Source: Macrostomum lignano (lineage: Eukaryota). From it: a stretch of DNA of 64,000 bases. The notes beneath the pieces were generated by a model. It did not search any database and was not told the origin of the DNA. It saw nothing but the letters and a program-made list of their open reading frames with translations. Positions 1 through 64,000 of this stretch are shown one piece after another. A program made the position numbers and the translations under genes. The stretch covers positions 1 through 64,000 of the forward strand of contig NIVC01001587.1 in the NCBI GenBank assembly GCA_002269645.1, in the 5' to 3' direction. Within the stretch, counting starts at the first letter, position 1, and each line of letters starts with the position of its first letter.

Positions 1-3000
1 CTAAGAAGGCGCTGAGCCCAAGCCAACTAGAGAATGTGGAATTCCCCGAGCTGCCGAAGCTGCCCAAGTTTGTGCGCGTCGTGCTGAAGACGCTGCCAGG
101 CAAGGCGACTAGCGTCAGAGCCGAGTTGAAGGCTTGCCACAAGCCGAAGACTACCGTTAGGACGACACAACAGACGACGACCACGACGGGACGCACAACA
201 CCGAGCACGACAAGCAGGAAGCCGGGATCGCCAGCCGCCGAGAAGCTCACCTTCCCGATGCCGTCGATGCCAGGAGCGACAGGAAAGACAACGACAACGC
301 CGGCGCCTACTACAACAACAAGACGCCCGGCCGTGTGCCTGCGCAAGAGCGTGAAACTGTTTGAGAGCGGCGAGCTGCCCAGCGACGCGCTGACCAAGGC
401 GGAGAAGCTCCCAGAGAAGAAGGAGTTCACACCCAAGGAGCGAAAGGAGGCCCTGCTGCCTAGCGGTAGTGGACTGCCAGTGAAGCGAGGCGGTTCCACC
501 CAGCTCACCTTCCAGGTGGACCGTCTGCCAAAGACTGCCAGCCTGATGAAGGTGGTGCTCAAGAGCAGCACGCCGGACAGTGTTCGCGAGGTGACCGTGT
601 TTGTGGCCGACGAGGACAAGCCAGAGAAGTACGTGCAAGTGAACAGGGAGACGCCGAAGGAGCCTAAGAAGGCGCTGAGCCCAAGCCAACTAGAGAATGT
701 GGAATTCCCCGAGCTGCCGAAGCTGCCCAAGTTTGTGCGCGTCGTGCTGAAGACGCTGCCAGGCAAGGCGACTAGCGTCAGAGCCGAGTTGAAGGCTTGC
801 CACAAGCCGAAGACTACCGTTAGGACGACACAACAGACGACGACCACGACGGGACGCACAACACCGAGCACGACAAGCAGGAAGCCGGGATCGCCAGCCG
901 CCGAGAAGCTCACCTTCCCGATGCCGTCGATGCCAGGAGCGACAGGAAAGACAACGACAACGCCGGCGCCTACTACAACAACAAGACGCCCGGCCGTGTG
1001 CCTGCGCAAGAGCGTGAAACTGTTTGAGAGCGGCGAGCTGCCCAGCGACGCGCTGACCAAGGCGGAGAAGCTCCCAGAGAAGAAGGAGTTCACACCCAAG
1101 GAGCGAAAGGAGGCCCTGCTGCCTAGCGGTAGTGGACTGCCAGTGAAGCGAGGCGGTTCCACCCAGCTCACCTTCCAGGTGGACCGTCTGCCAAAGACTG
1201 CCAGCCTGATGAAGGTGGTGCTCAAGAGCAGCACGCCGGACAGTGTTCGCGAGGTGACCGTGTTTGTGGCCGACGAGGACAAGCCAGAGAAGTACGTGCA
1301 AGTGAACAGGGAGACGCCGAAGGAGCCTAAGAAGGCGCTGAGCCCAAGCCAACTAGAGAATGTGGAATTCCCCGAGCTGCCGAAGCTGCCCAAGTTTGTG
1401 CGCGTCGTGCTGAAGACGCTGCCAGGCAAGGCGACTAGCGTCAGAGCCGAGTTGAAGGCTTGCCACAAGCCGAAGACTACCGTTAGGACGACACAACAGA
1501 CGACGACCACGACGGGACGCACAACACCGAGCACGACAAGCAGGAAGCCGGGATCGCCAGCCGCCGAGAAGCTCACCTTCCCGATGCCGTCGATGCCAGG
1601 AGCGACAGGAAAGACAACGACAACGCCGGCGCCTACTACAACAACAAGACGCCCGGCCGTGTGCCTGCGCAAGAGCGTGAAACTGTTTGAGAGCGGCGAG
1701 CTGCCCAGCGACGCGCTGACCAAGGCGGAGAAGCTCCCAGAGAAGAAGGAGTTCACACCCAAGGAGCGAAAGGAGGCCCTGCTGCCTAGCGGTAGTGGAC
1801 TGCCAGTGAAGCGAGGCGGTTCCACCCAGCTCACCTTCCAGGTGGACCGTCTGCCAAAGACTGCCAGCCTGATGAAGGTGGTGCTCAAGAGCAGCACGCC
1901 GGACAGTGTTCGCGAGGTGACCGTGTTTGTGGCCGACGAGGACAAGCCAGAGAAGTACGTGCAAGTGAACAGGGAGACGCCGAAGGAGCCTAAGAAGGCG
2001 CTGAGCCCAAGCCAACTAGAGAATGTGGAATTCCCCGAGCTGCCGAAGCTGCCCAAGTTTGTGCGCGTCGTGCTGAAGACGCTGCCAGGCAAGGCGACTA
2101 GCGTCAGAGCCGAGTTGAAGGCTTGCCACAAGCCGAAGACTACCGTTAGGACGACACAACAGACGACGACCACGACGGGACGCACAACACCGAGCACGAC
2201 AAGCAGGAAGCCGGGATCGCCAGCCGCCGAGAAGCTCACCTTCCCGATGCCGTCGATGCCAGGAGCGACAGGAAAGACAACGACAACGCCGGCGCCTACT
2301 ACAACAACAAGACGCCCGGCCGTGTGCCTGCGCAAGAGCGTGAAACTGTTTGAGAGCGGCGAGCTGCCCAGCGACGCGCTGACCAAGGCGGAGAAGCTCC
2401 CAGAGAAGAAGGAGTTCACACCCAAGGAGCGAAAGGAGGCCCTGCTGCCTAGCGGTAGTGGACTGCCAGTGAAGCGAGGCGGTTCCACCCAGCTCACCTT
2501 CCAGGTGGACCGTCTGCCAAAGACTGCCAGCCTGATGAAGGTGGTGCTCAAGAGCAGCACGCCGGACAGTGTTCGCGAGGTGACCGTGTTTGTGGCCGAC
2601 GAGGACAAGCCAGAGAAGTACGTGCAAGTGAACAGGGAGACGCCGAAGGAGCCTAAGAAGGCGCTGAGCCCAAGCCAACTAGAGAATGTGGAATTCCCCG
2701 AGCTGCCGAAGCTGCCCAAGTTTGTGCGCGTCGTGCTGAAGACGCTGCCAGGCAAGGCGACTAGCGTCAGAGCCGAGTTGAAGGCTTGCCACAAGCCGAA
2801 GACTACCGTTAGGACGACACAACAGACGACGACCACGACGGGACGCACAACACCGAGCACGACAAGCAGGAAGCCGGGATCGCCAGCCGCCGAGAAGCTC
2901 ACCTTCCCGATGCCGTCGATGCCAGGAGCGACAGGAAAGACAACGACAACGCCGGCGCCTACTACAACAACAAGACGCCCGGCCGTGTGCCTGCGCAAGA

Positions 3001-6000
3001 GCGTGAAACTGTTTGAGAGCGGCGAGCTGCCCAGCGACGCGCTGACCAAGGCGGAGAAGCTCCCAGAGAAGAAGGAGTTCACACCCAAGGAGCGAAAGGA
3101 GGCCCTGCTGCCTAGCGGTAGTGGACTGCCAGTGAAGCGAGGCGGTTCCACCCAGCTCACCTTCCAGGTGGACCGTCTGCCAAAGACTGCCAGCCTGATG
3201 AAGGTGGTGCTCAAGAGCAGCACGCCGGACAGTGTTCGCGAGGTGACCGTGTTTGTGGCCGACGAGGACAAGCCAGAGAAGTACGTGCAAGTGAACAGGG
3301 AGACGCCGAAGGAGCCTAAGAAGGCGCTGAGCCCAAGCCAACTAGAGAATGTGGAATTCCCCGAGCTGCCGAAGCTGCCCAAGTTTGTGCGCGTCGTGCT
3401 GAAGACGCTGCCAGGCAAGGCGACTAGCGTCAGAGCCGAGTTGAAGGCTTGCCACAAGCCGAAGACTACCGTTAGGACGACACAACAGACGACGACCACG
3501 ACGGGACGCACAACACCGAGCACGACAAGCAGGAAGCCGGGATCGCCAGCCGCCGAGAAGCTCACCTTCCCGATGCCGTCGATGCCAGGAGCGACAGGAA
3601 AGACAACGACAACGCCGGCGCCTACTACAACAACAAGACGCCCGGCCGTGTGCCTGCGCAAGAGCGTGAAACTGTTTGAGAGCGGCGAGCTGCCCAGCGA
3701 CGCGCTGACCAAGGCGGAGAAGCTCCCAGAGAAGGAGTTCACACCCAAGGAGCGAAAGGAGGCCCTGCTGCCTAGCGGTAGTGGACTGCCAGTGAAGCGA
3801 GGCGGTTCCACCCAGCTCACCTTCCAGGTGGACCGTCTGCCAAAGACTGCCAGCCTGATGAAGGTGGTGCTCAAGAGCAGCACGCCGGACAGTGTTCGCG
3901 AGGTGACCGTGTTTGTGGCCGACGAGGACAAGCCAGAGAAGTACGTGCAAGTGAACAGGGAGACGCCGAAGGAGCCTAAGAAGGCGCTGAGCCCAAGCCA
4001 ACTAGAGAATGTGGAATTCCCCGAGCTGCCGAAGCTGCCCAAGTTTGTGCGCGTCGTGCTGAAGACGCTGCCAGGCAAGGCGACTAGCGTCAGAGCCGAG
4101 TTGAAGGCTTGCCACAAGCCGAAGACTACCGTTAGGACGACACAACAGACGACGACCACGACGGGACGCACAACACCGAGCACGACAAGCAGGAAGCCGG
4201 GATCGCCAGCCGCCGAGAAGCTCACCTTCCCGATGCCGTCGATGCCAGGAGCGACAGGAAAGACAACGACAACGCCGGCGCCTACTACAACAACAAGACG
4301 CCCGGCCGTGTGCCTGCGCAAGAGCGTGAAACTGTTTGAGAGCGGCGAGCTGCCCAGCGACGCGCTGACCAAGGCGGAGAAGCTCCCAGAGAAGAAGGAG
4401 TTCACACCCAAGGAGCGAAAGGAGGCCCTGCTGCCTAGCGGTAGTGGACTGCCAGTGAAGCGAGGCGGTTCCACCCAGCTCACCTTCCAGGTGGACCGTC
4501 TGCCAAAGACTGCCAGCCTGATGAAGGTGGTGCTCAAGAGCAGCACGCCGGACAGTGTTCGCGAGGTGACCGTGTTTGTGGCCGACGAGGACAAGCCAGA
4601 GAAGTACGTGCAAGTGAACAGGGAGACGCCGAAGGAGCCTAAGAAGGCGCTGAGCCCAAGCCAACTAGAGAATGTGGAATTCCCCGAGCTGCCGAAGCTG
4701 CCCAAGTTTGTGCGCGTCGTGCTGAAGACGCTGCCAGGCAAGGCGACTAGCGTCAGAGCCGAGTTGAAGGCTTGCCACAAGCCGAAGACTACCGTTAGGA
4801 CGACACAACAGACGACGACCACGACGGGACGCACAACACCGAGCACGACAAGCAGGAAGCCGGGATCGCCAGCCGCCGAGAAGCTCACCTTCCCGATGCC
4901 GTCGATGCCAGGAGCGACAGGAAAGACAACGACAACGCCGGCGCCTACTACAACAACAAGACGCCCGGCCGTGTGCCTGCGCAAGAGCGTGAAACTGTTT
5001 GAGAGCGGCGAGCTGCCCAGCGACGCGCTGACCAAGGCGGAGAAGCTCCCAGAGAAGAAGGAGTTCACACCCAAGGAGCGAAAGGAGGCCCTGCTGCCTA
5101 GCGGTAGTGGACTGCCAGTGAAGCGAGGCGGTTCCACCCAGCTCACCTTCCAGGTGGACCGTCTGCCAAAGACTGCCAGCCTGATGAAGGTGGTGCTCAA
5201 GAGCAGCACGCCGGACAGTGTTCGCGAGGTGACCGTGTTTGTGGCCGACGAGGACAAGCCAGAGAAGTACGTGCAAGTGAACAGGGAGACGCCGAAGGAG
5301 CCTAAGAAGGCGCTAAGCCCAAGCCAACTAGAGAATGTGGAATTCCCCGAGCTGCCGAAGCTGCCCAAGTTTGTGCGCGTCGTGCTGAAGACGCTGCCAG
5401 GCAAGGCGACTAGCGTCAGAGCCGAGTTGAAGGCTTGCCACAAGCCGAAGACTACCGTTAGGACGACACAACAGACGACGACCACGACGGGACGCACAAC
5501 ACCGAGCACGACAAGCAGGAAGCCGGGATCGCCAGCCGCCGAGAAGCTCACCTTCCCGATGCCGTCGATGCCAGGAGCGACAGGAAAGACAACGACAACG
5601 CCGGCGCCTACTACAACAACAAGACGCCCGGCCGTGTGCCTGCGCAAGAGCGTGAAACTGTTTGAGAGCGGCGAGCTGCCCAGCGACGCGCTGACCAAGG
5701 CGGAGAAGCTCCCAGAGAAGAAGGAGTTCACACCCAAGGAGCGAAAGGAGGCCCTGCTGCCTAGCGGTAGTGGACTGCCAGTGAAGCGAGGCGGTTCCAC
5801 CCAGCTCACCTTCCAGGTGGACCGTCTGCCAAAGACTGCCAGCCTGATGAAGGTGGTGCTCAAGAGCAGCACGCCGGACAGTGTTCGCGAGGTGACCGTG
5901 TTTGTGGCCGACGAGGACAAGCCAGAGAAGTACGTGCAAGTGAACAGGGAGACGCCGAAGGAGCCTAAGAAGGCGCTGAGCCCAAGCCAACTAGAGAATG

Positions 6001-6043
6001 TGGAATTCCCCGAGCTGCCGAAGCTGCCCAAGTTTGTGCGCGT
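1..6043 (+). repeat. Coding tandem repeat, 663-bp unit (221 aa), ~9.1 copies in window
   Basis: Units recur every 663 bp and are near-identical. Variants I saw: a 3-bp deletion near 3731 (one Lys lost) and a synonymous G>A at 5315. The array diverges at 6044. Confidence 0.98.
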
Positions 6044-9000
6044 TATAGTTCAAATTTTGGCTGAGATGTCCACGAATGTCTCTTTGGATCTATTTTCGTG
6101 TCAGGATGATTTTTATCCATGTATGAATTGCACACACAACGGGACTTCGTACATTGAAGGCTCGATTGTATCGCTTAATGGAGTCAAATGTGATCATCAG
6201 TAAGTGTTTAACGCGACTTGTAGTTTTTGGAGTTAAAGTTTTTGTTTATTGTTTGCATATGAATTTCTTCGTTTTTAGTGTGTGCCGGAAACGATCGTGG
6301 GAGCCTCTTTATGACTGCTCGTCATGGAGTTCCTGGTCAAACTGCTCGTCGGAATGCGATGCCGGATTCAAGACTAGGATGAAGATCTGTCGGTCTAGTT
6401 TCCGGGATCTGATTGCAAGGCAAAATCTGACGTCGTTGGAAAAGTGCTTTAACCAGGTCGAGCGAGAACCGTGTTTTAACAGAAGATGCTCTAGTATGTA
6501 TTTTTTGCAATGCTCTTCTTCGTCACTTGAATTTTCGTTAATCTACTGCAATTTTGTTTTTTTTTCAGAAACTGAGTGCAACCCTGCAGAATGGGGTCCC
6601 TGGAGCCCGTGCTCTGGAGAGTGCAGCACTTTGCTTTCAGAGCGGAAGCGGCAGCCGGGCAGCGCTGTGTTGTCAGAATTTTGCAAGAAAGTTCAACTGC
6701 CAGAATCGCGCTGTGCCCGAAAACGGAAAAGTGCCGTAAGTTTAGAATCTGCTTTTTTATTAGTATTTCCTTCTTTGTATACCGAGACGCATTCCATTGT
6801 GCTTTACTATTCTTTATTTAGTCTTGCTCTTTTAAAGTAGGATTTAAATCATTTTCCTCTTTCAGTGTGCAAGGATCCCAATGCAGCGTGGAACAACTGC
6901 TCAAACCAATGTCCTTTCACATGCGGCCACCTCTCCGAGCAATCTGCGTGTGTCATGACCTCTGCCTGCGTGCCTGGGTGCGCGTGCAAGCCAGGCTATT
7001 ACCTGCAGGACGGCCGCTGCGTACCGCAGTCGCAGTGCCGCTGCCCAGGTCTCACACCAACTACATTGGCGATTAGTACAACTGCACTGACGACTCCCAG
7101 TACTGGAGCCGCTGCCGCCTTGTTTGTGTCTTACTCAAGTCCAAAGGCTCGAATTCGCGGAACCGCCGCTCCTGACAAAATCTCAATGCTGATTCCGGAT
7201 CTCAACCTATTGATCCCCGCACTGCCAACTATCGTAGGAGGTGGAGCTTCAAAGCCAGCCGATGGCGCTGACTTGAAATCAACGTCAGTTAGCGTTGGCG
7301 CTAAAACCAATCCGCCTGCGACTTCCAGTTCGCAAGCGCCACGCATCCGGGGCACGGCAGCGCCGGATCGTGCGTCAATGCTCATCCCCATGCTTCCTGG
7401 CAAACCAGCTGCTACCCCTGTGAAGCCGGCTACGACTGCGACAGCACCGACTCCTACAACACCGGTCAGGATTCGAGGCACTGCAGCGCCAGACGGAGTA
7501 AACCTGCTGATCCCTACGCTATCACTGGGCTCAGCTGCTAATACCACAACTATGGCTCCCAGTACAACTGTTCCAACGACAACTGCGGCGGCATCTGTTA
7601 GCACAGTTGCATCCGTGAATGGAATTCCCGCCGCACCTTCTAACGCTGCAACGCCAGGCGCTTTTGCTCCGGGAGTAACGAGCGGGTCGTCAGGCAGCTT
7701 CACAGTGAAGGGCTTTGTTTCTCCGGCTCAAGGACTTGGTAAAGCCAACACAATGGGTGCGTTCCGAGTAACGTCTCTGCTTAACATGAAACGGCCGCCT
7801 CCACCGCCCCCACCGAGGCCCGGAGGCAACCACGGACGGTTCCAACATTCAGCATTCCGACTGCCGCCCAAGTTCCACCTACCTGCACCATCGGGAGGCA
7901 GGCCGGCTTTCAGGCTGCCGGGCCAGTTTAAACCGCCTCCGGCGTTCCGTCCACCCGGCGGTGGCAGCTTTGGAAAGTTTAATCCTGGCAAGCCAGTTTT
8001 CCGCCTGCCTGGAGCTGGCTCTTTCAATCCGCCGGGAAAGCCAGGCACAAAGAATTCGAGTCCGTCTGTGCCTCACACTCCGGCCGCGGCTAGCCCTGCC
8101 CAACCGGTGACTCCTAAGTCATCAGCATCGACCCCGGCTCCCCCACCAGGCCTAAAGCCAGTCCCATCAGGCCAGCAGGCTTCAGTTGCGCCCACTAAAC
8201 CGACTACAAAGGCGCCAGTGCCGATGTCGAGCCAGGGAACCAGAATTCGTGGCACTGCTGCCGACGATCGCGTGGACCTACGAATTCCAACTCTGCCGAA
8301 CTTGCTGCCTCTGCCAACTTCTCCAAGGACTAAGCTGTTTACAAAGCGCTCAACGCCGTCAACTAGATCCATGCCGAGCATTGGTCCCCATACAAGCGCT
8401 ACCGCTAAGCGAAAACTTACTTCGGCCGCTCCAGTCACTAGCAAGCCTCTACGCCCATCTTTCCCGGGTATTCCGCCAGCGGGACCGCACGCGCCGCCCG
8501 GTGGACAAGGTTCCAGCCCGGCAACGCCTAAGAAGCCGACAACAGTTGTGACAACAACATCGATGGGTACTCGAGCAACTAACAGTTGGGTGATGATTGG
8601 TGGCAGCAACTGTACATGCACATCAGGCAAGACCACCTGCGTTGGAGGGCACGAGGGCTCGCTAGCTGCCTGGTCTACGTGGACAGCGTGGTCCAACTGC
8701 AGCGCCCACTGTGGCCAGGGCAAGCAGTACAGGTTCCGCCAGTGTTCTGGCCCAGCCTGCGTTGGAAACGGTCACGCCAATGAGTCCAGAGCTTGCACCG
8801 GAGTGGACTGCTACTGCGTCTTCAGCCGAGCCAAACTACAGTGGCTGCTAACTGATGATTACTATCACGCCGAGATGTGGGTCGAACGTGACGGAAAACC
8901 AGGCCTGAGCAGTCCTCTGGAAACAGTGAACGACGGCGATAGACTCGAAAGCGGCTCGGTGCTGCAGGTCGGCTGCCTTCGTTGCACCTGCAAGGACGGC

Positions 9001-12000
9001 GGATTTGCCTGCAAACTGCAGCGCTGCGCCAGCGACTGTCAATGGAGCGCCTGGCAGCCGTGGGCCACGTGCAGCGCCACCTGCGGAGGCGGCTTGCAGA
9101 CAAGACTACGGACGATTCACAAGCCAGCTGTAGCCAACGGTGCGCCTTGCCAGGCGAGCGGCTTCACGGACACGCAGGCCTGCAACCTGGATCCATGCCC
9201 TGGCTGCTCCTGGTCCAGCTGGTCACAGTGGAGCAACTGCACCGGCAGCGCTACCAGCGACATCGGAGTGCGAGAACGGCGACGCCAGCCGATCGGCAGC
9301 TGCAAAGAAGCCGACCGCGACCTGCAGCCGTGCCAACTGCGCCCGGCACAGTCCAAATGCAAGCCCGGCCAGCTGCACAGCGCCTGTCACAACGTTACAG
9401 GCTGCGAGGTGGCTTGCTCTGCCGGCGCTAACGCTAGGACCCTCTGCTCACAGACTGACGCGTGCCTAAGTGGCTGCCTGTGCCCCAAGGGTCAAGTGAT
9501 GGGCCCCAATGGACAGTGCGTTGCCACTGACAAGTGCAGATGCTTGCCAAAATCAATCAACTGTTCAAACTGGTAAGTTTCGAGGTCAGTCTTGAGTAAT
9601 ACACACTGAAAACTTCTTGCAGAATAGATGAGGGGCAACATCCCGCACGCCTAGACTAGTCAAGGAGCACTAGTAATATATATTCTGGAAGTCCTTGGCT
9701 GTAGTTTTTACAACGTTTTTAGACACTGCACTTCCTAGGAATGGAAATTTTCAGCTCAAAAGCGTTCTCGAACGACATCGGAGTGCGAGAACGACGACGC
9801 CAACTGATCGGCAGCTGCAACGAAGCCGACCTTTTCGACATGTTTTGATTAGTTCTCGGTCCAGAGTTATAAAGTCGCCCTTCTAATCAAACTTTGCCCA
9901 TCCAATCGAGTAGAAAGTATTTTGAATTATCGCAACTTGAACACCAATAAATTCCACTCCGCAGCTTCAAGCCAGTCTGCCTGAACGGCCAGCCGACCTG
10001 CCTGCCGGACATGAACTGCCAGCGTCTCTACACCGAGTGGTCGGCCTGGTCGGCTTGCTCAGCCGCCTGCGGCGAGGGTCTCAGCCACCGAACTCGCCAG
10101 CTGCTGCAGGAGGGCCGCCGGCCAGCCGGCTGCGGCAAGTCGGACCTGATCGAGACGCGCCACTGCAACGCCCGGCCGTGCGGCTACGCTTGCAAAGATC
10201 GGAATGGCGACTTGTACACCGAGGGACAGGCTATGCCGGCGCTGGACCAGTGCTCCATGTGGTGAGCTCAAGCTCTTCATGCATGTACACCCGTGCATCT
10301 CCTACATGCGTGTCTAATAGTGAGATTCGATCTGGCCTGGATCTCAGCATGCAGTTAGATACAGACGTTCGGAATCATATTTAATCAACTACAAGCCTCA
10401 CCCTTTTAATGTCGGTTGGTGACTTTTAATGTCGGTTGGTGACTTTTAATGTCGGTTGGTGACTTTTAATGTCGGTGGTGACTTCTAATGTTGTCAAGCA
10501 TTCCGCAACCTTTATTGCACGCATTATATTGGAGATTACACTATTTATTTTTTAATACTGTACGCGTATGCGTAATTCCAAACTGTTTCTCGCACAGACG
10601 GCATTATTAACATCCTCAACCAACTGCAGCTTCTGCCGCGCCAATCGCACCGAGTGTGTCAGCAAGGCGAAGGTAGGCGAGCCGGTGCCCGCCCCGGTCT
10701 GGTCGGCCTGGTCAACCTGGAGCTCCTGCGTCAGCGCGGCTGCCAACAACCGACGCCAGGAGCGGCGCCGCCGGTGCGTGCGCATCTGTCCAGACGACCC
10801 CAGGAAGTGCGGAGAGTTCTTCGACAAAGAGGAATCGGTCGAATGGAAGGCTTGCCTTCCCAAAACACCGCGTAAGCACTTTGAAATAACAGTGTTGGCA
10901 CGGGTGGGGGTCGCAACTCTCCCATTTCTACCGCAGCTCAGCGCTGCTTCAAGCGTACTAACCGATATCAACTCAGCTTAACTTGCATGTTCTGGCGACC
11001 TCTCTTCTCCCCAGTTCTGAAACGAGACTGCATTGTGTCGCCGGATTGGATCGAGGGCACCTGCTACGCCAACTGCATGGTCCGCTCCGCTGTGGCCAAA
11101 GGATTCCGCACTCTCTACCGGCGAATCCTTCAGCTGCCGGCGAACGGAGGCGCTCCGTGCCCCGAACTGCGCCGCGAAGACGTGCCGTGCACGAAGACCT
11201 GCCCAGTCGACTGCTCGCAGACCGCCTGGTCTGCCTGGGGCGCCTGCGTCCGCGCCTCCAACTCCGGCTGCTCCGGCCTGCAAGTGCGGTCGCGCGGCGT
11301 CTTAGTGCCGCCCGCCAACGGAGGCCGCGCCTGCGAGGACGCCAAGCAGCTTCGGTCCTGTCTGGCGCCCGGCTGCCAGACCAGCGCCTGTCGGGCTCCA
11401 ATGACGAAGCAGCCGCTACAGCAGAGCCGATGCATCGTCCGCTGCTCTGATCTGGCCAGCGAAGACAAGTGCGCGCCAGTCCAGGCTGCCAACGCTGCGG
11501 CCGTCAATGCAACAGCGTGTGCCTGTCCTGCTGGCCAGTACGAACAGGACGGTCGCTGCGTGGCCAAGCAGGCCTGCCGATGCCGCTGGAACGAGGAACT
11601 GATGGGCCAGCGAAGTCCCGGCACCAGGGAGGAGTTCGCAGCCGGGGAGCGGCTTGTCATGGGCTGCAAGAACTGGTGAGCGGCGGTGAACTCTTCTGCA
11701 CTTACTAAATACCCATTGAAGCACATGTACTACTGTTCAAACAACCAATGTACTGACTGCATAGTGGCCTATCCTGCAATCAGAGAATACAGATGATTGT
11801 AAGGTGGCTTAGACCACTGCCACAAATCAAGACGACATGACAGTCGACCCCTGAACACCCCACCCGGATGCGTATGCGGGCTCACACAAGGTGTACAGTA
11901 GGGGGCGTAGCCTAGCGGTCTAACGCAGCGCTCTGATGTTTCAGCGGCCCAGGCTCGATTCCAAGTCCAGTCATAATAATTTGGGGTTAAATTGGAATCT

Positions 12001-15000
12001 CGGCTTGGCTCTGCTCGTGCAATTAACGGCCAGCTTGAGGGCCAACCTCCAAGGCACAGTGAAGTGTATATGCCTAACGATAAATAAAGTCAGGGCCGCT
12101 GTACACTCCTGTGTGAGTGTGTGCCTGTGCGTATGACTGCGTACGTATCCTTGCGCTTGTGTGCCTGCTCAGGGGATGCTCAGTGCATACTACTAGCACA
12201 CAGCCACCCTTCCTCTGCCTCTAATACAGGGTGTACTGCACCCCTGACATTCTTATCGTCAGGAGTGTACACTTTTTGTAGCTTTTGTGGGTTGCCCTTT
12301 ATTGGCCAGAATAGTGCAGAAAACTCTGGGCCAATATTCGTGCACTAAAGCCCCAAGTTGAGTGTGGCTCACTCACGGAATTTAACCCATGGGGTCGTAT
12401 GGCGCGAGGGTCGGACGCGTTTACCGCTGAGCAGCCCCCCACCCATGTAAAGGTGGCTACCTGATTGCTAATTATCGTTACTCTGCCGGTATTTAACAGC
12501 ACCTGCCAGGACGGAGTGTTCAAGTGCAACCGGCTGTCGAGCTGCTCGGACGAGTGCCACTGGTCCAACTGGCGTCCCGAAGGCAAATGCACCGCCGGCT
12601 GCCGGCTCAAGCCGGGCCTGCAGAAGTTTGTGCGCTCGCCGAGAAACTCGGACTACCTGCCGACTAAGGCCTGCCAGGGACCGTCGGTGAAATACGAGCT
12701 GTGCAGCTCAACTCGAAGCTGCGGTAAGTGTGCAAAAAATATGAAACTTTTGCCTAAATGTCAATCTACAAATGAGTACTAAGTCTCTCTAAACTTTCCG
12801 ATCTCTAAGTTGTGTACCGCACAAAATGCAATAAGCATCAGCCCGGTAGCAGACCCTAAATTTCAGCTGCCGTCATCCAGATTCATAAGCCCTAATCTTT
12901 TCAATTCCTAACTGACAACGCCTTGAAAGCTCAATAAAACAGTTAAGGGTTCAGGGGGGTTCTAGCCTAGTGGTTAGAGCGTCGGACTCACGACTTGAAG
13001 GTCGGGGGTTCGATTCCCGATCCCACTAGGAACAATTTGTGTCCTTAAACAAGGCATTTAACTCTGAATTTCTTCAGTTCACTCAGCTGTAAAATGGTTG
13101 CCAGCATTAGCTGGGGTAATTGAGGGTGCGTGGCGACCCCCCCCCCCAGTCCTTGGACTGAACAGCCGTACGCAGCCTTCAGATGCGCCGCGCAATAGCT
13201 GCGGCTGAGCTGTGGGTTGCACATCTGCCGATTGGGGCAAATGTAATCAAATACGATTTTTTATGGTTATTATTAATTAGTTTATATAACGCTAAGGCGC
13301 TGGGAAGTGTTGCCTCACAGGCGTCGCCCTTCATCCTCACTTCCCCTTCCCGTCCATCCAGACTCGCTGTGCCCCAGCGGACAGCGCTACAACGAATTTG
13401 GCGAGTGCGATGAGCAGTGCTACTCAGCGGGCAGCCTCGGACAGCCGCAGCGTCAGCGCTGCCCAGAGCAGGCCTGCGTCTGCGCGCGCGGTCTGGTGAA
13501 ACGTGGCGACTCGTGCGTGCCCAAATCCGAGTGCTACAAGTGCTCCAGCGGCAATACTACTCTGCCGGTGAGTAGTTAAGTGGTACACGTGTAGGATTTT
13601 AATAATTTTGCTTTCGGAAGTTTGACCCGCTGCTTATATATACTACTAGGAATATCAGCATGTAGCCTATAGGCCAAGCGTCATTCAGAACAAACAATTC
13701 ATTCGCATTTTTCATTTAAACAGGACGGCGGCTACTCCGTGGACTTGGCAGCCTGCCAGATTGTCACCTGCGACAAGGGCAGAACAAGCGCTGTGCCGCT
13801 CAGCGTCGACCAGATGCCGGCCTGCAGTCTGGAGGACGAACGGATCGCCCAGTCAGCGCCAGTAAGCACCTGTTTAGCTGCTTTTCTGCTCGCGTGAATG
13901 TTGCAGTCTGGCTTAGGAGGCAAGTCTTAGTCTCACTCAGGGTGGTACAGTCTCACTCAGGGAGGCACGGTCTCACTCAGGGAGGTACAGTCTCACTCAG
14001 GGAGGTACAGTCTCACTCAGGGTGGTACAGTCTCACTCAGGGAGGTACAGTCTCACTCAGGGTGGTACAGTCTCACTCAGGGAGGCACAGTCTCACTCAG
14101 GGAGGCACAGTCTCACTCAGGGTGGTACAGTCTCACTCAGGGAGGCACAGTCTCACTCAGGGAGGCACAGTCTCACTCAGGGTGGTACAGTCTCACTCAG
14201 GGTGGTACAGTCTCACTCAGGGAGGCACGGTCTCACTCAGGGTGGTACAGTCTCACTCAGGGTGGTACAGTCTCACTCAGGGAGGTACAATCTCACTCAG
14301 AGAGGTACAATCTCACTCAGGGAGGCAGGTCTCACTCAGGGTGGTACAGTCTCACTCAGGGAGTACAATCTCATTCAGGGAGGTACAATCTCACTCAGGG
14401 AGGTACAATTTCACTCAGGGAGGTACAGTCTCACTCAGGGAGGTACAATCTCACTCAGAGAGGTACAATCTCACTCAGAGAGGTACAATCTCATTCAGGG
14501 AGGTACAATCTCACTCAGAGAGGTACAATCTCACTCAGAGAGGTACAATCTCACTCAGGGAGGTACAATCTCATTCAGGGAGGTACAATCTCACTCAGGG
14601 AGGTACAATTTCACTCAGGGAGGTACAGTCTCACTCAGGGAGGTACAATCTCACTCAGAGAGGTACAATCTCACTCAGGGAGGCACAGTCTCACTCAATG
14701 AGGCAGGGTTCCGAGATTTTGTCGATGGTCAAAACCATCCTCATATGTGACACTTTATCACAAAATGTTAGTAATGTGCACTCCATATGCCCAAACAGAA
14801 AGTAGCATAGTATGCATAGAATCTATTTAATGCAACACCACCGTTCGCACCGCCAGAAGGCGAAGGACCCCAACCGCTGCTGCTACCGGGCTTCGGCTTC
14901 CGCCTGCTCGCGCGAGGAGGTGTCAATCTCGAAGTTGGACGACTCCTGCCTGCTGACTTCGCCAATCCGGGTGCCGCACTGCCGCGGCCAGTGTCCGCAG

Positions 15001-15243
15001 GCGTCGCCGCTGATCGCGCCGCGACGTTCCGACGTTGTCGCCGCCGAGGTCGCAGCCGCCGACAGCAGCCAGGTGTACCTGTTGAAGCTGCCAGGCGCTC
15101 ACTGCACCGGCTGCCTGCCTGACAGGGTGCAGTACTCGCCCACTACGCTGACAGTGAAGTGCAATTCTGGCGAGAGTCGCCAGCTTCGGATGCCGATCGT
15201 GGGCGCGTGCCACTGCAAGCAGGTGCCGTGCCCATCCACCTGA
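1..15243 (+). CDS. Mlig-ap2: Giant secreted adhesive glycoprotein, 3' part (Macrostomum adhesion protein 2-like); 5' end lies outside the window
   Basis: Hand-spliced exons, all GT-AG and phase-consistent: <1-6199, 6279-6493, 6569-6735, 6841-9572, 9965-10261, 10630-10871, 11015-11675, 12500-12723, 13362-13567, 13724-13861, 14857-15243 (TGA). The 6841 acceptor is less certain because the stronger-looking AG at 6864-6865 is out of phase. Encodes ~9 tandem 221-aa repeats, many TSP1 motifs (WSxWSxCSxxC...RxR), TIL-like modules (CPFTC...CVPGCACKPG), vWC-like modules and a terminal cystine knot. The name rests on my recollection that Mlig-ap2 (Wunderer et al. 2019) has a 221-aa repeat and TSP1/TIL/CTCK domains; verify by alignment. 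Confidence 0.85.
9755..9848 (+). other. Intronic diverged copy of an ap2 TSP1 exon segment; candidate alternative terminal exon or pseudo-exon
   Basis: 9773-9831 copies 9258-9316. Acceptor TTTCAG ends at 9754, in phase with the donor at 9572/9573. Reads C-SKAFSNDIGVRERRRQLIGSCNEADLFDMF-stop. AATAAA at 9946-9951. Confidence 0.5.
10404..10490. repeat. Intronic minisatellite, 20-bp unit, ~4 copies
   Basis: TTTTAATGTCGGTTGGTGAC tandem copies. Confidence 0.9.
11901..12200 (+). mobile_element. tRNA-derived SINE-like element (family B)
   Basis: Starts GGGGGCGTAGCCTAGCGG (A box) and has GGCTCGATTCC (B box); GTGTGAGTGTGTG...TATGACTGCGT body resembles 59340-59380. The 3' end is uncertain. Confidence 0.55.
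12345..12440 (-). mobile_element. tRNA-derived SINE head (related to the 59229 copy)
   Basis: Reverse complement GGGGGGCTGCTCAGCGGTAAACGCGTCCGACCCTCGCGCCA...TTCCGTGAG resembles GCTCTTCGGTTCAAGCGTCTGACTCTCGTGCCA...TTCCGTGAG at ~59247-59303. Confidence 0.5.
12954..13250 (+). mobile_element. tRNA-derived SINE with MIR/CORE-like central domain (family A, copy 1)
   Basis: A box TAGCCTAGTGG, B box GGTTCGATTCC, central TGTGTCCTT...TTTAACTCTG...CTTCAGTTCACTCAGCTGTAAAATGG. Highly similar to 55211-55504 over ~300 bp. Confidence 0.85.
13921..14700. repeat. Intronic minisatellite, 20-bp unit
   Basis: GGTACAGTCTCACTCAGGGA variants filling the last ap2 intron. Confidence 0.95.
14857..15243 (+). CDS. Terminal exon of ap2 encoding a C-terminal cystine knot (CTCK)
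   Basis: CSREEV...C...CRGQC...CTGC...C...CHCKQVPC: CxGxC, CxxC and CxC spacing typical of vWF/mucin/norrin-type knots. Phase-0 acceptor at 14855-14856. Confidence 0.85.
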   Translation, partial: KAKDPNRCCYRASASACSREEVSISKLDDSCLLTSPIRVPHCRGQCPQASPLIAPRRSDVVAAEVAAADSSQVYLLKLPGAHCTGCLPDRVQYSPTTLTVKCNSGESRQLRMPIVGACHCKQVPCPST

Positions 15244-15885
15244 ACCACCCAGCTGAAACATCAGATTGAGGATACTAATCAGATTTATTAACTCTCTAGA
15301 GAACCTGAATCCGGTGGTTGGTTTGACAAAAACTTATCTTATAGATTATTAATCTAAAGCAGAGTCTCAATGCTGTTTTGTTAAAATTTTTCCCTACTAC
15401 TTCTAGTAATATTGTTTGGTATTAACTGCAATCCATCCAGCTAATGTGTAGAAAAAAGACGTTAAAATGAATTGGGAATAGCATTTGTTTAAACAAAAAG
15501 TGCTTAGCACAAGACACAGAATCACACAACATCAATAGACAAGCTGTGAAGGACTGCGTGATACCAAACTAAACTATAGCTGTGTTCCATCGAACGAAAC
15601 CTAATCTAAACTCTAAACTATTCAATACTGCGGATATTTAACATTTGACAGGCAAAATTTTGGTTGAAGAGATCCCCGAAAAAAATTCATCGATTTTTGT
15701 TGTGCTACTGTCGAAAGAAAGATTTTTATTTTGATTGGGCTGAAAAATAGTAATTAAAATTAAAGGTTATTACTCTGTCATCCACAAATATACTTTAAAA
15801 TATTTTATCAAGTGCGACGAGTAAACAACAATTAATATAATCTGTCTTTTAAAAAAAAATTTTTTCTCAAAAAACAAGGGACACT

Positions 15886-16085
15886 CACCTCACGCTTCGC
15901 CTAACTATGAACCTTATCTCCTCCTGACACCCACTTACGCTTCGCCTAACTATGAACCTTACCCCCTCCTGACACCCACCTCACGCTTCGCCTAACTATG
16001 AACCTTACCCCCTCCTGACACCCACCTCACGCTTCGCCTAGCTCAGACCCTACTCCCTCCTGACACCCACCTCACGCTTCGCCTC
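15886..16085. repeat. Minisatellite, 45-bp unit, ~4 copies
   Basis: CACGCTTCGCCTAACTATGAACCTTACCCCCTCCTGACACCCACCT-type units. Confidence 0.9.
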
Positions 16086-16699
16086 TAAGACCCTAGAGTT
16101 ATAAAACGTCGCGAAAATAAAAATTCCACTCGGGCTTAAAATCCTGTCCCTGGTAGGGACGGCAACTGTTGAGACAAGGAACACTAGAAGTTACCGTACA
16201 ACGGAAATCGCTTGCTTGTGTTGAGACTTGAGATTTAGGTGCTATCAGTAATCGGAACGAAACACGTCAGCAAGGCTATAAATACGAGGAATGGAACAAT
16301 TATTTAACCGAACTGAGAGCAGAGAATTGAATACAGTGTCTGCGCGTAATTAAAAGTGCCTGCAAAGGGCGATCGAGTGTGATTGGGAACGGAGAGCTAT
16401 TATTAGCATGCTGCAATTATGAGAAATGAAGTTGCTCTGACGAGCTGGATTCTATTTTTAACTTAACTAGCTCGTACAACTCGGTTCACTTAAACAGTAA
16501 AGTAATTAATTGCCGCGTAAATATTTGTAATACCGGTAGAAGAATAAAAATATTTTGTATTTGTCAATTACTCACACTAGACGCAAGTAGAGGGGCGCTA
16601 CACTTCTTAAATAATGTAAATAAAAATAATGTCTTTAGATGTAGTGTCTACAGATGTTACCATATCGTTCAGTCATAAACATTTTATGGTAGAACGCTA

Positions 16700-16890
16700 T
16701 CTATCGAGTGTCTATGGTACAGCTATCTATCGAGTGTCTATGGTACAGCTATCTATCGAGTGTCTATGGTACAGCTATCTATCGAGTGTCCATGGTAAAG
16801 CTATCTATGGAGTGTCTATGGTACAGCTATCTATCGAGTGTCTATGGTACAGCTATCTATCGAGTGTCCATGGTAAAGCTATCTATGGAG
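16700..16890. repeat. Minisatellite, 26-bp unit
   Basis: CTATCTATCGAGTGTCTATGGTACAG tandem copies. Confidence 0.9.
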
Positions 16891-16951
16891 TGTCATTGTT
16901 GATGGACTATCAACAGGAGTTGCATTCGCTTAATCACCGCTCAATGAAAAT

Positions 16952-17655
16952 TTATTCAGCAGAGCCGCCAGGAGCTCGTGCCTTGCTAGACTCAGCCAGG
17001 TGCTGGCCCCTGTCAATCTTGATCATCGGGCTCACGTATTCCGTCAGATCGGCAGCCACGTGAATCTCGTCGTCCTTCTTATCGGTCGAAGCGGTCGGAT
17101 TTTTTTCGATCTTTTCTGTTTTAGCTGAAGAAGATGCGGCCGCAGCAGCCGCAGCCGCTGCTGTCACATCCTCGGAGGCCGCGCCGCTGAGAGCCATGTC
17201 CAAGGGGTTCGAGTACAGAGTGACATCGGCCGCGATCATGAAGTCTGGGGAGTAGAACAGTTGCTTTTGTATTGGAGTGCTTAGAAAGGAGTGCTCAGTC
17301 TGTATGGTAAGGAGTTATGATACAAGCCATGAAATATTAGTACAACAGTTGGGATGGAATGCTCGGAATAGAGTACTTAGAGAGGAGAGTGCCCAGGAAG
17401 GATGGAATGCTCAGAATAGAGTGCTTAGAGAGGAGAGTGCTCAGGCAGGATGAGATGCTTGGAATAGAGTGCTTAGAGAGGAGAGTGCTCAGGCAGGATG
17501 AGATGCTTGGAATAGAGCTCTTAAACATCCTTTCGTGGTCAGCAATCTTAATAAGATATAAAAAATGTAGTCAACCTTGACAACAAAAAAAGAGTTTACT
17601 TAGGCAAGTCCCGCAAAGCAAACACAAAACTACAAGGAAAGCACTCACCGTCCAT
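16952..17655 (-). CDS. Small two-exon orphan protein (99 aa), function unknown
   Basis: Exon 1 17655-17649 (ATG GAC G then GTGAG), exon 2 17244-16952 (acceptor CCCCAG, phase consistent): MDDFMIAADVTLYSNPLDMALSG...VAADLTEYVSPMIK...GGSAE. GC-rich coding-like codons in an AT-rich context; AATAAA overlaps the TAA stop. Confidence 0.6.
17345..17520. repeat. Intronic minisatellite, 48-bp unit
   Basis: GGAATGCTCAGAATAGAGTGCTTAGAGAGGAGAGTGCTCAGGCAGGAT-type units, 3-4 copies. Confidence 0.85.
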
Positions 17656-18257
17656 TGCAACAGCTGCTAGCGCCTATAAAAACTACGCTGATTTTCAGGT
17701 ATACGAGCTAGACAGCGTCTCGGGTAGCAACTAAATTTTGTCTCTTTATATGCGATGGAGAGCGAGGCTGCGAAGAGACGTCAGGTAGGTGGACGGAACG
17801 CTTCTAGATTCCTCTCACCTTGCGTCCTCGTCTTCCCTAACCTCCGCCCGACCCTCCGGCCGATCATTTCTCCCCCCATCGGAGCGTGTTATTTTCGAAG
17901 CGGCCTGGGCGTTGCTAGGGGCAACGTCCCCTTGGACTCGGTACTCGAGTTCAGGCGAGGCAAGACAGGTGCAAAAGAGATGAGAAGAAGCGAGAGGCAG
18001 GCCAGGAAGACTGGAACTGTCTACCCGAATCCCATGGAATATTTGACTCACCTGTCGTGTCTTGGCTTGATTAGGCCGGCTCTACAAGGCGATTCGAGAG
18101 GAACTTCTAATTAACAAAATCCCTAGGGGCCAAAATTCGGCTGGAGCTTTCGAGTGACGAATTTCTGTTTTGGCGCCTTACCGGCCCCTAGCCGGTATAT
18201 ACTTTATACGGCCCCTAAATTTACATAATTTACAAAAATTATGTAAATTTATCTCTG

Positions 18258-18470
18258 CTCCCTTCTGGATCGCTTTTACAAGCTCGAATCAGTAGCTTCA
18301 GTTTTGCGCTAGCGGAAGTGACTAACTAGCAAGAGCTTTCGACGCTGTGAAGTTTGGAGCTTGTGAAGTTTGGAGTTTGTGGAGTTTGAAGTTTGTGGAG
18401 TTTGGAGTTTGTGGAGTTTGGAGTTTGTGGAGTCTCAATCTTGGGAAGTCTCAATCTTGTGAAACGACCG
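18258..18470. repeat. Interspersed element with internal inverted repeat and GTTTGTGGA microsatellite; related copy inverted at ~24420-24520
   Basis: ATCGCTTTTACAAGCTCGAA...GCTAGCGGAA...GAGCTTGTGAAG matches the reverse complement of 24420-24520. Confidence 0.5.
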
Positions 18471-19154
18471 TTCCTTATCTACTACACTTCATCGCCCCAT
18501 AGTCCCAACCTAAGCCTAAACTGCAGTGTACGCTCATAAATTCACTTTGCCCCTGGTCCTTTCTCTCTAACCATTTCATTCTCCATTGCAAGTATTACGA
18601 GCGTAATTGCAGATTTCGCGTCCTGACAAATAAATAAAATTTATGAAAAATCACTGCCAATCATTTTGATTGTTAAAATATGAGCGCAGTCTGCTCACTC
18701 CGATTCAGCAGAGTTTAAATTAGATCGACATGTCGAAGTGATGTAATAAGGAATCATATAATTTATTTCTGTGTTGCATCACAAGAGAGCCATTAAAAAA
18801 ATAGAAAAAGCACAATACTAACAAAGATTCGAATTGGTTTGTTCAATTAGCTGAGTAGCATCAGTAGGAATTACGTGCGTGTACGAGAATTAATAAAGAC
18901 AATAGTATAGTTACCACAATCAATGCCTGCGTTGAAAAAACTATTTTGATTGCCTAATTCTCAGGAAAGCTATCAGAATCACGTGACGCAGCCAAGATTT
19001 CAAGTCAGTTACGGCAAACAACCTAAAAACCCTGGCCAACTTTGCGCCCCTTAAGTTTTTTAACTAAATTTTATTGCCCAAATGCTGACGCACACTAGGT
19101 CTACGAAACAATAAAGTTATCTGTCACATTGATAAACTTAAGATGAGTTTGTCC

Positions 19155-19548
19155 CCGTGCCCTGCCTCTTCTCTACCCCATTTTATTGCCCTATAGTCAC
19201 ACTCCTAAGTCTAAACCGCAATGTACATTATCTGCCGTCTCCCGCCTTGATAAATGTACGCTCGTACATCAAATCAGTCCTGTCCCAGCCTCTTCTCTAT
19301 CCAATTTTATTGCCCTACAGTCACACCCCTAAGTCTAAACCGCAATGTACATTATCTGCCGTCTCCCGCCTTGATAAATGTACGCTCGTACATCAAATCA
19401 GTCCTGTCCCAGTCTCTTCTCTATCCAATTTTATTGCCCTACAGTCACACCCCTAAGTCTAAACCGCAATGTACATTATCTGCCGTCTCCCGCCTTGATA
19501 AATGTACGCTCGTACATCAAATCAGTCCTGTCCCAGTCTCTTCTCTAT
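19155..19548. repeat. Tandem repeat, 124-bp unit, ~3 copies
   Basis: Identical ORF starts at 19254 and 19378 reflect a 124-bp period. Confidence 0.92.
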
Positions 19549-20359
19549 AATTCACGACGTATTATTTACTGCTTTTGGCAGTAGCAGATCTGGGAGTGTA
19601 AAGGGGGTGTCAGCTGACCCGTTTTGAGGAGAGCAAACCTTAGCAGCCAATTTGACAGAAACTGTATACAGCAATTCAGTAACAGCTGGTTAATTGTAAG
19701 AAAAAGCATCGACTAGAATCAGGAATGAGCAGTCAACAATAGAGATTGCATGATAAAAAATAAGTGTTGAAATAAAAAACTGCAATCAAGGTCTTCGCAC
19801 ATTCGTATGGGAAATGAATCAGAGCCGGTAGACGCATGGCTTTGGTGGAATTATTCGCATTCTTGGAAATCAAAACAGTGTTAATCCGTTTTTATCAACA
19901 AGTAGACAGATGCAAGCAGCGGAAAAGAGGGATGAGAAGTGCGGAACAGCAGAAGAAAATGCGATATTAAAAAACACTAGAAGAAAAGTAAGACGTTGAT
20001 ACTAACGATTTACATAGGAGAAAAAAGCAATTAAAAAACGCGAGCTCAATACTATAAGTACTTGTAAAGCAAAACAGCAACGAAAAGCGATAAAAGGAGT
20101 GTTCGAAAAACAGATTCAATTACTCCGTCTTGAGTAACAACAACGCTCAACAGGAACAAGAGAGAGAGACAGAGAAAATATGCATCGTTTTGACTTGAAT
20201 ACTATCGTTATAGTGCAAAAGTGTGTGCGTGCCAGATTACACTACTTATAGTAGGCAAGTAGCACATTTTAGATGTTTATTAGAAGATTACGAAAATACG
20301 ACAATATGTTTGTGTGTACTTTTTTAGGCCAAAAAAGCATTTTGTTCGAAAACTTCGAA

Positions 20360-31574
<11,215 letters not shown>

Positions 31575-33659
31575 TTTTTCCATAGTCCACATGATTTTTA
31601 AGGGAGTCAAACCACTTTTAAATTTTTAAATAACATAAAAATCAAGTCTTTTTAGTATTTTGGGTGTTCTTCTAGTGATTCATTATTAGGTAATAAAAAA
31701 AAAATTTTTTTAGAAATTATCTGATACAGTCTAAAAAATTGCTCTAATAGATATTTCACTTTTGAACTAATTTGATATATTCAGTGTAAAAAATTATTGA
31801 TGCTTCAGGAAGTTTAGAACAAGAAAGTGTTTCATGGTTTTTTTATTCTAATTTCAATGTATTATAGAAGAGCTAGAATGAATTTTTATGATATTTCTAT
31901 ACTAAAGCCATAAAAATTCAAATTAATCAAAATACATCCTCCTTTTATCATGCTTAAATATCACTTAAATTTATCTTTGTTCCACTTTTACTTGCACTTA
32001 GTCTGGATAAATTCAGGCTAGATAGTGTGGACACAATTATTTTTTAAATTTAATTATAGACAAAACATATCAAAATTATATTAGCAATTGCAATGCCTTC
32101 TAGGATCTTGGGTCTAAATTTAGGATGCCAAATTGAAAACTATGATACCAGCTAGCATTTCTCAAAAATTTCAAAATTTCAAATAATATTATCTCTATCT
32201 ACTACCAGCAAAGAAACAAGCAGTTATGACATGTTTATTCTATTAACCCCTCTAAGCATGTACACAAATATGGCCTGGGTACATATGCAGGCTAACTCTA
32301 TGCCTTAAGGTTTGGTCTAGGTATTTAAGCATTCCAATCCCAGTGCCATTCTCAGAATCATAGGACATAAGTTCACTTCGAGATAATACCAAATTGAAAA
32401 CAAGGATACTAGATGGCATCAGTCAAAAAGTTGAAAATCTAATAACATATAAAAATACTAATATCTTCACTCAAACCTTTACAATGCGGAGCCTCTCTAA
32501 CTCAGAAGTCGCAGAAGTTTGCAGACTCAATTGTAAACATTAGGCCTATCCAAATAAATTCGACAGTTAATAGAAGTCTTGTCTTGACACCTCAATTAGG
32601 CCTAATAAAATTTATACTTAAAATGAAACATGAATTGCAGAAAATATGAAACTGAAAATTGGAAAAAAACAAGGTGCCAGTTTAGCATCCGTAGTCAACA
32701 TTCAAAGATGTGAGAATTAAAAAATTAATGCGCTTTTATGACGTATGAGTGGTATGACACATGCTGGCAGAAACCTCAGACTAGATTTCAATGCTAAAAT
32801 AGCATCATGACTAAGCGTAGCTTGTCAAAAATACGCTTTATTTTTGTATTATAGTCAAAATTAATTGATTCAATTAATTAAATAAAAATTTCTGCAGTCT
32901 AAAATAGAACAAAAAGGGAAAAACAGCTATCGTTTGGTTTGGTTTCTTGTTGTTTTCCAGTAATCTAGTGATTTTAAACTCGGTGTAAAAATACAAGAAC
33001 GTGCATTAGTTAAACAAAGCAGGCCCTACCTCGAACGCAATTAAAAATAGATTTTAAGAAAAAAATTCTACTCTATTAAATTTTATTAGAAGAAGAGAGA
33101 GAGAAATTTTAAATAGAAGAGAGAGGAGAGGAGAAGATCGAGAGAGGAGGGAAAGGAGAAGAGAATGGAGAAGAAAAGTAAGAGGAGAGGAAAGAGGTAA
33201 AAGCTAAAAGAATAGAGCTGACAGCGCCAAGAGATCCAGAAAATTACTAGTCTTGCCCTTGCAATTTCATTCTTGCAATTTTCATTCATTTGAGATATAG
33301 CTATGACTATATACTAAATAAGTTAGTCAAGGACCACTGAAGTCACTTAAGTGCAGTCCTTGAAATGAGTGCAATACAGTTGCGCAATGTTTGAATTAGT
33401 TGAAAATTTGAGCATTTTCAGACTTTTGGCTAGGCCTACTCCAACACAGAATTGAATATTCTGGCCTTGTTATGTCATATTGCAACAAACTCATATAACA
33501 GCAGGAGTTTGGTTGCCCTTAGATTAGAAGAAATTATGTGCAATGTGCCCTCCAATCAATAGCCCCCCCACTCTGAAATATGTTCCGACACTACTACTGG
33601 CTTGAGCTACAGTACATTTACATGTAGTCTAAGGAGTCTTGCAGTCCGAGGCTAGCTTA

Positions 33660-34830
33660 ATGTACAGCTGACCACTAGAGGGCAGTGTTGTTCCAGGCAA
33701 GGTGGTGATCGAGACGGAAACAGTCCATTTCGGCGACAAGTCATTTCGGCGACAACCATTTCGGCGACAAGTCATTTCGGCGACAACCATTTCGGCGACA
33801 ATACTTTTGAAGTCGTGGAACAAATTTATTTTATTTATATATTTTTTTACTTTTATTTAAATCGAATAAAAGAAGTCACAAATCCGTCAAATCGGCAGAT
33901 GCGCGGAACAAATCGGCAACAAATGTAAGTAAAAGATTAAAAGTAAGATTAGTAGTAGTAGTAGTAAGTTGGCTCAGGCAAGAAGCCTGTTTGGCCAATA
34001 TATTTCTGTGTATAGTGTATTTAAGGTTACTTCAGGAATAGGAGACAATATTTTAGCACTAGTTATTTAATTATGATTAGTACGAGTTTTGCAATATGGT
34101 ATTTTAAAAGAACGCGGAAATGTTATTAACGATACTTGGACGACTAACGAAGCGAAAGAAAAAGCAAGGTGTTAAAAAAGTATTGCGTGAAATTTATGTA
34201 TGTAGTTGGTGGTATTGCACGAATCAGCTTAGTCCTTACGTTATAAAAGTAAATTTATATAGATATTAATTAGATGACAACAAAATTGAATACAATATAA
34301 AATTTGAAAGAGCGTGAAAAACGAACGAAAAATGAACAAAAACGAACTTCGAAAGAACTTTACGTTAATTACGTTAATTACGTTACGTTAAGATTAAAAG
34401 TAAAAGACTTTTATTTAAATCGAATAAAAGAAGTCACAAATCCGTCAAATCGGCAGATGCGCGGAACAAATCGGCAACAAATGTAAGTAAAAGATGTAAG
34501 TAAAAGACTGTAAGTAACTCGATGTTTGTCGCCGAAGTGGTTGTCGCCGAAATGACTTGTCGCCAAAATGGTTGTCGCCGAAATGACTTGTCGCCGAAAT
34601 AGACCGGATTCATCGAGACTATCCTGCTGTACACTGTCAAGACCTGGATGCTAATGAAGTTGCTTGAGCAACAAGTTGACACAGCACACGCTGGCCTGCT
34701 GCGTGCCGCCTTCAAGTTAAGATCGCCTACGCGAGTGACTAACGCGGCTTTTGTATCACCGCGCCGACCTGTTCCATCCAAGCAACCTGCTGCACTGTCA
34801 TACATGACCACATTCATATATTGTATATAA
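33660..34830 (+). pseudogene. Decayed RTE-type non-LTR retrotransposon RT C-terminal fragment, split by the TIR element
   Basis: Removing the insertion and one TSD gives LFQA/VVIETILLYTVKTWMLMKLLEQQVDTAHAGLLRAAFKL...RVTNA, like the RTE motif LF.A.VESILLYG.ETW.L.K.LE..LD..Y..LLR.AL....VTN. Contains a frameshift. Confidence 0.65.
33716..34611. mobile_element. Non-autonomous TIR DNA transposon with internally repeated TIRs and 8-bp TSD
   Basis: The left end has five ATTTCGGCGACAA subrepeats, mirrored at the right end. ATCGAGAC lies at 33708-33715 and 34612-34619. Internal ~100-bp direct duplication (~33846-33935 and ~34408-34495). Confidence 0.85.
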
Positions 34831-35179
34831 TGGCTTGATTTGGAATGCTTTCTATATGTATGTTTTGCAAATAGAGGACCCGGCCACTTTAAGCGTTATC
34901 TTTGGTCTGGGTTCTCCCACTACATATACTACTTCTTAATTAACTTCTGCATTCAAAATTTAACATATACAAATGTGTAACACAGGATGTCAACCCCGTC
35001 GTGCTGCACACATTTCAAACACATGAGCGCATTATATTTTGTACGCTTGTACATGTACAAGTGTACAACAGAGACGCATTGTTTGAAAGCCGGCAGATGT
35101 TGCAGAAGGGTATGAATATTAATTAGCCTGTCGACTTAGGCATTTCAGGGCTCAGTTTTACCTTTTTGCAGCTGCGGGG

Positions 35180-35360
35180 GGTAGTTTATTGGCAGTTGAC
35201 AAAGTGACCAATGTTGGAACACTTCCTGTTGGCCAGTTGATGAAGTGACTGAGGTTTGAGATCACTTTATTGGCTAGTTGACAAAATGACCAGTGATAAA
35301 ACCGAGTTGATGAAATGGCCAGTTGATGAAACGCCAGTTGACGAAATGACTAGGATCCAT
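35180..35360. mobile_element. Probable single TIR remnant with GTTGATGAAATG subrepeats
   Basis: Repeated AGTTGAYRAARTGRC motifs ending GACTAGGATCC; no partner end found. Confidence 0.35.
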
Positions 35361-36700
35361 TATTAGATCAGATATAACACTTTACCTTAAGTAAAAACTT
35401 ATTTTTTTTATTGTTGATCAAAATTGCTAGAAAAAAAAAAAATAAATTATTAGGCCTAGCCAGTTGAAAATGGGACATTGTCATAGGTTGCAATTCAAAG
35501 GTGTAGGCACAAATGCTACCTGTTGGCAATGTTTGAGGCACTGGCATTAGCCAATAGGTAGTTAACAAAATTCTGAGTGCATGCTTGCCTTTGTCAATAA
35601 AGTGCTTGCAACATTAGCAGCAGCATAGCATCTCCTATATTAGCCATTTAGCCTAGTTGTAAATAGTATATCTCAATTTAGATAGGCCTTAATATGGCTT
35701 GCTAGCTAGAGTTGCTGATAATACAATAATTTGCTAAGATAGAACAAGCTAGGGGCCTAATATAGATTATAGTAATAGAGTGCAATATTGGTAGGGCCTA
35801 ACTTACTTATAACCAATTATGAAGGCATGCAGTAGGCCAATGTATACTATATTATATCAACTAAGCCTAATGGCTCATTCCATATAAGCATGGTCGTAAC
35901 ATGACAGGCTATTTTTACTTATAAAATGAAATATAATAATAGAATATACTAAACCAATATTTTAAATGAAAGATAATTTTGTCAAAAATATTTTTATAGA
36001 GTTTCATGTAGATATCATCATTAGTATAGATGCTATTAAACCTTGAATGGCACTTATGGTCGTAACAACAGGATTTTTGACATATAGAAACTAAAAGGTA
36101 AAAGTCTTATAACATTTTTATTTTTGATATTTTGCAATACATTTTTTAAAATTTGACTAAGAACATCTTTAGTAATCATACTCTTTTTGTAGAATATATA
36201 AACTCAAAAAGGCAACAAAGATACAAAAGAAAAGGCAGCCTTATGGTCGTAACATTATGGTCGTAACATATTTTTTTCTGTCAATTCAGTAACTTTGAGG
36301 TACCAATATATTAAAAATATAATAGATTATTTGGTCACCAATACTTTTATCTGATGATGCAAGTACTATACTTTTATCTATAGTTTGTTTCAACCTTCCA
36401 AAGCTTTCTATTTGTTTTTAAAAGGTACACAAACTTAATGATGTCTTTTGCTTAGAAAAATGTCTAAATTTTTACAAAAATGACTTTTTGCCACTTGATA
36501 GCATACTAATCTAACATTTTATCATTCATTTATTCTTAGATTGTAGATATTACACATAAAAAACATTTGGTAAAAAAAATAGCTGATAAGGCAATAGCAA
36601 GCAAAAATATTGACTTTTTTCTATTTTCCAAAAATGTCCATCTTATATGGAATGAGCCTAAATCAATCTGCTATTTAAGCAATTCTATCATTGTCAATAT

Positions 36701-36877
36701 CAGGGGTGGACCTAGGATTTTATTGAGGGGGGGGGCAAGCCTCATGTCTGGTTAGGCCAGAGCTGCAATTAGGGTACCATGATACCAATACAGCATGATA
36801 CCAATACATCTGAGGATTTTTTGGCAGAGCTGAGGGGGGGCCATGGCCCCCTTGGCCCCTCCCTCGGTCCGCCCTTG
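36701..36877. mobile_element. hAT-type MITE
   Basis: TIRs CAGGGGTGGACC...GGTCCGCCCTTG; perfect 8-bp TSD GTCAATAT at 36693-36700 and 36878-36885. Confidence 0.9.
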
Positions 36878-39315
36878 GTCAATATCCAGGTCCTAACATT
36901 ATAAAATAAAACAATCTTGATCACTGCCTGGAGCAATGCCACTTTCTAATAGGCCTTAGTCAGACAGGGCCTTAGATTATTAGATAGCCTTCAAGGAACA
37001 AAAAGCAGCCTAGCCTAGGCAAGTCCATAGCTATGTTGCAAGTCCTTGTGAATGTTAGGTACCAGACTACTAAGGTAGAAAAATTGGTAACAATGTAGAA
37101 GCCTTGTCACCTGTCTGTTAGCACCTTAGCAAAATATTTTAGCCTCAATGCTAGCATACAGAGCATAATGGTTTTCTGCATGCTTTGACTATTATACGAG
37201 TACCAATGCTCATCACAATGTTTATTAGCCAGTCTAGCTAGCACTAGTTGCCCTCAATGGTTGAAACAGCAAGGCAAGATCATTAGCATAGCCAAATATG
37301 CTAAGCTGCCTCTCTAATTGTCATTGACCTAGACTCCATTGCTGCAGCATGAAGTTGTCATCATTAGAAAGGAGAGCAGTCTATAGCACCTAGTCCAAGT
37401 ACTAAGACCATACATGTGCAACCCCCCTTGATTTACATTGGCAATGCTACTTACTTTTTTTTACCAAAAAATGTGACTTACTTAAGAAAGAAACCTTAAA
37501 GCAAAAATTAATGCAATTTTGGATAAATAGCAAAAGTAACATTGACTGTCTTATTAAGGCTAAATGCCTCATCATCTAATTTGTACTATATCTGTATTTT
37601 TTAAATAGGCATTTTTGCAACTTACCTCTAAGTCTATCACAATTTACAGTGGCGAGATTAGCTAGGTTGGCCAGTTGCAAATGTATAACTAAGACAAACC
37701 ACAGATATTAGTAGAATAACTATTATTCTAGTATCTAAGGGAAAAATAAGAAAAGCACAAAAATATCTATCTTCCTGCCTAAAGCATCCTAGAGGATTTC
37801 TCAAAGAAATCCAATAGGCTATCCAGTATTAGCACAATAGCATTTATGTCACAATATAGCACCATAATAATGGAAATTGCCATATTTCAGATATACCCTT
37901 TTTGGCAATATGGTTAGGCCAATGGCATAAAAAAGAAACATGTGGTTCATAAAAAATATTAAAAAAATAGTTCATAGCCTAAAAAGCTTCAAATAAGTTT
38001 TATTAGCCTATGAATGACTTAGATGGGATATTCCTAGTTTATTTAAGCATGCAAGTAGTCAGTATTGTTGAGTGCAAAAGCCAAGCAATTATTCTTAAAT
38101 ATATAAAATGGCATAGTGTTCTATAGCTAGCCTAAAGTATCTATTTATCTTGGCTATTTGCCATATTAGAATATTTATTTTAAGAGGGCATAATAAAACC
38201 AATTTGATAAGAAGGATAAATATAATATATTATTAGTTACTCTAATTAAGCCTAAAGATCATACATGTATAGTGCAACCTTGGGAATCACCTAGCTATCT
38301 CTATTGGTAATATACCCATGAAAGTCACTATTGGCTAAGAGCAGTCATGTGAATACTATTCTGTCCAATAGCAGCTTACATGTATATGTTGCCAATAGAA
38401 ATGGCCAAATGAATCTAGGTTGTACCCAAGCATGCTAAGTATATAAATAGATAAATAACTTTTAAATCTTGTCATTTTCAGCTTATGTCATTTCATTCAA
38501 TTTTTTGCAAAAGGCAATAGGGGTCTATATCTCTGAAAAATTAAGATTTGTAGGTCTATTAATATAGGAATAAACTTAGAAGTTAGGTCCTAGACAACTA
38601 AGACAACTTCTAGTATAATTATTTAAGTTGATATCTATCTATCTACTATACCTAGAGCTAGGACCTAATACCTAGGCCTATGTTAAATGTTTGGCTAAAA
38701 ACTGTATTAAGAACATTGCTTTGTTATCTTCAATCATTGAGGATAGCAGATAGCACATAGGTAGACTAGTTGCTTTTGCAAATATTTATTTGTATGTATA
38801 ATGATAAAACTTATAAGAATTATAAAATTGTCATGATTTATATGCTAGACAATGTTAAAGCTATAATTTTCTAAGTGCTATAAGTGCTATTTCTACTTTT
38901 GAGATTTCAATAGTTTTATTTATATATTGGTTGTCTGGTTCCCAACACTTTCAACTATCTATAATATCATTGTTTCCATTATGGGCTACGTTACATTCTA
39001 TGAGGCAGACCTAGTCTAAATCTCTACCTGACTAACAAAGAATACTGTATAGCATTGTTCTAAGTCTATAGTTGAGACTTTCTTGCTATATATATAATGC
39101 AAAGATCCAAACTCTAATAGACTTGCTGAAGCACTGAGTTGTACTGCCCATTGCTAGTATAGAAGTTCTTTTCTGTTTGACTTGGTTTGTCAATGGTGTT
39201 AGGGGCTATGTCCCAAGGCACAGAGATGAAGATAGAATGTGCTCAATAGTGTCTTTAGCATTGCAGAAGTCACAAAGGCTGGTTTCCCGAGGCCGAGACG
39301 TTGCTAGATCTAGAT

Positions 39316-39565
39316 CTAGGGTTGGCAAACTCTGGCCTGCAAAGCCTTTCTATCTGGCCCTTGGGTTCTTTAAAACTTCACAATAGCAATTGGACCCACT
39401 CAGGGCTTGTGTCTTTTCTCAGTTCCCTTTTCAAATCTCCTCTCTCTCTCTCTCTTCTTGTTTCTCTCATCTCTTCGCTCCGCTCTTCTCATCCCTCCTC
39501 TGGCGCGCAGTCATGTGCTAGGTTCTCCATCTGACCCTTGATGTAAAAAAGTTTTTTAACCCCTG
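39316..39565. mobile_element. hAT-type MITE
   Basis: Imperfect TIRs CTAGGGTTGGCAAACT / AGTTTTTTAACCCCTG; near-perfect 8-bp TSD ATCTAGAT / ATCTGGAT. Confidence 0.65.
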
Positions 39566-40240
39566 ATCTGGATGGACAGGATGCTGACCCTAGCCTAGAG
39601 CTGGTTTTGGTTCACCACAGCCTGCTCTCAGGCGGGACCTAGCTGTCCTTAGTGTTATGGAAGTGCAGCCCAACTATTCTGTTGTTAATATTGAATCATG
39701 CAGTCTATGTCTAGACAGAGGGCAGCTTTGGTGCAGTCAATGGTGATGCTGACCTCCACCTGACAATGTGGCAGCCTCAGCCACTGTTGGTTGCTGTCGC
39801 CTGGTACTAACAGTACAGAAGTGACCACATTCTGGTGCTGAAGGGGAATGTTTTGCTGCTGAAACCGCAAGTATCAGCAGCGTGATTTATTATTACCATT
39901 GTTAAATGCAACAGCCAGTATAATACATGAAGCTGTTATATTTAGCAGATATTTAGAAAATTGTAGAAACAGAAATTATACTCGCATAATGGCAACATGA
40001 CACTAGTCTATCACTCATACTCTACCCTGCATATACTGAAGTGCCGGCACCCAAGGTGACAAATTCAAGCCTTGCTTCTGTGCAAGTTTAACTGCCAAAT
40101 ATATTTTAGACTACATCCTGCTCTTTAGTGTCGGCCAATTAAAAGTTAAACACTTGTCATTTGTACGCTGTCTAAACTTATCAATAAAAGTGCATACAAG
40201 AACTGCTTGTACTATATTGCAGCTTAGCCAGAATCTATAG

Positions 40241-43200
40241 ATGGCTACCTCCGGTGCGAGTGGGGATGCTGGTGCCAGCGGATCCGGGTAATTTGCTGTT
40301 AGGCATTTTATTTTTATCGATTTATTTTGCCTTTTAGAAGCAGTCTGTTGCATTATTGAACCAATTTCAAATTTTAGATCTGGGCCTAGCTATCAACCAA
40401 ATAAAGGCTGCAACAGACTCAAGCTCAAGTTGATGAGGCAAGTGGTTAATACTCATATTGTATTAGACTGTTAGAGTTAGTAATTGTTCTTTAGGTACAG
40501 CTTCACGCCTTCCACCTCCCCGCCAGGTTGTCGGCATTATGCGCGTCAATGTTGAAAAAGTGATGCAACGCGATGAAAAGATTTCTGACTTGAATGAGCG
40601 AGCTGGTAAGTGGCTAATTTACACTTTCAAAACCTACCGCTGTGTTCCTACCGTTATGTCTTCTCTATGCAATTTTGTTATTACCCTATTTATGATAAAC
40701 ATTGGCGCTAACCTTCACTTACTTTCGCACTACTGGAAGAATATCTTTGGCCCTGTTAATCAATGTTGTCTTTTTCATTTTAATTAGCTGTTTCTTTATT
40801 TGTGTTGTCTTTGCTAATTATTGCGTACCTGCTGTTAACTAGGCCACCCCCTACTTATAGTAGTTTGCAGCTTAAACAGAATCAATCAATGACCAGAAAG
40901 CATCAGTGAGATTCCTCATCTCATCCTGTACCAGAAGGAATAAGTGAGATTCCTCATCTCATTCTGTACCGGAAGGAATTAGTGAGATTCCTCATCTCAT
41001 TCTGTACCGGAAGGAATTAGTGAGATTCCTCATCTCATTCTGTACCAGAAGGAATTAGTGAGATTCCTCATCTCATTCTGTACCGGAAGGAATTAGTGAG
41101 ATTCCTCATCTCATTCTGTACCAGAAGGAATTAGTGAGATTCCTCATCTCATTCTGTACCAGAAGGAATTAGTGAGATTCCTCATCTCATTCTGTACCGG
41201 AAGGAATTAGTGAGATTCCTCATCTCATTCTGTACCAGAAGGAATTAGTGAGATTCCTCATCTCATTCTGTACCAGAAGGAATTTCTGAGATTCCTCATC
41301 TCATCCTGTACCAGAATGGATGAGTCGGTGAGATTTCTCATTTCATCCTGTACCAGAATCAGTGAGATTTCTCATCCTGTCCAAGGCAAAACGAATGCCC
41401 CTTGTCATTTGCACCAAGACTATAATATGTACCAAGACTAAACCTCGCTTACCGGCTGCACCGCACGCCTCAGACGCCCTTCAGGCTGGCGCCTCCCGCT
41501 TTGAAGCCAGCGCCGGCCGTCTAAAACGAAAGTATTGGTGGCAAAACACCAAGGTACTGTGCTGCGAGTTGCCCGGCATGACTTTGAGTCGCTAATGCTG
41601 ATTTAAGAGAGTAGAGAGTTAAATGATTGGCTGGGTTTTTGCGATTTTTTTAAACTACCAATTTATAAATTTTATCCGATCAACTGATTAAATGAGAATC
41701 ATTGTTGACTTCCAACCTGCTTGATTATTCTTGGCTAACACCCTCCTAGATCTTCGAAAATCCGAATTCTTCAGCATCTTAAATTAGAATAAGCAGCCAA
41801 CATCTCATCTCCTCAGTTGCTGGGCCAGCCTCCCGGATCCTCAGTTGCTGGTCCAGCCTCCCAGGATCCTCAGTTGCTGGTCCAGTCTCCCAGATCCTCA
41901 GTTGCTGGTCAGTCTCCCAGATCGTCAGTTGCTGGACCATCCTCTCAGATCCTCAGGTGCTGGTCCATCCTCTCAGATCCTCAGTTGCTGGGCCAGCCTC
42001 CCAGAACCTCAGTTGCTGGTCTAGCCTCCCGGATCCTCAGTTGCTGGTCCAGTCTCCCAGATCCTCAGTTGCTGGGCCAGCCTCGCAGATCCTCAGTTGC
42101 TGGTCCAGTCTCCCAGATCCTCAGTTGCTGGGCCAGCCTCGCAGATCCTCAGTTGCTGGTCCAGCCTCCCAGATCCTCAGTTGCTGGTCCAGCCTCCCAG
42201 GATCCTCAGTTGCTGGTCCAGTCTCCCAGATCCTCAGTTGCTGGTCCAGTCTCCCAGATCGTCAGTTGCTGGGCCAACCTCCCGGATCCTCAGTTGCTGG
42301 TCCAGCCTCCCAGATCCTCAGTTGCTGGTCCAGCCTCCCAGATCCTCAGTTGCTGGTCCAGCCTCCCAGGATCCTCAGTTGCTGGTCCAGTCTCCCAGAT
42401 CCTCAGTTGCTGGTCCAGTCTCCCAGATCGTCAGTTGCTGGGCCAACCTCCCGGATCCTCAGTTGCTGGTCCAGCCTCCCAGATCCTCAGTTGCTGGTCC
42501 AGCCTCCCAGGATCCTCAGTTGCTGGTCCAGTCTCCCAGATCCTCAGTTGCTGGTCCAGTCTCCCAGATCGTCAGTTGCTGGACCATCCTCTCAGATCCT
42601 CAGGTGCTGGTCCATCCTCTCAGATCCTCAGTTGCTGGGCCAGCCTCCCAGAACCTCAGTTGCTGGTCTAGCCTCCCGGATCCTCAGTTGCTGGTCCAGT
42701 CTCCCAGATCCTCAGTTGCTGGGCCAGCCTCGCAGATCCTCAGTTGCTGGTCCAGTCTCCCAGATCCTCAGTTGCTGGGCCAGCCTCGCAGATCCTCAGT
42801 TGCTGGGCCGCCCTTCAGATCCCCAGATTGAGCAACCAACATCGCAGATCCTAAACAGTAGTTAATTCTGTCCTATAATCGAGAAATTGTGTATGATGCA
42901 GCCTTGCAGTACATTGCTTTGCTTCGATTGATTGCATTTTATCAACCATTTATACCTGCAATTAGCATGCTCACTGAACAAACCAATATCAATGGTTATT
43001 CAGCATAAAGTTCTACACTGATTTGCATTGCATTTTGCCACTAACAGACACTCTGCGCATTGGGACGCAACAATTTTCTAATGTTGCCACCAAAATGAAA
43101 CGAAAATACTGCTGGCAGAATGCCAAGGTTGCTCAATGCTTTTTATATACATATAACATGCTTTTGAGTTTTGCTAGTAAAAATTAAGACCAAATTGTGT

Positions 43201-46200
43201 GCTGGGTTATCTTGACAGTAATTACTCGAAAAGTAACTCATCTAACCTTGCGTATATCAATGCACTCGTGCTTCTCAAAAATTGTAACCAGGAATTTTTT
43301 ATTTAACTTTTATCTGTACCCCGGCGCATATATTTTATGTATGACCTGAATTGTCACGGGAAGTTAACACCAGCTAAAGCCCTACAAAATGTAAAAAAGC
43401 ATTGCAGTTATTTTTCACTCTGAAGATTTCACAAAATACAGAAATTTTCTGTTTAGATTGCGTGGGCTGCCAGCCTCCCAGATCCTCAGTTGCTGGGCCA
43501 GTCTCCCGGATCCTCAGTTGCTGGTCCAGTCTCCCAGATCCTCAGTTGCTGGGCCAGCCTCCCAGATCCTCAGTTGCTGGGCCAGCCTCCCAGATCCTCA
43601 GTTGCTGGGCCAGCCTCCCAGATCCTCAGTTGCTGGGCCAGCCTCTCAGATCCTCAGTTGCTGGTCCAGCCTCTCAGATCCTCAGTTACTGGGCCAGCCT
43701 CCCAGATCCTCAGTTGCTGGTCCAGCCTTCCAGATCCTCAGTTGCTGGGCCAGCCTCCCAGATCCTCAGTTACTGGGCCAGCCTCTCAGATCCTCAGTTG
43801 CTGGGCCAGCCTCTCAGATCCTCAGTTGCTGGGCCAGCCTTCCAGATCCTCAGTTGCTGGGCCAGCCTCCCAGATCCTCAGTTGCTGGGCCAGCCTCTCA
43901 GATCCTCAGTTGCTGGGCCAGCCTTCCAGATCCTCAGTTGCTGGGCCAGCCTCCCAGATCCTCAGTTGCTGGGCCAGCCTCCCAGATCCTCAGTTGCTGG
44001 GCCAGCCTCCCAGATCCTCAGTTGCTGGGCCAGCCTCCCAGATCCCCAGTTGCTGGGCCAGCCTCCCAGATCCTCAGTTGCTGGGCCAGCCTCCCAGATC
44101 CCCAGTTGCTGGGCCAGCCTCCCAGATCCTCAGTTGCTGGTCCAGCCTTCCAGATCCTCAGTTGCTGGGCCAGCCTCTCAGATCCCCAGTTGCTGGGCCA
44201 GCCCTCCAGGTCCTCAGTTGCTGGGCCAGCCTCTCAGATCCCCAGTTGCTGGGCCAGCCTCTCAGATCCTCAGTTGCTGGGCCAGCCTCTCAGATCCCCA
44301 GTTGCTGGGCCAGCCTCTCAGATCCTCAGTTGCTGGGCCAGCCTCCCAGATCCTCAGTTGCTGGGCCAGCCTCTCAGATCCCCAGTTGCTGGGCCAGCCT
44401 CTCAGATCCTCAGTTGCTGGGCCAGCCTTCCAGATCCTCAGTTGCTGGGCCAGCCTCCCAGATCCTCAGTTACTGGGCCAGCCTCTCAGATCCTCAGTTG
44501 CTGGGCCAGCCTTCCAGATCCTCAGTTGCTGGGCCAGCCTCCCAGATCCTCAGTTACTGGGCCAGCCTCTCAGATCCTCAGTTGCTGGGCCAGCCTTCCA
44601 GATCCTCAGTTGCTGGGCCAGCCTCTCAGATCCTCAGTTGCTGGGCCACCCTCTCAGATCCTCAGTTACTGGGCCAGCCTCCCAGATCCTCAGTTGCTGG
44701 TCCAGCCTTCCAGATCCTCAGTTGCTGGGCCAGCCTCCCAGATCCTCAGTTACTGGGCCAGCCTCTCAGATCCTCAGTTGCTGGGCCAGCCTCTCAGATC
44801 CTCAGTTGCTGGGCCAGCCTTCCAGATCCTCAGTTGCTGGGCCAGCCTCCCTGATCCTCAGTTGCTGGGCCAGCCTCTCAGATCCTCAGTTGCTGGGCCA
44901 GCCTTCCAGATCCTCAGTTGCTGGGCCAGCCTCTCAGATCCTCAGTTGCTGGGCCAGCCTCCCAAATCCTCAGTTGCTGGGCCAGCCTCCCAGATCCTCA
45001 GTTGCTGGGCCAGCCTCCCAGATCCCCAGTTGCTGGGCCAGCCTCCCAGATCCTCAGTTGCTGGGCCAGCCTTCCAGATCCTCAGTTGCTGGGCCAGCCT
45101 CCCAGATCCTCAGTTACTGGGCCAGCCTCTCAGATCCTCAGTTGCTGGGCCAGCCTTCCAGATCCTCAGTTGCTGGGCCAGCCTCCCAGATCCTCAGTTA
45201 CTGGGCCAGCCTCTCAGATCCTCAGTTGCTGGGCCAGCCTTCCAGATCCTCAGTTGCTGGGCCAGCCTCTCAGATCCTCAGTTGCTGGGCCACCCTCTCA
45301 GATCCTCAGTTACTGGGCCAGCCTCCCAGATCCTCAGTTGCTGGTCCAGCCTCCCAGATCCTCAGTTGCTGGTCCAGCCTCCCAGATCCTCAGTTGCTGG
45401 TCCAGCCTCATGGATCCTCAGTTGCTGGTCCAGCCTCCCAGATCCTCAGTTGCTGGTCTAGCCTCCCGGATCCTCAGTTGCTGGTCCAGTCTCCCAGATC
45501 CTCAGTTGCTGGTCCAGCCTCTCAAATCCTCAGTTGCTGGTCCAGCCTCCCAGATCGTCAGTTGCTGGGCCGGCCACCCTCTCAGATTCTCAGTTGCTGG
45601 TCCAGCCTCTCAAATCCTCAGTCGGTGGACCACCCTCCCAGATCCTCAGTTGCTGGGACGCCCTCCCAAATCCTTAGTTGCTGGGTCAGCCTCCCAGATC
45701 TCCAGTTACTGGGCCAGCCTCTCAGATCCTCAGTTGCTGGGCCAGCCTTCCAGATCCTCAGTTGCTGGGCCAGCCTCCCAGTTCCTCAGTTGCTGGGCCA
45801 GCCTCTCAGATCCTCAGTTGCTGGGCCACCCTCCCAGTTCCTCAGTTGCTGGGCCAGCCTCCCAGTTCCTCAGTTGCTGGGCCAGCCTCCCAGATCCTTA
45901 GTTGCTGGGCCAGCCTCCCAAATCCTCAGTTGCTGGGCCAGTCTCCCAGATCCTCAGTTGCTGGGCCAGCCTCCCAGATCCTCAGTTGCTGGGCCAGCCT
46001 CCCAGATCCTCAGTTGCTGGGCCAGTCTCCCAGATCCTCAGTTGCTGGGCCAGCCTCCCAGATCCTCAGTTGCTGGGCCAGTCTCCCAGATCCTCAGTTG
46101 CTGGGCCAGCCTCCCAGATCCTCAGTTGCTGGGCCAGTCTCCCAGATCCTCAGTTGCTGGGCCAGCCTCCCAGATCCTGATGCACCTGTAAAAAAGCTTT

Positions 46201-47202
46201 CATTAGTCTTAGTGCGAAGAAGGAAAAATGGCATATAACAACAAATCCATCTAAAAACGAACAGAAGTCATGCACTCAGAATTTGCCCCAGTTTGCCAAT
46301 GTTTTTTTCAATGCTCGTTTGTACTAGCATAATCCGGTTTAACGTGCAACAGTGAGAGTTTTCTGACTCGCCAATGCTAAATAACAGTATTTGATTTTTT
46401 TAAAGTTCCAGGCACCTGCGGTACATCTAGTTTAAATTGTTTGTTTCAGATGATGCTCATCATCGGTGTCATTGTGGTTATCATCATACTCATCATAATC
46501 AGTGAGTTCGGCCGGTCCGTTTTTTAGTAGGCTATGACCGAATCGATTATAGTGGGTTATGACCGATCCGATTTCAGTGGGTTATGACCGATCCGACTTC
46601 AGTGGGTTATGACCGATCCGATTTCAGTGGGTTATGACCGATCCGATTTCAGTGGGTTATGACCGATCCGACTTCAGTGGGTTATGACCGATCCAATTTC
46701 AGTGGGTTATGACCGATCCGATTTCAGTGGGTTATGACCGATCCGATTTCAGTGGGTTATGACCGATCCGACTTCAGTGGGTTATGACCGATCCAATTTC
46801 AGTGGGTTATGACCGATCCGATTTCAGTGGGTTATGACCGATCCGACTTCAGTGGGTTATGACCGATCCGATTTCAGTGGGTTATGACCGATCCGATTTC
46901 AGTGGGTTATGACCGATCCGACTTCAGTGGGTTATGACCGATCCAATTTCAGTGGGTTATGACCGATCCGATTTCAGTGGGTTATGACCGATCCGATTTC
47001 AGTGGGTTATGACCGATCCGACTTCAGTGGGTTATGACCGATCCAATTTCAGTGGGTTATGACCGATCCGATTTCAGTGGGTTATGACATTTAACATCAG
47101 TCTACTCAAACTCACCGAAATAAATTTTCAGTCTCGGTGGTCAGCAGCAACAAAGACGGCGGCGGTGGCGGCGGCAGCCCCACATCGGCGCCTGGTCGAT
47201 AG
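40241..47202 (+). CDS. VAMP: Synaptobrevin / VAMP R-SNARE
   Basis: Exons: 40241-40287; exon 2 ending 40437 (GC donor; start 40378 with 1 nt short, or 40407); 40527-40605; 41474-41553 (or 43048-43127); 46450-46501; 47132-47202. Gives [80 protein letters not shown], the synaptobrevin signature with a C-terminal TM helix. Confidence 0.92.
40905..41385. repeat. Intronic minisatellite, 38-bp unit
   Basis: AGTGAGATTCCTCATCTCATTCTGTACCRGAAGGAATT copies. Confidence 0.95.
41810..42830. repeat. 28-bp minisatellite family, array 1
   Basis: CCAGCCTCCCAGATCCTCAGTTGCTGGG variants. Confidence 0.95.
43048..43127 (+). CDS. Alternative (mutually exclusive) VAMP exon 4b
   Basis: CTAACAG acceptor and GTTGCT donor; 80 nt with the same phases as 41474-41553; [27 protein letters not shown] versus [27 protein letters not shown]; no stop. 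Confidence 0.75.
43468..46180. repeat. 28-bp minisatellite family, array 2 (~2.7 kb)
   Basis: Same unit as array 1; explains the spurious 929-aa ORF. Confidence 0.97.
46550..47088. repeat. Intronic minisatellite, 25-bp unit
   Basis: GTGGGTTATGACCGATCCGATTTCA with recurring variants. Confidence 0.95.
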
Positions 47203-48060
47203 AGAATCCGACACGAAAACGGTCTGTAGAAGCTGACAAAAATTTAAATTCTGACAAGTTAAGCAGTTTGACAGAAAGTCAAAGTATTCAAGCTGCGCTT
47301 AGATAATTTCTTTTTCGAGATATTTTGGCACCGTACTTACCTTGCTAATTTAAAGAAAGCTCTCAGTCTCAGTAATTAATGTGTATTAATAGCAATTGCA
47401 ATAAATGATAAAAATTTTGGAACTAATAATCAAAATATCCTACTGTACATCTGTTCATTAGTAGTGCTTTTTGCGTATGTATAATTTGTTATTTTCCTTG
47501 TCTAAACAGTTTTCTGATTTGGTCACTAATTCCTTTGTTCGTTTAAGCGTGATATGCGGCATTTTGGCTATTGAGTAGCGTTGGTAAGAGAGGCCTGGTC
47601 AGTCTTCCTTCTAAAGAATTTCTAAATAAGCGCTACTGTTCTCAAAAAAGTTGATTTACATAAACATAAACAAGCTTTTCTATACTGTTTGATACATCGG
47701 CTTTCTAAAATATAATGCCGAAAAAATTAGACTTTTTTGTGTCTTTAAGTAAATTTATTTTCAATAATAAATCTGCCTATGATGGGGGTTGAGCATTGTA
47801 GATGAAAATATCTCTATAGTAATATTGCGCATCTGTTGGTACTAATAGGTGGCAAATGTTCATTAGTAGTATGATAAAAGGTGAAAATTACGTGCTGCCG
47901 AATCATTATTTATATTATTGTACCTATACTAGAGGGCAGGCAACCGTTACAGTAAAATTGGGTCTGAAACTCGTTAAGAGCGTCACGCGTTAACATATTA
48001 TATTTAGAAGGTTTCTAAAAATAGATTTTGCTCGCTAATTCTGCCACTCGCAGTAATTGA

Positions 48061-59046
<10,986 letters not shown>

Positions 59047-59228
59047 TCTGTTGTGAACGAGTGCAATGGTTGATGAACTGGAAAATAACAGCTATTCAAA
59101 TACAGTGACCCATTGCATTGGAAACTACTAGATATTGTTTTTGTTGCAAAGTTGATACGAAGTCGTTCATCAGCTTCTTAGTACAGTTTACTATCCCTAC
59201 AGAATTGCTCCCTACAGAATTGCATGGA

Positions 59229-59430
59229 GTAGCCAGATCCAGAGCAGCTCTTCGGTTCAAGCGTCTGACTCTCGTGCCACGGTATCCAGGTTCGATTCCG
59301 TGAGCAGTCAAATTAATTTGGGAGTTTACACATGTCTGTGTACCCTGTGTGAGCGTGTGTATGAATGCGTGCTAAGTATCAATTCAGAATCCGCTTGCAT
59401 GTGCAGGATCGCCTAAGCGCTGGTTGTGGG
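59229..59430 (+). mobile_element. tRNA-derived SINE-like element upstream of the IF gene
   Basis: B box GGTTCGATTCC at 59289-59299; similar to 12345-12440 (-) and to the body of the 11901 element. Confidence 0.55.
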
Positions 59431-62400
59431 AGTGTCACCAAAGGCGTTGCGTTAGGGTACCCACAGCCCTCCTGCAAAAATTTATTTATTGGCCTAAAAA
59501 GTCACTTAGTGGCCGAAAATGAAACTCGTACATATAGATAGGAGCTTCATTTGACAGGGTACTGTCGTACTCTGATGATGAGCAATCCATTAGCTTATTT
59601 GCCTATTTGTACCTGAATTCTCTATACGTGGAGAATCTACAAAATCAATAGAAACTGTCAAACTGCATGTTAACTGCTTTTATACACAATTAACGGTAGA
59701 TGTAGCAGCCATTCTCTCCAACACGCAACTCACAAGCCCAGTATAGAAACTTTTCAGCATTACGCACCCAAAACTATAGAGTGCCAGTTGAGAATGAGTG
59801 GCAGCAACAGTTCTGCCAGCAACCGATGTGTGCTGAACCATGGCAAGTCACCGAAAGCTTTAGAGAGGCTACCCGCGGGAGGGTTCTGGGCGCTAGTCCT
59901 ATATACTAAAACTTATCGCAGAGAATAGCAGACAAAACTCTAGGGGGAACCCTTTCGAAACGGAAGCCTTTTCAACTCCCGTACTTGCCTGAAGTAGTCC
60001 CAGGTCACAATGGGTTTCGCAAGGCGACTCAAAGTTGGAGACTTCAAAAACTCTGAGAATGTCGCGGAGCTCGACCCATGCAAGGCGGGGTGACTAACTA
60101 TATACTATTGACTTTCCGGAGAGCGGAGCAGAAACAGATAGAAAGACGCGGTATAATTCCTCCCTCGATCTTAACTCCGCGGAACCGGCAATATAACTTG
60201 TCAAAAAGACAATTTAGGGAGAAATGAGCATTGCAGAGGCAGACCGGAGAGGCGCGGCAAACAGAAGTATTCAGCCGTCAAAGCTTATAGCTAAGCTATG
60301 CCAACCCACACTGAGGGTGAGGGAAGTCGAGGGAAACGCCCAATCCAGAAACGAAACAGAGGGCACAGAGAAAGACAAACTGCAGGCAGTCGAGGCGATC
60401 AATTGTCTTTATTAATACACACTGCAGAAAAATATATCCCCTAAACCCTGGGAGGCGCGCAAGGGAGAAAAAAACGAACCCCCAGGATACAGCACTAGCA
60501 GAGAGCAACAAACGCACCAGCTGCGGTGGAGCAATACTCCTCCTCTGACCGCTTGGACCTGGACGATAGAGAGCTCGCCCACAATAGGTCCCTGTGGCAT
60601 CTAATAATCCTAAAGCTTGATCAGCATTAGGAATTGGTTAATATCAGCCCAAACCCGTCGTTGGAGCGTTTTTGAGCAATCTCTCTAGTTCTGCTACAAT
60701 TGTAGCCATTTCAATGCTCTACAGGCAAGCTTATAGTGTGTCGCTAGAATTGCAAATATATATTACTGCTCAAAAGGTACAAAAGGCAACTCTGCATAAA
60801 GGAAATTATTTTTAAGAAGCTGTCCATCTCACTTACCAATCGTACGAACCAAAGCGTATATTAAGAGAGAACGAACAAGCACTGGGCTGGATCTTGCCGT
60901 CGAGTCACTTTAGAACAACCACTTGGCTTGGGTAATGTGAAAGTGGAAGCGGTGTAGTATAAAATAGTTTAGTGCTCAAAAAGTAGCTGGGGCGCCGCCC
61001 TCTAAGGAGACACACGCAGTGGCAGAGAGTCGAAGCGAGAGAACCTTGAGGAAGAGTGGGGCGGATCTACAACTGAAGGATTTACAGAGCTTGAGTAAAT
61101 ACGGACTCAGCAGGTACCTCCCCTTCATGCCAGCCTGTACTGGGAAGCGCCAAGTAGCAGTTGATCCGCCCAACCAGCCCACTTTTGTCTCTCTTCCCTC
61201 TGTTCCACAGCGGCAGCAGCAGCCAGCAACCAATAAGCAAATTGATCCGGGCCAGTCCAGGAATGCGGGCCCGCCAGGGCTGTACAGCCAGTCACTCTGC
61301 CACCAATGGCCTCTGTAATTGTGCCTGTAAGCATAGCCGCTTTGCGATTTTGCAGGAATCTCAGTTTGCAACATCCAAGTAGTCCCGATGTATTGTCTCA
61401 TCCTGTCTAGTGTTTTTGTGTCCATAGGGTGCGTCATGACCCATCAAACATTAATTTTAGAGGCTCAGTAGTGTGACTCGGCTATTTTGGTTAACTCACA
61501 GCTTACCACCTTATTAAAAAATCGAAGACAACTTCAAAACGAATTCATTTCAGTTGAAATCTCATTTTACTAAATCGGCATGCTACATAAGGCAACTTGT
61601 GTTTGGGAGTGAGCACACAGTGCTGTATTCTGTTAGTTACACAAAGAGATATGCTCAAGATTCTCAGCATACTGTTCAATATCCGATAGAACCAAAATTG
61701 ATAAAAGCAAAAAAAAAACTTTTACACCCCCAATTACCAACAATTTTTTGTACGAGTTTAACATTAATCTACGAGGGTTGACCGGCGTAAAAAACAAAAG
61801 ATACAGAAACATCCATGATGAGATCCCCCTGGTCCATCCCGATCAAAACGGTACCGAGGCCAAGAAGCGTTGCAGGTAACACAGGTAAAATAGGAGAGCA
61901 ACTGTAGACGACTTTGAAACAAGATGTCAGGCTACAAGTCCCCTAAAATTCAAATTGAGGCGTTTTATTGTTTGCATTGATAACCAACTCTATTTAGTCC
62001 ACTTGAGTTAGTAGAAAGTTAAGCGCTAACACAACAACCCTTGGACGACTCTTACGATACTGCAACTCACGCGATGCGCTCGTGACTCAACAGTCGCCTC
62101 TTGTCACGGCAACGTTTTCAATGGCCTGAGCAGCAGGTGAAGACTGCCTGGGAGGGGGGTCACAGACCCCATGCCCATCTCAGCCTTTGCTAAGGCCTTC
62201 GATAAGTAGATGTCGAGGTTGCAGGGGTTTAGTGAGAGAGCTGAAGACAATGCTAAAAAAGAACAGCGGTTTCCGCCGGACAACCTCGTAATAAACAAGC
62301 ATTGAGAAGCATAGATAACATTTAGCTAGGCGTTAGTTTACTTTAACTATAAAGACCTCGGTAGAGGACAAGCAACGCGGGAAAACTTATCAAGAAGTTG

Positions 62401-62650
62401 AGCCAAATTTATCTGGTATTCTTGCAAAAAAAATCAATCGTTGCGTTCATGTGGAGGGGGGTTGACGACTAGCGTCTGTTTAAATGTACATAAGGAGACT
62501 GAAAATGCTAGAATGTGCACGAGTTGACTGCGTAATTTCTATTGGCAATTCTGGTGTCGCAATTGAAGCATTTGACTCAATTTCTCGATAGTGTCTCTCT
62601 CTGCGTAAGGAATTTTATAAACTACTCATAGTAGCTTAACAAAATGTTAA

Positions 62651-63377
62651 TCACGATTTAAACAGAATAGAATTGAATTTATTATAAAATGACGGCGACT
62701 CTCGAACCGAGCTCAAATTGGCTGGGACAGTGTGCACCGATTTTAATGTCTGCTGCTGCTGTTGCTTTTGCGGCTGTTTCTTCCCTCCAGACTGGTGCGC
62801 AGCCGCCGACGAAGCCGCAGCTTCAACTAGCGGCTTGGCTGAGACCGGCAGCAGGCCGAATCGCGGCAGCTGCTTGGATTGAACGGTGGCCGCAGGCAGC
62901 ACGGACGGGCCGGCGGGATCCTGGCTCTGAGCCGAGTAGGCGGCAGCTGAGCCGGGCGACACCCGGTGAGCGGCGAACGCTCCCAGCCGGTCGATGCTGG
63001 CCAGCAGGCCGTACAGCGAGCTGCAGGCGTGGGCGTGGCGCACCGCCGACTGGGTCAGCGGGCCGGCCAGAGCCTCCAGGTCGAACGGATCGATGGCCGA
63101 CTCCACCCGGCCAATCAGAGCCTCCAGCTGCCGATTGAACTCGGCATTGGCCGGGCTGTCCTCCCGGCGGGACAGCAGGGCGAACAGGAATCTGAGATCG
63201 AACAGCAGCTGTGCCAGCTGGTTTGGCGCCAGCTGCTGCTGCTGCGCCGGGCCGCTCTCGGCTGCTGCACCCGATAGCCGGGCTGTCAGGCAGCGGTCCA
63301 CGATGGCCAACAGGCGGTCGGTGAGGCTGGCCAGCAGGTGCTGCAGGCTGGCCCGACTGAGGGCGTGGCCGCCTCGT
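62651..63377 (-). CDS. COG1: Conserved oligomeric Golgi complex subunit 1, last exon (rest outside the window)
   Basis: RGGHALSRASLQHLL...QLLFDLRFL...IDPFDL...SSLYGLL...RFGLLPVS matches my recollection of the COG1 C-terminus (GGHAL, LQLLFDLRYL, IDPFDLD, RFGLLPLS). Acceptor CCGCAG ends at 63378. Confidence 0.8.
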
Positions 63378-63519
63378 CTGCGGCGTGAGAGATTATCATA
63401 TTTATCATATGTAACAATAATTCATAGAGCCTAACATTTCTCAAAATCGGGATATCCCGTCAATTCACTGTCGACTATCTAGGCTAGGATTTGGGCTAGG
63501 GTCGGCAGTCACTGACTGA

Positions 63520-64000
63520 CAGTCAAATATCACTAACAGTCAAATGTCAATGACAGTCAAATGTCACTGACAGTCAAATATCACTGACAGTCAAATGTCA
63601 CTGGCAGTCAAATGTCACTGACAGTCAAATGTCATTGACAGTCAAATGTCATTGACAGTCAAATATCACTGACAGTCAAAATGTAACTGACAGTCAAATA
63701 TCACTGACAGTCAAATGTCACTGGCAGTCAAATGTCACTGACAGAGTCAAATGTCACTGGCAGTCAAATGTCACTGGCAATCAAATGTCACTGACGGTCA
63801 AATATCACTGACAGTCAAATGTCATTGACAGTCAAATGTCATTGACAGCTAAATATCACTGACAGTCAAATATCACTGACAGAGTCAAATGTCACTGGCA
63901 GTCAAATGTCACTGACAGAGTCAAATGTCACTGGCAGTCAAATGTCACTGACAGAGTCAAATGTCACTGGCAGTCAAATGTCACTGGCAGTCAAATATCA
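63520..64000. repeat. Intronic minisatellite, 17-bp unit
   Basis: GACAGTCAAATGTCACT copies running to the window end. Confidence 0.93.

Follow-up and report, generated by a model that had tools for sequence, protein, structure and literature searches.

We found that the 221-amino acid repeat (RP-2) of the flatworm adhesive protein Mlig-ap2 is probably built of a very divergent discoidin-like module of 155 residues, with the galactose-binding-domain fold, and a mucin-like linker. This reading draws on structure prediction and on sequence comparison.

The repeat array and its gene

The DNA analyzed here (the window) is a stretch of 64,000 nucleotides from Macrostomum lignano, and it contains the last nine RP-2 units of Mlig-ap2. 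The gene at this locus is the 3' part of Mlig-ap2, as its translation matches the published epitope and repeat length. The antibody epitope VNRETPKEPKKALS has been reported to occur 26 times in Mlig-ap2 and the 221-amino acid sequence to be repeated 25 times; in the translated window, the epitope is present in every unit. Mlig-ap2 is the surface-contacting, PNA-reactive glycoprotein of the M. lignano glue, and its knock-down abolishes attachment. The N-terminus of the protein has vWD/C8/TIL domains. Two types of repeat, RP-1 (255 amino acids, 21 units, outside the window) and RP-2, make up nearly three quarters of it and have been flagged in the field as needing attention. In the literature on Mlig-ap2 they are called "repeats of unknown function" with no domain assigned, as the earlier note had stated.

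That note had divided the unit into a 155-residue Cys-to-Cys block and a 66-residue Thr/Pro-rich linker, and the translation and Cys coordinates showed this division to be exact. In the first complete unit, positions 336-338 and 798-800 are both TGC (Cys), in the frame of a long + strand open reading frame. The block that they bound (336-800) is exactly 155 amino acids long, starting with CLRKSVKLFESGELPSDALT and ending with PKFVRVVLKTLPGKATSVRAELKAC. These are the only two Cys of the unit, one at each end of the block. The 66-amino acid linker after the block (HKPKTT...TTTTRRPAV) is 34.8% Thr and 15.2% Pro, with a net charge of +9 and a pI of 12. Its first copy is at 138-335, preceded by the C-terminal 45 codons of a block that is cut by the window edge (1-137, ...KFVRVVLKTLPGKATSVRAELKAC; placed by frame 3 translation and Cys positions). 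Eight further copies of the same linker are at 801-998, 1464-1661, 2127-2324, 2790-2987, 3453-3650, 4113-4310, 4776-4973 and 5439-5636. All of these features, and the blocks between them, are on the + strand.

The array is a true tandem repeat, and a chance pattern is ruled out. There are nine Cys-to-Cys blocks. Copy 1 (336-800) is identical to copies 2 to 5 (999-1463, 1662-2126, 2325-2789 and 2988-3452) and to copy 7 (4311-4775); copy 8 (4974-5438) has one mismatch per 663-bp unit. Excluding the units at 3651 and 5637, each unit compared has 0-1 nucleotide differences to unit 1 over 663 bp. Copy 6 (3651-4112) has 154 amino acids, with a 3-bp deletion of one Lys codon in the long loop (PEKEF versus PEKKEF). 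The last block (5637-6101) is degenerate: its two C-terminal strands have diverged, ending in KFVRVIVQILAEMSTNVSLDLFSC as the earlier note described, and both Cys are retained. An antisense open reading frame of 220 amino acids also accompanies each unit; we dismissed these as a by-product of the repeat.

Past the array, on the same strand, the repeat exon has a Cys-rich tail (6102-6198, QDDFYPCMNCTHNGTSYIEGSIVSLNGVKCDH); the GT donor comes next, at 6199, and protein P0001 confirms the splice. Two short exons within 6278-6734 (about 6278-6491 and 6568-6734, with an intron of about 75 nucleotides between them) encode thrombospondin type 1 repeats (TSP1), based on tblastn of P0001, Pfam matches to TSP_1 and TSP1_spondin, and splice-site sequences. 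A large 3' coding stretch (6865-9576) encodes a TIL domain first, then a region rich in Pro and Thr that carries four RIRGTAAPD...LIP motifs, and after it TSP1 repeats and a second TIL-like end. A further TSP1-encoding open reading frame on the + strand (10987-11679) is probably an exon of ap2 that lies further 3'.

Predicted fold of the block

We predicted structures with AlphaFold2 (AF2) for two constructs, both from single sequences: the block (model 1) and a linker-block-linker construct (model 2). Model 1 is all-beta with nine strands (pLDDT 64, pTM 0.63; the five models span pLDDT 32 to 64), and residues 19-45 of the block are below pLDDT 50. Model 2 has a mean pLDDT of 50, with the block at about 60-74 and the strands in the same order as in model 1. 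Together the two models have 8-9 strands, predicted with moderate confidence, and both Cys sit in the predicted terminal strands. The linkers in model 2 had pLDDT <50 and no secondary structure, so they are predicted to be disordered. These predictions fit the beads on a string pictured previously, with a folded all-beta bead and a disordered Thr/Pro linker.

We compared both models to structures in the PDB using Foldseek. The top matches were all galactose-binding-domain-like jelly rolls: IFT25 (E 2e-4, TM 0.44-0.54), CBM29, APC10, CBM32 (TMq 0.50), CBM16, HSPB11, Eph LBD, MAM, and the Bacteroides F5/8C domain 3nng. With model 1, six matches had E<=1e-3 and probability 1.00. All of the significant matches were galactose-binding-domain-like, as were nearly all of the best 50 PDB matches to this moderate-confidence model. 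No structure of FV, FVIII, DDR or neuropilin was among these best 50. Human IFT25 homologue matches the discoidin family (F5/8 type C, PF00754) in Pfam. Within the moderate confidence of the models, then, the structural neighbors of the block are those of the galactose-binding domain-like superfamily (clan GBD / SCOP b.18). The structural check that the earlier note had proposed thus returned galactose-binding-domain-like matches, IFT25 and structures deposited as CBM32 and F5/8 type C (3nng) among them, but the TM-scores against known structures were only 0.35-0.54.

Sequence comparison with discoidin domains

Family and database searches did not join the block to discoidin. Pfam hmmscan (E<=10) gave zero families, whether for the block, a whole unit or the last unit, or for fragments from M. 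pusillum (Mpus), M. spirale (Mspi) and M. tuba (Mtub). The curated threshold for membership in PF00754 is 28.2 bits; five classical discoidin controls scored 80-117 bits (E 1e-22 to 1e-34), and by this family HMM the block is not a member. The profile comparison with PF00754 that had been suggested was negative, with an hhalign probability of 0.4% (P=0.13) and 0 Pfam matches. In local mode, hhalign aligned only 27 C-terminal columns of the block to discoidin, which was not significant (14/300 column shuffles reached the score). Among PDB sequences, a profile hmmsearch found nothing and phmmer found only noise (CED-2, E 0.3). A word-indexed search of 5.8 billion proteins with the block and the Macrostomum profile returned only two M. 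lignano fragments. An exhaustive phmmer search of 1.84 billion representatives returned M. lignano ap2 fragments and two bacterial repeat proteins (P0005 and P0006), which we rejected as spurious multi-repeat matches to query residues 46-98 only. A deep alignment could not be built because only M. lignano fragments exist in these libraries of 5.8 and 1.8 billion proteins.

We made a discoidin profile from the sequences of six diverse classical seeds, five validated by Pfam and FVIII C2 by its matches to FVIII and PF00754. A search with FVIII C2 for a broader profile returned almost exclusively FVIII orthologues. The consensus of the six aligned domains (CSxPLGMESGxIxDxQITASS ... RFVRxxPxxWxxxIALRxELLGC) agrees with the one quoted in the earlier note. 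A local HMM of our own from these six seeds (filters off) gave the block 1.8 bits (p=0.012; 8/2000 shuffles reached the score), and such nominal p-values are optimistic since the discoidin hypothesis arose by visual inspection.

We found that the colinear similarity of the block to metazoan discoidin exceeds chance, with the caveats that discoidin was picked by visual inspection and that the orthologue fragments score lower. An end-anchored global profile alignment of the block with the six classical domains gave z 4.3-5.0. This score was not reached by column shuffles (0/2000 and 0/1000) or by end-fixed block-8 shuffles (0/1000). With unanchored controls, cyclic shifts never reached it (0/154), block shuffles did so in 0-3/2000 cases, and the reversed order scored far lower. 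For 68 real-sequence decoys the mean z was 0.0 (sd 0.9, maximum 2.0), and for eight unrelated beta proteins z was -1.3 to 2.0. The N-domain of galactose oxidase, a true remote member of PF00754, had z 5.0-6.4 in the same test, and the degenerate last block (5637-6101) had z 5.2. Against single templates, the Macrostomum profile gave z 4.7 with NRP1 b1, 4.3 with RS1 and 3.4 with FV C2; all non-discoidin templates had z<=1.3. Values for the non-metazoan PF00754 members were 0.5 (galactose oxidase) and 1.0 (Dictyostelium discoidin I).

Orthologue fragments gave z 3.4 (Mspi), 1.6 (Mtub), 0.9 (M. hystrix, Mhtx) and 0.6 (Mpus) in the global test. Because the signal is weaker in these fragments, luck may account for some of the M. 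lignano score. Wherever the fragments from M. pusillum, M. spirale, M. tuba and M. hystrix cover them, both Cys, D62 and E151 are conserved. Across Macrostomum species the hydrophobic strands are conserved and the loops variable.

In the global alignment, FESGELPSDALT is paired with MESGxIxDxQIT, FQVD with LQVD, VREVTVFVADED with YVKSYxIxYSxDG, KFVRV with RFVRx, and VRAELKAC with LRxELLGC. The five motifs are colinear overall, and the predicted strands coincide exactly with the segments paired to discoidin motifs. The block retains 9 of the 21 columns that are invariant in the six classical domains (C1, L5, D60, N113, P127, R134, R147, E149 and C153). Both core Trp, TQG, G6 (of PLG), G112 (of GN; the Asn is kept), P137 and R36/L37 are missing, so the block lacks the conserved core residues of a discoidin domain. 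Its size and terminal Cys are those of the family (about 150-160 residues, Cys at each end). The discoidin-like block of the earlier note is partly supported, by the predicted fold and by colinear similarity, but not by the family HMM, hhalign or core residues.

The composition of the block is 14% Lys, 10% Glu and 10% Pro, with no Trp and one Tyr. Seventeen of its 23 Lys and 15 of its 17 Pro are outside the predicted strands, and the equivalents of the discoidin "spike" loops are rich in Lys, Pro and Glu and have no aromatics. The whole 221-amino acid unit has a net charge of +18 and a pI of 10.

A divergent discoidin-like module is the reading we prefer. The block could also be a galactose-binding-domain-like jelly roll from another branch of the superfamily, or a convergent one, with the discoidin motif matches reflecting properties common to the fold (a strand ahead of an Asp turn, and a penultimate strand of basic-hydrophobic character). 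We consider this rather unlikely. It would explain why the Foldseek matches are scattered over CBM29, CBM16, APC10, Eph LBD, MAM, CBM6 and Cry domain III with the classical discoidin structures missing from the best 50, why neither Pfam nor hhalign connects the block to PF00754, and why the Macrostomum profile scores so low with galactose oxidase (z 0.5) and Dictyostelium discoidin I (z 1.0). However, it is metazoan discoidin specifically that shows the global similarity (z 3.4-4.7), which is absent for IFT25 and APC10. In addition, the length (155 versus about 153 amino acids) and the terminal Cys pair are the discoidin arrangement, and five motifs are in colinear register.

It is unlikely that the block has no relation to discoidin and is instead a beta-rich or partly disordered segment specific to this lineage, whose Cys cross-link molecules or units as in mucin polymerization. 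The fold and the score would then be artefacts of strand periodicity and by-eye resemblance. Yet two independent constructs agree in strand order and class of neighbor (Foldseek probability 1.00), and block shuffles that preserve periodicity, cyclic shifts and reversal (almost) never match the observed score. Real-sequence decoys reach z of at most 2.0, and the strands are hydrophobic and conserved between species while the loops vary. Several results nonetheless fit an unrelated segment: every standard homology tool was negative, about a quarter of its residues have a pLDDT under 50 (with models from 32 to 64 and a mean of 50 for the second construct), the content of Lys (14%), Glu (10%) and Pro (10%) with no Trp is odd for a globular domain, the orthologue fragments score weakly, and a hypothesis made by inspection has optimistic nominal p-values. 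We regard as very improbable a repeat that works mainly as a low-complexity polycation of amyloid-like or coacervating type, where adhesion comes from the bulk Lys-rich glycopolymer and a folded domain is irrelevant. A review has proposed amyloid-like behavior for repetitive Lys/Arg-rich flatworm adhesive proteins, and the charge (+18) and pI (10) of the unit suit the idea, but the Lys/Arg-rich repeats in that literature belong to Mlig-ap1, not ap2. Moreover, the block is not of low complexity and has alternating hydrophobic strands, a pTM of 0.63, and conserved terminal Cys.

A proposed model for RP-2 in the glue

Based on the divergent discoidin-like reading, we suggest that the block would be a compact beta sandwich of eight to nine strands, closest in sequence order to metazoan discoidin domains, in which the first and last residues, both Cys, probably pair as an N-to-C disulfide as in classical discoidin domains. 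This stripped, strongly diverged fold would have retained the hydrophobic strands and the C-terminal (K/R)-[FY]-V-R ... R-x-E-L-x-x-C signature. It would have lost the aromatic core (both Trp, TQG) and swapped the ligand-binding "spike" loops for long flexible loops rich in Lys, Pro and Glu. The 66-amino acid linker would be a cationic Thr/Pro mucin-like spacer, intrinsically extended, and the likely carrier of PNA-reactive Gal-beta1-3-GalNAc O-glycans. Its composition (27 Ser+Thr among 66 residues) and predicted disorder fit a mucin-type spacer. PNA, a Gal-beta1-3-GalNAc lectin, pulls down Mlig-ap2, glycosylation being published at the level of the whole protein. About 25 RP-2 beads and 21 RP-1 units could serve as rigid scaffolds that together display hundreds of lysines in their loops, and stiff glycosylated spacers would keep these scaffolds apart. 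The result would be multivalent attachment to negatively charged wet surfaces, mainly by electrostatic interactions and hydrogen bonding. We infer the homology to discoidin, the Cys-Cys disulfide, the placement of the glycans and the loop ligands; the block may also bind sugar, collagen or lipid.

RP-2 beads might even be true discoidin domains that have diverged to an extreme degree and yet retain binding. Besides the substrate, their loops would bind T-antigen O-glycans on neighboring linkers, so that the glue self-cross-links by lectin-glycan contacts. Surface binding by discoidin would then be a principle common to the temporary adhesives of flatworms and of echinoderms (Nectin, Sfp1-type proteins), through a spondin/mucin-like ancestor or by convergence. 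We think this decidedly unlikely.

The block resembles the discoidin domains (PF00754, SMART FA58C) of neuropilin-1 b1, retinoschisin and factor V C2 in its length of about 150-160 amino acids, terminal Cys, predicted jelly roll, and colinear ESG-x-[IL], QVD, [YV]-x-[VI]...[SA]-x-D-[GE] strand, [KR]-[FY]-V-R and R-x-E-L-x-x-C. In contrast to these domains, it fails the family HMM (0 hits, versus 80-117 bits for controls) and lacks the Trp pair, TQG, the Gly of GN, and PLG. Its first long segment and "spike" loops are Lys/Glu/Pro-rich and probably flexible, and it has no aromatic platform for sugar or membrane. The minimal PF00754 members IFT25/HSPB11 and CBM32 are the closest structural neighbors of the model (E 2e-4 to 8e-4, TM up to 0.54), but they have no detectable sequence similarity to the block (global z 0.1-1.6), lack the terminal Cys pair, and come from intracellular or bacterial contexts. 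Sea urchin Nectin and the discoidin-containing footprint proteins of sea stars are, like ap2, secreted, glycosylated proteins of temporary adhesives with tandem modules of discoidin type, a type that is predicted in the case of ap2. However, Nectin is acidic and has six canonical FA58C domains directly adjacent to each other. The unit of ap2, by contrast, is basic with a pI of 10, and its modules are separated by 66-amino acid mucin-like linkers and not recognized by Pfam.

Gel-forming mucins (MUC2/MUC5AC/MUC5B type) have ends of vWD-C8-TIL type, and small folded CysD beads break up their Pro/Thr/Ser domains. Like them, ap2 is a giant secreted glycoprotein with a vWD/C8/TIL N-terminus, in which O-glycosylatable Thr/Pro stretches alternate with small Cys-containing modules that are predicted to fold. 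The ap2 bead differs in having 2 Cys and a predicted jelly roll, compared with 10 Cys in mucin CysD. In addition, the C-terminus of ap2 is TSP1/TIL rather than the vWC/CTCK of mucins, and the ap2 units are near-identical 663-bp copies. A mucus-protein origin was discussed for a KR-rich flatworm adhesive protein in the Minona paper.

The analysis provides a structural hypothesis for the surface-binding part of the glue, previously a repeat without an assigned domain. In the best-studied model system for reversible adhesion under water, Mlig-ap2 is the protein that touches the substrate. The fold assignment makes an anonymous stretch of 5,500 residues a defined, potentially expressible domain of 155 residues, with a predicted disulfide, Lys-rich loops, and a separate spacer as putative glycan carrier. 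Recombinant single units could be made, mutated and measured on surfaces, the step that the design of biomimetic glues requires. If the assignment is true, it would connect adhesion in flatworms with the adhesive proteins of sea urchins and sea stars that contain discoidin domains, and would show how far the discoidin scaffold can drift, with both core tryptophans lost yet the order of strands kept.

Repeat anatomy and gene structure of ap2

We found a single open frame (frame 3, plus strand, 1-6203) of head-to-tail 663-bp units. Translation and Cys positions confirmed in every detail the earlier note's description of a 155-aa Cys-to-Cys block followed by a 66-aa Thr/Pro-rich linker (35% Thr, 15% Pro). 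Each 221-aa unit has only two Cys, the first and last residues of the block, which begins CLRKSVKLFESGELPSDALT and ends PKFVRVVLKTLPGKATSVRAELKAC; 336-800 is exactly one block. Nine complete blocks start at 336, 999, 1662, 2325, 2988, 3651, 4311, 4974 and 5637 (plus strand). At 3651, a 3-bp deletion removes a Lys codon from the unit. The final unit (5637-6101, plus) is indeed degenerate, as had been noticed, with its own Cys-terminated C-terminus, KFVRVIVQILAEMSTNVSLDLFSC. Six units, excluding those at 3651 and 5637, had 0-1 mismatch per 663 bp relative to the first unit. Because they are so close, their sequences would imply very recent amplification or homogenisation, or assembly collapse. 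An antisense ORF of 203-220 aa with a TTG start is present in every unit (27-5990, minus; 27..689, 690..1352, etc.). We rejected these ORFs as genes; they recur with the unit and look like a by-product of codon bias.

Every unit in the window contains the peptide VNRETPKEPKKALS, the epitope ("26x") of the anti-Mlig-ap2 antibody AP2_R3 (PMC6410801). The M. lignano adhesive protein Mlig-ap2 has 14,794 aa: 21 repeats of 255 aa (RP-1), then 25 of 221 aa (RP-2), then TSP1 repeats (Wunderer et al., PMC6410801). This architecture fits the database relatives, which are M. lignano fragments (one UniRef-named) with the last unit spliced to TSP1 repeats. RP-1 is located outside the window. On the plus strand, the repeat exon is followed by a GT donor (6199) and TSP1 exons (~6278-6491 and ~6568-6734). 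Next come an extended coding segment (6865-9576), in which TIL, a Pro-rich region and TSP1 are encoded, and another TSP1 ORF (10987-11679). The introns (6199-6864) are very short (~75-130 nt), with canonical GT...AG ends. In the UniRef protein P0002, ...LPKLPKF runs straight into the TSP1 exon, suggesting that a splice within the last unit is alternative or was mis-predicted. Two other database fragments, P0003 and P0004, have many frameshifted stretches (e.g., TTDDTTDDDHDGTHNTEHDKQEAGIASRREAHLPDA, the linker in another frame), indicating that the repeat was misassembled or its gene models are wrong. The motif RIRGTAAPD...(L/M)LIP occurs four times (7150, 7342, 7468 and 8242, plus) in the Pro/Thr-rich region between TIL and TSP1. 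The same motif is present, as IRIRGTAAPDSINILIPKLP, in the M. pusillum ap2-3' sequence (literature supplement), and so has been conserved between distant Macrostomum species.

The region from 13900 to 64000 is packed with minisatellites: units of 20 bp (x38, 13929-14697), 32 bp (x40, 22561-23816), 55 bp (x21, 27007-28160) and 28 bp (x155, 41810-46178), (AACT)n (x244, 57766-58743), and a 17-bp unit (x28, 63515-64000) that runs off the window end. Long ORFs there are translated minisatellite repeats. Two non-repeat minus-strand ORFs, neither with a Pfam match, may be exons of neighbouring genes: one of 352 aa with poly-Gln, poly-His and poly-Ala runs (29009-30067) and one of 219 aa (62651-63310).

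Predicted fold of the block and its possible relation to discoidin domains

The earlier note had proposed that the block is a discoidin (F5/8 type C, FA58C, PF00754) bead on a Thr-rich string. By the family's own criteria, it is not a recognisable member. Pfam hmmscan at E<=10 matched neither the block nor the unit nor the last unit; in the same run RS1, MFGE8 C2, DDR1, NRP1 b1 and FV C2 matched PF00754 with E 1e-22 to 1e-34. No match to the block was found among all PDB sequences with phmmer and a six-row profile. Exhaustive phmmer of 1.84 billion representatives returned only M. lignano ap2 and two bacterial repeat proteins, which we rejected as spurious. With hhalign, the Macrostomum block profile (A1) and a profile of six classical discoidin domains (A2) aligned only over the last 27 columns (PKFVRV...ELKAC with RYLRI...EVLGC), with a probability of 0.4% and P=0.13, a score reached by 14/300 column shuffles. 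The profile similarity that had been anticipated did not appear with standard tools.

The structural prediction held in part. Both AlphaFold2 models were single-sequence. The block alone (327-809) was modelled with nine strands (mean pLDDT 64, pTM 0.63) and one long low-confidence loop (model residues 22-48). In the linker-block-linker model (138-998) the strands followed in an identical order, and the C-terminal two thirds of the block had pLDDT 60-74. Each linker was below pLDDT 50 and lacked secondary structure. Top Foldseek matches in the PDB for both models were galactose-binding-domain-like jelly rolls, among them IFT25 (E 2e-4; TM 0.44-0.54), a PF00754 member in Pfam; CBM32 (TMq 0.50); a Bacteroides "F5/8 type C domain"; and CBM29, APC10, CBM16, HSPB11, Eph ligand-binding domains, MAM and CBM6. 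Since the two lists agree, the predicted fold class is reproducible, but TM-scores were modest, and the top 50 matches contained no structure of factor V/VIII, DDR or neuropilin.

Because the similarity is diffuse and extends along the entire block, we used end-anchored global profile-profile alignment to A2 (BLOSUM62, affine gaps). The terminal Cys were held fixed in end-anchored shuffles (column and block-8) and so made no contribution to z there. The block or A1 scored z 4.3-5.0 against column shuffles (0/2000 at the observed score), a nominal significance that is optimistic because the discoidin hypothesis was picked by eye. End-fixed block-8 shuffles gave z ~4.5 (0/1000). The observed score was reached by 0-3/2000 unanchored block shuffles and 0/154 cyclic shifts, and reversed order scored far lower. 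A remote true member, the galactose oxidase N-domain, had z 5.0-6.4, and Dictyostelium discoidin I 11-15. IFT25 and APC10 gave ~1-1.6, eight unrelated beta proteins -1.3 to 2.0, and 68 real 155-aa decoy windows a mean of 0.02 (sd 0.88, max 1.98). Tested the other way round, the Macrostomum profile gave z 4.7 with NRP1 b1, 4.3 with RS1, 3.4 with FV C2 and 2.5 with DDR1, and <=1.3 with every non-discoidin template. A local HMM of the six seeds, with filters off, gave 1.8 bits (p=0.012; reached by 8/2000 shuffles). Of the 18 control and seed sequences, 13 were Pfam-checked and FVIII C2 was checked via FVIII/PF00754 matches; the remaining four were the controls TTR, streptavidin, cyclophilin A and FABP4.

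The motifs named in the earlier note were paired in this alignment, and the predicted strands lie on the paired segments. Of 21 invariant discoidin columns, nine are kept (C1, L5, D60, N113, P127, R134, R147, E149 and C153). The proposed colinearity was supported in score and pairing, but both Trp and TQG are missing, as are the Gly of GN (G112), G6 and P137, and orthologue fragments scored lower (M. spirale 3.4, M. tuba 1.6, M. hystrix 0.9, M. pusillum 0.6). The aromatic core signature and canonical loop chemistry are lost. Taking the best explanation and its first rival together, the block is very probably a compact galactose-binding-domain-like beta sandwich. We lean, with less assurance, toward a very diverged discoidin domain, based on strand order, length, the terminal Cys pair and the C-terminal signature.

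Loops, linkers and known adhesives

Outside the predicted strands are 17 of the 23 Lys and 15 of the 17 Pro, concentrated in loops of 31 and 16 residues. The 16-residue loop holds most of the AP2_R3 epitope, and the antibody labels ap2 in glands and footprints (PMC6410801). The unit has a net charge of +18 and pI 10. In composition, the linker is a mucin-type PTS segment, and disorder is predicted for it. PNA pull-down showed, for the whole protein, that Mlig-ap2 bears Gal-beta1-3-GalNAc (PMC6410801). The linker (801-998) is not uniformly PTS; it has an island, TSRKPGSPAAEKLTFPMPSMPG, partly conserved in M. hystrix as TSRKAGTPAADTVTSVPG. Spacer length varies widely between Macrostomum species, as the M. 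pusillum linker is just 25 aa. We suggest that rigid beads, spaced by putatively glycosylated linkers, would attach multivalently through lysines. Canonical sugar, collagen or lipid binding by the block is less likely, given the loss of the aromatic residues.

Discoidin/FA58C domains are closest to the block in fold and register. Gel-forming mucins are among the closest known kinds for their vWD/C8/TIL ends and for PTS regions interrupted by compact, folded Cys domains. A mucus-protein origin has been discussed for a KR-rich flatworm adhesive protein (Minona paper). Another close parallel is the tandem discoidin modules in the temporary adhesives of sea urchins (Nectin) and sea stars (footprint proteins); the sea-urchin study lists discoidin among domains recurrent in such adhesives and assigns none to the ap2 repeats. 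As the earlier note stated, the flatworm adhesion literature (including PMC6410801) gives these repeats no function or domain. The word "discoidin" is absent from the flatworm papers that we consulted, and our literature search found no published fold assignment for the repeats. Unlike discoidin domains, the Nectin and footprint proteins, and mucins, the ap2 unit is invisible to family HMMs, is basic rather than acidic, and has long PTS linkers and near-identical amplified copies. Computational evidence of moderate strength suggests that it is a new, highly divergent form of a known module.

What the first reader, a model, noticed from the sequence alone, without database searches (positions are those of the whole stretch)
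9755..9951. Cryptic in-frame terminal exon that would make an AP2 lacking its cystine knot
Seen: the intron after 9572 holds a diverged copy of upstream TSP1 coding sequence (9773-9831 versus 9258-9316). It is preceded by TTTCAG in the correct phase, keeps the original reading frame, ends in TGA (9846-9848) and is followed by AATAAA (9946-9951) just before the normal acceptor. Established: CTCK domains dimerise vWF and gel-forming mucins. Inference: intronic splicing and polyadenylation could yield a chain-terminating AP2 isoform that tunes glue cross-linking or release. It may equally be a dead duplicate.
Basis: partly seen in the sequence, partly recalled or inferred. Interest (0 to 1): 0.7.

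Follow-up and report, generated by a model that had tools for sequence, protein, structure and literature searches.

The report
Exon fragment copied into AP2 intron
A 59-base piece of coding sequence from the flatworm glue gene Mlig-ap2 has been copied into the next intron, where it happens to look like a small extra exon; nothing here shows it is ever used, so it is most likely a harmless leftover of DNA repair.

Summary
The window holds the 3' part of Macrostomum lignano adhesion protein 2 (Mlig-ap2). Window 9773-9831, inside the 392-nt intron 9573-9964, is a 55/59 (93%) direct copy of exon sequence 9258-9316, which encodes the middle of a TSP1 repeat. TTTCAG|C at 9755 is in the phase left by the donor at 9572. 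The frame is open to TGA 9846-9848, and AATAAA sits at 9946-9951.

None of these added features exceeds chance once a fresh coding fragment lies in an intron. An in-phase YAG with the native frame open appears at 51% of simulated insertion sites in this gene (32% in this intron). AATAAA occurs in 3 of 10 introns. Both features together appear at 9% of sites. The candidate acceptor is average, no donor follows it, and the AATAAA has a T-poor, GC-rich downstream context and sits 13 nt before the real acceptor.

The published cDNA and protein use the canonical junction, and a published cDNA probe has its primers in exons 4 and 6, on either side of this intron. No RNA data for this species were reachable.

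Best reading: a recent short templated duplication, a dead duplicate. The chain-terminating isoform is not refuted but has no support. Interest is low.

The parts
3..6199 (+). Mlig-ap2 repeat region. It holds 221-aa (663-nt) units carrying the published antibody epitope VNRETPKEPKKALS and ends in donor CA|GTAAGT.
6866..9572 (+). Large Mlig-ap2 exon, the fourth in the window. It contains a P/T-rich region, TSP1 repeats and a TIL domain. The donor is CTG|GTAAGT, and the exon carries 2 bases of a split codon.
9258..9316 (+). Source of the duplicate. It codes (S)DIGVRERRRQPIGSCKEAD, in the middle of a TSP1 repeat.
9573..9964 (+). Canonical intron of 392 nt, GTAAGT...CGCAG, removed in the published cDNA (junction INCSN-C-FKPVCLNGQ).
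9748..9754 (+). Candidate cryptic acceptor TTTTCAG. Its PWM score is 4.16 bits, within the range of the real acceptors. It ranks 29th of 247 intronic decoy AGs and has a purine-rich tract upstream.
9755..9848 (+). Hypothetical terminal coding segment: C(split)-SKAFSNDIGVRERRRQLIGSCNEADLFDMF followed by TGA.
9773..9831 (+). Diverged copy of 9258-9316, 55/59 identical. In the native frame the four differences are two synonymous and two non-synonymous changes.
9832..9841 (+). Junction filler TTTT followed by CGACAT. CGACAT repeats the first six bases of the copy, so it is either a microhomology or target-site-like repeat, or a gapped extension of the homology (CGACcTG in the source).
9946..9951 (+). 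AATAAA hexamer, 13 nt upstream of the normal acceptor AG. The downstream 46 nt are exon sequence with 15% T.
9965..10261 (+). Next canonical exon (CFKPVCLNGQ...QCSM), which contains a TSP1 repeat.
14857..15243 (+). Last exon: a 128-aa domain with 12 Cys that resembles a C-terminal cystine knot, followed by stop TGA 15241-15243.

Best explanation
A short piece of Mlig-ap2 exon DNA was copied once, in direct orientation, into the intron 515 bp downstream. The copied piece is 59 nt, or about 63-72 nt if the junction is counted. The most likely cause is a template switch during repair or replication, that is, a templated insertion primed on microhomology. The copy has since drifted by about 7%. 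It is transcribed as part of the intron and removed with it by the normal 9572-to-9965 splice. The in-frame acceptor, the early stop and the AATAAA are by-products of placing a fresh open coding fragment into AT-rich intron sequence, not an evolved exon. Shown: the duplication, its uniqueness, its geometry and the canonical splice in published cDNA. Inferred: the repair mechanism and the lack of use.
For: The repeat is 55/59 identical, has E = 2e-20, has abrupt ends, and is the only exon-to-noncoding copy in 64 kb. Abrupt ends at 93% identity indicate a recent short event, not a decayed ancient exon. CGACAT, the first six bases of the copy, recurs just after the copy behind a TTTT filler (9832-9841). 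[quoted passage not shown]

Simulated insertion of the fragment at every position of the gene's 10 introns gives an in-phase YAG with the native frame open at 51% of sites (32% in this intron). AATAAA lies downstream in the same intron at 26% of sites, and both occur together at 9%. AATAAA is present in 3 of 10 introns and at about 1 per kb in flanking non-coding DNA. Shuffles of 9849-9964 contain it 8% of the time.

The candidate acceptor scores 4.16 bits, against -5.4 to 9.4 for the real acceptors, and 28 intronic decoy AGs score higher. No usable donor follows it: all scores are below 0, against 5.8-11.9 for real donors. The 46 nt after the normal acceptor, where a downstream element would lie, are 15% T.

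The published protein reads INCSNCFKPVCLNGQ across this intron, and the published cDNA probe RNA815_300 has its primers in exons 4 and 6. The four differences split two synonymous and two non-synonymous, which gives no sign of constraint.
Against: The candidate acceptor is the best-scoring AG in this intron and is no worse than several real acceptors of the gene, so occasional use cannot be excluded. The combination of acceptor and AATAAA arises at only about 9% of random sites. That figure is a post hoc calculation and is mildly, not strongly, unusual. No RNA-seq, poly(A)-site or population data for M. lignano could be reached. The mass-spectrometry supplements lack the predicted peptides, but the search database used there would not have contained them. 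The microhomology reading of the junction competes with a gapped extension of the homology (right-flank p = 0.02).
Confidence: 0.77

Rival explanations
1. Splicing noise. The acceptor at 9755 is used at a low level as an alternative 3' splice site. This gives an exon-5 variant extended by 210 nt (9755-10261) that carries the in-frame TGA. The product would be degraded or would give trace truncated protein, with no selected function.
For: The acceptor score of 4.16 bits lies within the real range and is the best of 27 AGs in this intron. A yTnAy motif lies upstream, at -48. Because there is no donor in 9755-9964, use of this acceptor would extend exon 5 and would not create a cassette exon.
Against: Pyrimidine content upstream of the acceptor is the lowest of all sites compared: 0.41 over -20..-4, against 0.59-0.88 for real acceptors. 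The canonical junction is the only one documented. No RNA data are available.
Confidence: 0.13
2. This is a regulated alternative terminal exon: splice 9572 to 9755, stop at 9846, and polyadenylation after AATAAA 9946. The product would be an AP2 lacking its last 718 residues, including the cystine-knot-like end. It would act as a chain terminator for glue polymerisation.
For: The phase, open native frame, stop and hexamer are all present. AP2 has a conserved 12-Cys C-terminal domain with CxGxC and a terminal C-x2-G-x12-C-x-C-x4-C. Published N-terminal vWD/C8/TIL domains (PMC6410801) make a mucin- or vWF-like tail-to-tail and head-to-head assembly conceivable.
Against: Every feature is expected at appreciable rates by chance. 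The AATAAA lies 13 nt before the normal acceptor, so cleavage would fall at or within exon 5, and the downstream 46 nt are GC-rich with 15% T. It also lies 374 nt behind the strongest 5' splice site of the gene (11.9 bits). From general knowledge, not tested here, U1 snRNP normally suppresses intronic poly(A) sites at such distances. The new tail would be a TSP1 fragment with Cys residues of unknown pairing and has no Pfam match. The published work mentions no isoform. The cystine-knot assignment itself is below the Pfam threshold.
Confidence: 0.04
3. Assembly artefact. The intronic copy is not in the animal's genome and was created by long-read misassembly or polishing.
For: The same window shows a 1-nt deletion relative to the published cDNA in exon 3 (about 6711). 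It also shows 663-nt repeat units that are 100% identical, both of which may reflect assembly or polishing limits.
Against: A 59-nt copy with four substitutions, embedded in unique intron sequence on both sides, is not what collapse, chimeras or indel errors produce.
Confidence: 0.03

Closest known systems
Microhomology-mediated templated insertions (MMB-TI / polymerase-theta-type templated insertions; PMC8421209)
   Same: A short stretch is copied from a nearby template on the same chromosome and inserted at a second site. It has abrupt ends, a few filler bases, and a short direct repeat (CGACAT) at the junction.
   Different: The template lies 515 bp away and the insert is about 60 nt, at the long and distant end of what is usually described. 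The empty ancestral site has not been seen, so the mechanism is inferred from the junction alone.
Alternative terminal exons made by intronic polyadenylation (skipped-terminal-exon type), for example secreted against membrane-bound receptor or immunoglobulin isoforms
   Same: An in-frame acceptor inside an intron, a short novel C-terminal peptide, a stop codon, and an AATAAA before the next constitutive exon.
   Different: There is no transcript evidence. The hexamer abuts the constitutive acceptor, there is no U/GU-rich downstream element, and there is no conservation evidence. The coding part is a recent copy of a neighbouring exon, not an evolved exon.
vWF and gel-forming mucin architecture (N-terminal vWD-C8-TIL, C-terminal cystine knot)
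   Same: AP2 is published with N-terminal vWD/C8/TIL domains. In this window it ends in a 12-Cys domain with CxGxC and the terminal C-x-C-x4-C spacing.
   Different: The Pfam Cys_knot score is below threshold. The usual adjacent CC in the middle of the domain is replaced by C-x2-C. Dimerisation has not been tested, and the published domain maps do not list a cystine knot.

Membership tests
Mlig-ap2 (Macrostomum lignano adhesion protein 2) | 221-aa repeats carrying the antibody epitope VNRETPKEPKKALS, and the published C-terminal sequence | tested here: met
   The epitope is present in every repeat unit of window 3-6199. The spliced model matches the published sequence through to ...CHCKQVPCPST.
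TSP1 repeat (source of the duplicate) | Pfam TSP_1 at or above the gathering score | tested here: met
   21.8 bits against a cut-off of 21.6 for the 57-aa segment around 9258-9316. The 31-aa peptide from the copy alone has no match.
Alternative terminal exon / intronic polyadenylation isoform | Usable 3' splice site in the phase of the upstream donor | tested here: inconclusive
   The phase is correct. The PWM score of 4.16 bits is within the real range, but the PWM rests on only 10 sites. Upstream pyrimidine content is the lowest seen, and 28 decoys score higher.
Alternative terminal exon / intronic polyadenylation isoform | Open frame ending in a stop before the poly(A) signal | tested here: met
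   31 codons followed by TGA 9846-9848. This is expected for any fresh coding fragment.
Alternative terminal exon / intronic polyadenylation isoform | Complete poly(A) site: hexamer plus U/GU-rich downstream element, and room for cleavage | tested here: not met
   The hexamer is present. It lies 13 nt before the constitutive acceptor, and the following 46 nt are 15% T and GC-rich. By chance the hexamer appears in 8% of shuffles.
Alternative terminal exon / intronic polyadenylation isoform | Junction reads, poly(A) reads or peptides from the isoform | not testable with these tools
   The protein word-index search gave no hits. The peptides are absent from the published MS tables, but the search database used there lacked them.
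Templated insertion by template switching | Insert matches a nearby template | tested here: met
   55/59 identical, same strand, 515 nt upstream, unique in the window.
Templated insertion by template switching | Microhomology at the junctions | tested here: inconclusive
   CGACAT appears at 9773-9778 and again at 9836-9841 after TTTT. The alternative reading is a gapped extension of the homology.
Templated insertion by template switching | Empty site in an allele, paralogue or sister species | not testable with these tools
   No other M. lignano genomic sequence could be retrieved.
C-terminal cystine knot (CTCK) | Pfam Cys_knot above the gathering score | tested here: not met
   17.7 bits against 24, E = 0.0044. 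There was no PDB sequence match.
C-terminal cystine knot (CTCK) | Cysteine signature (CxGxC; C-C-x13-C-x2-[GN]-x12-C-x-C-x2-4-C, pattern recalled from memory) | tested here: inconclusive
   CRGQC is present. The second half of the pattern matches exactly and is unique in the tail. The first half deviates (C-x2-C-x15), as shown. All 12 Cys are kept in a 70%-identical relative.
C-terminal cystine knot (CTCK) | Cystine-knot fold | tested here: inconclusive
   The single-sequence AlphaFold2 model had mean pLDDT 41 and was unusable for a fold search.

The most novel reading that the evidence does not exclude
The intronic copy is a newly born, regulated terminal exon. A fraction of Mlig-ap2 transcripts splice 9572 to 9755 and end near 9965. 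The resulting AP2 would lack its last 718 residues and its cystine-knot-like end, and would cap glue polymers and so tune cohesion or release. This would be an example of exon birth from a templated micro-duplication in a bioadhesive gene.
Probability: 0.04. Interest if true: 0.6.

Novelty: new member of a known kind. Interest (0 to 1): 0.15.

Why it matters
If the isoform were real, it would give a simple genetic handle on how a temporary glue controls polymer length, and it would be a caught-in-the-act case of exon birth. As the evidence stands, it is a neutral micro-duplication in an intron. Its main value is as a small, clean example of a templated insertion. It is also a caution that a fresh coding fragment in an intron will often look like an in-frame exon.

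Tried and rejected
- **Protein word-index search with the hypothetical isoform C-terminus:** no hits. This absence is weak, because the same index later missed a 70%-identical Logan relative.
- **Exact look-ups of unspliced ORFs ending at INCSNW and of the 35-aa intronic ORF:** nothing on record.
- **Published MS tables searched for DLFDMF and AFSNDIGVR:** absent, but uninformative.
- **Cassette or poison exon:** rejected, because there is no donor-like GT in 9755-9964.
- **Ancient decayed exon from a tandem module duplication:** rejected, because identity is 93% with abrupt ends and the left flank shows no similarity (p = 0.79).
- **Transposon or dispersed repeat:** rejected, because the rest of the intron matches nothing else in the window.
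- **Inverted-repeat pairing with the exon (I2 and I3):** arms of 14-15 nt, taken as chance.
- **Structure route to test the cystine knot:** failed, with pLDDT 41. PDB sequence search was empty.
- **Branch-point motif comparison:** not discriminating.
- **Comparison with the published protein for allelic differences:** too noisy, because the supplement text is machine-read.

Full report
**What the window is.**
The first 6.2 kb of the + strand is one open frame made of 663-nt (221-aa) units. These units contain the peptide VNRETPKEPKKALS. That peptide is the immunogen of antibody AP2_R3 in Wunderer et al. 2019, who describe Macrostomum lignano adhesion protein 2 (Mlig-ap2) as having 25 repeats of 221 aa followed by TIL and TSP1 domains (PMC6410801).

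I built a spliced model from GT-AG sites: exons 3-6199, 6279-6493, 6569-6735, 6866-9572, 9965-10261, 10630-10871, 11015-11675, 12500-12723, 13362-13567, 13724-13861 and 14857-15243. It reproduces the published C-terminal protein sequence to its end.

**The observation.**
- Window 9773-9831 is a direct, ungapped copy of 9258-9316, 55/59 identical, with blastn E = 2e-20. There are only these two copies in the window, and it is the only exon-to-noncoding duplicate in all 64 kb.
- The source lies in a TSP1 repeat (Pfam TSP_1 21.8 bits against a cut-off of 21.6) and encodes SDIGVRERRRQPIGSCKEAD.
- The copy lies in the 392-nt intron 9573-9964.
- The upstream exon ends CTG|GTAAGT with two bases (TG) of a split codon. 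TTTCAG ends at 9754, so base 9755 (C) gives Cys. The frame continues as SKAFSNDIGVRERRRQLIGSCNEADLFDMF to TGA 9846-9848.
- AATAAA is at 9946-9951, and the normal acceptor AG ends at 9964.

**Is the exon-like look more than chance?**
A recently copied coding fragment is open in its native frame by construction, and AT-rich intron sequence supplies a stop soon after. I inserted the 59-mer at every position of the gene's ten introns. I then asked how often a YAG lies upstream, in the phase demanded by that intron's donor, with the native frame open between them.
- This happens at 51% of sites overall and 32% in intron 4.
- AATAAA lies downstream in the same intron at 26% of sites.
- Both conditions hold at 9% of sites.

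AATAAA is present in 3 of the 10 introns and at about 1 per kb in the non-coding DNA downstream. Shuffles of 9849-9964 contain it 8% of the time.

A position weight matrix from the ten real acceptors is small, so it is only a rough guide. It gives the candidate 4.16 bits. Real sites score -5.4 to 9.4 when each is left out in turn. The candidate is the best AG within intron 4, but 28 of 247 intronic decoy AGs in the gene score higher. Its upstream pyrimidine content (0.41) is below every real site (0.59-0.88). Branch-point-like motifs do not discriminate.

No GT in 9755-9964 resembles a donor: all score below 0, against 5.8-11.9 for real donors. If the acceptor were used, the outcome would be either a terminal exon or an extended exon 5 carrying the stop, not a cassette exon.

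**The poly(A) reading.**
The hexamer sits 13 nt before the constitutive acceptor, so cleavage 10-30 nt downstream would fall at or inside exon 5. The 46 nt there are GC-rich coding sequence with 15% T, not a U/GU-rich downstream element.

The hexamer is also 374 nt behind the strongest donor of the gene (11.9 bits). From general knowledge of U1 telescripting, not tested here, intronic poly(A) sites close to a strong 5' splice site are normally suppressed.

The true 3' UTR extends at least about 590 nt past the stop. Both primers of the published probe RNA815_23142 map there, at about 15247 and about 15832.

**What is documented at the RNA and protein level.**
The published Mlig-ap2 protein reads ...KSINCSNCFKPVCLNGQ..., the canonical 9572-to-9965 junction. 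The published in situ probe RNA815_300 was amplified with primers that map to exon 4 (about 9102) and exon 6 (about 10823). Its primers therefore lie on either side of this intron.

Neither that paper nor the later comparative paper mentions isoforms. A literature search for alternative splicing in this context found nothing relevant. The predicted peptides are absent from the published mass-spectrometry tables, but the database used there would not have contained them.

**Attempts to reach independent sequence.**
- A word-index search with the hypothetical isoform C-terminus returned nothing.
- Exact look-ups of unspliced ORFs returned nothing.
- The spliced alternative product could not be looked up.
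- An exhaustive HMMER search with the last exon found one relative, a 1319-nt transcript contig from run SRR28338167, 70% identical over the last exon.
- A second word-index search with the whole canonical tail missed that relative and returned only generic TSP1 proteins and one M. lignano paralogue at 37% identity.

The negative result is therefore weak. No M. lignano RNA or second genomic copy was reachable, so use of the exon cannot be tested here.

**How the copy most likely arose.**
Identity of 93% with abrupt ends points to a recent, short event, not a decayed ancient exon. The left flank has no similarity (p = 0.79), and the right flank only a marginal, gapped one (p = 0.02).

The sequence reads ...TTCTCGAA[CGACATCGG...GCCGACC]TTTT CGACAT GTTTTG.... 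The first six bases of the insert recur just after it, behind four filler bases. Short inserts copied from a nearby template and flanked by microhomology are the signature of template-switch repair (templated insertions; PMC8421209). This mechanism is an inference from one junction, and an empty site has not been seen.

The four differences comprise two synonymous changes (CGG>CGA, CAG>CAA) and two non-synonymous changes (CCG>CTG, AAA>AAC). That is too few to test selection, and they show no sign of it.

**The cystine knot.**
The last exon encodes 128 aa with 12 Cys. It contains CRGQC and ends C-x2-G-x12-C-x-C-x4-C. This matches the second half of the CTCK signature as I recall it, while the first half deviates.

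Pfam Cys_knot scores 17.7 bits, below the cut-off of 24. PDB sequence search is empty, and a single-sequence structure model was unusable (pLDDT 41). All 12 Cys are conserved in the 70%-identical relative. 'Cystine-knot-like' is reasonable, but membership is not established.

**Verdict.**
The duplication is real. The exon-like features are what such a duplication would often show by chance. The poly(A) context is poor, and the only documented splice is the canonical one.

| Reading | Probability |
|---|---|
| Dead, recent templated duplicate | 0.77 |
| Low-level noisy use of the acceptor | about 0.13 |
| Regulated chain-terminating isoform | about 0.04 |
| Assembly artefact | about 0.03 |

Junction and poly(A) reads from existing M. 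lignano datasets would settle it quickly.

Noticed in passing
window 6703-6717 (exon 6569-6735): Relative to the published Mlig-ap2 protein (…QLPESR-L-CPKTEKCLCKDP…), the window lacks one base in GAATCGCGC^TGTGCC. Read literally, this exon shifts frame and the next exon hits a stop. This is either a long-read assembly indel or a broken gene copy. All other exons are open.
   Followed up: partly
window 14857-15243: AP2 ends in a conserved 12-Cys, cystine-knot-like domain that the published domain maps do not list. Together with the published N-terminal vWD/C8/TIL domains, this gives a mucin- or vWF-like layout. Pfam support is below threshold. All 12 Cys are kept in a 70%-identical transcript from run SRR28338167 (L001).
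   Followed up: partly
window 3-5966: The 663-nt repeat units that could be compared are 100% identical at the DNA level. One further unit is 660 nt and loses one Lys codon (the unit starting at 3318). Such perfect identity suggests very recent homogenisation or consensus collapse in assembly.
   Followed up: partly
window 53096-53524 and 54540-54749, minus strand: ORF fragments of an intermediate-filament gene. Pfam Filament scores 39.1 bits (E = 9e-10), just under the cut-off of 40, and matches the C-terminal end of the rod (…EIAAYKKLLDAEG). A second fragment looks coil-like. This appears to be a neighbouring gene about 38 kb downstream of AP2 on the opposite strand.
   Followed up: partly
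window 13929-14697, and 15.9-64 kb generally: Dense tandem repeats. A 20-nt unit occurs 38 times inside the last AP2 intron. A 28-nt unit occurs about 155 times at 41810-46178. (AACT) occurs about 244 times at 57766-58743. About twenty other arrays are present.
   Followed up: no
window 15244-15832: Primers of the published probe RNA815_23142 map just after the stop and about 590 nt downstream, so the 3' UTR is long. There is no AATAAA until 16116, and the first ATTAAA is at 15753. Several published primers match the window only with 2-3 mismatches, and a few isolated residue differences exist. The window may be a different allele or paralogue from the published cDNA, or the supplement text may be misread.
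   Followed up: partly
window 10403-10495: A 20-nt unit (CTTTTAATGTCGGTTGGTGA) is repeated about four times in tandem in the next intron.
   Followed up: no

Follow-up and report, generated by a model that had tools for sequence, protein, structure and literature searches.

The synaptobrevin/VAMP gene in the window (the whole 64,000-nucleotide stretch of flatworm DNA analysed here) carries two neighbouring 80-nt copies of its fourth coding exon, 4a and 4b, encoding alternative versions of the C-terminal half of the SNARE motif together with the linker to the transmembrane helix. The two exons are best explained as a tandem duplication that has been retained for mutually exclusive use, such that one gene would give rise to two v-SNAREs of 119 residues, a reading to which a probability of about three in four is given. 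The splicing of exon 4b into mRNA is predicted from the gene sequence, as are the place of its use and the functional difference between the isoforms. No published account of mutually exclusive exons in the SNARE motif of a VAMP came up in a literature search. The exon swap had been proposed in an earlier note on this DNA, as one not known to have been described for a flatworm VAMP.

The synaptobrevin gene and its two versions of exon 4

The gene was located by tblastn with human VAMP2 and read from the sequence as six coding exons spanning positions 40241-47202 of the + strand (Table 1), with translation of the spliced model giving a protein of 119 residues with either 4a or 4b. Exon 2 is followed by a GC-AG intron (donor GAG/gcaagt), and its acceptor at 40407 is fixed by in-frame stops upstream. 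The predicted protein has only 16 residues ahead of the SNARE motif, lacks a longin domain and ends in a C-terminal transmembrane anchor. It matches the Pfam Synaptobrevin profile (PF00957, cut-off 26.4 bits) over profile positions 5-88/89, scoring 112.6 bits as the 4a isoform and 104.1 bits as the 4b isoform. The SNARE motif's N-terminal half lies in exon 3, the zero-layer Arg with it, and the exon's VMQRDEK aligns with LERDQK of VAMP2. The alignment of the 4b isoform with 2kog and 3hd7, two structures of full-length VAMP2, extends through the transmembrane helix. With the profile match, the zero-layer Arg, the layers to +8 and the anchor all present, the predicted product is a brevin-type R-SNARE.

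Table 1. Exons of the synaptobrevin gene and satellite blocks within it, in positions of the window; a slash marks the border between exon and intron.
Feature	Position	Strand	Description	Basis
Exon 1	40241..40287	+	ATG, 15 codons and 2 nt; donor CGG/gtaatt	sequence; phase agrees with exon 2
Exon 2	40407..40437	+	31 nt; 10 residues	tblastn to VAMP2
Exon 3	40527..40605	+	79 nt; 26 residues and 1 nt; donor CTG/gtaagt (strong)	
Exon 4a	41474..41553	+	80 nt; acceptor cgcctcag/AC; donor AAG/gtactg (weak)	
28-bp satellite array	41810..42852		within the 4a-4b intron; right edge degenerate	TRF, sequence, register analysis
AT-rich unique island, about 600 bp	42853..43452	+	contains 4b; between two satellite blocks	
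Exon 4b	43048..43127	+	80 nt; acceptor cactaacag/AC; donor AAG/gttgct (weak)	
28-bp satellite, same orientation	43453..46178		occupies the greater part of the intron from 4b to exon 5	
Exon 5	46450..46501	+	52 nt; transmembrane helix, 17 residues; donor TCA/gtgagt	
Exon 6, coding part	47132..47202	+	lumenal tail, 23 residues; stop TAG at 47200-47202	

The two versions of exon 4 are identical at 13 of 27 residues (48%) and 43 of 80 nucleotides, a similarity that is beyond chance, with tblastn giving E = 5.6e-07 for 4a against 4b in a 12-kb region and E = 9.5e-06 for 4b against human VAMP2 in the whole window. The search of the 12-kb region found exactly two copies of exon 4 and single copies of the other exons of the gene, with neither decayed extra copies of exon 4 nor duplicates of other VAMP exons detected in the window. 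Both copies are bounded by AG and GT at exactly homologous positions and are read in the same phase, the G closing exon 3 completing the first codon of 4a such that 27 residues are encoded, and likewise for 4b. The pair of exons picked out by the earlier note was recovered with the borders, phase and peptides given there, as were the outer junction sites that it named (donor 40605, acceptor 46450). Mutually exclusive exons can be predicted from genomes as neighbouring internal exons of similar length, conserved phase and homologous sequence (PMC3228551). Exons 4a and 4b are adjacent internal exons of 80 and 80 nt, in the same phase and homologous.

Since 80 is not a multiple of three, the two exons are exclusive by reading frame. 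Including both, as had been foreseen, shifts the frame and brings a stop codon within 4b that precedes the last exon junction by 81 nt, such that the transcript is an expected decay substrate, while skipping both gives a frameshifted product of 127 residues that lacks the anchor as well as the C-terminal half of the SNARE motif. Exclusivity would be enforced at least in this way, through nonsense-mediated decay of transcripts that carry both exons and loss of the anchor from the product of those that carry neither. The constitutive donors are strong (GTAAGT, GTGAGT and GCAAGT), whereas those of the alternative exons are weak (GTACTG for 4a and GTTGCT for 4b). Weak donors are usual for regulated exons, and the arrangement found here would fit a choice made by trans-acting splicing regulators. 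Of two GCAUG (Rbfox-type) motifs, the first follows 4a by 23 nt and the second precedes 4b by 83 nt; as the unique intron sequence is expected to contain about 0.9 of them, they are only a lead. Among inverted repeats between the introns no meaningful docking/selector RNA pairing was found, and no Rfam families were found in the window.

The segment proposed to be exchanged, and other SNARE isoforms

Exon 4 is taken to correspond to D68-K94 in VAMP2 numbering, with the layer numbering drawn from established VAMP2 knowledge and anchored by the alignments. On this numbering the exchanged segment, equivalent to residues 68-94 of VAMP2, takes in layers +4 to +8 as well as the juxtamembrane linker, which is where the earlier note had placed it. 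Exon 4a encodes the canonical version, with L, A, F, A and L at layers +4 to +8 followed by the KRKYWW linker, and 4b a divergent version with L, T, F, A and M at these layers, bringing T to +5 and M to +8, and with Cys replacing the first Trp of a linker in which KRKY.WQN.K is otherwise retained. The isoforms differ at 14 of the 27 residues encoded by exon 4, mostly at surface positions plus W89C, and at four positions 4b departs from a residue that is constant in all the other synaptobrevins compared (A69T, A74T, E78S and W89C in VAMP2 numbering).

The last of the zippering force reaches the vesicle membrane through the C-terminal half of synaptobrevin and its Trp-rich linker, which have been studied mainly with artificial mutants. 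Both flatworm isoforms would share the N-terminal SNARE half, the zero-layer Arg and the transmembrane anchor. As 4b keeps the hydrophobic core but changes the surface and a Trp, its isoform should still zipper with Q-SNAREs, with the changes at the surface and at the first interfacial Trp expected to alter C-terminal assembly, membrane coupling or the preference for partners and regulators. Different fusion kinetics, and neuronal as against gland use of the two isoforms, both raised in the earlier note, are speculation. If the selected pair is real, it would constitute an evolved natural "mutant" of a 27-residue module in which the core is kept while +5, +8, the surface and Trp89 are changed, with 4a and 4b open to comparison in fusion, optical-tweezer and regulator-binding assays. 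It would also give a genetic handle, through exon-specific knock-down in a transgenic flatworm model, on the question of whether secretory cell types differ in how they tune fusion by way of the v-SNARE.

In vertebrates VAMP1, VAMP2 and VAMP3 form a set of brevin-type v-SNAREs that have a common core and differ slightly in their C-terminal regions. This variety came by whole-gene duplication, with alternative last exons in VAMP1, rather than by an internal exon swap, and as such the VAMP paralogues and 4a/4b may serve the same functional end reached by different routes. The closest described case is that of exons 5a and 5b of SNAP-25, a tandem duplicate with mutually exclusive splicing in vertebrates, the isoforms of which, like those of 4a/4b, differ within the SNARE-motif/membrane-attachment region (PMC2581893). 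SNAP-25 is a Qbc-SNARE with fewer residue differences and with usage that has been shown experimentally, whereas the flatworm VAMP is an R-SNARE with the 14 differences given above and usage predicted from the gene. Unlike the SNAP-25 pair, the segment exchanged between 4a and 4b is the C-terminal zippering half together with the linker to the transmembrane helix. Most likely 4a/4b is a further case of this known kind of SNARE exon swap, for which SNAP-25 5a/5b is the model. Exon 13A/13B of Drosophila tomosyn was considered as a SNARE-motif exon swap and rejected, the exon coding for a WD40 loop.

Related exons in other animals

A counterpart exon cluster was found by an exhaustive HMMER search with the open frame of 4b, via a 65-aa ORF (P0145), on an animal contig in ENA (ERZ22147071:ctg29577l), with exons 1-3 of its VAMP gene falling beyond the contig end. 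The contig contains three 80-nt copies of exon 4, all with AG/GT borders and in the phase of 4a and 4b. Downstream of them come two transmembrane exons of 52 nt, which equal exon 5 of the flatworm gene in length and phase and whose splice sites conform to the consensus. It differs from the flatworm gene in having three copies of exon 4 rather than two and in having two alternative transmembrane exons, and like 4a/4b the cluster is predicted from genomic sequence. Large ORFs in an intron of ctg29577l gave no Pfam match.

Copies i and ii on ctg29577l are canonical and would be under strong constraint, since pS between them is 0.95 yet they differ at only 3 residues. Copy iii (EYLTMGAQQFEKSAVRMKRKYFWQNAK) is divergent and, in parallel with the order of 4a and 4b, is placed downstream of the canonical copies. 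Each of copy iii and 4b has the other as its best match, with 52 of 80 nt shared and a pN of 0.26, as against 40-44 of 80 nt when either is compared with the canonical copies, while 4a pairs with copy ii (56 of 80 nt, 23 of 27 residues, pN 0.11, with pS saturated at about 1). Quartet-informative sites divide 8:1:2 in favour of grouping 4a with copy ii and 4b with copy iii, with a binomial p of about 0.01 by hand calculation. The sites joining 4b with copy iii are few and mostly non-synonymous, and it is possible that their grouping reflects convergence. No conserved intron flanks were found between 4b and copy iii.

Copy iii also resembles 4b in carrying Gln at position 8, Met at +8 and Ala at position 26, in having a hydrophobic residue at position 5 and in lacking the first Trp. 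In the linker, however, copy iii has Phe (KRKYFWQN) where 4b has Cys (KRKYCWQN). The earlier note had suggested that the change from WW to CW could add a palmitoylation site, and the Cys is indeed present in 4b; the idea is nonetheless weakened by the Phe of copy iii, the feature shared by the two exons being loss of the first Trp rather than gain of a Cys.

A more tentative reading, to which somewhat less than an even chance is given, is that 4b and copy iii represent an old, conserved second version of the SNARE half in protostomes, pre-dating the split between the flatworm and the source of ctg29577l, used in a mutually exclusive manner and forming a distinct v-SNARE class. Its marks would be Met at +8, Gln at VAMP2 position 75 and the absence of Trp89, and it would be one module among a set of swappable exons for the N-terminal half, the C-terminal half and the transmembrane helix, used in lineage-specific combinations.

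Tandem duplication of other exons was seen in arthropod synaptobrevin genes. In the isopod Armadillidium vulgare exon 3 occurs as two tandem copies of 79 nt and exon 4 once. In the spider Trichonephila clavipes exon 3 and the transmembrane exon are each present twice, in lengths of 79 and 52 nt, and exon 4 once. These genes share with the flatworm gene the 79/80/52-nt architecture and the keeping of tandem copies in the same length and phase, such copies being automatically exclusive by frame because 79, 80 and 52 are not divisible by three. The 79-nt exons of both arthropods and the 52-nt exons of the spider also agree in phase with exons 3 and 5 of the flatworm gene. The arthropod duplicates are, however, of exon 3, which encodes the N-terminal SNARE half, and in the spider of the transmembrane exon, whereas that of the flatworm is of exon 4, and the arthropod duplications are events independent of 4a/4b. 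In the sea cucumber gene all exons are single, with exon 4 fused to the transmembrane exon. The gene structures compared indicate that the 79/80/52-nt architecture is common to protostomes, that different lineages have duplicated different modules and that frame-exclusive duplicate exons recur in the synaptobrevin gene.

Clusters of 79-, 80- and 52-nt exons are therefore to be expected by annotators of synaptobrevin genes, several public models having wrongly concatenated the copies. Several arthropod gene models hold the exon 3 peptide twice in succession, and wrongly concatenated tandem copies were found in models P0001, P0003, P0004, P0005, P0011 and P0020. In the protein collections the full 4b isoform returned only VAMPs of other species, with those of arthropods and molluscs the best at up to 69% identity, and a query centred on 4b returned no candidate; neither isoform was represented there by a protein of the source species.

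Constraint on exon 4b and its genomic setting

Between 4a and 4b pS is 0.74, which is saturated, and pN is 0.38. The differences fall 11/9/17 by codon position, a skew that is not significant on its own, 80 nt giving little power. A neutral-decay simulation was run in which 4a took synonymous changes only and 4b drifted neutrally at the local base composition, assuming symmetric branches and a 4a-like ancestor and such that a very recent death of 4b would go undetected. The observed nucleotide identity was best fitted by about 0.5-0.6 substitutions per site per branch. Among simulated runs matching the 43 of 80 identical nucleotides, at most 1% kept at least 13 of the 27 residues without a stop and at most 0.03% reached the observed BLOSUM62 score of 72. 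In addition 4b is free of indels and has all four bases of its splice-site dinucleotides intact, both of which were left out of the simulation figures. Judged by its sequence, exon 4b carries the marks of a maintained coding exon under protein-level constraint.

It is unlikely, then, that 4b is a silent relic, that is a duplicated exon no longer or never included in productive mRNA and merely looking intact, with neutral decay rarely reproducing the retained protein similarity (p <=0.01) and with length, frame and both splice sites intact at a cost of only 8.5 bits in Pfam score. The weakness of the 4b donor (AAG/GTTGCT) would suit a relic, but the 4a donor is weak too. Alteration of the four otherwise invariant residues, the non-significance of the codon-position skew and the lack of a 4b-like segment in transcripts or annotated proteins of the searched collections are likewise in keeping with a relic, yet an intact divergent exon stands in the same relative place on ctg29577l despite saturated synonymous sites.

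Less probable again is that 4b acts mainly as a poison exon, its inclusion after 4a bringing in a premature stop and lowering the level of synaptobrevin through nonsense-mediated decay. Regulated unproductive splicing is common and the double-inclusion transcript has its stop within 4b, at 81 nt from the last exon junction, but the constraint on 4b sits in the frame used only when 4a is skipped, which is the frame that retains the layer residues and the KRKY.WQN.K linker and is needless for a poison exon, and all three copies on ctg29577l are in the same productive phase.

Least probable, and only marginally behind the poison exon, is that the 600-bp island carrying 4b is a fragment that was inserted into the satellite from a paralogous VAMP gene, or an assembly mis-join within repeats: the same 28-bp satellite lies in the same orientation on both sides in nearly continuous register (the left block ending at about phase 3 and the right starting at about phase 4-5), and an exon derived from a paralogue could have inherited its constraint signature from that gene, but such continuity has a probability of about 7% by chance, the array edges at the island are degenerate like old array ends rather than sharp, a further, separate array of the satellite lies elsewhere (48231-48518, by TRF), and the single long-read contig ctg29577l has the same order of canonical, divergent and transmembrane exons without the satellite.

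Downstream of the synaptobrevin gene the window carries an intermediate-filament gene, at about 53.1-57.8 kb on the - strand, the best named match of which is in Macrostomum lignano. From this gene the window is taken to come from a macrostomid flatworm, as DNA of a relative of the sequenced M. lignano or as a diverged paralogous region. The locus on M. lignano contig NIVC01000045.1 is colinear with 53.2-59.0 kb of the window and then jumps to about 12.1 kb of the window, such that it is without the 41 kb that carries the VAMP gene in the window and the VAMP gene is absent from it. Over the intermediate-filament gene the two contigs are colinear, with a nucleotide identity of 76-86% in the exons.

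Splicing signals and duplicated exons of the synaptobrevin gene

Intron 2 of the VAMP gene is a GC-AG intron of 89 nt (window 40438-40526, GAG|GCAAGT ... CAG|G), with no GT donor for this intron yielding an open frame. Across the 5.8 kb from exon 3 to exon 5 only two GCATG motifs occur on the + strand, one at 41576-41580, 23 nt downstream of exon copy 4a, and the other at 42965-42969, 83 nt upstream of copy 4b, a placement around the two copies that is statistically not significant. The layout would be compatible with an Rbfox-type factor promoting 4a and repressing 4b.

The synaptobrevin gene on the ENA contig carries, in addition to three exon-4 copies, a second frame-exclusive cluster formed by transmembrane exons, the splice sites of which are consensus (AG with GTAAGT/GTGAGT).

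Coordinates of exon copies, satellite arrays and further genes
Feature	Sequence	Positions	Remark
Two 52-nt transmembrane exons, MMLILGGIVAVIIIIII / MWIILIAVILVIIIIIV	ENA ERZ22147071:ctg29577l (L002)	11248-11299; 13157-13208	
Isopod synaptobrevin, tandem 79-nt exon-3 copies	L005	13776-13853; 14133-14210	
Spider synaptobrevin, tandem 79-nt exon-3 copies	L007	17326-17403; 17640-17717	
Spider synaptobrevin, two transmembrane exons	L007	22070-22120; 22338-22388	
28-bp satellite, unit TCCTCAGTTGCTGGTCCAGCCTCCCAGA	Window	41810-42852; 43453-46178; 48231-48518	
38-bp-unit array	Window	40892-41358	VAMP intron 3
25-bp-unit array	Window	46522-47088	VAMP intron 5
(AACT)n tract, 1 kb	Window	57766-58743	
Large open frames	Window	36-6203; 6865-9576; 10987-11679	
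Intermediate-filament gene	Window	53096-57752, - strand	Colinear with M. lignano NIVC01000045.1 (L001)

Satellite DNA around exon 4b

The AT-rich island holding exon 4b is bordered on the left and right by one 28-bp satellite in identical orientation, with degenerate satellite edges on both sides. The repeat register is nearly unbroken from one block to the other: the left one stops near phase 3, and the right one begins near phase 4-5. This arrangement may have originated by insertion into the array or from two seeds. Short-period satellite arrays are unusually dense across the whole window (27 rows with a TRF score of at least 200), among them the 38-bp-unit and 25-bp-unit arrays in VAMP introns and the (AACT)n tract.

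Neighboring genes and colinearity with M. lignano

The intermediate-filament gene shares 76-86% nucleotide identity with NIVC01000045.1, where the next conserved block after this gene matches the window at ~12.1 kb, and therefore ~41 kb of the window, including the VAMP gene, is missing from that locus. The absence may be due to a rearrangement, to loss within a duplicated region or to a difference between species. At the other end of the window, a 2055-aa open frame consists of about nine near-identical 663-bp repeats, is Thr/Pro-rich and mucin-like and has no Pfam match. Since the large open frames that come after it contain TIL domains and spondin-like thrombospondin type 1 domains, the open frames between 36 and 11679 probably constitute a single large secreted SCO-spondin/mucin-like gene.

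Arthropod exon copies in public gene models

One of the two arthropod exon-3 copy peptides reads VVDIMRTNVE.., and both copies are joined in a single protein in the public models P0001, P0003, P0004, P0005, P0011 and P0020, in which the doubled exon 3 looks like a mis-annotation.
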